Source: Takakia lepidozioides
Lineage: Eukaryota; Plantae; Bryophyta
DNA: 64,000 nt
Assembly: GCA_030704615.1 (NCBI GenBank)
Contig: CM060731.1
Span: 81,840,001 to 81,904,000, forward strand
Reading direction: 5' to 3'
In this document: one piece after another, positions 1 through 64,000 of the stretch
Layout of the letters: each line of letters opens with the position of its first letter
Numbering within the stretch: position 1 is the stretch's first letter
Program-made: the position numbers and the translations under genes
Notes under the pieces: generated by a model
Databases searched by the model: none
Told to the model about the DNA's origin: nothing
What the model saw: the letters and a program-made list of their open reading frames with translations, nothing else

Positions 1-2268
1 CAAAATCGAGATATCTCCGTAGAAGCACTTTTGGACTCGGGCGCTTCAGCGTGTTTTATTGACAAAGACTTTGCGAAGCAACACAATTTAACGTTTGTAA
101 AGAATAAATTATCGGCTCATGTTGAAGTCATCGATGGACGACCGTTAGCATCAGGAAATATTGACCATGAAACTCGACCCCTTGAAGTGAAGCTTAAAAA
201 TCAAGCATCACAGATTGTTTTCAATGTCATCCAGTCTTCAACGAATCATGTGATCCTTGGACTTCCCTGGTTTGTACTTCATAATCCTGACATCGACTGG
301 CGATCACGAAAAATTTTGGCAAGACAAAAATGCAAAAGTACCAAAGGTATTCAACCCTTGTTTTTTGGAGCTAGAGCCTTCATGAGAGCTACGAAGAAAG
401 ACGCGACATTTGCACTTTATGCGACTCCAATCAAAACCACAACAGACCAAGGTACTTCGACATTACCCACTCAATATTAAGATTTCAAGGATGTCTTCGA
501 GAAGAAAAATGCAGACATGTTGCCAAAACATCGACATTATGATTGTGCAATTGAATTGCAAGAATGAGCTCAACCACCATTCGGCCCGATCTACAATTTA
601 TCTCAGACGGAGCTGGCTGCTTTACGATGAAAATTTGTCAAAGAATTTCATTCGACATTCGAAATCACCCGCGGGAGTACCTATCTTATTTGTGAAGAAG
701 AAGGACAGATCGTTACGTATGTGTGTGGACTATCGTGGACTCAACAAAGTCACAACTAAAAATCGTTATCCGTTGCCGCTGATTTCTGGGCTTCTCGACC
801 AACTAGGACGAGCGAAGATTTTCACCAAAATTGACTTGAGATGAGCTTACAACTTTGTACGAATAAAAGAAGGAGACAAATGGAAGATTGCTTTTCGCAC
901 AAGGTACGGACATTTCGAATACAGTGTTATGTCTTTCGGTCTTATAAATGCTCCAGCAATTTTTCAACACATGATGAATGACATCTTTCCAGAATTTTTA
1001 GATGACTTTGTAGTCATCTATTTGGACGACATTTTGATATTTTCACAGAATGAAGAAGAACATGGTTGTCATGTACGTCTTGTCCTTGGTAAATTGAGGG
1101 AAAAATGACTATATGCCAAGTTGAAAAAATGTCTTTTCCATCAATCTGAAGTCGAATTTTTGGGCTACATTATTTCCGACAAATGCGTCTTTATGGATCA
1201 GAAGAAAATACAAACCATCATCGAGTGGATTAAACCAACTTCGGTCCGAGATGTACAATATTTTCTAGGATTTGCAAATTTCTATAGAATCTTCATCAAG
1301 GATTACTCCAAAATTGCTACACCATTGACACGACTCATAGAGAAGGACAAATTTGTATGGGACGAGAAGTCTGACCAAGCATTTGAAAGGCTGAAGCAAG
1401 CATTTACAACGGCTCCAATACTGGTACATGCAGACCCATCTAAACCATTCTTTTTGGAAGCAAATGCATCGGACTTTGCACTTGGCACGGTACTCTCTCA
1501 ATACGGTACAGATGGTCGACTTCACCCTGTTGGTTTTCGTTCTCGCAAATTTTCCGCTGCGGAGATCAATTATGAATGACAAAGAACTTCTAGCGATTAT
1601 TGATGTTTTTGAGGAGTGACATCATCTATTGGAGGGAGCTAAACATCAGGTCACAGTCTATACCAATCACAAAAACCTCGAGTATTTTATGAGTGCTCGT
1701 GTTTTGAATCGACGTCAAGCGAGATGGAGTATGTCACTAGCAAGGTTTGATTTTATTATTACCTACCGTCCCGGACATCTTGAAGGAAAACCAGATGCTC
1801 TTTCTCGACGATCGTATCTTGCGCCAAAAGAAGAGGATACAACTTTTGACCAACAGAAATCCATCATCTTGAAACCAGCAAATCTCCAAGTGAATATGCT
1901 ATCTATGTCCACCTATGACGATGTAGAGATCATAAAGGAGATTCAGGAAGCACTGAAGAGCAACCAATTTGCTACGACACTACGAAGTCAACTAAATCGA
2001 CCTCGAGACAACCCACATGTTACAAACGACTTCGAATTCAAAGATGACTTACTTTATTTCAAAGGACTTTTCTATGTACCTCCAGGACCTACACGACTTC
2101 GAATTCTTCAAACATGTCATGATCTTCCGGCTGCATGACATTTCGGCTTCAATAAAACAATGAAATTGATATCCAGGGACTATTGGTGGCCGCAGATGTG
2201 AAAACTAGAATTTATAAAATCTTGCGACACGTGTGCTAGAGTGAAGGGACCACGACATCGACCTTACG

Positions 2269-3235
2269 AGGTGTGGGTATTACATGCACAGCAGGGTTTT
2301 CCCTGGACAAACGCTGCACCTCTGGAACCACTGATTCCCTTACCAAGCTAGAGTTTTCATAGAGAAGGTCACCCTTCTCAATTTCGGCCACGACCTGCTA
2401 TGTAGTGGGAATGTCCAACCTTTCTCCGTCCAGAGCAATTGGGGGTGGTGTCACAGCATGTTCTTACTGTGGAACCTCTAAGACAACTAAGTCAACTGGC
2501 TGTGGTGGCTGTGGTACCGAAGTGACTTCTTCTTCCCTCTCCGAAGGTCGTGCTTCCAATAATAACAGCCCTATGTGCTGTTGTGCCCCATCCTTCACAA
2601 GAGCTTGGGAAACATCATCTTACGGTCTCCGTGAAGCCAGTGGATCCGCCACTACAGTCATACCCTGCTTCTGTCTCTTAGACTGGTGTTGCCCTGCCAG
2701 TCCACCCTCACTATGTGAAGAGCCCTGTTCTTCAATTGCAGTGGTTACTGCCTCAAACACTCCCATCTCCTTACGTTCTCGAGTATCAAGTATGCAAGAG
2801 TCAAGAATGATTTGGGCAATGACTGGACCAGACACAATGATCGGAGACTTAGCAGTAGTGCCCTGTAACCTCTTCATCTCGTCCACCAGACCATTGTACA
2901 TTAACTCCGCCCAAGCTACATCCTCTCCCCTCAAAGCTTTCAGGATCTCCTCTGTGAATGACCTGCTCAAATATTGTTGGTTCTGTTTCATGGCAAACAG
3001 AACGTTCAATATTTGGTCAACTTCTCTGAGCCCTGGGTACTCGGCTTTGGTACAAGCGTAACCTTGAGTCTTAAAGAAACTCCCTTCTTGGAACAAATTC
3101 CCTATCTGCAATCTTGCCCTGTGCTCATCCACATCCACATGGCCTGATGACAAATCAAACAATTGCTGCAAGTACTGGGGAGTAATTTCTATATCTACTC
3201 CCCTCACCTGGGTAACTCCCGTCCGAGGCTCAAAG
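2269..3235 (-). other. About 0.97-kb foreign insertion inside the integrase, containing ORF 2620-3207 (195 aa, unknown function)
   Basis: Integrase is interrupted between HRPY(G) and [14 protein letters not shown]; the intervening sequence has an unrelated antisense ORF; boundaries approximate. Confidence 0.65.
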
Positions 3236-4345
3236 TACCCATTTCCAATGGTCCATGGTCGTCCGTGTCTATGGACTTTATTACAGACCTTCCAATTTCC
3301 AAGACCACCGATTCAATCCTTGTTATTGACGATCGTTTTACAAAGATGACACATTTCATTCCATGTAATAAGACGGTCAACCGGCGAGGAAACTGCAAGA
3401 CTCTTCCTCAATAATATCTACCGCATTCATGGACTCCCGAAGGACATCATATCTGATCGAGGACCACAGTTCATATCAAATTTCTGGAGGGGATTATTTC
3501 ACATATTGGATACTAAGATCAATCTCTCTACAGCTAATCATCCACAGACTGATGGTCAAACCAAACGCGTAAACCAGATTTTGGAGCGGTATCTTCGCTG
3601 TACGATAAATTATCACCAAGATAATTGGACGGACCTTCTGTCATTGGCTGAGTTTGCCTATAACAACACTATATATTCTTCGACCAAGCAAACTCCATTT
3701 TTCTCCAATTATGGTCATCATCCTCAAACAAACCTTTTCCACATAAAGACTGTTGGAAGCCCTGCTGCTGAAAACCTTGCTACTCATCTTGCTACGATTC
3801 ACAAGGAGCTTACATTCACCTCACAGAAGCTCAAAAACAATACAAGGAGTATGCAAATCAACATCGTCAACTCCAACCTCAGTTCAAGGTCGGAGATCGT
3901 GTGTGGCTTCTTCGACGGGATATACAAACCTCGCGACCATCAAGGAAGTTGGATTATCAACGCCTGGGACCATTCAAAATTATTCGACAAATAAATCCGG
4001 TCAGTTTTCGGCTTGAACTCCCACGAAGTATGCGCATCCATCCAGTCTTTTATATTTCATTATTGGAGTTGTATCATCCATCGAATATTCCAGGGAGAGT
4101 CTCCGTACCACCTCCACCAATCGAAGTCAATCAGGAAATTGAGTATGAAGTCGAAGAAGTCCTAGACTCTCGCATCGAATATAAACGTCTTGAGTATTTC
4201 GTACATAGGAAAGGCTACGATATCAGCGAACGAACGTGGGAACCTTCATCCAACCTCGCCAATGCATCTGACAAAGTCCAAGAGTTTCATCGATGATATC
4301 TAGCTAAGCCCCGAGCTACACGTCAATAAGACGTCACAACGATGA

Positions 4346-5074
4346 TGTCAACCAAGTTAGCTTCAAGGTGAAGACTCTACATTCAATTGTACCTGATACA
4401 CGCTAAGGAGGGAGGAGCACCACACATCAGTATATATAGCTACACTTCTAACACTTCCAGCACTCTTGCATCTTGTATTGGCAGTATGGAGTCACATGAA
4501 CTAGATACATTGGAGTTGTACTTACCCAGCTATCAGATCAGCCGTTCCGACTCTCACGACCTTCAACATCACGATTACCAAGAGTAACTTGGGAAACTGC
4601 TTAGGAAGCTTCTTTTGGAGGAAACTTCTCCATCAAGATACCTCATTTGTTTAATGAAGCTTCTCCATCAAGAAACCTTTGTTTAATCTTGGAAACTTCT
4701 CCAGCAAGAAACCTCCATAGGGGAAGCTTCTTAGGGAAGCTTCTTAGTAGCCAGTATATATAGGAGGCGAGACTGGACACTCTTCAGTCTCGCCAACACA
4801 AGTTCAAACTACTCTTGTTCCCAGTCCCAGTACTCCAGTCCAGCTTCCAGTACTCTAGTCCAATTTCCAGTATCTGGTACCCCAGTCCAGTTTCCAGCAT
4901 TCCAGTATTCGAGTCGAGTTCCAGTATCTTGTACTCTTGTCCATTGTTATAAAGATCATCTTGATTCATGTTTACCCACCGTGTATTCGGCCACGCCGAC
5001 CTTGACTTCTTGTCTAGTCTTGTACCTCTAGTCTGATCTCTTGTTTGTGTTCAGTCATGTTCTCGTCCTTGACA
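4346..5074 (+). repeat. 3' LTR of the chromovirus
   Basis: Begins TGTCAA and ends TTGACA (inverted termini); follows the chromodomain stop; TATATATA at about 4756; internal short repeats. Confidence 0.75.
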
Positions 5075-6587
5075 GTTACCTCCCTCAGGAGCAGGAGGTG
5101 GACCATCCGGCCTTGGAACCGGTACCACCTGAGCTGTGGCAATGGCAGCGAGCCTCCGCTCTAGCTGCTGAAGCCGGTTGACCATGCCTTGGTCAACACC
5201 CTGACCTCCGCGTCCTTGGCCATGTTGAGCTTGCCCTTGCCTGCATCTCGTACCTGGCCACCTCGTCCTCTCTGGGCTGCTCCACCTCGCCCCCGGCCAC
5301 CATTGTTCCCTTGGAACTGGCCTGGGCGCAACTCAGGATGCAAACCATAGCACTGGGCCTTTCCATGCCCGTACTTGCCACAATGCCCACACTGCAACTG
5401 TGCAGGCTGTGCCGGTGCCAAACCATTGCCTCCCTTTGGGCAATCCTTCTTGACATGGGGTCCTCCACATGTCCAGCACACCACATCCGCCCGTTGTTGG
5501 CCAGCAAATGAAGGGAGAGACCCTGTATCTGAGGTCCTCTCTGCCCTTCCCTGAGCTTCACCTGAGCCCCATTGTTGCCTTGAGCACGTTGAGGTAGTGG
5601 CTGGCTAGGAACACCACTACCCCATGGTGCCTCCTTAGCAAATCCCACCATGACCACTCATTCCTCCACCATGTTGAGCTCTATCCACTCTGCCAGCAAA
5701 AACACATTTGCTAAGGTGGGTTGGGCCGCTTGTATGAGAGTTGCATCCCGCACCCTTTTCCTCAGCTCCTTGTCCAATATCACATACTAGAATTGGACTG
5801 CTTGAGCCTCCGTAACCCCTTGGGTTGCATTAATCAAGCGCCTCATGCGAGTGAAAGCCTCCTTCAAGCTCTCAGCAGGCTTCCTCTGGAACTCTTGCAA
5901 GCTCATCAACTTCTCTGTCATCACCCCTTGGTAGTTCCTTCTCAACTCTTCAAAGAACTCCACAACAGGGTTGAAGGCACGCACCGCCAGTGGTGCTGGT
6001 GCAGTAGTAGCTTGGGTGGACGTCGTAGTTGCTGTACCACTAGTCCCACTACTGCTCATGGAAGCTGCTGTTGCAGCTGCAGCTACCGGTGTGGCTGCTG
6101 CCCTTGTACCTCTAGTGCCTCTAGTGATGGAGACATAGTCGGGGGACCAGTACATCCTCCACTCCTCGATCTCAACATCGTGCCCCCGCCTAAACTCATG
6201 GTAATCATCCATGGGCGGCCCCTCAAGGTGCTGAAACAACCCATTCCATGCCATGAAAGGCGTAAACAGTTGTGGATCGCGCATTTGTTGCAAGTCACAC
6301 CAACTATCAAACTCTTGGATAAAATCATTCAACTCAATGGTGCCCACCGCCCTAGAGTACCTACGTGGCCCATTGGTGGCTCCATACATCTCCTCCATTG
6401 TGTCGCACAACAATGGCAAGGAAACAACTTGCACCGTCGGTGTGAGTTTTCCTGATTCACAATCCGAATCAGAACCTTCCGTAGAAGACACAAGAGGTGA
6501 AGGTGGCCTAAACCGCACACCTCGTCTCGTATACCCGCTAGTATCGCTAGTGCTCGTACCAGCACTTTCCCCAGCAACTAGTGGCAC
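5075..6587 (-). pseudogene. Retrotransposon gag with two CCHC zinc knuckles, interrupted by the chromovirus
   Basis: ORF 5787-6587 is retrotransposon-gag-like (LQEFQRKPAESLKEAFTRM); knuckles CWTCGGPHVKKDC and CGHCGKYGHGKAQC in 5161-5484. Confidence 0.8.
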
Positions 6588-9056
6588 CTCCGTGTTGACA
6601 AACTGACACTGAACCGGTCATGAACCTGTCTCTAACCCCCTCTCCACAAGGTAACCGGATAGAGAACCTGATGCGGCTTATGGTTTGGAATATTAGGTTC
6701 CTAACATAGCCTGCACATGCACCTGCACCTGCATCCACCGCAGGCACTCCTATGGTTGGCTGGTCATCACCTCCAACCTCACCACAAGAGAAACAAAGAT
6801 GGTCTGACTGGTCATCAACCCAGCCTCACCATCGACATCATGCTCTAGGATTGGCTCGGCGATCAAGCCCGAGTCAACCACCTATAAAATCAAGCGCCCA
6901 CACAAAACTAGCATGGCGCACAATCAAGCATGCAGGTGTGGAGGGGATCCAAACACAAAAATGAAAACAACAACTCCCCCACACCAAAAACAACTCCACA
7001 GTGTCACTCCTGCAACCCAGCCCAAACCCGGACTGACTCTTGCCTCCACCTACGGGAAGGTCTCGGCCTACAAAGAAGGTGGAAAGCTACGAGGAAGGGA
7101 AGCTAAAGCAATGCATATCCCCAGCACGCTCTCATCCCAACACCCTCTTTTTCCTCACTTCTCTCACTTGCATGACCATGAGAGCATCCTGTAGACACTC
7201 CTCAAACCGCTCTCCACAAGCTCATGAAACTTGGCCTCCAAGGCCCCATGCAAGCCTCCACAGGGTCCGTCAGTGCCTCCTTATGTCCACCAGCCATTTC
7301 TCATAATGGAACCACCTCTGGAAACCACACCATTCACTAATAAAAAATAGAGCAAATAGAGGTACATATAGACCCCAACAACATTCTGTCCAAAGGAATT
7401 ACCTGCAGGCTGGTCTCCCCCATAGTTAAGAATTGGGCTGAAAACCCGAAAAGATTACCTGCAGGGAAGTAATCCCCTTTGTTAAAATGCAGCAGGGAGG
7501 CAATTCCGACTTTTCTGCCGGATCAGCTAGCTCAAAACCGTTGTTCCTCAGAGCCCAGCCTCCCCATCAAGGTCCCACGAAACGAGTAAAAAAAATTGTT
7601 TTTTTTTTTTTTTTTTTTCACTCTACCTGTTCGCAGCCTTCCGTGGCTCTAACCACCACGACTCCTCACGGCCTGCCATAGGCGCTCGTTGGCCACGGGC
7701 TGCCCCGTGATACCTCGTGGTACCACGCCCACGAGCCTTCACGGCCCGCCATCCCCACGATCTGGTCACCGTGCCCACCCGTGGTGCCCGTGTCGCGCAC
7801 CTCACTTCGGTAAGCTCCCCTTCACGTCATAGTTACTCGCTTTGATGCGCGCGCCTGACTCCCAACCTGGCCGCCCGGGCCAACTTGGAGCTTCGGCTGC
7901 TCACCGGGACATAACGGTCCCCCTTCGCTTCCCACTAAACCCTCCACCTATTTGGGACTAGGAGAATTCCCTTTGGTAGATGGCAGTCCGGAACAGCTCT
8001 CCACTCTTTGGTCGCTTTCCGGCTCGCTCGCTTACTCACTAGTTTTTGGTCACTAATGGGCTTGCACCGTTCTTGGGGTTACTACTCCCTATATATACTT
8101 CTGTAGCTGTCCGCGGGGGTTTCACAACCAGCCATGCCATTTTATGGCGAACCACCACGAAAACCCTCGACTCCCGGTGATGAGTCGCGGTGAGTCTTGG
8201 CCCGCTCACCACGGCCCCTATGGACCGTGATGAGTCCCAAGACTCCCCACGACTCCCACCACGAGGTCTCCGCCCCCATGGTGAGTCCTATGCCACCCCC
8301 ACTAAGTCCCGCTAAGCTACCACCACCCCTTGTGGAGCCACCCCCACCGCAACCCGGTGTGCGGGGCTCCACCTAGTGAGCGCCTCCGCTTCCCTGAGTG
8401 CCTTGGGCACTCAAGGGTGCTTCAGCCCCCCCATACCTATCGCTGTCGCTGCCCCCACCACAGGGGCAGCCCCTCATGTGTCCCGACCCCCTGCCCTCAA
8501 GGCAAAGGGCCGCGACAGCCCGCACCACTGCTTCCCACGGTCACGGTCAACGGTCACGGTCAATAGTCACGGCCTGGGCTCGTGGTATCTCGTGATACCG
8601 CCCCTACGGCCCATCACGGCCATTGTTCCCTGCGTTCCCTGGAACTCCCCACGAGTTCCCATGCGTTCCCGAGGCATTCCCACGCGTTCCCGAGCTCTCC
8701 TTGAGCTGGGGTTTGCTCCAGCACCTGCTGCCGACGAGCTATGGCTTTTGCGGAGCCATCAGCCCTGTTGCCCTGCACTTCTGAGCTCTCATGGCCCACT
8801 AGAAGCGCCCCCAACTCAACAAGCAAGCAATATGCTGCCCAACAAGCTCCATTTCTTCATGAAGCTCACAAAATCCGAAAATACATACATTTACAAACTT
8901 GGTGCACCTGCACTTCTCATGCATATCCCCTGGCTCTAGGAAGCCTCGTTGCTGCCCTTCCAGCCCCGCTCTTGCCACTCCAAGAGCCCTTACACTGCTA
9001 AGTTTCAAATTGAAACTCCAACTCAGCAGCCCCCTCTCTTCACCCATATTCTCGAG

Positions 9057-9373
9057 TGATAAAGAAATGAATAATACAAGCACACAAGCTCTCTCAAACT
9101 CACATACTTGCACATGAAAACATCACTCATATATTAAGTCGAGCCAAGTGCACCCCACGCCATGGGGAATCCACACTACGACGCCATAGCTAGACGCGGT
9201 GAGGCTTAACTCGAGAAAGATGAGCCCACCGCGATTTGCCGTGAAGATAACAACGTCAGGTGTCCAAACATGTATTGGCCCCTGGATTGATACTTGGGTC
9301 AATCCCAAATGTCAATATATAAAAGCCAGCTATTTCCTAGCTAACTTCACACTAGTGGTAAAATAACTTGACA
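9057..9373 (-). repeat. 317-bp terminal repeat unit 'A' (5' LTR-like) upstream of the gag
   Basis: On the minus strand it runs TGTCAAG...CTTTATCA; it has the same length as, and is clearly homologous to, 57889-58205. Confidence 0.8.
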
Positions 9374-10100
9374 AGGATGAGGGATGAGGGAGGAGGGAAA
9401 AAGGCGGCGCACATTGAGGCGAATCCAATCCAGCACTAGTGGCTCATGATCGCACACTCATGAGGGGCACGGAGGGAAGGAGGGAGGGAGGGGGGATGGG
9501 TAGGAGGAGGCTTCGAGCATGAAGCTCACACGATTCGTATTGGGAGGCACCATGCCGCTGGAGCTAGACTTGAAAAAATTCCAAGTCCTGGGCGCTCCCC
9601 TTACCGCACAATGCGGAGCGGGGGCCCCTTGTGACCCTGTCCTCCGGCAACTAGTTTTTTTCACTTGTGCCCTTGGAATTTTATTGATGATTGCATTTTG
9701 AATAGAGAGAAAAATGGAATTATTGAAGGGAAAAAAGTTAAAACCCTCATAGTGTCATGAGACATACCATAAAATGTACATGTAATAGTTATATAATAAT
9801 ATTATTATTATAATATTATAAATGACAGCATGTTGCTAGTGAAAGATGAGGATCACTTAAACATATAACGTATATTTGAGATTATGGAGGGTTTTGTTGG
9901 CAAAAGAAAAGAAAAAAAGAAAAAAAAACTGAAACCTGAAAATATAGTTTCAGTAGCAAAAAAGTTATTGTAGTATTGTGCTCACGTGAGCACAAACTTG
10001 TTGCAATTTTCTAGCATAAGAACATTTATGTTTTGCCATGAAATATTCTTTGGATATTCCTAGAATATATAGAATATCCCTATAATATGTAGAATATCTC

Positions 10101-10745
10101 TTTCTGCTGCATGCTACTACCCAACTGGCAACCACGGGGCACATTTGTGACTATTAGGGCCAACCTCCATGTCCCGGCCCTCCCGGCCAAGTTATCCAAA
10201 GTTAGCCGACGTTGATGGAGCATGGCTGAATGGTGGCATGGATGGTTGCTTTTATGTGCATAGGGTTCGAAAGCAAGGTCTGCCTCGTTGTCCAAGGCCC
10301 CGACCAATTGAGCCGGTCACTTGGCAAAGGGTGGGTTCCGCAAGCAAAGAGTGGGGCAAGTCCCGGCAAGCAATGTGCACAACGGTGACATTCACAGTAG
10401 GCAGAAGAGACATGACAACACACATTGGGGAGAGCTACACGGGCAGCACCACTACCTAGTGTTGCCAAGGCTACGGCAGCTAGTGTACTGCTGGGGGCGG
10501 CCACATCTGTGTATCAGGCTCCATTGTTCTCGGCTACCATGATTGCGACGCCGGGGGTAAGACCAGCTGAGGTGTTCAGGCTGGCAGCTATATTCTGTGA
10601 TAGTGGGGAGGTTACTTCATCTTCTGCGGAGATAGTGGGAGGTGGAGGGATCCTCGGATGTGGGGGTCAAGTCTACCATGGCAGGCTGCAGCTGCCAGGT
10701 TGGCGGAGCTGCCAGCTAGGCCAGCCATTGAGCGCGCCATGGTGA
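10101..10745 (+). mobile_element. DNMT-carrying gypsy copy 1, segment upstream of protease (continues at 25833)
   Basis: 10563-10745 matches the reverse complement of about 63830-64000; it resumes after element A at the TSD CCATGGTGA; left boundary uncertain. Confidence 0.75.
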
Positions 10746-11181
10746 GGGGAATGCTTGCGCGTGAGCCTGGCTAGGCTCACGCCACGTCAGCAATCATCCA
10801 CGTGTGCAGGTCCTAATTCCGTGCTTCCCCCCCCCCCCCTATTACCGTGGATCAGTTGTCGCATATGTCCCTTTCATCGCCCCCACATGAATATTCTTTC
10901 CGACCGAGAACAATGGTAGGTTTGTGGATGGTTTAGGATCGAGGACATGAGTTTTGAATGAGGAGATCGTCTACTAGAGAATTGAATATTAACAGCAAAC
11001 CCTTTTTTTTGCAAAGTAGTTCATTCATTCCAACCCACAAACATTTTCCAATGCTGGAATCTGACGACTCACCCCAGGCAATCCTTAACTGTACTTACGG
11101 GAACGCGCGAAGATCTTGAAAAACAGTTTGGGGATGGAAGCAAAACCAAAATACATTTTATTAAATCTCACTACTTGAACC

Positions 11182-14100
11182 TCAAGAACTATTGGAGGTT
11201 TCAGAGGAACTACTTCCAGAGTCTGCAGCAATATCATCTATGAACACAACAGCCCATCCTTGATGTTTTTTTTTCTCCGCGACCCCCATGGAGAGGCGAA
11301 TACATTGTTTGTTGGGACAACACCCGTGCGCAAGCTTCCGCGTAAACCGGCAAGCGGTAAGCTCTAGGGGGACTCGGGGACATGTAGTATCCTTGGAAAC
11401 CGAAAGGTGTCTGCGTATTCGATGACGCCTACCGAACTTTGGAAAGCAAGAAGAGGAATGGTGGTAGATGTTATCATCCAGAAATAGACAATGTAAGCAA
11501 CCATCTGTCGAACGGGAATGACACAATGAAATGCAACATATTTTGCACGACTAGAGCCGAACTTACTCACACTCAAAATCGGAGTCCACGTCGAGATCCT
11601 CGTCAGGCGCTTCGGGCTCCTCAAGAAGTCCCTCCGTGGATGGGGCAGAAGTAGTGCCCGACTCAAGCTGATGAAGCTCGCTTGAGAAGAGCTCCGTATC
11701 AGCCTCCATGCCAAAGAAGTGTCTTCCAGCGCTTTTGCACGCATGAAAAGATGCTCTTGCAAATCGAACATGAACGAGAAATCAAAACAGGGTTTCCCTA
11801 AGCTCACTGCCCACATTTCAAACACAGTGTTCAGGGCCCCACCTGTTCCCATAGACAAGTCAACCACTCGTCCACCGTGACGGCTGCATGTCTCCACCAA
11901 AGTCTGCATGAAAGCTGGGGATTTCTCCCATGCACCTCTCCAAGGGACACCAGTCGACCTTTTCGTGGTTCGACCCGAGTCCACGTAATTGAAGATTACA
12001 TCATCCTCCACTGGCTCGCAGGTGGGGTCAATGTGAGCTGCAAGGTCCCTCAACTGGAACTCAGCAATACCAGGAGGAAGAGTGTCCTTACGCACCCTCA
12101 CCAGGCACAAAGCTTCAAACACCCGAGTCTGTCAACAATCACGAAGAGAGCATGAGGCAAAAGACTAAACCAACTTTTGACATGTACATCAGAACCACTA
12201 AACTTTAATTCAAAGGAACCAACTCACTTTCTGCCCCGGGAACTCGCCCTTCGTAAGAGGCAGAGTGTTGATGCATGTCCAAGTTTTGATGACACGAAAC
12301 CCGGAAGCTTTCATGTAGCTGAAAAGAGTTCTCCGTGCCGACATGTCCTTTGACTGCATGAGAAGAAGAGCCCCCGAGTCAGAAAGGAATTTGTTGTTGA
12401 ATGAGAAGGCCCACTGCCAGTAACGAGAATCCGATTTGTTCCAAGTGGGGGTTGAATTGGAAGGCAACACATCAGGGACAGGGAAACTGTCAGGAATGTC
12501 CAGCACCACAAGGTCAGTCGCGTATGCCTGCTGAACTCCATTCACCCAATCCGGCCTTTTTGTGACCTACAGCCAAAAACAGGAGACAGTGTCACAAGCC
12601 CAATCTTGATCCAACAGGAAATCAATCCCATCGACAAGCTAGAACAAGTTGTCAAAACAAAATTATTCACACAACAGTTAAGACATATGTGCTTACCTGA
12701 GTGAGGAACAAAACAAGCATGTCCCATGATTTTGAGGGCACCCCTTTGAATGTAGACTTCCTGGATTCCATCATTGCCAGAAAACTTTCATTCACCATCT
12801 TACGATGGAACTGGCCCAAAACCCTGGATGGATGTTCTCTCGCATCGAAAGGCTGCTCCCGTGACTTTGCTGTTCTCCTTTCCCTCCTAGTTGGAGAAGG
12901 CTGTCTTTCAGTGACCTCTGACGTCCCTGTTCCTACGGAGCTGCACTCTTCCCCTTCCCCTTCGGATCCCCGGCAATCTTCCCCTTCCGTTTTGGAGTAG
13001 CAGATTTCTCAGGCTCTTTTGCAGCCAGAGCAGCAATGATTCTGTCATGAATGTCTTTGTCAGCCAGTGGGGCAAGTGCCGCGGCGTTGTCGTTAAGGTT
13101 TCTCAAAACAACTTCATCGAATGGTGTGTCATGTGTGTCCTATTTTGGCAGATCGAGGTACCACCCACAGTCTCTGAAGTGCGCCCTGCTCCAGTCTCTG
13201 GCAATACCAGCCGTGTACATTGTCTTGTCGTTGGAGGGGTCAGCTCACGAGTAGATGAAGTCTGGGTCATCGCTAAGGTACTTTCCCGGTATGAGGACAT
13301 GATACATATACCTGAATGACACACACACCCAAAATCCAGACAGTCAATCGATCTGATCAGGACACAGATCACACATCACGAGAAGTGTATTGGCATGCAG
13401 GTCAGTAACACTGATAAACCAACGTTTGAAAGCCCGATTCAACATTGCGTTGACGCAATGTTGATTTGAGCTGAAATGGGAAACATCAAATTTGGAGAAC
13501 TGCACTTTCAACAAGCACGTACGAGAGGGAAAGCCCATTATACTAAAACATCTCATGCACAACATTGGAACCCCAATCAACCTTGCGTTGACGCAAAGAA
13601 GATTGGCGGATACACCTATGATAATGTAGCATTGAAAGAGACAGTGCTTGGCAACGGAATTCAACATTGCGTCAACGCAAGGTTGTTTTCATTAACAGAG
13701 AAAATGGAAAACAATGATTGAAAAACAACATCCGAATATCTGCTGGTATGGATATTCAACCTTGCATTGACGCAAGGTTGAATTCCTCTGCTGAAACACC
13801 TGTCCAGGGTATTTTTGATACCCTTAACTTTCCTACAATTGTATGGAAATCGGGGTATTTTGGCGGGATTAATCTAGCAATCCATACCGTCAAACAACGT
13901 TGCGTCAACGCAAGGCTGTTTGATGGTACAGTGTAAGCTCTAAACATCATTTCAAACAGACTCCAAACCGACTTTAAGTTAATCCTGGCAGCATTGCAAA
14001 TGGAAACCACCAAAAAAACAACCCAAGAACACAGGAAAACCTACACAGCCAGGCCCTTCATCAACCTTGCGTTGACGCAAGGTTGATTTGCCTGTCAATT

Positions 14101-17100
14101 GTTTCCCTTTCACATGCAGAATAACGACTTCATTGGATACCCCAGGTACATGAAAGTGAAACCAAAACAAATGGATACAAGCTTGTGTTAACACAATGTT
14201 GCTCGGCTGCACGTCCAGAGCCTTCAGAGCTCCCTGAAAACCTCCGAATTCGCAGTTCTACATGGAAAAAACGAAACAAGAATACAGAAACATACACTTC
14301 AAGTACCAGAATTGTTTCTTGGAGGTCACACCTATACAACACTCGTTTCATTGCTTGCTCGCTGTTGTACTGGTTTTTGAATTCGTAGGACCTGGAGATT
14401 CTTTTTTCTCTCTCAAACTCCCTGAAAAACAGTTGTTCCAGACAGCGAGCTTCCATCTCCTGATATAGGCCTCCAGTGTGATCCGGGGGCAAGACATCTG
14501 GATTTTGTAGTTTGCCATTGACTCCCCAAGTGCAGCCACCGCTCATTTTTCCAACTGCAGCAAGAAATATCATAAAAATTGTGGAGAGAGCACGGAGCAG
14601 CACAAGCATTTGAAAATGGTTTTGTGGAAACTTTACCTGGCTCTAGAAGGTTGCTTTGTGTAGCCACTGGTCGAATGTGTGGTCGCTAACAACTTTTATT
14701 GCTTGTGTCTTGGAGTCCCTCTCAGGAGATGGGAACATGTTGGTGTCTCTCACAAGTGGATCGGAATTCCAGATCTCCAACCACCTGATTTTGGTTGCAT
14801 TGTCCACCATTGAAATGGAAAGGCGATGCAGTTTTTCTTGGGTCATCTCTGGCTTTGAGCCATACTTGTCATAAGGTGCTTTCACCTGTTCCAGAAATTT
14901 CGTGCCAAGACTTGGATCTGCTATGCGGATTTGTTTGTCGAACGCACTCATGAGGTTCTTCCTTTGATTGTTCATCTCGAATTTCATTATGTCCTCAAGC
15001 CCAGTAGCAGACCTCTGCTCTTCTGTGTGGGAAGCATAGTACTCTGCTTTCGCCTTCAAACCAGTTTCTGCTATTTCTTGCTGCATACATTACAGGGAGA
15101 AAGAATCAAACATTGCCGTTTCTTGATAAAATTTGCAGTAACAACAATCAAACAGATATCAAGAAGCATACCGTGTACATGTAGTCAAGAAAAGCCTCCC
15201 TCGTCAGGTTGTACCATGTGCTTGTCTTCTTTTCAGCACACCTCTTCATCTGCTGAGGACTGAGCACGTTCGTGAATGACTCCACTGGCATCAGCCCTAT
15301 CTTCTGGATACGGAATAGAGTGTGGCAGAGATTTGTCGTCACATGGGAGGTTTCATTGGACCTGGAAAAACCTTCAACTCATAAGATGATTTCTAATTGT
15401 GCAAACGCAGATCGGAAGGGGAACAATGTTGGTAACTTACTTGTTTATGTCGTGCATGGCTGTCAAGAGCTGCGTGACACGTCCTTTGTGGTTGAGTACC
15501 ATGGAAACCACGCTCCAATGCCATTCGATCTCGTCCGAGTGCAAGCTTGAAATGTAATCCATCCAGGCAAGTAGTCTATGGTTCCCATCCCAGACAAAAA
15601 ACATCTTTCCCATAAACGCTTTTGTGGAGGCCTTTTTGGACAACTTGAACTCAAACTCCCTGTTTACATCCTGCCAACATGCATCCCAACTTTGCTCTGT
15701 CTCCTCTGTTACAGGACACTCCTCTCCTTTCGTGTTCACAATGGATACATAGAACACAACAGATCCCTTGACATAGCCGTGAACAAAATCGTTCTTCAAC
15801 TTCGTGATGTCGTTCCTCAATGCGGGTCGAACCGCGGGCATGGAGATCATCCTGCATAGTGGGATAACCAGGTTTCCGCCGGGAACCTCCATCGACAGAA
15901 TCACCTTCGAGGAGTTCACTTTCTGCCCACCCATAACCTCCTCGGCCTTGTCTTCATAGTGTCCCTCAAATGACTCCTCCTCACCATCACCTTCTGCCAC
16001 TTCTGCATCTCCCCCCACGGATTTTCTTTTTCTTTTCCTCTGCACAGAATGAATATCCCAGTGAGTGACAGATTGAGCTCCCATGGATCTACCTTGCGTT
16101 GACGCAAGGTTGATTGATGGGGATGCAGCTTAGTCTGAAATGCATATAGTCCATTGAACCAACTAAATGCTTTGCGTTGACGCAGGGTTCTTTTGGTGGC
16201 TTCAGATAATCGACTTTCCCTACATTGCGTTTCCTGGTGCGAGACTTCAGATGTAAAGAGTGGCATCAGAATCAGCCTCGCGTCAACGCAAGGTTGATTC
16301 AAGTGCTGAATCTGCTTCATGTCACCTTCATAAACAAACGCTTTGGAGGTTGACATCAACCTTGCGTTGACGCAAGGTTGCTGTGGAGCTCTCAGATTGG
16401 TGTTCAACAAACAAAAAAATCACATGGAAAGGCACATTGCAACTTATGGTTTCTTCTTGGCACTGTATGATGCACCGGGAGTATTCAACAGTTCCATGGC
16501 TGCCAGGCATTAAGGGTTTGTGGGATTGAACAGAAAAGGCACACGAATCAACCTCGCGTCAACGCAAGGTTGATTCGAGTGCAGCATCTGCACTCGTTTC
16601 ATGCCCAGAACATACATTGTGGAGGTCGACATCAACCTCGCGTTGACGCAAGGTTGATGTCGACCTCTCTGATGAGCATGGAACAGACAAAAAATAAAAT
16701 AAAGAGGGTGGATAGTCACCTCTGGTTTCTTCTTTGCACTTGATGATGCTCCTGAGGCATTCAACTTTTCCATGGGGTCTGGAGGCAACATACTTCCAAG
16801 GAGGTCCCGGTGGTGCGAAACAACGGCAGACGGTATGGTCTCTGTGTCCATGTCTCCTCCCTGCTCTCTCAAGACCTGGTTCTCCACTCGCAGTGCTTCC
16901 TCCTGAGCCCAGCTGACTTCCTCGTCCTCCCCCCCTTCAATTGGAGGTTGCTCTTCGTTCGCCTCCGGGATCACTTGAAGACCTTTCTCTCCAAACAGTG
17001 GTTGCAGAATCGGGTTTTGGCGTTCGTCCTCATCTCCGCCGGAGGTTTCCTCTCCCATTATAAGTTCCCGTCTCGCCTTCCTCATCCTCTCCTTAGCGCG

Positions 17101-17169
17101 TACCCTTTGCTTGTTTGATGTGAAGTAAAGTGTTCTTCGACATTTTCTTCTCCCTCGGGATATGGTCAC
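11182..17169 (-). pseudogene. Multi-exon ParB/Srx-like plus beta-class amino-methyltransferase-like gene (element A)
   Basis: Exons encode IPLCRMISMPAVRP...FFVWDGNHRLLAW (15437-16084), QEKLHRLS (14643-15086), CGWYLDLP (about 13150), DLVVLDIPD...W...FLSDSG (12210-12545), WEKSPAFMQTLVETCSRHGGRVVDLSMGTG (about 11845-11945) and ASFHACKSAGRHFFGMEAD (about 11700-11757); at least one in-frame stop near 13247. Confidence 0.75.
13441..16655. repeat. About 12 dispersed intronic copies of the palindrome AACCTTGCGTTGACGCAAGGTT
   Basis: Copies near 13441, 13579, 13663, 13758, 13895, 14063, 16090, 16172, 16275, 16358, 16550 and 16633, lying between coding exons. Confidence 0.85.
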
Positions 17170-17861
17170 CGTCTCTACAGAATCCAGGGTTGCAAAGACA
17201 ATATGGAGAAGAAGGAAAAAAAGGGGCTACGGTTGTTTCAGCGCAAGGCCTTCCACGCCAAGATGATCGCTCGGATTGACCTATGCGCCACATGCTCATT
17301 CCACATGCATGGCGAACACGTGTCCATCTAACCGTTATGTATATCTCCGGAAATTATTTTTTCCTCATCCACCGAAATTCGTTCGGGTCCACCTCTCATC
17401 CGAAAAAGTTCATTGATGAGTAATAGCTTTTGGGATGTTTCAGAGGAATGTGAAGTATATACAGTTGTACAGCGGTGCAAGTGCCGTTAAAATTGAATGG
17501 AAATGGGCATCTCATCTGGAATCTCTGACATGACAGGCAAATGGCGGCTCTGTCAGTGAATCTTGCTGAGTTGGTTGTCCAATGCACTGGTGGGGCACCT
17601 CTGATAAAACAGTTGCATTCTTTGATTAGGGCTGACATTATCCACTCCGCATTTGGGCACTCTGCGACCGTCCACTTGGGTCGCATGGGGACACATTTCT
17701 ACGATGTGCCGAACCGCGTTAGGAGACCTGCAAACGGGTGCGACACCTGCAACTGTGTGTAAGGACGTCATCTATACAGCCAAAAAACTCCGCTCTAGTA
17801 CAACCTGCAATCAGAAGCAACGTCGGACTGTGAACTGTTCGTTTTGAAGCAACATTGACAG

Positions 17862-18328
17862 ATGGCTTCCCAGCCCATGGGCTCCATTGACGCGGACTTC
17901 TTCAATGAGGACCACCCTGTTCCCTTTTCTTACGAGGTGGAAGATGACGGTTTTGCGGTGGTGCATGAACACGTGCTCGCAACGCAGTTTCGGTTGGAAA
18001 ATGGAACTCTATTCCTTGAAAGGGAAGTTTACGATGCCAATGGAAAACTGCTCAAGTACGCGTTCCAGAAACCTTCGCATACTGCACCAACCACACAATG
18101 GAGAGTGACTCCAGGTAGATACAGGGTGCTCAGTGCTCCTCGGAGACAGTCTGCAGGATCGTTCGTTACTCCTGGCACGGCAGCATCAGTGGCCCAAGGA
18201 AAAACACCCGTGGTTGTCAAGAAGGAGTCAAGTACCGTTAACACTGTAGTTGAACTTTCGGACTCATCCTCCGATGACGCCTGTGAAATACTGCCCGTGG
18301 ATCAGCCATGTCCACATCAGGAAGCAGA
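17862..18328 (+). pseudogene. Transposase A, N-terminal part
   Basis: Homologous to the N-terminus of transposase B (DDGFAVVHE...WRVTPGRYRVL...RRQSAGSFVTPGTAASV); similarity ends at about 18328. Confidence 0.85.
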
Positions 18329-19499
18329 CACTACAACAGATTGCGGCTTTTACGTCTCTGTGTTATGACTGCAAATGCAATTATGGAAGCCATTTACGAC
18401 TTCCTGACTCTGAAGATGTAAAAGCCTAGTCAGTTGTGACATGGCAGATATGACTCTCCAGGTTGGCTGTGACGTGGCGCCTGAGCAGCTGTGGGGGTAG
18501 TCATACACGCTGGCTTTACTGAATGACTGAACGGACAGTGTAGTCCATGTCAGCGGTTGTGCAAGAGTGGCACGTGCTCAATACAGGAAATGACACGTGG
18601 CAGAATGTTCGCTCTCCATGACGGCGAACTATAACTACGGGCGTGCTAATCCGGTTGCAACACGTGGTGCGTTGCAATTTTTACACGTGGTCCCTGAGCA
18701 GATTGACATGTGTCATGATGGGTGTTTTTTTGGGTGTATTGCTATTTTTTTACATATTTGTATTTCTGCCACGTGGTGTAGTACTATTGAAGAGTGAAAA
18801 TAGATGTAGTCATTATTATAACTATGATAGCAGTCGTGTACATGTCTATTACAACAATGAAATATAATATATAATACAAAGAGAACAAGGCAGCAAGACA
18901 TAACTGCAACAAGCTTAGCAAAACCAAGAGATTGTACACCATCTCTATTTACCAATCTATTTATCATTATCATTTTTGTCGCGATCTAAAAATACATAAA
19001 ATAGTCACATGTTCTCATGTGAATTATATTGTCTAACTATAACACTTTGAAAAGTGTTCACCTAGAATCTTCTGACTACTCATGTATTCCATCAATCTGC
19101 AACCCATCAAAAACTAAGGCTTGCATGGCTTTAAGAATTACTACAGCAAGGACATCTGTTTGTTTTCCAAGTTCTTGCATAAGATGCACCAACCAACATT
19201 GCATTGTGAGACACTCACTCGCTATACTCCAAAGCGTCCAGGGAAGGTCACTGAGCAACCTGCCAAGGCGGAAACAATTAAGAGAATTATCTAATACCAT
19301 ATATGAAAAACCAATGCCAGTGTTGTTTATGGTAACTTCTATCCCATGGACTCGTAAACAAACCAAAGCAAAAAGGTTGGTGTGTGTTGGCGAAGTCGTC
19401 AGATACTTCACAAATAAACATGCACTAAAAATGAGAGCCAGGAGGATAGGAAGGTCACTCACATTTATACAAAGACGTCTTGCCCATTGCCCAGCACAC

Positions 19500-21430
19500 T
19501 GCGTCACCCACACTCTATCTCTACTCCTTCAGCTATCCATGCCTCTGCACAAATCAAGCATTCATCCTTGCCTTGCTGCTAGCAGCTGACAATGACAGCC
19601 TACATTTGTTCTAGGAAACACCCAACTCAGCGTAGCACACTAGTTCCTATGCTGAATTGCGTCTGCTACTCTCTGAAATGTAGCAGGCATTCACCTTTCT
19701 GCCCCGGTTGACCCATCAGTGACTGGTCTCAGATAAGTATTCATTCCACAACTTCTCCTCATCTCGGTTACCTATTTTTTGACACTTTTCTGTTGTCACA
19801 TTGGAGTATCATGTCAAAGTCACTCCAAACTAGATTCACTCAACCAGCTAACTTGCAGAATTGAACATGTAAATTTAGGGCCGATTCTGATAAGAGGGAA
19901 AAACAGGGTGAAATGTGTTGAAGAAGATGCCTTCATTAGCAGTGCCTGATTTTATCACTTGTGCCGCTGCTGCCAGTTGACCATCTACCCATGCAGGTTT
20001 CTTGTAGCTTTTGAGAATCACAGGTAATTTTGTGCTTGAAATCTGGCCCTCTTGGATGAATCTGGACCCACACGAAATCCCTGCTCCTTCAGCTATCCAT
20101 GCCTCTGCACAAATCATGCATACATCCTCGCCTTGCTGCTAGCAGCTGACAATGATAGCCTAGAATTGTCAAAGCAAACACTAGCAGGGAAAACAGGGTG
20201 AAATATGTTGAAGAAGGTACCTTCACCCGTTTCCCCATCATTTGCTTTCAGGTGTCCAAAGCCCCATCCCGCGCTCCTACTCTGCACACCCTGCAAGCAT
20301 CGCATTCCACAACACCACATCTGGTTCAGCCATAGTGTTGAACACTCCCTTGGCATCCTCAATGCTCCCACATTTAGCATACATGGCCACCAGAGCAATG
20401 TTTAGGATGACATCTGGTACAATTGCAGATTTGATGGTGTCACCAGGGATCTCTTTGCCCTTTTCTAAGGCTGTCAGACGCACTGCAAACGCACACAAAC
20501 GTTATGTCGGCGGCCTTCACCCCTTCCCCCATCATTTGCTCAAAGGTTGGAGCCTCCCCAGTTGTGCATACCCTGCAAGCATCGCACTCCACGACACCAC
20601 ATCTCGTTCAACCACAATGTTGAACACTCCCTTGGCATCCTCGATGCACCCACATTTGGCATACATGTCCACTAGGGCAGGGGCAGTATTCAGAAGGACA
20701 TGTGGTAATTTGACAGGCATTCACCTCCTGACTTGGCTATTCCCAACCCATCCTGCCATTGGCAACAGATTCCACAGAAACTGATAGTTGTCTGTTTGAC
20801 TGTATAACTATGTATCTCTTGCTTTCTTACAGCTTGTACTGTGACACGCGTAATGCTCTTGCTGTATTGAATCACTTCACGCCTTCAGGTTTCAGAACAA
20901 ACATTACCGTCTTTCTTTATCAGACACGTGCACCAAGACAGAATCTCACCAAAAGATTGTTGGTGTTCAATAGTACCATACATGAAGATAACTAGCACCA
21001 AAAGGGCATATGAAGCTTACACTGCTCTCCACTGGTATTAACCTGCACTAGGACTTTCAATGGCTGTCTTCCAGTCCACCCATGGCCCGCTGTAAATGGC
21101 TTGCAACCTACAAATTTTCAAGAGAGCTGATTACCATGAAAATTTCAAAATTGGATTTACAAACCTAATAATTCAAGCATAATCAGCATTCAAGCTAAGG
21201 AAGCTTTACAAGCATCGTGTTGCGAGTAAAGCCTTTGCAATGTCACCAGGAAATCCCTGGCTGAATGGATGAAACTGAAATAATGGAGCTTGAAATCTGG
21301 CCCTCTTGGACGAATTTGGGCCCACACTCTATCCCTGCTCCTTCAGCTATCTATGCCTCTGCACAAAATCATGCATACATCCTTGCCTTCCTGCTAGCAG
21401 CTGACAATGACAGCCTAGAATTGTTCCAAC
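19500..21430 (-). pseudogene. Degenerate PLS-class PPR gene fragments
   Basis: [20 protein letters not shown]...[14 protein letters not shown] (20532-20720) and [20 protein letters not shown]...DVVLWNAMLAG (20277-20498); frameshifted; a ~100-bp piece recurs at about 19525, 20080 and 21335. Confidence 0.85.
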
Positions 21431-21489
21431 AAACACCCCCAACCCTACTATCAACAAGCAATGAGCTAACTTACAAAATTCAATATGCA

Positions 21490-23100
21490 TCTCAGGGCCG
21501 AGTCTGATGAGAGGGCAAAACAGGCTGAAATAGGTCGAAGAAGAACCTGTGCCCTCACCACACTGTCCTTGATCTTGTGTCATGACCCATGGAGGATTTG
21601 ACCGACAAAAGGACCTCTTGTGTGTGATGCTTGTGTCTGTAGTCAGGTAATGTCGGATTGGTCAGTGAGAACCTGCACCACGGTGCAGCTGAGCAGGCAG
21701 ACATTGAAATACGGCCTGCTAAGACCAAGCTGACTCTCCCAAGAACCTTATAAACATCAGGAAGAATATCAAATCATGGTACTAATAGGAGCCAACAACC
21801 CACATTTGCAGGATGGACAAACTTCTCACATCGTACATTAAGAAAAAGCCACACTTTGTGATTGCGGTTGTCGCACCCTCGTGAAGGATCTTTAAAAAGC
21901 TCATGCCAGCTCTATTCCATGATTCAAATTCAGGGCAGAGTCTGATGAGAGGGCAAAACAGGCTGAAATAGGTCGAAGAAGAAGGTGCCCTCACCACATT
22001 GTCCTCGACCTTGTGTCATGACCCATGGAGGATTTGACTGAACATGAACCCAAGATGACCTCTAGTGTGTGCTGCTTGTGTCCGTAGTTAGGTAATGTCG
22101 GATTGGTCAGTGAGAACCACCACGGTGCAGCTGAGTGGGAGAGATTGAAACACGGCCTGCTAAGACCAAGCTAACTCTCCCAAGAACCTTGTAAACATCA
22201 GGAAGAATACCAAATCATGGTACTAACAGGAGCCAACAACCCACATTTGCAAGATGGACAAACTTCTTCACATAATACATTAAGAAAAAGCCACACTTTG
22301 CGATTGCGGTTGTCGCACCCTCGTGAAGGATCTTTAAAAAACTCATGCCAGCTCTATTCCATGATTCAAATTCAGGGCCGAGTCTGATGAGAGGGCAAAA
22401 CAGGCTGAAATAGGTTGAAGAAGAAGGTGCCCTCACCACATTGTCCTCGACCTTGTGTCATGACCCATGGAGGATTTGACTGAACATGAACCCAAGATGA
22501 CCTCTAGTGTGTGCTGCTTGTGTCTGTAGTTAGGTAATGTCGGATTGGTCAGTGAGAACCTGCACCACGGTGCAGCTGAGCAGACAGACATTGAAACACG
22601 GCCTGCTAAGACCAAGTTGACTCTCCCAAGAACCTTATAAACATCAGGAAGAATATCAAATCATGGTACTAACAGGAGCCAACAACCCACATTTGCAGGA
22701 TGGACAAACTTCTTCACATCATACATTAAGAAAAAGCCACACTTTGCGATTGCGGTTGTCGCACCCTCGTGAAGGATCTTTAAAAAGCTCATGCCAGCTC
22801 TGTTCAATGATTCAAATTCAGGGCCGAGTCTGATGAGAGGGCAAAACAGGCTGAAATAGGTCGAAGAAGAAGGTTCCCTCACCACATTGTCCTCGACCTT
22901 GTGTCATGACCCATGGAGGATTTGACTGAACATGAACCCAAGATGACCTCTAGTGTGTGCTGCTTGTGTCTGAAGTTAGGTAATGTCGGATTGGTCAGTG
23001 AGAACCACCACGGTGCAGCTGAGTGGGCAGAGATTGAAACACGGCCTACTAAGACCAAGCTAACTCTCCCAAGAACCTTGTAAACATCAGGAAGAATACC
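21490..23100. repeat. Tandem repeat, about 440-446 bp unit, about 3.6 copies
   Basis: CAGGGC(C/A)GAGTCTGATGAGAGGGC recurs at about 21493, 21931, 22373 and 22819. Confidence 0.92.
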
Positions 23101-25164
23101 AGCGGAGTCAGCCTGGTTAAACGTATGCAGAAGGGTGGCAATCTAGGCAACTGCTTCTTTATGTTCGATCACGTCAAGAGGGTTAAAGACTGGACCACAA
23201 TGGCATGTCATGTTTACGACCCTGTGTACCAGCGTGTCATGACAATTGCAGTGTGTGACATGCAGTCAGAGGACACAGATTCACAGCAGCTCATGTGGGA
23301 AGCTCTCATTCGTGTTATGGCCTCCAATGGTCTCCCATCTCCCAATTTTGTTGGTTTCATGGCCGACAGTGCTCAAGCTAACTTCAATGCTGTCCGCATT
23401 GTATTCGGGACGGGAGATCCGAAAGTGCCAATGCCTGGAAGAGAACGTACGTGTCTTTTCCATTGGACACAATCCCTGGATAAACACACAAAGGCAGACA
23501 TCAAGCCAGATATGTAGAGTATGCATCGTCAACTGTGCAAACAGTACAAAGACGCCAAAACTATGGGGGAAGCGAATACATTGTTCTAGACAATTCGTGC
23601 CTGGTGGTACTCATCTGAAGCGGCATCGGAGGACAGCATGAGGGCACTGGAAGACTGGTTTGCATTTTGGCACTTCCGTTACCGACAGTGGGGAGCGGCC
23701 ATGACAACGGTGAGCGGTTTGCATTCACCTTCATTTGGGTGCTTTGGATATATCTTTCAGGGTCCCATTCTAATATCGGCTTTGTGTTTTTCTGCCTTGC
23801 AGCATATGTCCATTGAGGAGATGGCGGACATGCCGTCTTGCAATCTAGCGGAGACAATGCACAATGTCTGGTTGCAGCAATCCGGCAAAAAGGGAAGAGA
23901 TTTGTATGCGGCTACGGCCGATGACCTTATCCGTGCTCTGCAGCAGCAAACCAGATACAGGTCATTCTTGAGGGGTGGCCTTGGAAGCAAAGGCCCGGAC
24001 AAGAGCGAGTTGATGTTGCGGGCAGCCCGAAGATCGGGGGATCCCAGCAAAATAGCGCGGGCAGTGAGCACATGTGCAGATGGCACCCCTCTCGTGGGAA
24101 GAGTTCCCCATCTGGAAGGCGAAGAGAGATTCGGGTCTTGCAAACGGAAATTGGATACCCCTCCCGGATCGGATGCAGACTCCCATAGGGCGGACAGGGT
24201 CAACTTCTCAACGCCACATGTTCCCTTGGATCAGAGATGGAATTGCGGAACATCCACAGGTGAGGGCCATTCTGCCCCAGACCGGACCCCTGCATCAACC
24301 ACTGTCACTACAATGGTTGAAGACCAGAACGTGGTGCGGCATGTAATAGAGTCCATGTGCTTGGATGAGGTTTGGCATATAGAACGCACAAGTGCTGGAT
24401 CGCGTGTGAAATGCGCGGCGATCAGGGCCACCAATCATGAAAAATGTACATCATTAATATCCAGAGGGAAAGAACGCACTGCAGCTCCTACATTCACTGG
24501 TTTAGAGACAAAGAACCACAAGTTTTGGTTTTGCGCTGACAATTGCGGGAGATGTGTGCATGGGACAGTGAGGCCCTCCATGGTGAGGAAGCCTACTCCA
24601 CCAACCGTGTGGCCTGTGAAGATAGGCACAGGTCTCACTCACCAAGAGATCGCAATGCTGGAAGAGGCAGGTTTCTCCCTAGCCAAACATTCCATTACGC
24701 GTGAAGGTGCTTCAAGTACAAGCGGTTCATGGGTACCTCCGCTTGACGCTCACTTGTGGCCAACCAGACGGAATGGGAAGTTGGTTCGACGATTCCCTCC
24801 AACCGCAGAACACTATGGCAAAATCGAGTCCGCGAGAATGCTTCACGCTCGTGTTGCGGGAACAATGGAAGTGCCTGATCCAGGGTATGGTCGGGTCTTC
24901 ACCATGATCTCATCCGCATCTGCGCTGCAGGACAAGATGTACGACATCACTGTTTCCAATTTTCCAAATTGTACCTGTCCTGATTTTGTTGGTATGCTTT
25001 CAAGTAGTTTGGGAAAGAGAAGGAAGTTCATACCGTGCAAACACCTTTACTTTGTCTTCTTGAGAAGGATGGTTTGTGATCCAAAGCGGGACTTCTTCAT
25101 TCACCGAGCCACTATGAGTTTCAACGAAGTCAACACACTTCTACAGCGAGATACAAGCCCATAG
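23101..25164 (+). pseudogene. Transposase A, MULE DDE core plus SWIM zinc finger
   Basis: FMFDHVKR (D1), FMADSAQA (D2), TCLFH (CxxH), CNLAETMHN (E), SWIM CTCPDF...PCKHLY; intron 23710-23802; premature TAG stops at about 23515 and 23587. Confidence 0.88.
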
Positions 25165-25364
25165 AAAGCATTCACTTGACACTCCGAAATCTGTGTTTTC
25201 CTTGACTACAACTTGTAATGGAATGACTGTTCAAGTCCAGTGTCTCTCAATGTATGTCGTCTAACATCTTTGCTATGCGTGGGTCAATGCATTTGTCGCA
25301 TTGGTTTGTCATTTTGTTTTCATTAGCAAGCACAAGAAACTACCTTCAGATAGACAGATGATCA

Positions 25365-25625
25365 AATCAACCTCGTGTTAACACGAGGTTTACTTGGAGT
25401 TTTCCAAATCCCCCTTGTGCCGACACAAGGTTGATTTTAGTTCTAAGAAAAGAACACCGTGTCAACACGAGGTTGATTCGGAGAACACGAGGTTGATATG
25501 AAGTTCTCCGAATCAACCTCGTGTTGACACGATGTTGATTTTAGTTCCAGGAAAACAACCTCGTGTTAACACAACGTTCATTTCAGTTCTAGGAAATGAA
25601 GCTCATGTTAACAGAAGGTTGAACT
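25365..25625. repeat. Subterminal cluster of the palindrome variant AACCTCGTGTTRACACGAGGTT
   Basis: About 5-6 full or partial copies just inside the right end of element A. Confidence 0.8.
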
Positions 25626-25832
25626 CCAGGAAAGCCCAAAACCCTTCATCCATTTCACCTTCATGTGGTGATATCAGCAGTTGGGGGCCCCATGGTTATA
25701 GGCCCACCTTCTTTGTGGTGACGTGGCATGACCTGGACCAGGCTCACGCCATGTCTGCATCAGCGCCACGTCATCATTGTGTGAGCGTACGCTCACGCGC
25801 TCACGCGCCAGGCTCACGCGGTAGCGTCGTTG

Positions 25833-28800
25833 CCATGGTGACACCTGGAGTTGTCATGTTAGGCAACCAGGATGGCATTTTCTGTTTGTGTGGATTGACA
25901 GGCAAGAGGTACCGGCCACTGCGGGTTTTGTTGGACTCGGGAGCTAAGCCATTGATGCTGGGCAGAGCTGCTATTGCAGGCTTGGGCCTCATGGAGGCGG
26001 ATATGGAGTCGTGCCCTTTCCAGATACAGACATCTCTGGGAGGATCAGAGCAGACTCGGGGCATGACACGGTGTGAGTTGGCTATCAAACTACAGCTGGA
26101 TCAACCTATAGATGGCTCAGTGATGAGAACCAAGGCCATTGTGACAGACGCGGTCTCGTACGATGTCCTTGTTGGTGGGGCAATGTTGTACCCCATGGGC
26201 TTCACCCTGGATTTTTGGGAGGAGTCAGCTTCTTATAGGCCTGGATGGCAGTCAGGGGAGGGCCGGCGTGTGCAGCTCCCTGTGATGTTCATAGGAGGAG
26301 TTACGGTTGCCCAGCAAGGCAAGATGCCGATACTGGCAGCATTCACAACTGCAGTGAGTTGGCCTGGAAAGTTGCTTAAGGGCAACGCTCATTTCAGAGG
26401 ATGTGTCACCTCCAAGAGAGCAGGATAACATGTATGGTATGGCGGAGTTGTCTGCCATGGTTGCTCACACTCCATTGTGGGGCTCGAGCAAGGATTTGCA
26501 GCGGGTTGCTGATTGTCGTGTGCAACAAGCCTGGGTAGAGGCTTTTGTACCGTCAGGAGAGGAGGACAGTGCGGGGATTGCACCAGGACCACCTCAGTTG
26601 TTACCATTGGACACCACACCGATCGTGTGGCAGTGTCCGGATGAAGGCATTTGCCTTCTGGACTTGTTTGGCGGGATCAGCACCGGGTTGGCTGCTGTTC
26701 TACAGGCAGGTATACGAGTTCGGCATCACCTGTATGTGGAGAGGGATGAGACCGCACGATGCGTCTCCCTACGCCATGTTGCTCAGTTGGTGCAGCAGTA
26801 CCCTGAGTTGTTGCCGATGTCTGCAGTTCGTGGATATCAGCAGGCCTTGCCAGCAGACATTTCGTTGCTGGAGGCGCAGGATTTGGAGCGGGTTGGCTCC
26901 ATTGATCTGGTAGTGGCAGATTGGCCCTGCCAAGGGCATTCATCAGCCGGGCATGGCAATGGATTGCGAGACTCGAGGTCGGGTCTGTTTTGGGAGATGG
27001 TGCAAGTTTTGCGCCACTTAGAGCTTCATCAAGCTGTATCTCCAACATACATCTTAGAGAATGTGCCACTGATGGGCGATTCTCGGGCCAGGGTGATGGC
27101 CAGTGTGCACCAAGTCCGGTCATGGCTTGGGTTAGTAGTGTTGCTGGATGCAGCTACAGTGGGGTCACGGGCTCACGTCCACGGCTATGGTGGACTAACT
27201 TGATGCCACCCGCACTGCCCAAGCGTGCATTTGATAGGGTGCAGCGGTCAGCACACCTCACAGTGGATAGCATTTTGGACACAGGGAGGCAGTCTCAGCG
27301 CGTGAGACACGATGACCGTTCGCCTTTGGCAGTGGTCAACAAGGTGGATCAACCACGAGCAGCACTACCTACACTGCTCAGCTTCCCATGATTGCATGCT
27401 TTCCGGGATAGTGGACCTGGTCTCCTGTGGGATGCTCAACTGCAGCAGTTAGTAGAGCCTAATGTCGACGAGCGAGAGCGGGCTATGGGTTTTTCCACTG
27501 GGACCACGGCGGTGTCTTCTCTTTCTGAGGCATCACGTCGTTAGGTGTTGGGGCAAGCGATGGATCTCAATTGCTTGACCTGGATTATCAGCTTGGCTAA
27601 GGCTGAGCAACGTAGAGTGCGGAGTACACTTCCCTTGACGGTCTCTCTGCCTACCGAGACGGTACAAGCAGTGAGTGGGGGCGAGCCGGTGAGGACCACA
27701 AGGTGTAGACATCCATGGCACACGTGGGAGGTGCTCGAGGTTCAGAGGGGGTTGGCAGCCAAGACGGCTATGATGGATGAGGTTGGGGATTCTTCTCGAG
27801 TTGAGGAGGTCCTCAAGGATGAGAGGATGGGGCAGGATGAGGCCTTGTCATTGACTGAGCAGGCATGGAGTACTGCTCAAGAGGTTGCGGCAACCACGGG
27901 ACGCGTCCTCTACCTCTAAGTCTGCTGGACTTAAGGTTGCAGTTACGGAGGACAATTGGGAGCCTGACATTGGACCCATTGTCATTGGAGGAGAGAGACG
28001 ACGTATATGGCAGTTCCTGAGGGCTTACAGGAATTGCTTTGCCTCTCGTGTTACGGTGGAGGAGCATGAAAGACGTATTTAGGTGGTGCATCGACCGGGT
28101 TTGGTCAATCAGGATGCGGATGGATTGAGTCGCAATCCATGCACGAGCCAACAGGATTACACTAGAGCTCGGTGGCATGGTGAGACGGACGAGGAGATGG
28201 TGCCGGGATGACATGCATCTGCCTTTTTGTGTACAATCTTGGCATTGGGAGGTCAGATTGGACCTACAACAGGGATGACTGTAGACAGAGTGTCTGAGGA
28301 TCTTGAGGCTAGTGATGAGCCAGGTGGTTTGAGATATACATGAGGATTCGGTTGTGTTGGACTACCTCCGCACTGGAGACACGACAGCTAGTGTGACTGC
28401 CAAGGAGAGGGATCGGATCCTGCAATGAGCCAAGAGGTTCAAGTGGGAGGGGATACACCTGCTTCGAGTGTGGGAGGATGGTCGGGTGAGGATCGTGCCT
28501 CACCCAACACAGCATGCATGGTTAGTGCGGCATGCCTATGAGGAGTTGGGGCATTTTGGAGTGCAACGCACTCATAGTCTACTGCAGGGGCAGTATTGGT
28601 GGCGTGGTATGCACACAGAGGTGCAACGGTTTGTAGCTAGGTGCATCGTGTATGGCAGGGTGCGTGCTTCATTCAACGCCCCTACACCACAATTGCATCC
28701 TTTACCCATCATGGGATTGGGCTATAGGTGGAGTCTTGACTTTGCAGGGCCGTTGCCACTGACGATGCATCACCACAGATATGTGTTGGTGATGGTGGAG

Positions 28801-29738
28801 CACTTCTCCAAGTGGATTGAGATGGTTCCATTGCCTAACAAGGCCAATGAGGGGGCTGCGTATGCATTCCTAGATCGTGTGCATAGCCGATTCGGTGCTC
28901 CAGCTGAGGTACTCACGGACCAAGGGAGAGAGTTCTTGGGGGAGTTTCAGGCTTTGTGTGATAAAGCCTTGATAGACCACCGTACCACTTCTCGGGATCA
29001 TCCTGAGGCCGATGGCTTGGCAGAGAGAGTGGTGTAGATGGTGAAGAGGGGTTTGCGCAAGTATGGCTTGCAAAAAGGACACCTAGGAGATTGGGATCTT
29101 CAGGTACCTTGGTTAGCCACGGGCTACAAGTTTAGCAAGCAAGCATCACTTGCCTCATTCTCATCATATTTCCTTCTCTTTGGCCGAGAGCCGGATTTGC
29201 CTGCATCTATTCGCAGGGAGGCTGCAGTAGTCCTCAACCTTGATGATCCGGATGTGTGGACACAAGCATGTGCCCAGCGGGCAGAGTTGTTCAAGAAAGT
29301 CATGCCTATGCTTTTTAGAGTCTTGCTATTGCCCAATACCGAGACACATTGAGGTATGCCACTATACGTGGAGGGGGATATCGGCCAGGTGTTCGGCGTT
29401 TCCACCCTGGGGACTATGTGTATCTGCAGCAGACAGCGCCTACGACCTTGGATGTCACCACAGGACGTGTGATTCTAAGGGTCAGGGAGGTGTTGCCTTC
29501 ATGAGTGTTGATTCTGAAGGGTTGAGATGGCATGGTATGGAAGGATCATGTGCATAATTGTGCGCCACGTCACCTTCCACATGTGGATGGGCGGATAGAT
29601 CCCAACCTTGCAGTGGTACCTGCAGGATTGAGTTACATGCTATGTGGGCATGCTCGTGGTGCCGCCACTATGCTGGTGTGTGATCGATGCTCAAGAGGTT
29701 GGCACATGGGATGCTTGACACCACCTCTTGAGAGGGTT
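25833..29738 (+). mobile_element. DNMT-carrying gypsy copy 1, pol region (PR, DNMT, RT/RH largely deleted, INT, PHD), degenerate and truncated
   Basis: VLLDSGAKPLML protease; LDLFGGISTG, WPCQG and LENVP methyltransferase motifs; integrase WSLDFAGPLP/VLTDQG/ADGLAERVV; PHD-like MLVCDRCSRGWHMGCL truncated at about 29738; colinear with 58656-63840. Confidence 0.9.
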
Positions 29739-30899
29739 CGTACGTTGAAGACTGAATCTCTAAAACCTTATATATGATGGAGACCACTAAGAGGATCAAA
29801 TGCATAGGTGAATTTACTGAGAGTCATTGCGCACACAATGTGCCATGATTCTGAGTAGGCCAGTGCATTTGCAGATTGCGGTATAGCGAACACCAATCAT
29901 TTTTGGGTGCCTTGAACTACCTGCTGGGTCTTTTTGTCTACACATATTTTGCATCACTGTGAATGTGATGAGTGGCCGGTGTTTTGCACCTGGGTGCGTA
30001 TCCACTGAATGCATCGTTTCGTCTTCTCTCAAGCCTTTGTCTTTCAATTGTGTTGCCGATTTTCCAAAAATGCAGTGCACCACTTCAACCATCATAAAAC
30101 CTGCATGGTCGCCTCTCATACGCATGTTCGGGACTTGTCTCTGTTCTCCACCAAGCCCACGCGTTAGTAACATGCATCGTGTGCAGCCGTTAGATGCACT
30201 TGCATCCAATGCACCTGAAATGTCCAACCCTGCGAGCAATGATAGATTGACATCGTCATTTGCAATCACATCCAACATTTGTTTCATCCATTTATGTTTG
30301 CATCGTCCACGTAGACACTCCTTGGGCAACCGGCAATTGCCACGTGCAGTTGTGAATACTGGCAGTCATACATTCCCATGCCCACGTCATCCTGTTGCAG
30401 TTTTGGCCATGACTCCTAGTCGTATCTACCATCTTCCCCTATCTGGTCAAACGTGGCGGAGGTACAAGGTGGCATATACGACTTCTGGTGGTTGTTATAG
30501 AGTAATTATTCAATCAGAGCTTTACCATATGATCCTAAAACCAATGGGTCATAGCAAAGAGCTACCCAAGGGCCTAACAAAAAAGATCATGTTCAAGATA
30601 GCTCAACCAAAAAATGCCCAGTGCATTTTCTCCACACATAAAACAGAGGGGGCAGTCCATGTCCGAGAACTCCCCTGTTCCATACTGCTTCATTTCTGCA
30701 ACAATCTGAAGTCCACCTCTTATCTGCAACGGTTTGCAGCCTGCGACATCGTTGTTATGAGTCAAACGACAGCCACCAAATTGCAAACACTATCGCTAAG
30801 CAAGGCAAGCAATTGCCAAAACAAGAACGCAGCAAAAAGGAGACGAGAAGAGGGAGGACTTAGCACCAGAAGAGAGATACTTCTACAGTAAGAGGAAAG

Positions 30900-31447
30900 T
30901 GCTCTAGCATAATTGCACTATCCAGCAAGCCCTTGTTTCTGACAGTACATAGGTACCAATGTCAGAGATTTCTCGATCTCTCAAAAGAATCGGCTGCCCC
31001 CATGGCCTCGTACACCATCATCAGGTGATGTGTATGGACAAAAAACCGGGCAGGTTTTGCATAATGGAAATCTCTGCTCAGCACGCCCAACAAACAAGAC
31101 TACGATTCCAGCCTTGTAACCTGTTAAAGCCAATTCACCTGCAGTACAAGGATGATCTTCACGTCCAACCAGGTTGCGACAAAGGCTTGGACCTATTTAC
31201 TAGGATTATCCACTTCTGCGATCTTCAACCTTTTAGGAGGTTCCAAAAACTCTCATGGAGTCCGCAAATCCAACCTCCCTTGCAGTGATCCAACACCAAA
31301 TCTGTTCCAGGAGGTCCGTAAAGTCATCATACAAACACCATCTTGTAAGGCTTCTGTCTCTGATAGTACACCGACAACCTTGAGGAGAGTCTGCCGCCCC
31401 CAAAACGCCCGCATAAGTACAACTCATCCACTAGGTGAACAACCAGA
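30900..31447 (-). pseudogene. Highly degenerate gypsy RT/RNase H remnant, target of element C (continues at about 56984-57110)
   Basis: Weak RT/RH-like traces when read across the element C TSD; no intact ORF. Confidence 0.35.
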
Positions 31448-31664
31448 GGGGGCTGCTATTTCATGAGCGGCATGAGCATGAGCGGGAAAAAAAAAAAGCA
31501 TGACCATTGTGAGTCCACGGAAATAGGGTTAGGAGGCACAGAAATAGGGTCATGTGAAGTTGGAATGTGGCACCAGTGGACTTGAAATCCAACATTTTAT
31601 TGCAAATTTTGTGGCAAGCCACATCTATACAAGTGTGTTCTAAGTGTCATAGCCGGAATGGGCA

Positions 31665-34600
31665 CTACTCTCCTACACCCTCCGAGGAACTTGCCCCACC
31701 TTCTTCCTCATCCCCCTCATCCCCCTCATTCTCCGAGCTCTGTGATGCATCAGTTCCACTATGCCTCTCAAAAATCCCGTCCTCTCCTTGGGGGACTGTC
31801 CACCTCACCTCCTGGGAATCTTCTGCGTCTTCTCCCCCACTTTCCTCAGCAGAATCCAAGACAAATCTACGAGCCCGACGGGCTCTAATAGCTGCTGCCT
31901 CCTCCCTCATCTTTATTTTCTTGAGGCTTGCCTCGTCTAAAATCTGCTGTACACGACTAGGTTTGGAACACCTCCTAATGGACACCGAAGCAAGCCGGGC
32001 AGCATAAGTAGGAAGGATGTACTCCCTTTCTGGACTAGGCATGAAATCCCCCCTGGCAAAAAAGGCACGTTCCTCCTGCCCATGAACTCCGGTGTAGATG
32101 TCCCTCCGGCAGTACTTGGCATCCTACAGTAAGAACAAATCCACTTCAAGAATGTCAATACCAGCACAACCAGAAAGGGTTTTCAATGAAATAAGAGAGC
32201 GGAGGGAGGTGCCTCACGAAATTTGGAGGCAACTTACAATGCCACCACTCACTCGTAAACCGGGGGCTCCTCGGCCTCGATCCCAACTTCCTCCCCCTGC
32301 TCCTTCTCGGATTTTTCCTCATCCTCCGAGGATGCCTCTTCCTCTTTCGGCAGACGTTCAGCCGCTGCAAGTTCCGAGTTGTGGAGGGCAGTATCTGGCT
32401 CGAAGGCGAACACATGCCTGTCGGACAACGTCCCTACCCACATTGAAGCACCTGAGGAACAAAGCGGGCGGTTAATAGCTTGCGGCATGCAATTGCAATC
32501 GGGCCAGGGGACAAACTGATCACGTGAAGGCTTACCCGTGCCGCATGTGAAGTCCAGAATCCGCCCTTGGACATCCGAGCACGTCTCCATGAGGGTTTGG
32601 ATGAAAGCAGGGCTCCGAGTCCGGCTGTACCGCCACGGTTTGCCTGTCGTTGTGTCCTTCGGCATACTGGAGTGGGGCACATAGTTGTAGAGGACATCGT
32701 AGGTTACAGGGTCCACAGCGGCATCAACAAGACGACCGTCGTTGCGGAATTTGAACGTAGACCCTCTCTTCACAAAGCAATATGCCTCAAACACCAATGT
32801 CTGCACATCCAACAAAGAAGGGATCAACTCCAAGGTCTACTTAACATACACCACAATATGAAGTGAATGCAATAGATTGATAACTTACACTTTGGCCCTC
32901 TGTTCGCAACCCCTGTGTACTGATGCAGAACCATTTTCTGAGGAGGACTAGGGTGACACTTTTGGGTGTCCACCTTGCCACCGCATTCTCTGTGGTCTTC
33001 CCTCTCGTGGCAAGGACAACCACACATCCACCGTCATCCAGAAGCATCCCCGCCAGCCCAAACCCGGCTTTCCAGTAGTCCTCAGTAAACCTGTTCCAGG
33101 TGGGCACACCATCCAGGCCCTCCAGCAGCTCCCCATCTGGAATGTCGAGGAGAATCATGTCGCAAGCTCTCTCCACCTCCCCCCCCCCTCGAGTGCTCTT
33201 GCAATTCGTGCTCATAGCCGTGAAGAATTCCATCATGGCTTCAAAACCAGGGGTGTCTTTAGGCTCTGTACCGCCAACCCTCTTCTTGGCTTTCCCCTTC
33301 TGCTCCGCCAGAGACTTGTTGTGTGCCACCTTCTTCGCCTTGGCAGCGAGAGCGTCAAGGAAGCTCTCATTGACGCATTGGATGATGGTTGGAGGTTCTA
33401 GCTTTGGCCTGTGCGTAAACGTCACCACCGAATACCGCCGTGTAGGCTCGCCCTCAAATGCCAACTTCTTGGCAGAGCCAGTCCCACTCCGAACTGACTT
33501 GGGAACCCGGACGACCGGTGACTGGGTAGGAGCAATAGCAGTCGCAGGACCTTGAACAAAGTCGTCGTCCGAGTCATTCTCTTGGGTCCCCTCCTGCGCC
33601 TCCTCCGATGCCCCGATGGTTTTATTCTTTTTGGGTGTTACTGCACTCACATGTTTCCTTGTCCTTTTCCTTTGGCCTTTACTCTTCTCATGCAATTTCT
33701 CCTGAATTCCTGCCTGAGCAAGCTCTGCCGCTTTCCTGGAGTTCACAAGCGCTTTTGCCTCTTTTGCACCCAACGGAGGCAGCGGAGCCCGATTTCGTCG
33801 GAATTCAGCATCCAGCTTCAATTGAAACTCGGATGGGTCGAGCGAGCCGGGCGGAAGGTCCACATACCAAGGGCAATCACGCAAATGTTCCAGATGCCAC
33901 TCCTTCACAATATCGTCAGTGTACATGGAGTCAGCCCCAGGGTTCCTCCATGCTAGGAAGAATGGTGGCTCGAAAGACAGATGACCTTTCTCCAAAAGGG
34001 AGAACTTGCAGTACATGCATTCATGAAAAACACAATGAGGTCCCTGAAATGCATATTCGGCACCATTTTCCCAGGTTGGGGCGGATGTGAGTGGGCCTAG
34101 AAATGGAAAAATGGCGCCGAATTTCGGTTTTCGGTGACTGCCACCCTAGGGACTTAGCCATCTTGGGAGCCCTGAACTGGAAATTCGGCGCCATTTTTCC
34201 CGGTTTGGCCCGAAGATGGCTAAGTCCCAGAACCGCAATAGGGTCTACAACTGGAAAAATGGCGCCAAATTTCCAGTTCAGGGCCACCCACCCTAGGGAC
34301 TTAGCCCGAAAATGGCCAAGTCCCTGAACGGCAATAGGGCCTACAACTGGAAAAATGGCGCCGAATTTCCAGTTCAGGGCCACCCACCCTAGGGACTTAG
34401 CCCGAAAATGGCCAAGTCCCTGAACGGCAATAGGGCCTACAACTGGAAAAATGGCGCCGAATTTCCAGTTCAGGGCCACCCACCCTAGGGACTTAGCCCG
34501 AAAATGGCCAAGTCCCTGAACGGCAATAGGGCCTACAACTGGAAAAATGGCGCCGAATTTCCAGTTCAGGGCCACCCACCCTAGGGACTTAGCCCGAAAA

Positions 34601-37600
34601 TGGCCAAGTCCCTGAACGGCAATAGGGCCTGGAACTGGAAAATGGCGCCGAATTTCCAGTTCCGGGCCAGCCACCCTAGGGACTTAGCCCGAAAATGGCC
34701 AAGTCCCTGAAGGGCAATAGGGCCTGGAACTGGAAAATGGCGCCGAATTTCCAGTTCCGGGCCAGCCACCCTAGGGACTTAGCCCGAAAATGGCCAAGTC
34801 CCTGAACGGCAATAGGGCCTGGAACTGGAAAATGGCGCCGAATTTCCAGTTCCGGGCCAGCCAGTCTAGGGACTTAGCCATTTTCGGAGCCCTGACTGGA
34901 AATTCGGCGCCATTTTCCCTAACACCACATGAGGCCTCTAACATCCTGAAATGCAAGGACTTGAAAGAAAGACAGCGCGTATGTACCTGTACAGAAGGCG
35001 CATTGCTGCTTTGTCCGCGTTTGGCTGGTCGGTGAACTCGTGGCTCCGGCGAGCATCTGCTATCTCCTGAAAGAATAGGTTGGTTTTGTAGAGCAGAAAG
35101 TACCTCGTCACATAGTCACGTAGGCTCTCTGCTGCAAGAGATATCTCCATCTTGAACTGATGTGCTTGTGTGTCCAGCTGCTCTTGCGCATTCGTCGTCA
35201 CCTGTGGAGATTCTCTATCAGATCGCTTTCCTGAAAAAATACAATGAATCCACCCCCTACTAGAGTAGAAGCCCCAAACGAAGCGTGGGGAAGTACCTGA
35301 AACCACCATGTCATGCGGTTCATCCACATGTCGAATGTGGGGTCAGAGAGTTTGTCCGGTTTGGGGAAGCTCCACATGTCCCTGGTACTTTGGGAACCAT
35401 TCCAGATTTGGAGCCACCGGGTCTGTCCAACCACCCAGCATATTCGTAAGCGCCAAACACCACAAAAACGAGTTGTTGCCACCACAATTTGGTTAAGAAT
35501 GTATCACCTTTTCTGTTGCATCCACACAGGATGTGGCTAGACGATGGAGCTTCTCCAATGTCATCGTGGGCTTCAGAACGCGAGAGTAGTGCTTCCCCAC
35601 CTCCACCAGAAAGTCGGCACCAAGGGCGGGATCAGCTATGGCCACACTTTACCATCCGCGACTTGTACTTTATGCGGGCCCTCACCTCCGCAGCTTTGAC
35701 ATACGATTCGAGTGCCGGGAGGGTTGGATTCTTCTCCTCTGACTCCATGTAGAACCTCCGCGCATGTGCCAAATCCTGCTGTATTTTCGTCTGTCAAGAA
35801 TGCGCACATAAGATTAGAGATCCTGCTCAACACAATTTCTTCTATTGGGGGAGGAGATTAGAAATCACGGTGAAGACCTTTTCTTCTATTGGGGGAGGAG
35901 AGACAGATTAGCTCAACAAAACTGTCAAGAGCTTTACCCGAAATATGTAGTCCACCATGGCGTCGACACTCAGCCTATACCAGGTTCTGTCTGCCTTTGC
36001 CTCCGACTTGCGCAGGAGGTCGGCACTGAGGGAATTGGCAAACTCTTGCACCCCCTGCTTCCCGACATCCTTCACTCGGAAGAGCATATGGGACAAGTTG
36101 GTGGCAATGAAGGCATTCTCAGTCACCCTGCAGTGCCACATTTCCATCAAACAATACTGAAATGGGAATTTTCATTATATATGAGGATTCGCAATGAAAT
36201 GACTTCCAAATTCAAAGTCCAAAAGCGAGAGGCGTTGTAACTTACGAGTTGATGTCCGCCATTGCAGCTTTGAGAAGACTGCGATCTTTGGGCCCCGCAA
36301 CCTTCAGCACAACACAATCCACGGCGAAATGCCAATCGAGGTCGTTGGGGTGGGCTTGGGCAATGTGCTCCATCCATGCCAGGAGGCGATGATTGCCGTC
36401 CCACACGTAGAACATCTTACCGGACAAGTGCTGGAAAAGAGGATCACCAGCAATCGATCTCTCGAACTCCTCATTTCGCGTTTGCCAATGGGGACCCCAT
36501 TTGTCCACCTCATCGGAAGTGTGGGCACGGGAAGCTCCGTGGTCGTTCTCAATGGAAACGTAAAACGCGGCAGACCCCATTCGATATCCATCCCGGAAAG
36601 AGAATTTCAGCTTGTCGATATCGCCTGGGAGGGCAGGTCTCACCACCTGCAACGGCAAAGGGGAATTCGAAGCTTGGCCGGGTACACCATGCCCCCCAGC
36701 ACCCTGCCAATGTTGATGTGGGTTGCCTCCAACATCTTGGCAGCGGCCAACTTCATATCCGCCTCAGACATGACGTCTGCTGTAGAGGGTTTTCCGGCAG
36801 CCCACCAGGACCGCCAAATCCAGCCTGTATGCTCCGGGTTTGGGGCTTGGGATGTCCGGGAGGATGTCATCCTGGTCAGAAAGCTCCCTGTCGTCCTCCT
36901 CAATAGGGTCAGCCACCTGCGAAACCACCTCCAGCACTCTCCCCGTCTCTACTGCCCTCTCCCTGGCTTCACCTCGAACTTGCACAATCCGTGCTCTTTC
37001 TGGTGTTCTTTCCTCTCCTCCACTCTCCACCGTATGGGTAATTGCAGGGGCTGCTCTTGCCCGCGATGGTCTAATCGGTGTGTTACTGCCTCTTTGTGGT
37101 GTCTTGGAGGGATCCACCGTCTCTGTGCGTCCCTCGCTTACATTGGCATCTGTCATTTGGGCACCCCTGGCCTCTTCAGTGGCCTTTTCTCTTTCCTCTT
37201 GGCTAGCATTCTGTCTCGTCTGTTCTTTTGCCCTCTCTTTTGCCCTCTCACGGGCTTTCTGTTTCTTACTAGGGCTAGCAGCAGGGGAGCCCTCCAGGAC
37301 GACCACCTTTGATTGAGGCGAACTGACACCCTCGCGCGCACTGCTCACTCCCCCCTCCGCAGCCCGTGACGGCTCTCTCGCCAGGGATTGCATGTGCTTA
37401 GCTTTCTTCTTTCTCTTTGCGTGGGCGGACCCTACTGCATGTGCATCAACAACCTCCATTGCCGGATCTGCTGTCCTCATGTCCTCACGCCCTTCACCTG
37501 CCATGCCGCCTGCACCAACCTCCCCAATGCCTATTATGTCGTACTCTCGTTGCAAGTCCTCCCGTCCACCAACAAAAGGTTTAAGTTTGCCCTCTCGCCC

Positions 37601-37651
37601 CAAGTTGGGCGACTCAAACATGCGATGAGTTGGAGCTGTCGATGATACCAC
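31665..37651 (-). CDS. Multi-exon ParB/Srx-like plus beta-class amino-methyltransferase-like gene (element C), probably damaged
   Basis: MFYVWDGNHRLLAW (36242-36658); CPWYVDLP and CDMILLDIPDG...W...YW...LLDDGG (32841-34016); RSPAFIQTLMETCSDVQGRILDFTCGTG then GASMWVGTLSDRHVFAFEPD (32249-32833); acidic terminal exon 31665-32042; exon structure and start codon inferred. Confidence 0.72.
34080..34920. repeat. Intronic tandem repeat, about 95-96 bp unit, about 7 copies plus inverted flanking units
   Basis: GGAAAAATGGCGCCGAATTTCC recurs at about 34261, 34357, 34453, 34549, 34643, 34739 and 34834. Confidence 0.92.
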
Positions 37652-38479
37652 CAGCGTGCCGGGCTCGTCGTCACTCTGTCATTCCCAAAAATCGTGAGAA
37701 CCAACATCGGTTCCAAAACCAGCATCGCAACGAGCAGCGCAACCACCATAGCAACAATTGTGTAACAAAAATGAAAACATAACAAGTTTAGGAAGTATGG
37801 AGAGCCATGCAACAACAATGAAAACAAATGCAACCATTGCCTGAGAATGACATGCACAAACAACCTTCTCCAGAGCTGCCGGATTTGCACACGCATTGCA
37901 AACAATCTAAGGTTCACTCAACTATCTAAGGTTCACTCATCCAGCGAAGCCAGGATGAAGATGCAAAAACAAAGCGAGGCAACAAAGCGAAAGCAAAAGC
38001 GAAATCGAACAAAGCGAAAGCAGAAGTGGCTTGCCTGAGAGTACTCGGCTTCAGTTGGCGCGGGTTGTGAGCAAGACACTGGAATCTCCTGCTGGAGCTT
38101 CAGTTTGGCCATGCGAGAGATTAGCCGTCGTCCGTAGTACACAGCTTTCAACTTCCGCCGCGGTCTGGATGTGAGGTCTCTCTCAGGAGAGCCACGCCCT
38201 TCAGGCGGCATAAGTCCCAGCCAAAATGGAAAAAGATCTCCGTTTTTGGGGTACATGCCTCGAATAGCACGTTAAACCAAGATTAGCATCAGATTTAGGG
38301 TACGTATCCAAGAAGCCATGTGTCGCCAGCCCGAATGAAAACGGATGGCGGTGGACATTTATTGCCCAACTGCGCAATTAAATGTCGGATGAAGCCCTCC
38401 ATGTCGGATGAAGCCCTCCATGTCGGATGAAAATCGACGGAACTAGGCCCGGAATTTCCAACGTAGAGGTAATTCGGAG

Positions 38480-40270
38480 CGTTGCAGGATGGAAATCCGG
38501 CGCCGGATTTCCATCCTGCAGGTAATTCGGAGCGCAGCAGGATGGAAATTCAGCGCCGAATTTCCATCCTGCAAGGTAGGGCGGCGCGCGAAATTTCCAT
38601 CACACAGGTAATTCTGAAGCGGATGGATGGAAATCCACCGGATTTCCATCCGCGCAAGTAGGGCGGCGCGCCAAATTTCCCTCACGCAGGTAATTCGGAG
38701 GCGGATGGATAGAAATCCGGCTCCGGATTTCCATCCGCGCAGGTAGGGCGGCGCGCCAAATTTCCCTCACGCAGGTAATTCGGAGGCGGATGGATGGAAA
38801 TCCGGCGCCGGATTTCCATCCGCGCAGGTAGGGCGGCGCGCCAAATTTCCCTCACGCAGGTAATTCGGAAGCGGATGGATGGAAATCCGGCGCCGGATTT
38901 CCATCCGCGCAGGAAGGGCGGCGCGCGAAATTTCCCTCAAGCAGGTAATTCGGAGGCGGGTGGATGGAAATCCGGCGCCGGATTTCCATCCGCAAGGTTT
39001 GTCGGAGAGATCCGGCGCCGAATTTCCATCCTGCAGGTAAGTGGAATCCCGGATGGATGGAAATCCGGCGCCGGATTTCCATCCGCGCAGGTAGCGCGGC
39101 GCGCCAAATTTCCCTCACGCAGGTAATTCGGAAGCGGATGGATGGAAATCCGGCGCCGAATTTCCATCCTGCAGGTAATTCGAATCCCGGATGGATGGAA
39201 ATCCGGCGCCGAATTTCCATCCAGCAGGCGTATGGATATTCGGCGCCGAATTTCCATTCGCCAGGTATTTCGAAGCGCTGAATTACCTTCCTGCAGGTAA
39301 TTCTGAGCGTGTCCGATTGATTTTTCGGCAAAAAACAAACCTAATCCTTGACTGCTAGAGGCAAATCGGAACGGCCTCGCACGGAAATTCGGCGCCGTTT
39401 TTCCATTCTGGGATGTTTTTACGACTTCCTTTGAGGGGGCCCCGATGGAAATTCGGCGCCGAATTTCCATCCGGGGGATGGTCTCTGTCGGAGAGGTGCC
39501 GGCCTCTCCGCCGCTCTGTTGGATATTCGGTGCCGAATTTCCGTCCGGGGGTTGAAATATGACGGCCAGGTGCCGGCCTCTCCCCCCTCCCCGACTGCAT
39601 TGGAACGGCCCCGGATGGAAATTCGGCGCCGTTTTTCCATCTGGGGAGGTTTTTATGTCGGCCAGTTTTCAGCCTGACCCCCCGACACGACTTCCTTTAG
39701 GGGGGCCCGGATGGAAATTCGGCGCCGAATCTCCATCCAGGGGATGCTCTCTGTCGAACACGTGCCGGCCTCTACGCCCGAGGCGACTTCATCCGGGCGT
39801 CCCCTGTTGGATATTCGGTGCCGAATTTCCGTCCGGGGGTTGAAATGTGACGGCCTCTCACCCCTCCCCGAATCTCCATCCAGGGGATGCTCTCTGTCGC
39901 ACACGCGCCGGCCTCTGCGCCCAAGGCGACTTCATCCGGGCTTCCCCTGTTGTATATTCGGTGCCGAATTTCCGTCCGGGGGTTGTAATGTGAGGGCCAG
40001 ATGGCGGCCTTTCCCCCGAGCCGACTGCATCCGAAAGGCCTCGGATGGAAATTCGGCGCCGTTTTTCCATCCGCGGAGGTTTTTATGTCGGCCAGTTTTC
40101 GGCCTAACCCCCCGACAGGACTTCCTTTGGGGGGATCCGAATGGAAATTCGGCGCTGAATTTCCGTCCGGGGGATGTTCTCTATCGGACAGGTGCTGGCA
40201 TCTCTGCCCCAGACGACTTCATCCGTGCGGCCCCTGTTGGATATTGGGTGCCGAATTTCCATTGGGGGGT
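38480..40270. repeat. Palindrome array between the divergent genes of element C
   Basis: Perfect 30-bp palindrome GGATGGAAATCCGGCGCCGGATTTCCATCC in ~70-bp units (38480-39260), then longer units with GGAAATTCGGCGCC (39380-40270). Confidence 0.92.
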
Positions 40271-40565
40271 AGTAATGTGACGGCACGGTGCCGGCTTCTC
40301 CCCTTCAGCCGACATCATCCGGACGGCCCCCCACTTTCTGACTGCATACTGTTGGCAGTTATTGCGCAAAGACCAGGGGCCTTATTCCGGAGACAAGGTT
40401 CATTAACACTTTGACTGTGGATTTTTGAGATAGTTGGCTCCCTGGATTTGGATCAGGCTTCGTCGCTTGGACAAATCGGCACTGCATTCCTTCCCATCGC
40501 TGCATCCCCCTTCTACCAGGGAGCTTCCCGCACGCCATCCTGACAGTCTTGTGTGCACATCTCCC

Positions 40566-41056
40566 ATGGCGGAAAACCCGAGCGCTACAGTGTACTGCCC
40601 TCCTCACGAGCATAGAGCTTCATTTCCGTGCAGAGGGGACATCTGTCGGGTGATGGAGAAATATCTGTGCGTTCGATACCACCTGAAACCGGGGTCGGTT
40701 TTTTAGGAGGAGGAAAGGAAGGACTCAAACGGCCTTGTTGTCGAGAGTATTATTGTGCTCCACGATGATTTCGGCGATGGCAGGGAATGGCGAGTTCCAC
40801 CATCGGACAACGTCATATACAGGGCTGTTGGGGACTTCATTTGCCCGCCAAATGCACTTTCTATCCTGGCGCCTTCCACGAAACAATCCGCGAATCAGAG
40901 AGTGGCTACCTCAAAGAGAGAAGTCCGCAACGAAGTAAATCCAGAGCCGAACCCATCCATGAAGACGAGCGAGAACCGGGTTGTTCACTACCTGTCCGAC
41001 TCAGACGAGGTCATGGAAGTTCCGAGGTCGTCCTGGAGATCAGGCAAGTCCTCAAT
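40566..41056 (+). pseudogene. Transposase C, N-terminal part, interrupted by element B
   Basis: Located where A and B have their transposase N-termini; similar features (EWRVPP...YRAV; VVHYLSDSD); continues at 53057 after the TSD. Confidence 0.6.
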
Positions 41057-41476
41057 CAGCGTAGCTACGGCGTGAGCCCAACCCCGTGAGCCTGGGAGCT
41101 GAGCTCACGTTCAAGCTTTGAAGCGTGAGCTGAGCTCACGCTTCAGGGAAGCGTGAGCGGCACGAATCTGCTGGAGAAGCAGGTCCTATAGGCAAGGATT
41201 GCAGGAAGAGGGCCTATTACCGTGGACAAAACAAAGGAGGCCACCATGCACCATGTCTGCAATGCGTGCCAAAAAAGAGGAATATGTAAATATGGCAGAT
41301 TTGAGCTCAGAATGATTGACACAGTTTATTTCAATTCACAGAGAGACGCTTACAATGAATCGCAAGTGCATTTGCCCTGGTTCCGTGAACGAAATATATA
41401 TGTTTGTCATAAAATGAAAAGTCTTCACACGGCAACCTGGAAACCAGCATGGGAAGCGGGCATGGCTCGTATGTGT

Positions 41477-44400
41477 TCAAAGAGAAGTTGGCGGAGCTCT
41501 ACGCGAGGTGTCCCGCTGTAGAAGGGTGATGACTTCTCCGTAGCCTAGTGTGGCTTGGTGAATGAATTGGTCTCTCTTACCGTCGCAACACATAATTACA
41601 AGGTATATGTAATATTGATGCTTGCAGGGGACCCACTTCCCTCTCATGCCGAGAGCGCCCTCACGCATCGTTACAAAATCCGGACAAGTGCACGAAGGGA
41701 AATTCCCGATGGTAACCTGATATTCTTTGGCATGAAGAACTGAGCCAATTGAGGACAGCGATGTCCCAATTTTCACAGGCCAAATTGCGGGGGGAGGGGG
41801 CTTCATTATCACGGAAGGACGAACTGTTCCCTTCACGCATCGTGCCATATCGTCTGGGCAGAACCAAAACTTGTGCTCTTTTGACTCCCCACTATGATAA
41901 GGTCGGAACAACCCTGTGAATGTTGGAGCTGGAGTCCCCCTGGAGCCTTTGCATATTTTTGATTTGCATTTCTTGAATGAGGGGGTCCGAATTGCCATGC
42001 AAGCCACTCTAGATCCTGGTGGGGTGCGTTCTATATGCCAGTCACTATCAATGCAATCAGATTCCTGCACCATGGCCACCACCTCCTCCAATGGGATTTC
42101 CGCTGCTATGCTTGCATGTTCTGCACCTGCTCCACAGGAGGAGGACCCACCTGGGAAGGGGCCGGCACAGGACTTAGTCTGCACTGGAGACACCTTTGGC
42201 ACAGAGAAATTGACCCTGTCTGGCCTATGGGAATCTCCATCTGACCCTGGAAGAGTGTTTAATTTCCTTTTGCATGATCCAAATCTTTCCTCGCCTTCCA
42301 AATGGGGGAGCCTGGATTGCAGAGGGGAGCCTTCAGTGCACCTGTTTAGAGCTTTGGCCATCTTTGCCGGGTCTCCGGACCTACTCGCAGCCCTTAGCAT
42401 CAACAAAGTCGTATCGGGGCCCTTCCCTCCACCCCGTCCCATCAGAAAATTGCGGTACCTGGTTTGTTGTGTAAGTGCCCGCACCATGTCATCAGCAGTG
42501 GCCACATACAAGTCACGACCTGCTTTGGTAGACTGTTGCATCCAGGCGTTGTGAACAGTCTCTGCCAAATTACACGATGGCATGTCGGCCAAGTCCTCCA
42601 AGGACATGTCCTGCAGGAGGCATTGCATGGAAATGTGAGGAAGGAAAAGAAATGGTAGAGGTTCTTCAAGTGACAATCGAACAACCCCAAATGAACAGGC
42701 ACGATGCAAAGTGCAATTTGTGTTTAAGGAAAACTTGTGAGGCTTACCGTCGTCATGAAAGCTCCCCACTGTCTGTACCTGAAGTGCCAGAAAACCAACC
42801 AGTCCTCCAACTCCTTCAGGTGGATACCTGTAGCAGCACCAGAGGAGAACCACCAAGCCCGGATTGCCTGGTAAGTGCTCTCAGCTTGTCCCATTGAGGT
42901 GGCATTCTTGTACTTCAGACAGAGCCTTCTATGCTCCAACTGAAGGTCAGGGCGAATGCAGCGCTTAGTATGACGTGCCAGAGATTGACTCCAATGGAAG
43001 AGGCATGTGCGCTCCCTATTTTCCATTGGGACCTTAGGATCCCCCGAACCAAACACGCGCCGCACTGCATTGAAATTTGCCTGTGCACTATCAGCCATGA
43101 AGCCCGCAAAATTTGTGTTCTGTATTCCATTGCGCTGCATGACGGCCAGGAGGGAATTCCACATGAGCATCTGGGATTCAGTGTCCTCCGACTGCATATC
43201 ACAAATTGCTATGGAGAGCACACGCTGGTACGCTGGATCATACACATGGCACGCCATGGTTGTCCAACCCTTCACCCGTTTGCAGTGATCAAACATTAAC
43301 CAACATTTAGCCAAATCTCCTCCAGGTTGCATTCGGCGGACAATGCTCACACCACTGCCTTGGCCCACAGCGGACATCTTGAACAAATACACTTTGGACG
43401 AGCCCTGGCCAGGGAACATACTGTTTTGAATGAATTCATAGCGACTCCTCCGTTTGAGGTCCATAATGTTGTCCATGAATCCAGCAGTGCCTGTGCCCAT
43501 TCTGAGTGCATTCACCTGGTTTCGAATATTGGGAGAGCTCAACACGGAGAAATGGTCCATGACTGCCTCAAGGGAATCTGCATCCAGCATTGGCTGTGTC
43601 GCATCCCCTTCACCCAGTATGTGTTTTTCCAGGAATGCCTTGCTAGCTGCAAGCGCTATAGCAGAAGGTGTTGCACAAGGGGCATTGTGGAACTCTTGCT
43701 TCAGTAGATTTCTAGCGATGTCCACGCTATCCCTGCAACTCCCTTTGGACACAGGATGCTCGTGTGCACCCATATGAATGCAGGCACGAGTCATTGTCTT
43801 GCATCGATGTGCCACCTGATACATACGAGCGTGGCAAACAGAAACACAGGACGGGGAAAGTTTGCAGAACCTGCACACAAAAGTATTGGTCTTGGGAGGT
43901 GCAAGCCCTGGGGTGAAAGGATTCAGGGGCACACCTTCCCACTCACTTTCGTTTGGCTGAGCGCTGTTTCTCAGCCGAGGGCAAGAAATATTCAGGCACT
44001 TGCAATGCCCAACGCAAACCGACCTCCGAAATTTCAAGCCAATGTCGTTATGGATGTTCGACGTTTTTGTCCTGCACCAAGGATGTCCGTCATGTTTCTT
44101 GTCCATGCCCTGCAGAAGCCCAGCCAGTCCACTGGAAGACGTGGGAGGGTTGAGCTCAAACAAGATGTCCCCATCAAACTGAGCTGGCACGTATTGAACC
44201 CGTTGCATTGGAAGGGACTCCCAATCAACAAAACGTAGCTCGCTCTTGCACCCAGGCACACCTGCGAGGGCTTTCAATTTTGGAATGACACTCGTTATCT
44301 CTTGCAATTCGTCATCATCCAATAAGGGAGTTTGCACTGGCGGAGGAATCTCAGAAACATCCTCCGAGGACGAGTCTGAAAGAGTCACGAAGGTAGTGGA

Positions 44401-44778
44401 TGTGCTCACCTCTTGTTTCACAGGAACTGTGCCCTTCTGTTGCATGACCGATGCTGCAGTGCCAGGGGTAACGACTGATCCTGCTGATTGTCTTCTCTCT
44501 TTTCCAAGGACACGGTATGTTCCTGGAAGGACTCTCCACTTCCTTCCACACTCGCCAACCAAGGGTTTCTCCAAGTGCCCAGAATCCAAATTCCCATCCT
44601 CGTCATACACCTCTTTCTGAACAAGCAGAGAACCCAACTCCAGCGGGAACACTGTAACCAGCTCATCCTCATGAACAACTGCATACCCATCGTCATCTGC
44701 AGTGGCAGTCAGTGGAAGAGTACCTGCATTGGAATGGAATCGAGCGAGTGCATCTCGCTCCCTCGACATGTTTTCCAT
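41477..44778 (-). CDS. Transposase B: GCM-like domain, MULE DDE domain and SWIM finger; two exons (44778-42748, 42610-41477), about 1050 aa
   Basis: Open frames; DGHPWCRTKTSN...CVGHCKC...C...CRFC...C...GAHEHP; LMFDH, FMADS, TCLFH, CNLAETVHN; SWIM CTCPDF...CKH; GT-AG intron 42611-42747 at the same position as in A and C. Confidence 0.88.
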
Positions 44779-45599
44779 CACTGAACGAAACTGGCGATTT
44801 AGAACGGAATCCCCGAACTGAGAGCCCGTAATTATCGAAAGTGGAAATACCACAAGCAAACTGAGGTCAACAAGGGTAGCACCAAACCAAAGGCTGCCGG
44901 CGATGCATGCAAAGGATGTAGGGATGACGTGCACCTTCACCTCCCACCAACCAGAAAAACCGTTTTGAAAGACCAGAGCCACAAGAAGCCGTGCTGTTTT
45001 TGGATGGAAAACAAACCCTGAAAATGACATGAAACCATCCATTATGAAATGACGGCAACAACCCTGGAGAGCAGTAAACAGGAAGATCCGATTGTAATGA
45101 GATTGTGTTGCGCCAGAATAGCACAGAACAAACACTGACACTCCAAGAGATACCTCGCACGAATGTGTGCAACACATGGTCATATCCGACACAATCCTTT
45201 ATACCGAATGACCCCATGGGGACGGTCACGGCAAAATGAAAACCACAGGGCAGGCAGTACAACACACGTGGATGCATATGTGAAGCATAACAATTATTGC
45301 GAATCTGGAAGAACTGCTCGGAATTGAAAAAGCACTACATTTCTACGGCACATTCGAATTTGAAAGAAGGCAAGGAGGCCGCCATGTATTGGCAGGCGGC
45401 GAAGTACATCTGACATATATCGCAAATGCATGCAACGGATGTTCTTTTTCTTCGGCGCTTTATTAGCTGGGTAATACAAAGACGCCAAAATGGATGAATT
45501 CCGTTCGCACACAATATCAACACCCGCATCCAAATACGGTTGACAACGTCCATTTTTATTTTTGTTACATGCGATACCAGCACTTGTTGCAAACGTCAA

Positions 45600-48500
45600 A
45601 CTGGAGAGCTCCAGGGGCATCGTGGGGAGCCCTTGTTTCCAGCGGAGGAGAAAGAGAAGGAAGTCATTATACTTCACGAGTTCTAGAAACAGGAATAGAC
45701 CCAGATATAGAATGAGGATGGAAAGAGTGGAGGAAGAGGAAAAGGAGGAAGAAGAGGGAATACAGGAAAGTGTGGCGATGGAGGAGCAGGAATCTGGAGA
45801 AGAACAACAACCCACCATAGTTCCAGGAACAGGCGAGGAGGACACTGCGTCTGAGGGAGAAACAGACAACATGGAGGAAGATGTTGACACTGGCCTCACG
45901 AAGAATCTGACTACGGGAAAGAGGAAGGGGGAGAGGCTCACCTACATTGTCGGCGAAGAGAGCAGCCCGAAGCGGAAAGGGTCCCCGGCAATTGGGGAGT
46001 CTTCTCGAGTAGCTACGAAAAAGGTAAAATCTACAGGACCCACATTTGTGAAGAATTCGGCTTTCAATGGCAGGTATTTGAGAAAGAAAGAACCATTCAG
46101 TGGCAGCTCAAACAGTGTGCGTTGCCGCACACTATTTGAGCTGCACATGTCACTGTTTAAGGGTGCAAAATTCTTCCTTCAACGACACCTTTCTGAGGAT
46201 GAAATGAACCCTGCACTGCCAGCTCAAACAGTGTGCGGCAACGCACACTGTTTGAGCAGATCTTTTCAATGTTTTAGGGTGCAAAATTTGGCCTTGCAGT
46301 CAGTTATCTGCGGGTGAAATGAACCCTTCACTGCCAGCTCAAACAGTGTGCGGCAACGCACACTGTTTGAGCTGAACATTTCAATGTTTTAGGGTGCAAA
46401 ATTTGGACTTCAGGGGCACCTTTCTGAGGATGGAATGAACCCTGCACTGCCAGCTCAAACAGTGTGCGGCAACGCACACTGTTTGAGCAGATCTTTTCAA
46501 TGTTTTAGGGTGCAAAATTTGGTCTTGCAGTCAGTTATCTGAGGGTGAAATGAACCCTTCACTGCCAGCTCAAACAGTGTGCGGCAACGCACACTGTTTG
46601 AGCTGAACATTTCAATGTTTTAGGGTGCAAAATTTGGACTTCATGGGCACCTTTCTGAGGATGGAATGAACCCTGCACTGCCAGCTCAAACAGTGTGCGG
46701 CAACGCACACTGTTTGAGCTGAACATTTCAATGTTTCAGGGTGCAAAATTTGGACTTCAGGGGCACCTATCTGAGGATGAAATGAACCCTTCACTGTCAG
46801 CCCAAATAGTGTGCGGCAACGCACACTGTTTGAGCTGAACATTTCAATGTTTTAGGGTGCAAAATTTGGACTTCAGGGGCACCTATCTGAGGGTGAAATG
46901 AACCCTTCACTGCCAGCTCAAACAGTGTGCGTTGCCGCACACTGTTTGAGCTGAACGTTTCAATGGTTTAGGGTGCAAAATTTGGACTGCAGGGGCACCT
47001 ATCTGAGGATGAAATGAACCCTTCACTGCCAGCTCAAACAGTGTGCGGCAACGCACACTGTTTGAGCTGAACATTTCAATGGTTCTGGGTGCAAAATTTG
47101 GACTGCAGGGGCACCTATCTGAGGATGAAATGAACCCTTCACTGCCAGCTGAAACAGTGTGCGGCAACGCACACTGTTTGAGCTGAACATTTCAATGTTT
47201 CTGGGTGCATAATTTGGACTTCAGGGGCACCTATCTGAGGATGAAATGAACCCTTCACTGTCAGCCCAAACAGTGTGCGGCAACGCACACTGTTTGAGCT
47301 GAACATTTCAATGTTTAAGGGTGCAAAATTTGGACTTCAGGGGCACCTTTCTGAGGATGAAATGAACCCTGCACTGCCAGCTCAAACAGTGTGCGGCAAC
47401 GCACACTGTTTGAGCAGATCTTTTCAATGTTTTAGGGTGCAAAATTTGGTCTTGCTGTCAGTTATCTGAGGGTGAAATGAACCCTTCACTGCCAGCTCAA
47501 ACAGTGTGCGGCAACGCACACTGTTTGAGCTGAACATTTCAATGTTTCTGGGTGCAAAATTTGGACTTCAGGGGCACCTATCTGAGGATGAAATGAACCC
47601 TTCACTGTCAGCCCAAACAGTGTGCGGCAACGCACACTGTTTGAGCTGAACATTTCAATGTTTTAGGGTGCAAAATTTGGACTTCGGGGGCACCTTTCTG
47701 TGGATGAAATGAACCCTGCACTGCCAGCTCAAACAGTGTGCGGCAACGCACACTGTTTGAGCAGAACTTTTTATTGTTTTAGGGTGCAAAATTTGGCCTT
47801 CCAGGCACATATCTGAGGGTGAAATGAACCCTTCACTGCCAGCTCAAACAGTGTGCTGTAACGCACACTGTTTGAGCAGAACATATCAATATTTAAGGGC
47901 GCAACATTCGGCCTTCATAGGCAGATATCTGTGGATGAAATGAACCCTTCACTACTAGCTCAAACAGTGTGCGGCAACGCACACTATTTAAGCTGAACAT
48001 TTCAATGTTTTAGGGTGCAAAATTTGGACTTCAGGGGCACATTTCTGAGGATAAAATGAACCCTTCTCTGTCAGCTCAAACAGTTTGCGGAACCGCACAC
48101 TGTTTAAGCAGAACATATCAATATTGAAGGGCGCAACATTCGGCCCTCATGGGCAGATATCTAAGGATGAAATGAATCCTTTACTGCCAGCTCAAACAGT
48201 GTGCGGCAACGCACACTGTTTGAGCAGAACTTTTCAATGTTCTTTCCCTGTGAAAATCGGCAACATAGGGCAGGTCCGTGAGGATCAATTAACACTTACC
48301 TGGCAGCTCAAAGAACACTTACCTGTTTGATCCCACTTTTTCATGCATCAGTCGACGTTTCATGCCTCTCTTATAAGAATGAGTGAACAACCTTGCAGGA
48401 GAAAATGCAAAGTGTGGCGGATGAGGTCCCTTCGGGTCAGGGGAAGGAGACCATAGTTGATGTTGACGATGAGTTTTATGAAAGCAAAGCCGCTGAGATG

Positions 48501-51500
48501 CTGGGGGGTCAAAAGGTGAACTCTCAGCTTGTGGTGCAAAGTATGCTTGCTCCTGGTGGGAGGTTGAAGATTCCCCTGTGTAGGTTGGTTTCCATGCCCG
48601 TCGTTCGTCCACCCCTTGTCAAAGACATTCTCAAGCTGGAGGCCGAGTTTGTTCATGGGTATTTTGATGGATCCGCAGTATTTTACGTTTCTACTAGGGA
48701 TTCTACAGGTAACGAGCTCCTTGTGGATGAGTCAATCGTCGGCTCCTGGGACCCCATTTGGAGACAGGTGAACGAATCCTTCGAACTTCTTCTCTCCAGG
48801 AAACCTTCCACCCAGGTATTCTCAGGGAAGATGTTTCACGTTTGGGATGGCAACCACCGGTTGCTTGCATGGATGGCTGTCATTGGGAGGCTGCACTCAC
48901 AGGAGGAAGAGTGGCATTACTCTGTTCGATCGATGGTGCTTGATTGTGACGACAACATGATGGGTCTTCTGACGGCAATGAATGATGTGAACAGGTTGGT
49001 TTCTCATTGTACATGTTGCACTTCTGGTTCCGTTCTTCCTTGATTCAAGTCCTTGAATTACATTCTGAAATTCAGATATCATTCTGCAGAGGGACGGAGA
49101 CATCGCATGTCAAAACGAGTCTGGTTCACACACTGTACAGGATACAAAGGATCGGGCAGATGCCCTTGACCAACTTCAAGACCATCCTTTCGGCAGAGAT
49201 GTATAAGAAATGCGAAAGCTCCAAGACTTCGGAAACGTGGTACTCGTTGACCCGTGAGGCTTTCATGGAGTACATGTACACGGTGAGATACATCTTCCTT
49301 CATCTGGCCTTTCCATATTCCTGCTTCCACATGTTTGTTTCTGTCTGTCTCCCTTGACCTTGGATTGATGCAACTCTCTTGCATTCCCTTGCAGCAAGAC
49401 ATTGCAGATGCAGGGGAGCGTGGCAAACTGGAATGCTACAGCTCTACCCCTGAGGAGAGAAGGACAGCAAAGGGGGTTGAAAGTCACATCCAGAAGGAGA
49501 TGAACGCTACAAGAAGGACAATAATGAGTGCTTTTGTGAAGCAGTTGAGAATTGCCGACCCATCATTCGGGCCGCAGTTTCTCCTGGAGATAAAAAACCA
49601 TTATAACAAGCCAGGCAAGCCGGAGATGGCCCAGGAGAAGTTGCACAGGTTGTCTACCGCCGTCGTGTCTTCTGAACAGAAGGTGAAGTGGCTACAGATA
49701 TGGAACTCCGATCCCACAGTTAGGGATACCCACATGTTCCCAAGGCCAGAGAAAGAGAAGAAGACCCAGCGTGTCGTTCCTGTCAGTGACAATGTGCTGG
49801 ACACCTGGCTTCACAAGGCCACTTACTGGAGCCAGGTGTGATGTCCTCTCGTATCTCACTTTCTTTTCTCTTTTCCTGTCCTTCTCTTCCCATTGCCTCT
49901 TACATTTCGCTGTGACTGTTTTTGGGTTCATTCTTCCATTCAATTGTTTTGCAGTTGGAAGAAAGGGCCCGATCGGTTCTGCATACTCAGCTGGCTGACT
50001 ATGGCATCACTATGACAGCTCCGAAGGTCTCCTTCGCACTCTGGTTTCTTTAGAGAGTTCAGCAAGGAGGGTGGCATCAGTCGAACAAATGAGCTTGACC
50101 AGCAGGAAAAAGGAGAGGAAGCCTGGAAACGATGCCTTTACAGGTGCACACCCTTGCACTCTTTACTTCAGTTGTGGTTGCAATGTGTTGTGTGGCATAC
50201 TGTTTAAGGGGTCTTCCTGGTGTGTTGAAAAAGCTGGGACACAATATGTGCATTGGAAAATGAGGCTGTGTCTGTTCCTGCAGGTACATTAAGTTTGTTC
50301 TCCTGGAAGAGAATTGCTTGGACAAACATCCAGATTTCGTGGACCTTTGGCTTGTCCCTGCTGGCAACCAGACCATGTTCACTGCTGGGATCTTGCATGA
50401 CTGGGGCCCAGACCATCTTTCTTCTTGTGGTTGGTATTTGGATTGCCCTCCTTCAGAGACCCCAGCTGTAGAGTTGTCTTTGAGGAGAGAGAATGACCGT
50501 ATTGCAACCACTGCCGCAGCAGCGGACCTCGACATTCATGAGCGTAATCTGAGGACTCTTGCAGAGAAGGAGCCTCCCGCTCAGGATACCCCGGGTAGAG
50601 GAAGAAAGGCAAAGGGAAAAGATGTTGCTGGTGTTGTGGGGAAGGGAAGGGGTAGAGGGAAGGTGGCACAAGGGCAGGGAAGTGTTGCAGCTATTGGCCC
50701 TGTGGAGCATGTCCAGCAGACTCCACCGCATGGTAGGGGATCCGGGAGAAAAAAACAAAAAACAAGGGGGTGGTTGATCCCAAGGACCCGTACCATGCAG
50801 TGGAACATCCCACAAGGGTCATTTGGTAGGGAAGGGCACCTTCGCTATTGGCCAATGTCCAGCAGACTTGGTAGGGGATTGCCAACCCGTCCATGGGTCC
50901 TTGTCCATGATTGTAGTCTCAGAAATCTTGATTACAAGGCGAGACATCACCATTGGGAGAGGATTGTCGGTTCTCAGCACGGTGCGTGTTCTCTTTGGTT
51001 CTGTGGCTTCGGCTCTCTTTGTCCTGCGCTGTGGGCTGGATCGTTTATAAACTTGTCAGAATTCCATTGTATTTTTGTTTGCAGGCTAAAATGACCACAT
51101 CGTGGGTGAACTAAGGAAAAGCCATATGCACCGAACTCATCATCTGTGGAACATCCTGATGTTTTGGCAGTCCCCCCCACCAGATATCCCTCCATCGGGT
51201 GCTTGTCCGGGTTGGAATGCAATTTGATGAGCGCTACTCTCGGCGGTGGTTTTTTCTTTAGCAACTTCTTCCTTTCCGATGCAGGTGTTTTGGTGCTCAT
51301 CCAGTCATCGATGTTTCGGTGTCGCCGTGCCCTTGCCAGCTATTTGAAAGCCTCGGCAATGAAGTCGTGAAGACATGGAATTGTGTGAACAGCATGTACC
51401 TACGAAGGGGGGATCGTCCGGGGAGAGATGGTGAGTTCCCCTTCTTCTTCCTCTCTTTTTTGTTCTGGGATTGTGTTGTATAGGTCGCTCGAACTCATAT

Positions 51501-52540
51501 GTAGGGGCCCGATTTTATTTTGGTTCTTAGTTCCTTTGGATGTCATGTTCGCAGACTCGTCTGTTTGAAGCTGTTTTGTCTCGTCCGGGTGCATCCACCA
51601 AAAGACTCCGGCCGCATTACGGAGTTTGCCCATCACTCACGGGGCCAGTTCATAGATGACAGGACAGATCCTCCCACGGATGACATGCATCACAACTACG
51701 TCGACAAGCAACGTGTGCTTGCGAAGGTGGAAGGGGTTCCTTGGAGAGGGGCGAGGGAGAGGAGCCCGGCTTTCATTCAAAAACTTGTGGAGTGCTGCAC
51801 CCTACACAAGACGCTAGAGTTCTGGATTTGTCGATGGGCACAGGTTCGTCTCTTCAACATTTACATTTCATGAGGTTGATTGAGCTTGCACTTTCAGCAC
51901 TTTCCCCGTTCCGAATGTGTCTTCAATGTCTGCTTACTTCATTCTATTCCACTGCAGGTGCTTCGTACCACGCTTGCAAGGCCAGTGCCGCGACATCTCT
52001 TTGGATTGAAGGGAGGCTGAGATTTACAAGAACCTCCTGATGGGTTTAGGGTGGACACACTTCTCAAGTCCTTCTGAAGCCCCGTCCCGCTGATACTGGT
52101 ACAGAGGAGACTTCTGACAAGGAGCTGGACTCCGACTTTGCCTGTGAGTAAGTTCAACCTGTGCATGCTTGCATTGTTGTTTCAATATCAAGAATCGCCG
52201 TTCTTGAGGCAAAGTGCACATGGGAGACATCCTCTTCGTTGGACTTGTGGCATTGCAATCATTGTGTTAAAAATGGGATTTGTGGACATATGTAGGAGTC
52301 CGCGTGCTTCCTCCACTTGCCCTCCTGGGCTATCACACCTATTTGGACTTGTTTTCAGTCCTCCTCGGTCTTGTGTGCTACCTGTCTATGCGGAGGCACT
52401 CGCAGCAAGCATGTCCGTTCATGGCACTCAGAGTCCACCTTGCGATGGCCTTCGTAGAACACGTGGTGTTGGGGCCAGAATCTTTGTAGATGACATAGCA
52501 CAGGAGGTGGACACTGATTGTGATGACTGCGACACTTGAT
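45600..52540 (+). pseudogene. Multi-exon ParB/Srx-like plus amino-methyltransferase-like gene (element B)
   Basis: RRKSLYFTS N-terminus matches A; MFHVWDGNHRLLAW (48393-49043); QEKLHRLS; CGWYLDCP; NFFLSDAG; WRGARERSPAFIQKLVECC; RVLDLSMGTG; GASYHACKAS; frameshifts in the 3' half; ends approximate. Confidence 0.75.
46100..48240. repeat. Intronic tandem array, 115-116 bp unit, about 19 copies, each with a ~36-bp palindrome
   Basis: GCTCAAACAGTGTGCGGCAACGCACACTGTTTGAGC recurs at 46106, 46222, 46337, 46453, 46568, 46684 ... 48190. Confidence 0.95.
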
Positions 52541-53056
52541 ATGAAGTCTTCTTTTGGTTTAATTCTGGACAAATTTGAAATGGAATGGTTGTGTGTCCTT
52601 ATTGTCCTGTTTGCAATGTGTGCATGGAATTCACATTCATGGTTCCAACTATTGTTGGAGATGGGGGTTGCATGGACTGCCCGGATTGTTCCTTCAATAT
52701 ATTTGTTGTTTTGTGGACCTCACAGACTTGAGTACATTGCAAAAACAAACAAACCACTTTGGTTCGTTTCATCATTCTCGCATCATTTGCTAGTAGTCCC
52801 CAAACCATTCCTGCTAGAAGAATGGTTGGTGAATCCATCACGGTGAATTCCACCTCATCAAAGACTTTTCAGGCATTCTCAATTCTCCCCACATCAACCC
52901 GCGGAAATAGGTGACACCACTCGGAAATAGGTGACATCCGCTGAAATATGCACTGTTTGCATGCTGACGTGGCGTGAGCCTGTGCTGGGCTCACGCTTTC
53001 CTGGGCTCACAGGCTCACGCCTCCACGCTCACGGAATAGCACCCCCCGTCCTCAAT

Positions 53057-56000
53057 GGACGTCAGTGGAGGAGGGAGTCATATTCCCAGCACGAGCACCG
53101 CAGTTCGATCTATTCTTGAAATTCTGCGAGGGCTTCACCTGGAGGGACACCCGGTCGGAGCTGGCCGGGTGCTGGACTACAAAAGTTCGCAATAAATCGG
53201 TTACTGCCTTCTCCCTTTCCCGCCGACATCGACGGTAATATCTTCTTTGAGTTCCCTCCTCGAGCGGACTACTCGAGGGTGTCCGGAATGTTGACAGATA
53301 TGGATAGAAAACATGACGGTCATCCTTGGTGCATTACCAAAACCACCAGCATGAAGATGCTCGATGGTGTGCGGGTGCGCTACGTTGTTTGTGCGGGAGC
53401 GTTGCGGTGTTTCTCCCCAACTTGCTTCCACTTTAAATCCAGAGGTCACAGGAACGAGACCGATTGGACAGGCACAGCTCATCAACCATTCGAGCTTAAG
53501 AGAAGGTTCCGAACTCCACATTTAAGTGTGCGCATTGCAAAGAACCACCACACTGCTGTCTGTTTGTAATGCCAAGCAGTTCTATGTGTTGGCAACGTTT
53601 CCCTGACCATCACCCGAGCTTGCATACACGTTGGTTCCCATTGTCACAAATTGGCGAGGGGGAACTCGCGGGAGGCTGCCCACGAGGCAGAGCAGCTCGT
53701 TCAGGAGGAGGTTTAAGTTGAGACAGGGTGCCAAACCCAAACAGATACAGCTCCAAGCCGCCATAGATGGCATTGGCCAGAATTATGTCGGAAGACGGCT
53801 CCGATAGAGTTCCTCTCGATGAGAAGGAAATGAGGCATTGCTGTTGAGTCTGTCCCACGTATGTTCACCGAATGTCCGAAACCACATTGTTTCATGCAAA
53901 TAGAAAATTGGGCGTGGCTCGGATATGCACTCCATTCTGGAGGTGAAGCGACGATGTGGATATGACTACATTCATGGAAGTAGGTTTCCAGGACAAAGGG
54001 ATTGAGGCAGATTGTTGTTTCGTATTCAAAATGTCCACGAGTGGACCTAGCAAGCGGCGTCGAACTGGTCGACAGGATGACGAGTGGGGACTTGTCAAAC
54101 AGTTGGGTCATGTTCGACCATATCAAGCGAATTACAAATCACCAGTGGGTGACAATGGGTGCACATGTCTACGACACCCATGCAGGATGCTAAATGACAA
54201 TTGCTATTTGTGAGATGAAAGGAGAGGACACACAATCGGAGATGCTTCTTTGGCAGGGAATAAACGAACAGATGGCCAAGGCGGGATTGCCCCCTCCCAA
54301 TTTCCGTGGTTTCATGGCGGACAACGCACAAGCAAATTGGGCTGCCATCCGAAGGTGTACGGGCAAGACCCCAATGTTCCCATGGAAGGCAATGAGAGAT
54401 CTTGTGGTTCCATTTTCTGCAGAGCCTTTCGCAGTACACAACCAGGCTCGTGGCGCCAGATTTCAGAGAGGAGCACCGTTCCATGTGCCTTGCGTGGAAG
54501 CGCGCTCCCACCTTGGATGATGCAGAGACACAGTTTGCATGTATACGGGCTTGGTAGACATCGTCAGGTGCTGTAGGAAATCAGACGAGGGAGCAATGGT
54601 CAGTTGGCTAGCATGGTGCATTATCGTTTCCTCCAGTTCGGCGACCATATGCGGGAGGTGAGTTGCACGAATTCGCATCCCGTTGAATATTATTCTGAGC
54701 CATATTTGTAACTTGCTTGTAACCTCAACATGTGCTTGTGCAGGAAATGTGTCTCGACTCCGACACCGACATGCCCACGACAAACATGGCCGAATCAGTG
54801 CACTCTTCATGGCGTGCCTCCTCTGCGGCGCATCTGGTGGACATCCTCACTGCCAAACGGAGGACATTGTGAGGTCAATTATGCAGCAATGCAGTACAAC
54901 GAGTTCTTGAAGGGAAATTAGTGGGGCTTGGGGCCGGATAGGCAGGAAATGCTGATGCGGACTGCCTCTAGATCGAAGAATCCTCGGAATGTGGGCGGCG
55001 GCCTTGCGAGAGGGCCTTCGGGACACGCCATTGTTGCGAAGATGCCAACATTTGGAAGGAGATGTTCATACCCGTCCAGTGAGACGAAGACTTGACGAGG
55101 CACCTAGCGGAGAAGAGGATTCATGGCGAGCTGACAAGAACATTCGCACGCTCCCTCGTGGTCCGGTGATGTTGCCCGAGGAGGTCTCGTCGAGCACCGC
55201 AAGTCCTGCACGTTCAAGATCGCCATCTCCTTTGAGCACAGGGCGCGTGCCCCGGCAACATAACGAGCCATCTGTAGTAAAGCAGTACAACATTCCCATT
55301 GTGGAGACAAAAGTGTCGGAGTCACAGTGGAGAATTGCGAGGACATTGCCGACATTTCGAGGGAAGTGCTGCGCCATCCGGGTGGATACGAGAGCACGCT
55401 GTGGTGAGATGATTCGGAGGAACCCACACGGTGCTGTACCTGCACCTTGTTTCAGCGGCAGATTTTTTACTCCCACATTTGCTCACGCCACAACGCAGAC
55501 ATTTTGGTTCTGTAGGCACGACATAATGACCTGTGTATTGGCAAGCCCAAGTACGGGATTCAGGGAATGCCGGAGCCTCCGGGCGTCTGGCCTGTTGCAC
55601 CGGGTTGCAGCCTCTCTCAGAATGAGGCGGATGCTCTATCTGCAGCAGGATTTCGAATGGCGCAACGCACAGACATCCTGGCCCACGCATTTCCGGTTCC
55701 TGAGACCCAGCTATTGCAGACTGCTCGGTCCAGTAGAGACGGATTGGACAATTCTGCACATCCCACAATGCGATTCGGAAGAGTGAAGAGACGACACCCT
55801 CCCAACAAGTTGAATGAGACTCGGATTGCCAATGCTCCTGGGATGGCTTGCACTATTCAGAGCTCCGTGGACGTACCCCCACCCCGGCCTTGGGCGTGTG
55901 TATCGGATGGCAACGGCCGGCTCGGCTGTACGCGACGATGTATACACAATTACGATTGGAGTGGAGCCGACTTGCAATTGTACGGACTTCTCGTTGATGG

Positions 56001-56257
56001 AAGCAAAGAAGGGTTCGAAGTATTATCCGTGCAAGCATTTGTATTACATTTACCTGAAGAGGTTGAGGATGAACGTGACTATTGATGACTTTATTCATGC
56101 ACCAGCGATGAGCGTGAACGAGCTGCACAAACTCCTCCTTAGGGATTCCAGAAATCATGGATGGGCAAAGGGAATCCTCCATATGGATATTTTCAATTTT
56201 TGCTGTATCAGATTTTTTTGCAGTGTAATGAAATGCACCCCAAAACTCCTGGAATGA
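53057..56257 (+). pseudogene. Transposase C, GCM-like, MULE and SWIM part, heavily frameshifted
   Basis: MDRKHDGHPWCITKTTS; WVMFDHIKR; FRGFMADNAQAN; SWIM CNCTDF...PCKHLYY; intron at about 54658-54743. Confidence 0.85.
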
Positions 56258-56299
56258 GACAATATTCCATTCAAACTGAGATCCAACAGAAGCAGTTGT

Positions 56300-56740
56300 A
56301 GGGCCATTTCTGGAAAAATGGCGCCAAATTTCTCTTTTTGGGGCCGAAAACTGGCTAAGTCCCAACATGCACTGGTACCTGTGTCTGGGAAAATAGCGCC
56401 GAATTTCTCTTTTTTGGGCCGAAAACTGGCTAAGTCCCAACATGCACTGGTACCGTGTTTGGAAAAATGGCGCCGAATTTCTCTTTTTTGGCCGAAAAAC
56501 TGGCTAAGTCCCAACATGCACTGGTACAGTGTTTGGAAAAAATGGCGCCGAATTCCCTATTTTGCGCCGAAAACTAGCTAAGTCCGAACATGCACTGGAA
56601 AAATGGCGCCGAATTACCTGTCATGAGGGGACCTATAGCCGCGGAATCGGCACCATTTTTCGCCAGAGAGACCTATACCTTACCGCGAAATACTCCGTTT
56701 TCAGGTTACGGACCCTATTACCGCGAAATTCGGCGCCATA
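56300..56740. repeat. Subterminal ~75-bp tandem repeats carrying the element C motif GGCGCCGAATTT
   Basis: AAAATGGCGCCGAATTTC...GGCTAAGTCCCAACATGCACTGG repeated about 4-5 times; related to the 34-kb array. Confidence 0.85.
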
Positions 56741-57177
56741 TTTGCACATGTCGCTGGGAATTGGCATGAGCGGAAGACGAAATATCATGAGCACAACCGT
56801 CAAAACTACAATTTCCCTTCAAGGGGCCGAATAATATTTTTTTTTTCCTGACACATTGTATTAAATTATTGTTTTTATTGTTTTTTATTGTTTTTTATTT
56901 TCGAAATTTGTACTTCTGCTCATGATAACCGATTGTCTTACTACTCCGCTCATGCCGCTCATGCTCATGAAATAGCTAACCTCCAACCAGATGTGTCATA
57001 ACATCAAAAAATGATGGTGGTCAATTACGCCATTGGGGTTCACAATGTTCTGGAGGTCATCGTGGCAGACTACTTGGCATGCAATGGAATGAGATCAAAC
57101 TGAGTTGGGTTCCTGTCACTGAACTAGGCTGGATTGGACTTGTGTTACGATTGAAATCTAGTGAGAGTTGTGATAAG

Positions 57178-57189
57178 TGGTATCAGGGC
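57178..57189 (+). promoter_or_regulatory. Primer-binding site, tRNA-iMet type
   Basis: TGGTATCAGGGC (1 mismatch to TGGTATCAGAGC), upstream of a gag-like ORF. Confidence 0.7.
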
Positions 57190-57457
57190 ATAGTACCGAT
57201 CAGGGATTACTAATCGTGGAACTCTTGGAAATTTTGTGAATGAGTCGAGTTTCATTCGGTTCGGTGAGCACGCACCCCTGTGACGATCAAGATAACGAGA
57301 TAGCAGCGAGCGTTTTGACGCGGCTAGCCTGCATCGAATTTCAGATCGTGAGCATAGCAATCACTTATTTCCCCAACCACAGATGGAAGCCTTGGGCGCT
57401 TTTCGATCTGAAATACGGAAGCCCATGTGAGGAAGCGATCTCGGGAGTTGGCAGTAA

Positions 57458-57733
57458 TTGAACCGCGAGATCAGGATGAATCTGTCGTCGATTCCCATGA
57501 GGCAGGCTAGGACGAAACGAACCAAAAACGTCATTCGAGAGATTAGAAGGCTCGTGAAATTGCCAGAGTTTATGGGTAAGCCATCTGTGAAGCCAAAGGA
57601 AATCTTGTCTTTCCTGGATACGTTAGAAGAATTCTTTGAAAATGACTATCCAGAAGAAGCCAAAATACAGACGGCTGCCTTGCAACTCCATGATGTTGCC
57701 AAACTATGGTGGTCGCGCCAGAAACATGAATTG
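57458..57733 (+). pseudogene. Ty3/gypsy gag N-terminus, interrupted by the DNMT-gypsy 3' end
   Basis: KLPEFMGK...FLDTLEEFF...KIQTAALQLHDVAKLWW, a typical retrotransposon gag pattern. Confidence 0.75.
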
Positions 57734-58395
57734 TGTCGTGCGCATACATATCGCTACACAACTACATCGCTGTCCAAAACCACACAACACATGTGCACAC
57801 CACACACTAGTATACCACTAGTCCAACCACTAGGCTACAACTAGTCAGTCACTAGGCTGCCCACTATGGCAGTCACTAGTCCACACAATGATAAAGAAGA
57901 AGAATACAAGCACGAGCTCACAAATCTGAAGCATAAACTCATGCATATATAACCTCATCACTCAAATACAAGTCAAGCCAAGTGCACCCCACGCCATGGG
58001 GAATCCACACTACGGCGCCATAGCTAGGCGCGGTGAGGCTCAACTCGAGAAAGATGAGCCTTCCGCGCTTGCCGTGAAGATAACCACTCCAGGGCCTAAA
58101 TCTGCCTTGACCCCTGGATTGACACTTGGGCCAATCCCAAATGTCAATATGTAAAAGCTAGCTATTTCCTAGCTAGTTTCACACTAGTGGTAAAATAACT
58201 TGACAGCTGTCGTGCGCATACATATCGCTACACAACTACATCGCTGTCCAAAACCACACAACACATGTGCACACCACACACTAGTATACCACTAGTCCAC
58301 CACTAGTCCAGCCACTAGTCCAACCACTAGGCTACAACTAGTCAGTCACTAGGCTGCCACTATGCTGCCCACTATGGCAGTCACTAGTCCACACA
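57734..58395 (-). repeat. Composite 3' terminal repeat: B1 (58395-58208), A (58205-57889), B2 (57887-57734)
   Basis: B units are direct repeats (minus strand TGTGTGG...CACGACA); the A unit matches 9057-9373; every unit is TG...CA bounded. Confidence 0.85.
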
Positions 58396-58407
58396 ATCGC
58401 CCCCCTA
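58396..58407 (-). promoter_or_regulatory. Polypurine tract
   Basis: Minus-strand AGGGGGGCGAT directly precedes TGTGTGG at the start of B1. Confidence 0.7.
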
Positions 58408-58655
58408 GCTGGTGCTTAGGTCCCTCTAAGTCCAGGTAGCCACAAGATGTGATAGTGACCATAGCCTCACTAAGTCCTCCACCACTATCCCTACTACACT
58501 CAAACTCGATAGATCAAGAGGCCGGGTGCAAGAGTTGCCCCATCGTTAGTCGCCGTCTTGCAACCTGTGAACTTGAGCTTGGGATCTCATGTATTGACTC
58601 CTATGAGCTTGGCCTCCCATGTCTTGTTAGCTGCCTCCAGTCATGTCCACTGCCA

Positions 58656-61600
58656 CTATCCCAAGCAGTGTGGACACAACCAATCTCCGTCAGGAACCTT
58701 CTCAAGAGGTGGTGTCAAGCATCCCATATGCCAACCCCTTGAGCATCGATCACACACCAGCATGGTGGCTGCCCCTTTGGCAGACCCACAGAGCATGCAC
58801 CTCAAACCTGCAGGTACCACTGCCAAGTTTGGGTCAACTCTGCCATCGACATTGGGAAGGTGACATGGCGCACAATTACGCACATGGTCCTTCCAAGTCA
58901 TGCCATCCCGACCCTCCAAGATCAGGACCCCTGAGGGCAACACCTCTCGAACCCTCAGAATAACACGCCCTGCAGTAACATCCAGAGTCGTAGGAGCAGT
59001 CTGCTGCAAATAAACATAGTCACCAGGGCTAAACCTCCGAACCCCAGGACGATATCCTCCACCACGTATAGTGGCATACCTCAACGTATCACGGTGCTGT
59101 GCAATGGCAAGGTTCTCAAAAGCCATGGGCATGACTTTCTTGAACAACTCTGCACGCTGATCACATGCACGTACCCACACGTCCGGATCGTCAAGGTTAA
59201 GGACTTGAGCAGTGTCCCTACGAATGGCTGCAGGCAAATCCGGCTCTCGGCCAAAGAGAAGGAAATATGGTGAGAAGGAGGCAAGTGATGCTTGTTTGCT
59301 GAACCTGTAGCCCATGGCTAACCAAGGAACCTGAAGATCCCAATCTCCTAGGTGTCCCTTCTGCAAGCCATACTTGCGCAAACCCCTCTTCACCGTCTGA
59401 ACAACTCTCTCTGCTAAGCCATCGGCCTCAGGATGATCCCGAGAAGTGGTGCGGTGGTCTATCAAGGCTTTATCACACAAAGCCTGAAACTCCCCCAAGA
59501 ACTCTCTCCCTTGGTCCGTGAGTACCTCAGCTGGAGCACCAAATCGGCTAAGCACACGATCCAAGAATGCATACGCAGCCCCCTCACTAGCCTTGTCAGG
59601 CAATGGAACCAACTCAATCCACTTGGAGAAGTGCTCCACCATCACCAACACATATCTGTGGTGGCGCATAGTCAGTGGCAACGGTCCTGCGAAGTCAAGA
59701 CTCCACCTGTAGCCCAATCCCATGATTGGTAAAGGATGCAACTGTGGTGTAGGGGCGTTGAATGAAGCACGCACCCTGTCACACACCATGCACCTAGCCA
59801 CGAACTGTTGCACCTCTGTATGCATACCACGCCACCAATACTGCCCCTGCAGTAAACTGTGAGTGCGTCGCAAAATGCCCCAACTCCTCATGGGCATGCC
59901 GCACTAACCGTGCACGCTGTGTGGGGTGAGGCACAATCCTCACCCGACCATCCTCCCACACTCGAAGTAGGTGTATCCCCTCCCACTTGAACCTCTTGGC
60001 TCGTTGCAGGATCCGATCCCTCTCCCTGGCAGTCACAATGGCTGCCGTGTCTCCCGTGCGGAGGTAGTCCAACACAGCCGAATCCTCATGTATATCTCTG
60101 GCACCACCTAGCTCATCACTAGCCTCAGGGTCCTCAGACACTCCGTCTACAGTCATCCCTGTTGTAGGTCCAATCTGACCTCCCGATGCCAAGATACACA
60201 AAAATGCAGATGCGTGCCATCCCGGCACCATCTCCTCGTCCGTCTCACCATGCCACCGAGCTCCAGTGTCATCCTGCTGGCTCATGCATGGATTGCGACT
60301 CAATCCATCCGCATCCCGATTGACCAAACCCGGTCGATGCACAACCTGAAAGTCATACTCCTGGAGTATAAGTGCCCACCGTGCAAGCTTCCCCGTAAGC
60401 TTGTCTGACTCCATCAACCACTTGAGTGGCTGGTGATCCGTGACAAGGGTGAAAAGATTGCCGTATAGATAGCACCTGAAGTGTGCCACGGCCCACACTG
60501 CAGCTAAGCACTCTCCCTCATATGAGCTGTACTTAGCCTCTGCAGCGTTGTTCGAGCGGCTAGCGTAAGCCACTACGAACTCTCTTCCCTCATCATCCAC
60601 CTGTGTGAGCACCGCTCCAAGCCCCAGCATGCTCCAATCCGTATGCAGCTGAAAGGGACGCCCCCTGATAGGTCGTCTCAAGATAGGCGCCGAGGTCAAC
60701 CTCGCCTTGAGCTCTTGAAAAGCTCGTTCCTGCTCATCTTCCCACTGCCACTCCTGGTCCACCTTGGTTAGAGCCTTTGCAATGGTACTAAATCCCTTGA
60801 CAAACCGTCTATAATAGTTTGCCAACCCCATGAAAGCTCGAACTCGGCTCACATCCGTGGGGCGTGGAATTTGTGCAATGGCCTCTACCTTAGTCTGCTG
60901 TACCCCCAATCCTCCAGGATATATCATGTGACCCAGATACTCAATCTGGTTGTGGAAAAACTTGCACTTCCCCGGATGCAACTTCAATCCGTGCGCTCTC
61001 AAGCGCTCCAATACCACCTGAAGGTGTCTCTCATGCTCCTCCATCGTAACACTAAAGATGATGATGTCATCTATGTAGCACCGAGCAAAGTCCACCCCTG
61101 CTAGAATCCTATCCATGACTCTCTGAAAACTCTGCAGGAGCATTCTTAAGCCCAAATGGTAAGAACCGCCACTGATATAGGCAATCCTTGCCGTGCTCAT
61201 TGATCCCCCAGAATGTCGTCTTCTGCTTGTCCGCCTCCTTGATTGGCAACTGGTGATATCCGGATCGTAAATCCAAAGTGCTAAAGGCCTTAGCATGCCC
61301 GATGGCATCAAAGATCTCCTCTGGTGTTGGCATGGCATACTTATCGGACTTGGTCTGACGATTTACAGGCCGGTAATCACCGCACATACGTCTCTCCGTC
61401 CAATTGCCATAGACATCCTTCTTGGCTGGCATCACTGTGGCTGAAGCATACTCTCCACCAGAGAGCTCCACCAAACCTGCCTCCCAGAGATCTTGAGTCC
61501 TCATCTGAATCAAAGACCTCTCCATGTCACTGTATCTATAGGGTCTCCGAAAGATTGGCGTGTCAGTGGCCAACTCAATACGGATCTCTTGACCCTTCAG

Positions 61601-64000
61601 TGCTCCCAAGTCCTTCAAACTGAAGGCAAAGCAATTCCTGTAAGCCCTCAGGAACCGCCGTATACGTCGTCTCTCTCCTCCGGTGACAATGGGTCCAATG
61701 TCAGGCTCCCAATTGTCCTCCGTAACTACAACCTTAAGTCCAGTGGGCTTAGAGGTAGAGGACGCGTCCAGTGGTTGCTATGTTGCAACCTCTTGAGCAG
61801 TACTCCCTGCCTGCTCAGTCAATGACAAGGCCTCATCCTGCCCCATCATCTCATCCTTGAGGACCTCCTCAACCCGAGAAGAATCCCCAACCTCATCCAT
61901 CACAGCCGCCTTGGCTGCCAACTCCCTCTGAACCTCGAGCACCTCCCACGTGTGCCATGGATGCATGCACCCCGTGGTCCTCACATGCTCGCCCCCACTC
62001 ACTGCCTGTACCGTCTCGGTAGGCAGAGAGACCATTGAGGGAAGTGTACTCCGCACTCTGCGTTGCTCAGCCAGAGCCAAGCTGATAATCCAGGTCAAGC
62101 AATTGAGATCCATTGCTTGCCCCAACACTTGACGACGTGATGCCTCAGAAAGAGACGACACCGCCGTGGTACCAGTGGTAAAACCCATTGCCCGCTCACG
62201 CTCGTCAGCATTAGGCTCCACTAACTGCTGCAACTGAGCATCCCACAGGAGGCCAGGTCCACTATCCCGGAAAGCATGCGATCCTGGGAAGCTGAGCAGT
62301 GTAGGTAATGCTGCTCGTGGTTGACCCACCTTGTTGACCACTGCCAAAGGCGAACGGTCATCGTGTCTCACACGCTGAGACTGCCTCCCTGTGTCCAGAA
62401 TGTTATCCACTGTGAGATGTGCTGGCCGCTGCACCCCATCAAATGCACGCTTGAGCAGTGCGGGTGGCATCAAGTTAGTCCACCATAGCCGTGGACGATG
62501 AGCCCGTGACCCCACTGTAGCTGCATCTAGCAACACTGCTGACCCAAGCCACGACCGGACTTGATGCACACTGGCCATCACCCTGGCCCGAGAATCGCCC
62601 ATCAGTGGCACATTCTCCAAGATGTATGCTGGAGATACAGCTTGATGAAGCTGCAAGTGGCGCAAAACCCGCACCATCTCCCAAAACAGACCCGACCTCG
62701 AGTCTCGCAATCCATTGCCATGCCCGGCTGATGAATGCCCTTGGCAGGGCCAACCTGCCACTACCAGATCAATGGAGCCAACCCGCTCCAAATCCTGCGC
62801 CCCCAGCAACGAAATGTCTGCTGGCAAGGCCTGCTGATATCCACGAATTGCAGACACCGACAACAACTCAGGGTACCGCTGCACCAACTGAGCAACATGG
62901 CGAAGTGAAACGCGTCGTGCAGTCTCATCCCTCTCCACATACAGGTAACGCCGAACTCGTACACCTGCTGTAACACAGCAGCCAATCCGGTGCTGATCCC
63001 GCCAAACAAGTCCAGAAGACAAATGCCTTCATCCGGATACTGCCACACAATAGGTGTGGTGTCCAATGGAGACAATTGAGGTGGTCCTGGTGCAATCCCC
63101 ACACTCTCCTCCTCTCCTGACGGTACAAAAGCCTCCACCCAGGCTTGTTGCACCCGTCGATCAGCATCCCGCTGCAAATCCTTGCTCGTGCCCCACAATG
63201 GAGTCTGAGCAACCATGGTAGGCAACTCCGCCATACCATACATGTCATCCTGCTCTCCCGGAGGTGGTACATCCTCTGAATGAGCATTGCCCTCAAGCAA
63301 CTCTCTAGGCCAACTCACTGCCGCTGTGAATGCTGCTAGTGTCGGCATCTTGCCTCGCTGGGCAACCGCAACTCCTCCTATGAACGTCACAGGGAGCTGC
63401 ACACGCCGGCCCTCCCCTGACTGCCATGCAGGCCTATAGGAAGCTGACTCCTCCCAAAAATCCAGGGTGAAGCCCATGGGGTACAACACTGCCCCACCAA
63501 CCAGGACATCGTATGAGACTGCGTCTGTCACAATGGCCTTGGCTCGCATCACTGAGCCATCTGTAGGGTGATCCGGCCGTAGTCTGATAGCCAACTCACG
63601 CCGTGTCATGCCCCGAGCCTGCTCCGATCCTCCCAGAGACGTCTGTATCTGGAAAGGACAAGGCTCCATATCCGCCTCCGTGAGGCCCAAGCCTGCAATA
63701 GCAGCTCTGCCCAGCATCAATGGCTGAGCTCCCGAGTCCAACAAGACCCGCAGTGGCCGGTACCTCTTGCCTGCCGGTCCACTCAAACAGAAAATGCCAT
63801 CCTGGTTGTCTAACATGACAACTCCAGGTGTCACCATGGCGCGCTCAATGGCTGGCCTAGCTGGCAGCTCCATCAACCTGGCAGCTGCAGCTTGCCATGG
63901 CGCCGCCGTGGCAGTCTTGACCCTCAAATCCTAGTCCGCAGAAGATGAAGTAACCTCCCCACTCTCACAGAGTGTAGCTGCCAGCCTGAACACCTCAGCT
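58656..64000 (-). mobile_element. DNMT-carrying Ty3/gypsy copy 2, pol: protease, DNMT3-like C5 methyltransferase, RT, RNase H, integrase, PHD finger (several frameshifts; runs off the window end)
   Basis: VLLDSGAQ; LDLFGG, GWPCQG, LENVP, HRPRLWWTNL, ERERAMGF, RRQVLGQA; RRMCGDYRPVN, CYIDDII; LHTDWS; SLDFAGP/TDQG/LAERVV; CMLC...CDRC...HMGC...WLCPHC. Confidence 0.95.
62100..63030 (-). pseudogene. DNMT3-like C5 cytosine methyltransferase domain within pol
   Basis: Motifs I, IV (PC), VI (ENV), VIII (RxR), IX and X in canonical order; frameshift near 62970 relative to copy 1. Confidence 0.88.

What the first reader, a model, noticed from the sequence alone, without database searches (positions are those of the whole stretch)
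11560..12545. Beta-class amino-MTase-like domain with a non-canonical catalytic motif (LDIPD in place of DPPY/SPPY)
The motif order is IV (DLVVLDIPD; CDMILLDIPD in C), then LSDSG/LDDGG, then X (EKSPAFMQTLVE), then I (RVVDLSMGTG; RILDFTCGTG), then ASFHACKSAGRHFFGMEAD. This is the permuted order of beta-class N4C/N6A MTases. DIPD is shared by diverged elements A and C, so it is not decay. It could mean altered substrate, or a catalytically dead SAM/DNA-binding module. Bacterial-type amino-MTases are rare in eukaryotes and would suggest horizontal origin.
Basis: partly seen in the sequence, partly recalled or inferred. Interest (0 to 1): 0.8.

Follow-up and report, generated by a model that had tools for sequence, protein, structure and literature searches.

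The report
Plant transposon's disarmed bacterial-type DNA methylase
A multi-copy plant DNA transposon carries a second, spliced gene whose product has a predicted bacterial DNA-methylase fold but lacks key catalytic residues throughout its family, so it likely no longer methylates DNA and would instead bind palindromes found only in its own element, possibly shielding it from silencing.

Summary
Observation confirmed. The three exons at 11566-12566 (minus strand) encode a beta-class amino-methyltransferase-like domain. A homolog's model matches CcrM (Z 19.4), and DIPD aligns with DPPY. The odd motif is family-wide: 95 of 116 relatives have E/D where the base-stacking aromatic belongs, and none has Y/F/W. 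Motif I lacks its Phe in 17 of 17.

The domain ends a long spliced gene with a ParB/Srx-like N-terminus. The gene lies head-to-head with a Mutator transposase in a 15-kb element (10746-25832, 9-bp target duplication). Two diverged elements in the window and 9 of 19 distinct outside loci share this layout. Each window element carries its own internal palindrome.

This copy is broken by stops and a bad acceptor, but sister copies are spliced in RNA-like runs. Best reading: a pseudo-methyltransferase accessory protein that likely binds its element's palindromes, as VANC does in VANDAL. An altered active enzyme is not excluded. Horizontal origin is inferred only. I found no paper on it; this scan noted the same system in two other genomes.

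The parts
12228..12566 (-). MTase-like exon a: motif IV DIPD (12500-12489), PTWN, LSDSG
   Evidence: acceptor joined to the upstream exon in RNA-like run X7
11843..12128 (-). MTase-like exon b: motif X (WRGAWEKS) and motif I (DLSMGTG)
11566..11756 (-). MTase-like exon c: motif II (GMEAD) and acidic tail; acceptor reads AA in this copy
   Evidence: (X7, X8 splice)
12697..13319 (-). Upstream exon (linker); broken by in-frame stops and a frame change
14646..15378 (-). Middle exons, predicted helical, of the same gene
   Evidence: match P0001 residues 382-585; model
15440..15922 (-). ParB/Srx-like domain exon (VWDGNHRLLAW)
17859..25164 (+). Divergent Mutator-like transposase with SWIM finger, in pieces, with about 440-bp tandem repeats inside
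10746..25832 (.). Element A/B, inserted in an LTR-retrotransposon-like sequence; 9-bp target duplication CCATGGTGA at 10737-10745 and 25833-25841; GCGTGAGC motifs at both ends
   Evidence: empty site in the retroelement copy near 63816-63860
13437..16667 (.). Element-A palindromes (CAACCTTGCGTTGACGCAAGGTTG type), 12 copies here and one at 25514, mostly intronic
31448..56983 (.). Element C (8-bp flanking duplication CAACCAGA): accessory gene 37678-32252 (-, DIPDG), transposase 53120-56254 (+), GGCGCC-centred palindromes; interrupted by element D
41057..53047 (.). Element D nested in C (9-bp duplication GTCCTCAAT): transposase 45198-41480 (-), accessory gene about 45544-52100 (+, motif IV EHPD, frameshifted), 116-bp tandem array with its own palindrome at 46074-48341

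Best explanation
The region is the C-terminal, predicted beta-class methyltransferase-fold domain of a spliced ParB-like fusion gene carried head-to-head with a Mutator transposase, and it is likely a pseudo-enzyme that binds DNA rather than methylating it. Shown: the fold, the family-wide loss of the motif IV aromatic and of the motif I Phe, the transposon context, purifying selection between elements, and element-specific internal palindromes. Inferred: without the stacking aromatic and with an eroded SAM loop, exocyclic-amino methylation is lost or very weak. The retained Asp, Trp-Asn and motif X Lys would keep a base- or DNA-binding cleft, and a dimer would recognise the element's own palindromes. 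The ParB-like domain may act as a nucleotide-dependent clamp that spreads along the element. The likely purpose is to keep the element's family transcribable and mobile against host 5mC silencing, as VANC does for VANDAL elements. The copy at these coordinates is broken.
For: Fold: model of homolog P0122 (pLDDT 84) matches CcrM (Z 19.4, rmsd 3.2, 201 aligned), M.BceJIV (18.4), M.MboIIA (18.2) and M.PvuII (16.9); Foldseek E 5.7e-13. Motif IV position 4: E 65, D 30, aromatic 0 of 116. Motif I: Phe in 0 of 17, first Gly in 6 of 17, last Gly in 17 of 17 (read). The aromatic stacks on the target base and the Phe contacts SAM adenine; the non-catalytic partners METTL14 (EPPL) and MTA9 (NALW) have eroded motif IV (PMC7544214). 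pN is below pS in every exon compared, with dS mostly saturated. Layout in 3 of 3 window elements and 9 of 19 distinct outside loci. Palindromes: A 17, C 38, D 19 copies, each only inside its own element; 0 in five shuffles. A/B and D share the terminal motif GCGTGAGC and a 72%-identical transposase core but have different internal palindromes. VANC binds family-specific motifs in introns and intergenic DNA (PMC5735166).
Against: The catalytic Asp is kept (D 93, E 10 of 113), as are W-N (115 each), the motif I Asp, the last Gly and the motif II Glu, and the window copies keep GxG; this is compatible with SAM binding. One Ceratodon member (P0001) reads DTPF. The motif tally comes from a search seeded with the DIPD exon, so it is biased against canonical members. 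The ParB assignment is weak per hit (Z 5-7, Foldseek E 0.019 or worse). Outside loci show only a few comparable palindromes (4 and 3 against 0.6 and 0.4 expected, patterns chosen after inspection), and 10 of 19 loci show no upstream transposase. The palindrome argument rests on three elements.
Confidence: 0.45

Rival explanations
1. The domain is an active methyltransferase with a remodelled site (DxP[ED]). It marks the element's palindromes with 4mC or 6mA, or methylates another nitrogen or RNA, and the mark would block host 5mC silencing.
For: Motif IV Asp/Pro, W-N, motif X Lys, motif I Asp/Gly and motif II Glu are conserved. Position 4 is constrained to acidic residues (95 of 116) rather than free to drift. 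No variant at 1% or more was listed at the DIPD codons among 111 contigs of run X1. A liverwort has an active beta-class 4mC enzyme.
Against: The stacking aromatic is absent in 116 of 116 and the motif I Phe in 17 of 17; the first Gly is lost in 11 of 17. The characterised eukaryotic 4mC enzymes keep SPPY.
Confidence: 0.25
2. The protein is a non-catalytic helper of transposition (end pairing, looping or target choice) and has nothing to do with silencing; the palindromes may instead be transposase sites.
For: It is tightly linked to the transposase. Terminal inverted repeats are short and degenerate. The related DUF3723 family is conserved cargo of fungal Starship transposons.
Against: The termini already carry their own repeated motif, shared by the elements with similar transposases, while the palindromes sit in introns and internal spacers and differ per element.
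Confidence: 0.25
3. The domain is a decaying relic of a captured methyltransferase with no function.
For: Copies A and D are broken, and most outside loci are fragmented.
Against: The same non-canonical motif recurs across about 120 clusters that are under 50% identical to one another; pN is below pS; sister copies are spliced.
Confidence: 0.03

Closest known systems
Beta-class DNA amino-methyltransferases (CcrM, M.BceJIV, M.MboIIA, M.RsrI, M.PvuII; PF01555)
   Same: Fold and motif order IV to I; P0122 and P0001 pass the Pfam cut-off.
   Different: Motif IV is D[IVL]P[ED] with no aromatic; motif I has no Phe; the gene is spliced, eukaryotic and transposon-borne.
Eukaryotic 4mC enzymes MpDN4MT1 (Marchantia) and N4CMT (bdelloid)
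   Same: Beta-class fold in a eukaryote (N4CMT Z 16.2).
   Different: Those keep TSPPY/SPPY and are active host enzymes. MpDN4MT1 could not be aligned here.
VANC anti-silencing proteins of Arabidopsis VANDAL elements (PMC5735166)
   Same: Accessory gene in a DNA transposon; family-specific short motifs in introns and spacers, often in tandem arrays. That VANDAL is Mutator-like is recalled.
   Different: Motifs here are 22-28-bp palindromes, whereas VANC motifs are 9-mers in one orientation. The protein here has ParB and MTase folds; homology to VANC was not tested. Anti-silencing activity is untested.
Phage/prophage ParB-CTPase-fold plus N6N4-methyltransferase fusions (10.1101/2025.10.10.680097)
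   Same: Same two domain types in one protein, in a mobile element.
   Different: About 500 residues of helical and low-complexity linker, introns and an eroded active site; no close phage relative.
METTL14 and MTA9 (non-catalytic beta-class subunits)
   Same: Beta-class fold with eroded motif IV.
   Different: They partner an active paralog; none is encoded in these elements.
DUF3723 (PF12520), Starship cargo
   Same: Nearest embedding neighbours of the ParB-like region (0.96, 184 of 256 features); transposon cargo of unknown function.
   Different: Fungal; Pfam did not hit this region by sequence.

Membership tests
Beta-class amino-MTase | Rossmann MTase fold with order IV-TRD-I | tested here: met
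   (model of homolog P0122; window exons align collinearly with the family)
Beta-class amino-MTase | Motif IV (D/N/S)PP(Y/F/W) | tested here: not met
   DIPD, DIPD and EHPD in the window; 0 of 116 aromatic at position 4; one outlier DTPF
Beta-class amino-MTase | Motif I FxGxG | tested here: not met
   Phe in 0 of 17 and first Gly in 6 of 17; window copies keep GxG but not F
Beta-class amino-MTase | Motif III acidic residue contacting SAM adenine | not tested
   No alignment covering this stretch was made
Beta-class amino-MTase | SAM-dependent 6mA/4mC formation | not testable with these tools
   needs biochemistry
Mutator/MULE DNA transposon | MULE DDE transposase with SWIM finger | tested here: met
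   Atlas MULE clusters 0.95-0.93; SWIM E=1.3e-4; Pfam MULE itself did not hit
Mutator/MULE DNA transposon | About 9-bp target-site duplication (length recalled) | tested here: met
   9 bp (or 10) for A/B with an empty site, 9 bp for D, 8 bp exact for C
Mutator/MULE DNA transposon | Long terminal inverted repeats | tested here: not met
   Only short degenerate inverted motifs; non-TIR MULEs exist (recalled)
ParB/Srx fold | ParB-CTPase/Srx fold with a GxxR-type motif | tested here: inconclusive
   All top hits over model residues about 19-172 are PadC, KorB, Srx, ParB, SerK or SbnI, but Z is 5.1-6.8 and Foldseek E is 0.019 or worse; DGNHR invariant in 4 of 4
ParB/Srx fold | NTP binding and clamp sliding | not testable with these tools
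   needs biochemistry
VANC-type anti-silencing factor | Family-specific motifs in non-coding DNA of the element | tested here: met
   (three elements)
VANC-type anti-silencing factor | Binds those motifs and demethylates cognate copies | not testable with these tools
   needs EMSA, ChIP and methylome
VANC-type anti-silencing factor | Sequence homology to VANC | not tested
   no VANC sequence was compared

The most novel reading that the evidence does not exclude
Seed-free plant Mutator elements encode a phage-derived ParB-methyltransferase fusion that loads on element-specific, parS-like palindromes, slides along the element, and uses a rewired DxP[ED] active site to write a non-5mC mark or to block or remove 5mC: a self-targeting epigenetic immunity system that co-evolves with its palindromes.
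Probability: 0.15. Interest if true: 0.9.

Novelty: new variant of a known kind. Interest (0 to 1): 0.6.

Why it matters
If right, it is a second, independently built sequence-specific anti-silencing system in plant DNA transposons, made from bacterial or phage parts, with a clear test because each element supplies a candidate protein and binding site. If the domain is active, it would be an amino-methyltransferase working without the supposedly essential aromatic, and a candidate source of 4mC or 6mA in seed-free plants. Practically, PF01555 hits in such genomes should not be read as host 4mC/6mA writers.

Tried and rejected
No whole genome is held, so copy number and intact copies could not be counted; the cluster look-up could not be made. 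Pfam gave no hit on single window exons (0 families for the MTase and ParB exons). A PDB sequence search with the ParB profile gave nothing. No prokaryotic relative of the ParB region was found in genome contigs (0 of 27 candidates), and only a 19-residue match in viral contigs; these word-pattern scans miss distant relatives. Phage tblastn with P0122 gave only weak DNA-methylase hits (best E 5e-7). MTase-profile locus scans could not run. No RNA holder was listed for the exact stretch; runs X7 and X8 are RNA only by guess and show sister copies. No phylogeny was built, since homologs are unnamed and prokaryotic matches too remote. No complex prediction was run. Literature searches that found no description of this element; subscription papers and some supplements (for example those of PMC4738411 and the final Marchantia 4mC paper) were not seen and could mention it. 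Rejected: a bacterial contaminant (introns, nested plant transposons); orthology to MpDN4MT1 as an explanation of the motif (that enzyme has TSPPY).

Full report
Observation. Translation of 11500-13400 shows three minus-strand exons carrying the motifs in the order quoted: a (12566-12228), b (12128-11843) and c (11756-11566). Contigs from two RNA-like runs of different studies join exon b to exon c, and one joins the upstream exon to exon a; these are sister copies, and RNA status is the tool's guess. The window copy is broken, with stops near 13247, 13142 and 12935 and AA at the exon-c acceptor. In a DNA run, 4330 contigs lay on 11300-17900, most of them under 99% identical, so the family is multi-copy. 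No variant at 1% or more was listed at the DIPD codons among 111 contigs.

Fold. Single exons have no Pfam hit, but the Ceratodon homologs P0001 (1147 aa) and P0122 pass the PF01555 cut-off. A 16-row family profile that includes the window exons hits CcrM at E=1.2e-4, aligning DiPd to DPPY, PkWN to DHWD, gprekd to HPTQKP and DlsastG to DPFFGVG. The AlphaFold model of P0122 (pLDDT 84) matches CcrM (Z 19.4, rmsd 3.2, 201 aligned), M.BceJIV, M.MboIIA, M.PvuII, M.RsrI and N4CMT. The window's own spliced protein was not folded; the inference runs through collinear alignment.

Active site. Exon a found 120 clusters. One unrelated hit (P0096) was dropped, leaving 119. Of the 116 with a residue at motif IV position 4, 65 have E, 30 D and none Y/F/W; position 1 is D in 93 and E in 10 of 113; the W and N of PxWN occur in 115 each. 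Element D reads EHPD. P0001, found by another search, is the one exception (DTPF). In the 17 stored proteins that reach motif I, none has the Phe of FxGxG, 6 have the first Gly and all have the last. PMC7544214 (passages) states that the motif IV aromatic stacks on the target base, the first residue takes the proton, the motif I Phe contacts SAM adenine, and METTL14 and MTA9 have eroded motifs. PMC10406627 and PMC4490356 (passages) agree on stacking. Both halves of the site are therefore altered, yet constrained: pN is below pS in all exon comparisons among A, C and D (exon b A versus D 0.42 against 0.79). The tally is biased by its DIPD seed. The motif III stretch was not examined.

The whole gene. 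Upstream exons match P0001 from residue 220 to about 590. The N-terminal domain has an invariant DGNHR (4 of 4). Its model (pLDDT 69) returns PadC, KorB, sulfiredoxin, ParB, SerK and SbnI as top hits for that part, each weak (Z 5.1-6.8). Its nearest embedding neighbours are fungal DUF3723 proteins, conserved Starship cargo of unknown function (PMC9156397, passages). ParB-fold plus N6N4-MTase fusions are enriched in phages and prophages (10.1101/2025.10.10.680097, passages). No close prokaryotic or viral relative was found, so horizontal origin stays an inference.

The element. A divergent ORF set at 17859-25164 encodes a Mutator-type transposase with a SWIM finger (one search was run on the homologous transposase of element D). 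Comparison with an uninterrupted retroelement copy gives ends 10746 and 25832 and the duplication CCATGGTGA. Element D (41057-53047, duplication GTCCTCAAT) is nested in element C (31448-56983); both have the same head-to-head layout. A scan of metagenome contigs with the ParB profile gave 72 loci, which with one viral-scan locus fell into 43 distinct groups. Of 19 groups with at least 4.5 kb upstream, 9 have a divergent transposase, none a same-strand upstream one, and 10 none detected. Many also show MTase-like exons downstream, mostly decayed.

Palindromes. Each window element has its own 22-28-bp palindrome: 13, 36 and 19 copies at up to 5 mismatches, and 0 in five shuffles. At 6 mismatches there are 17, 38 and 19, all inside the matching element. 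They lie mainly in introns and spacers (3 of 13 in A fall in ends of stop-to-stop frames, probably intronic), partly as tandem arrays. A/B and D share the terminal motif GCGTGAGC and have 72%-identical transposase cores, yet differ in palindrome, which suggests that the palindromes follow the faster-evolving accessory gene. Outside loci give only slight support. VANC proteins bind family-specific motifs in introns and spacers of VANDAL elements and demethylate them (PMC5735166: abstract, introduction and passages). This comparison came from an earlier scan note; I checked the paper and the motifs myself.

Verdict. The feature is real and not ordinary decay. It is not a member of the catalytic beta-class family by motif, but has its fold. 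The best reading is a transposon-borne pseudo-methyltransferase with a ParB-like domain that likely binds its element's palindromes (0.45). An active altered enzyme (0.25) and a transposition helper (0.25) remain open. Searches found no description; PMC4738411 (passages) lists other ParB-linked eukaryotic methylases, and the passages I saw do not describe this one. The Marchantia 4mC enzyme keeps TSPPY (10.1101/2021.02.12.428880, passages). The scan had noted the same system in two other genomes, which is not independent evidence.

Noticed in passing
window 58659-64000 (-) and 25832-29740 (+): Two LTR-retrotransposon-like copies (about 92-95% alike) with a C5 cytosine methyltransferase domain between a protease-like ORF and RT, and a PHD finger after the integrase. 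Such DNMT capture is reported for dinoflagellates and charophytes (PMC5890265, search listing only). Element A/B is inserted in one copy.
   Followed up: partly
window 10746, 53047, 31448: In all three elements the end next to the 3' end of the accessory gene begins with a G run, while the transposase-side end begins otherwise, so the termini are asymmetric.
   Followed up: partly
window 42727-44400 (-), 53120-53566 (+): The transposase N-terminus has a Cys/His-rich region ending HEHP that resembles a WRKY/GCM-type zinc finger (recalled, no tool hit).
   Followed up: no
window 21492-23100: About 440-bp tandem repeats inside the element A/B transposase region.
   Followed up: no
window 1-4300 and 5100-6600: Further LTR-retrotransposon-like ORFs (protease, RT, integrase, chromodomain-like; gag-like), by eye.
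   Followed up: no
L005:6808, L005:11598, L010:15674, L012:17133, L014:3975, L015:2, L017:4341, L017:15111: A recurring palindrome GGGAGTCAAA...TTTGACTCCC appears in several outside loci, probably another repeat family.
   Followed up: no
P0001 (Ceratodon M758_1G295400): A full-length annotated ParB-like plus MTase-like gene with near-canonical DTPF; possibly a domesticated or less eroded member.
   Followed up: partly
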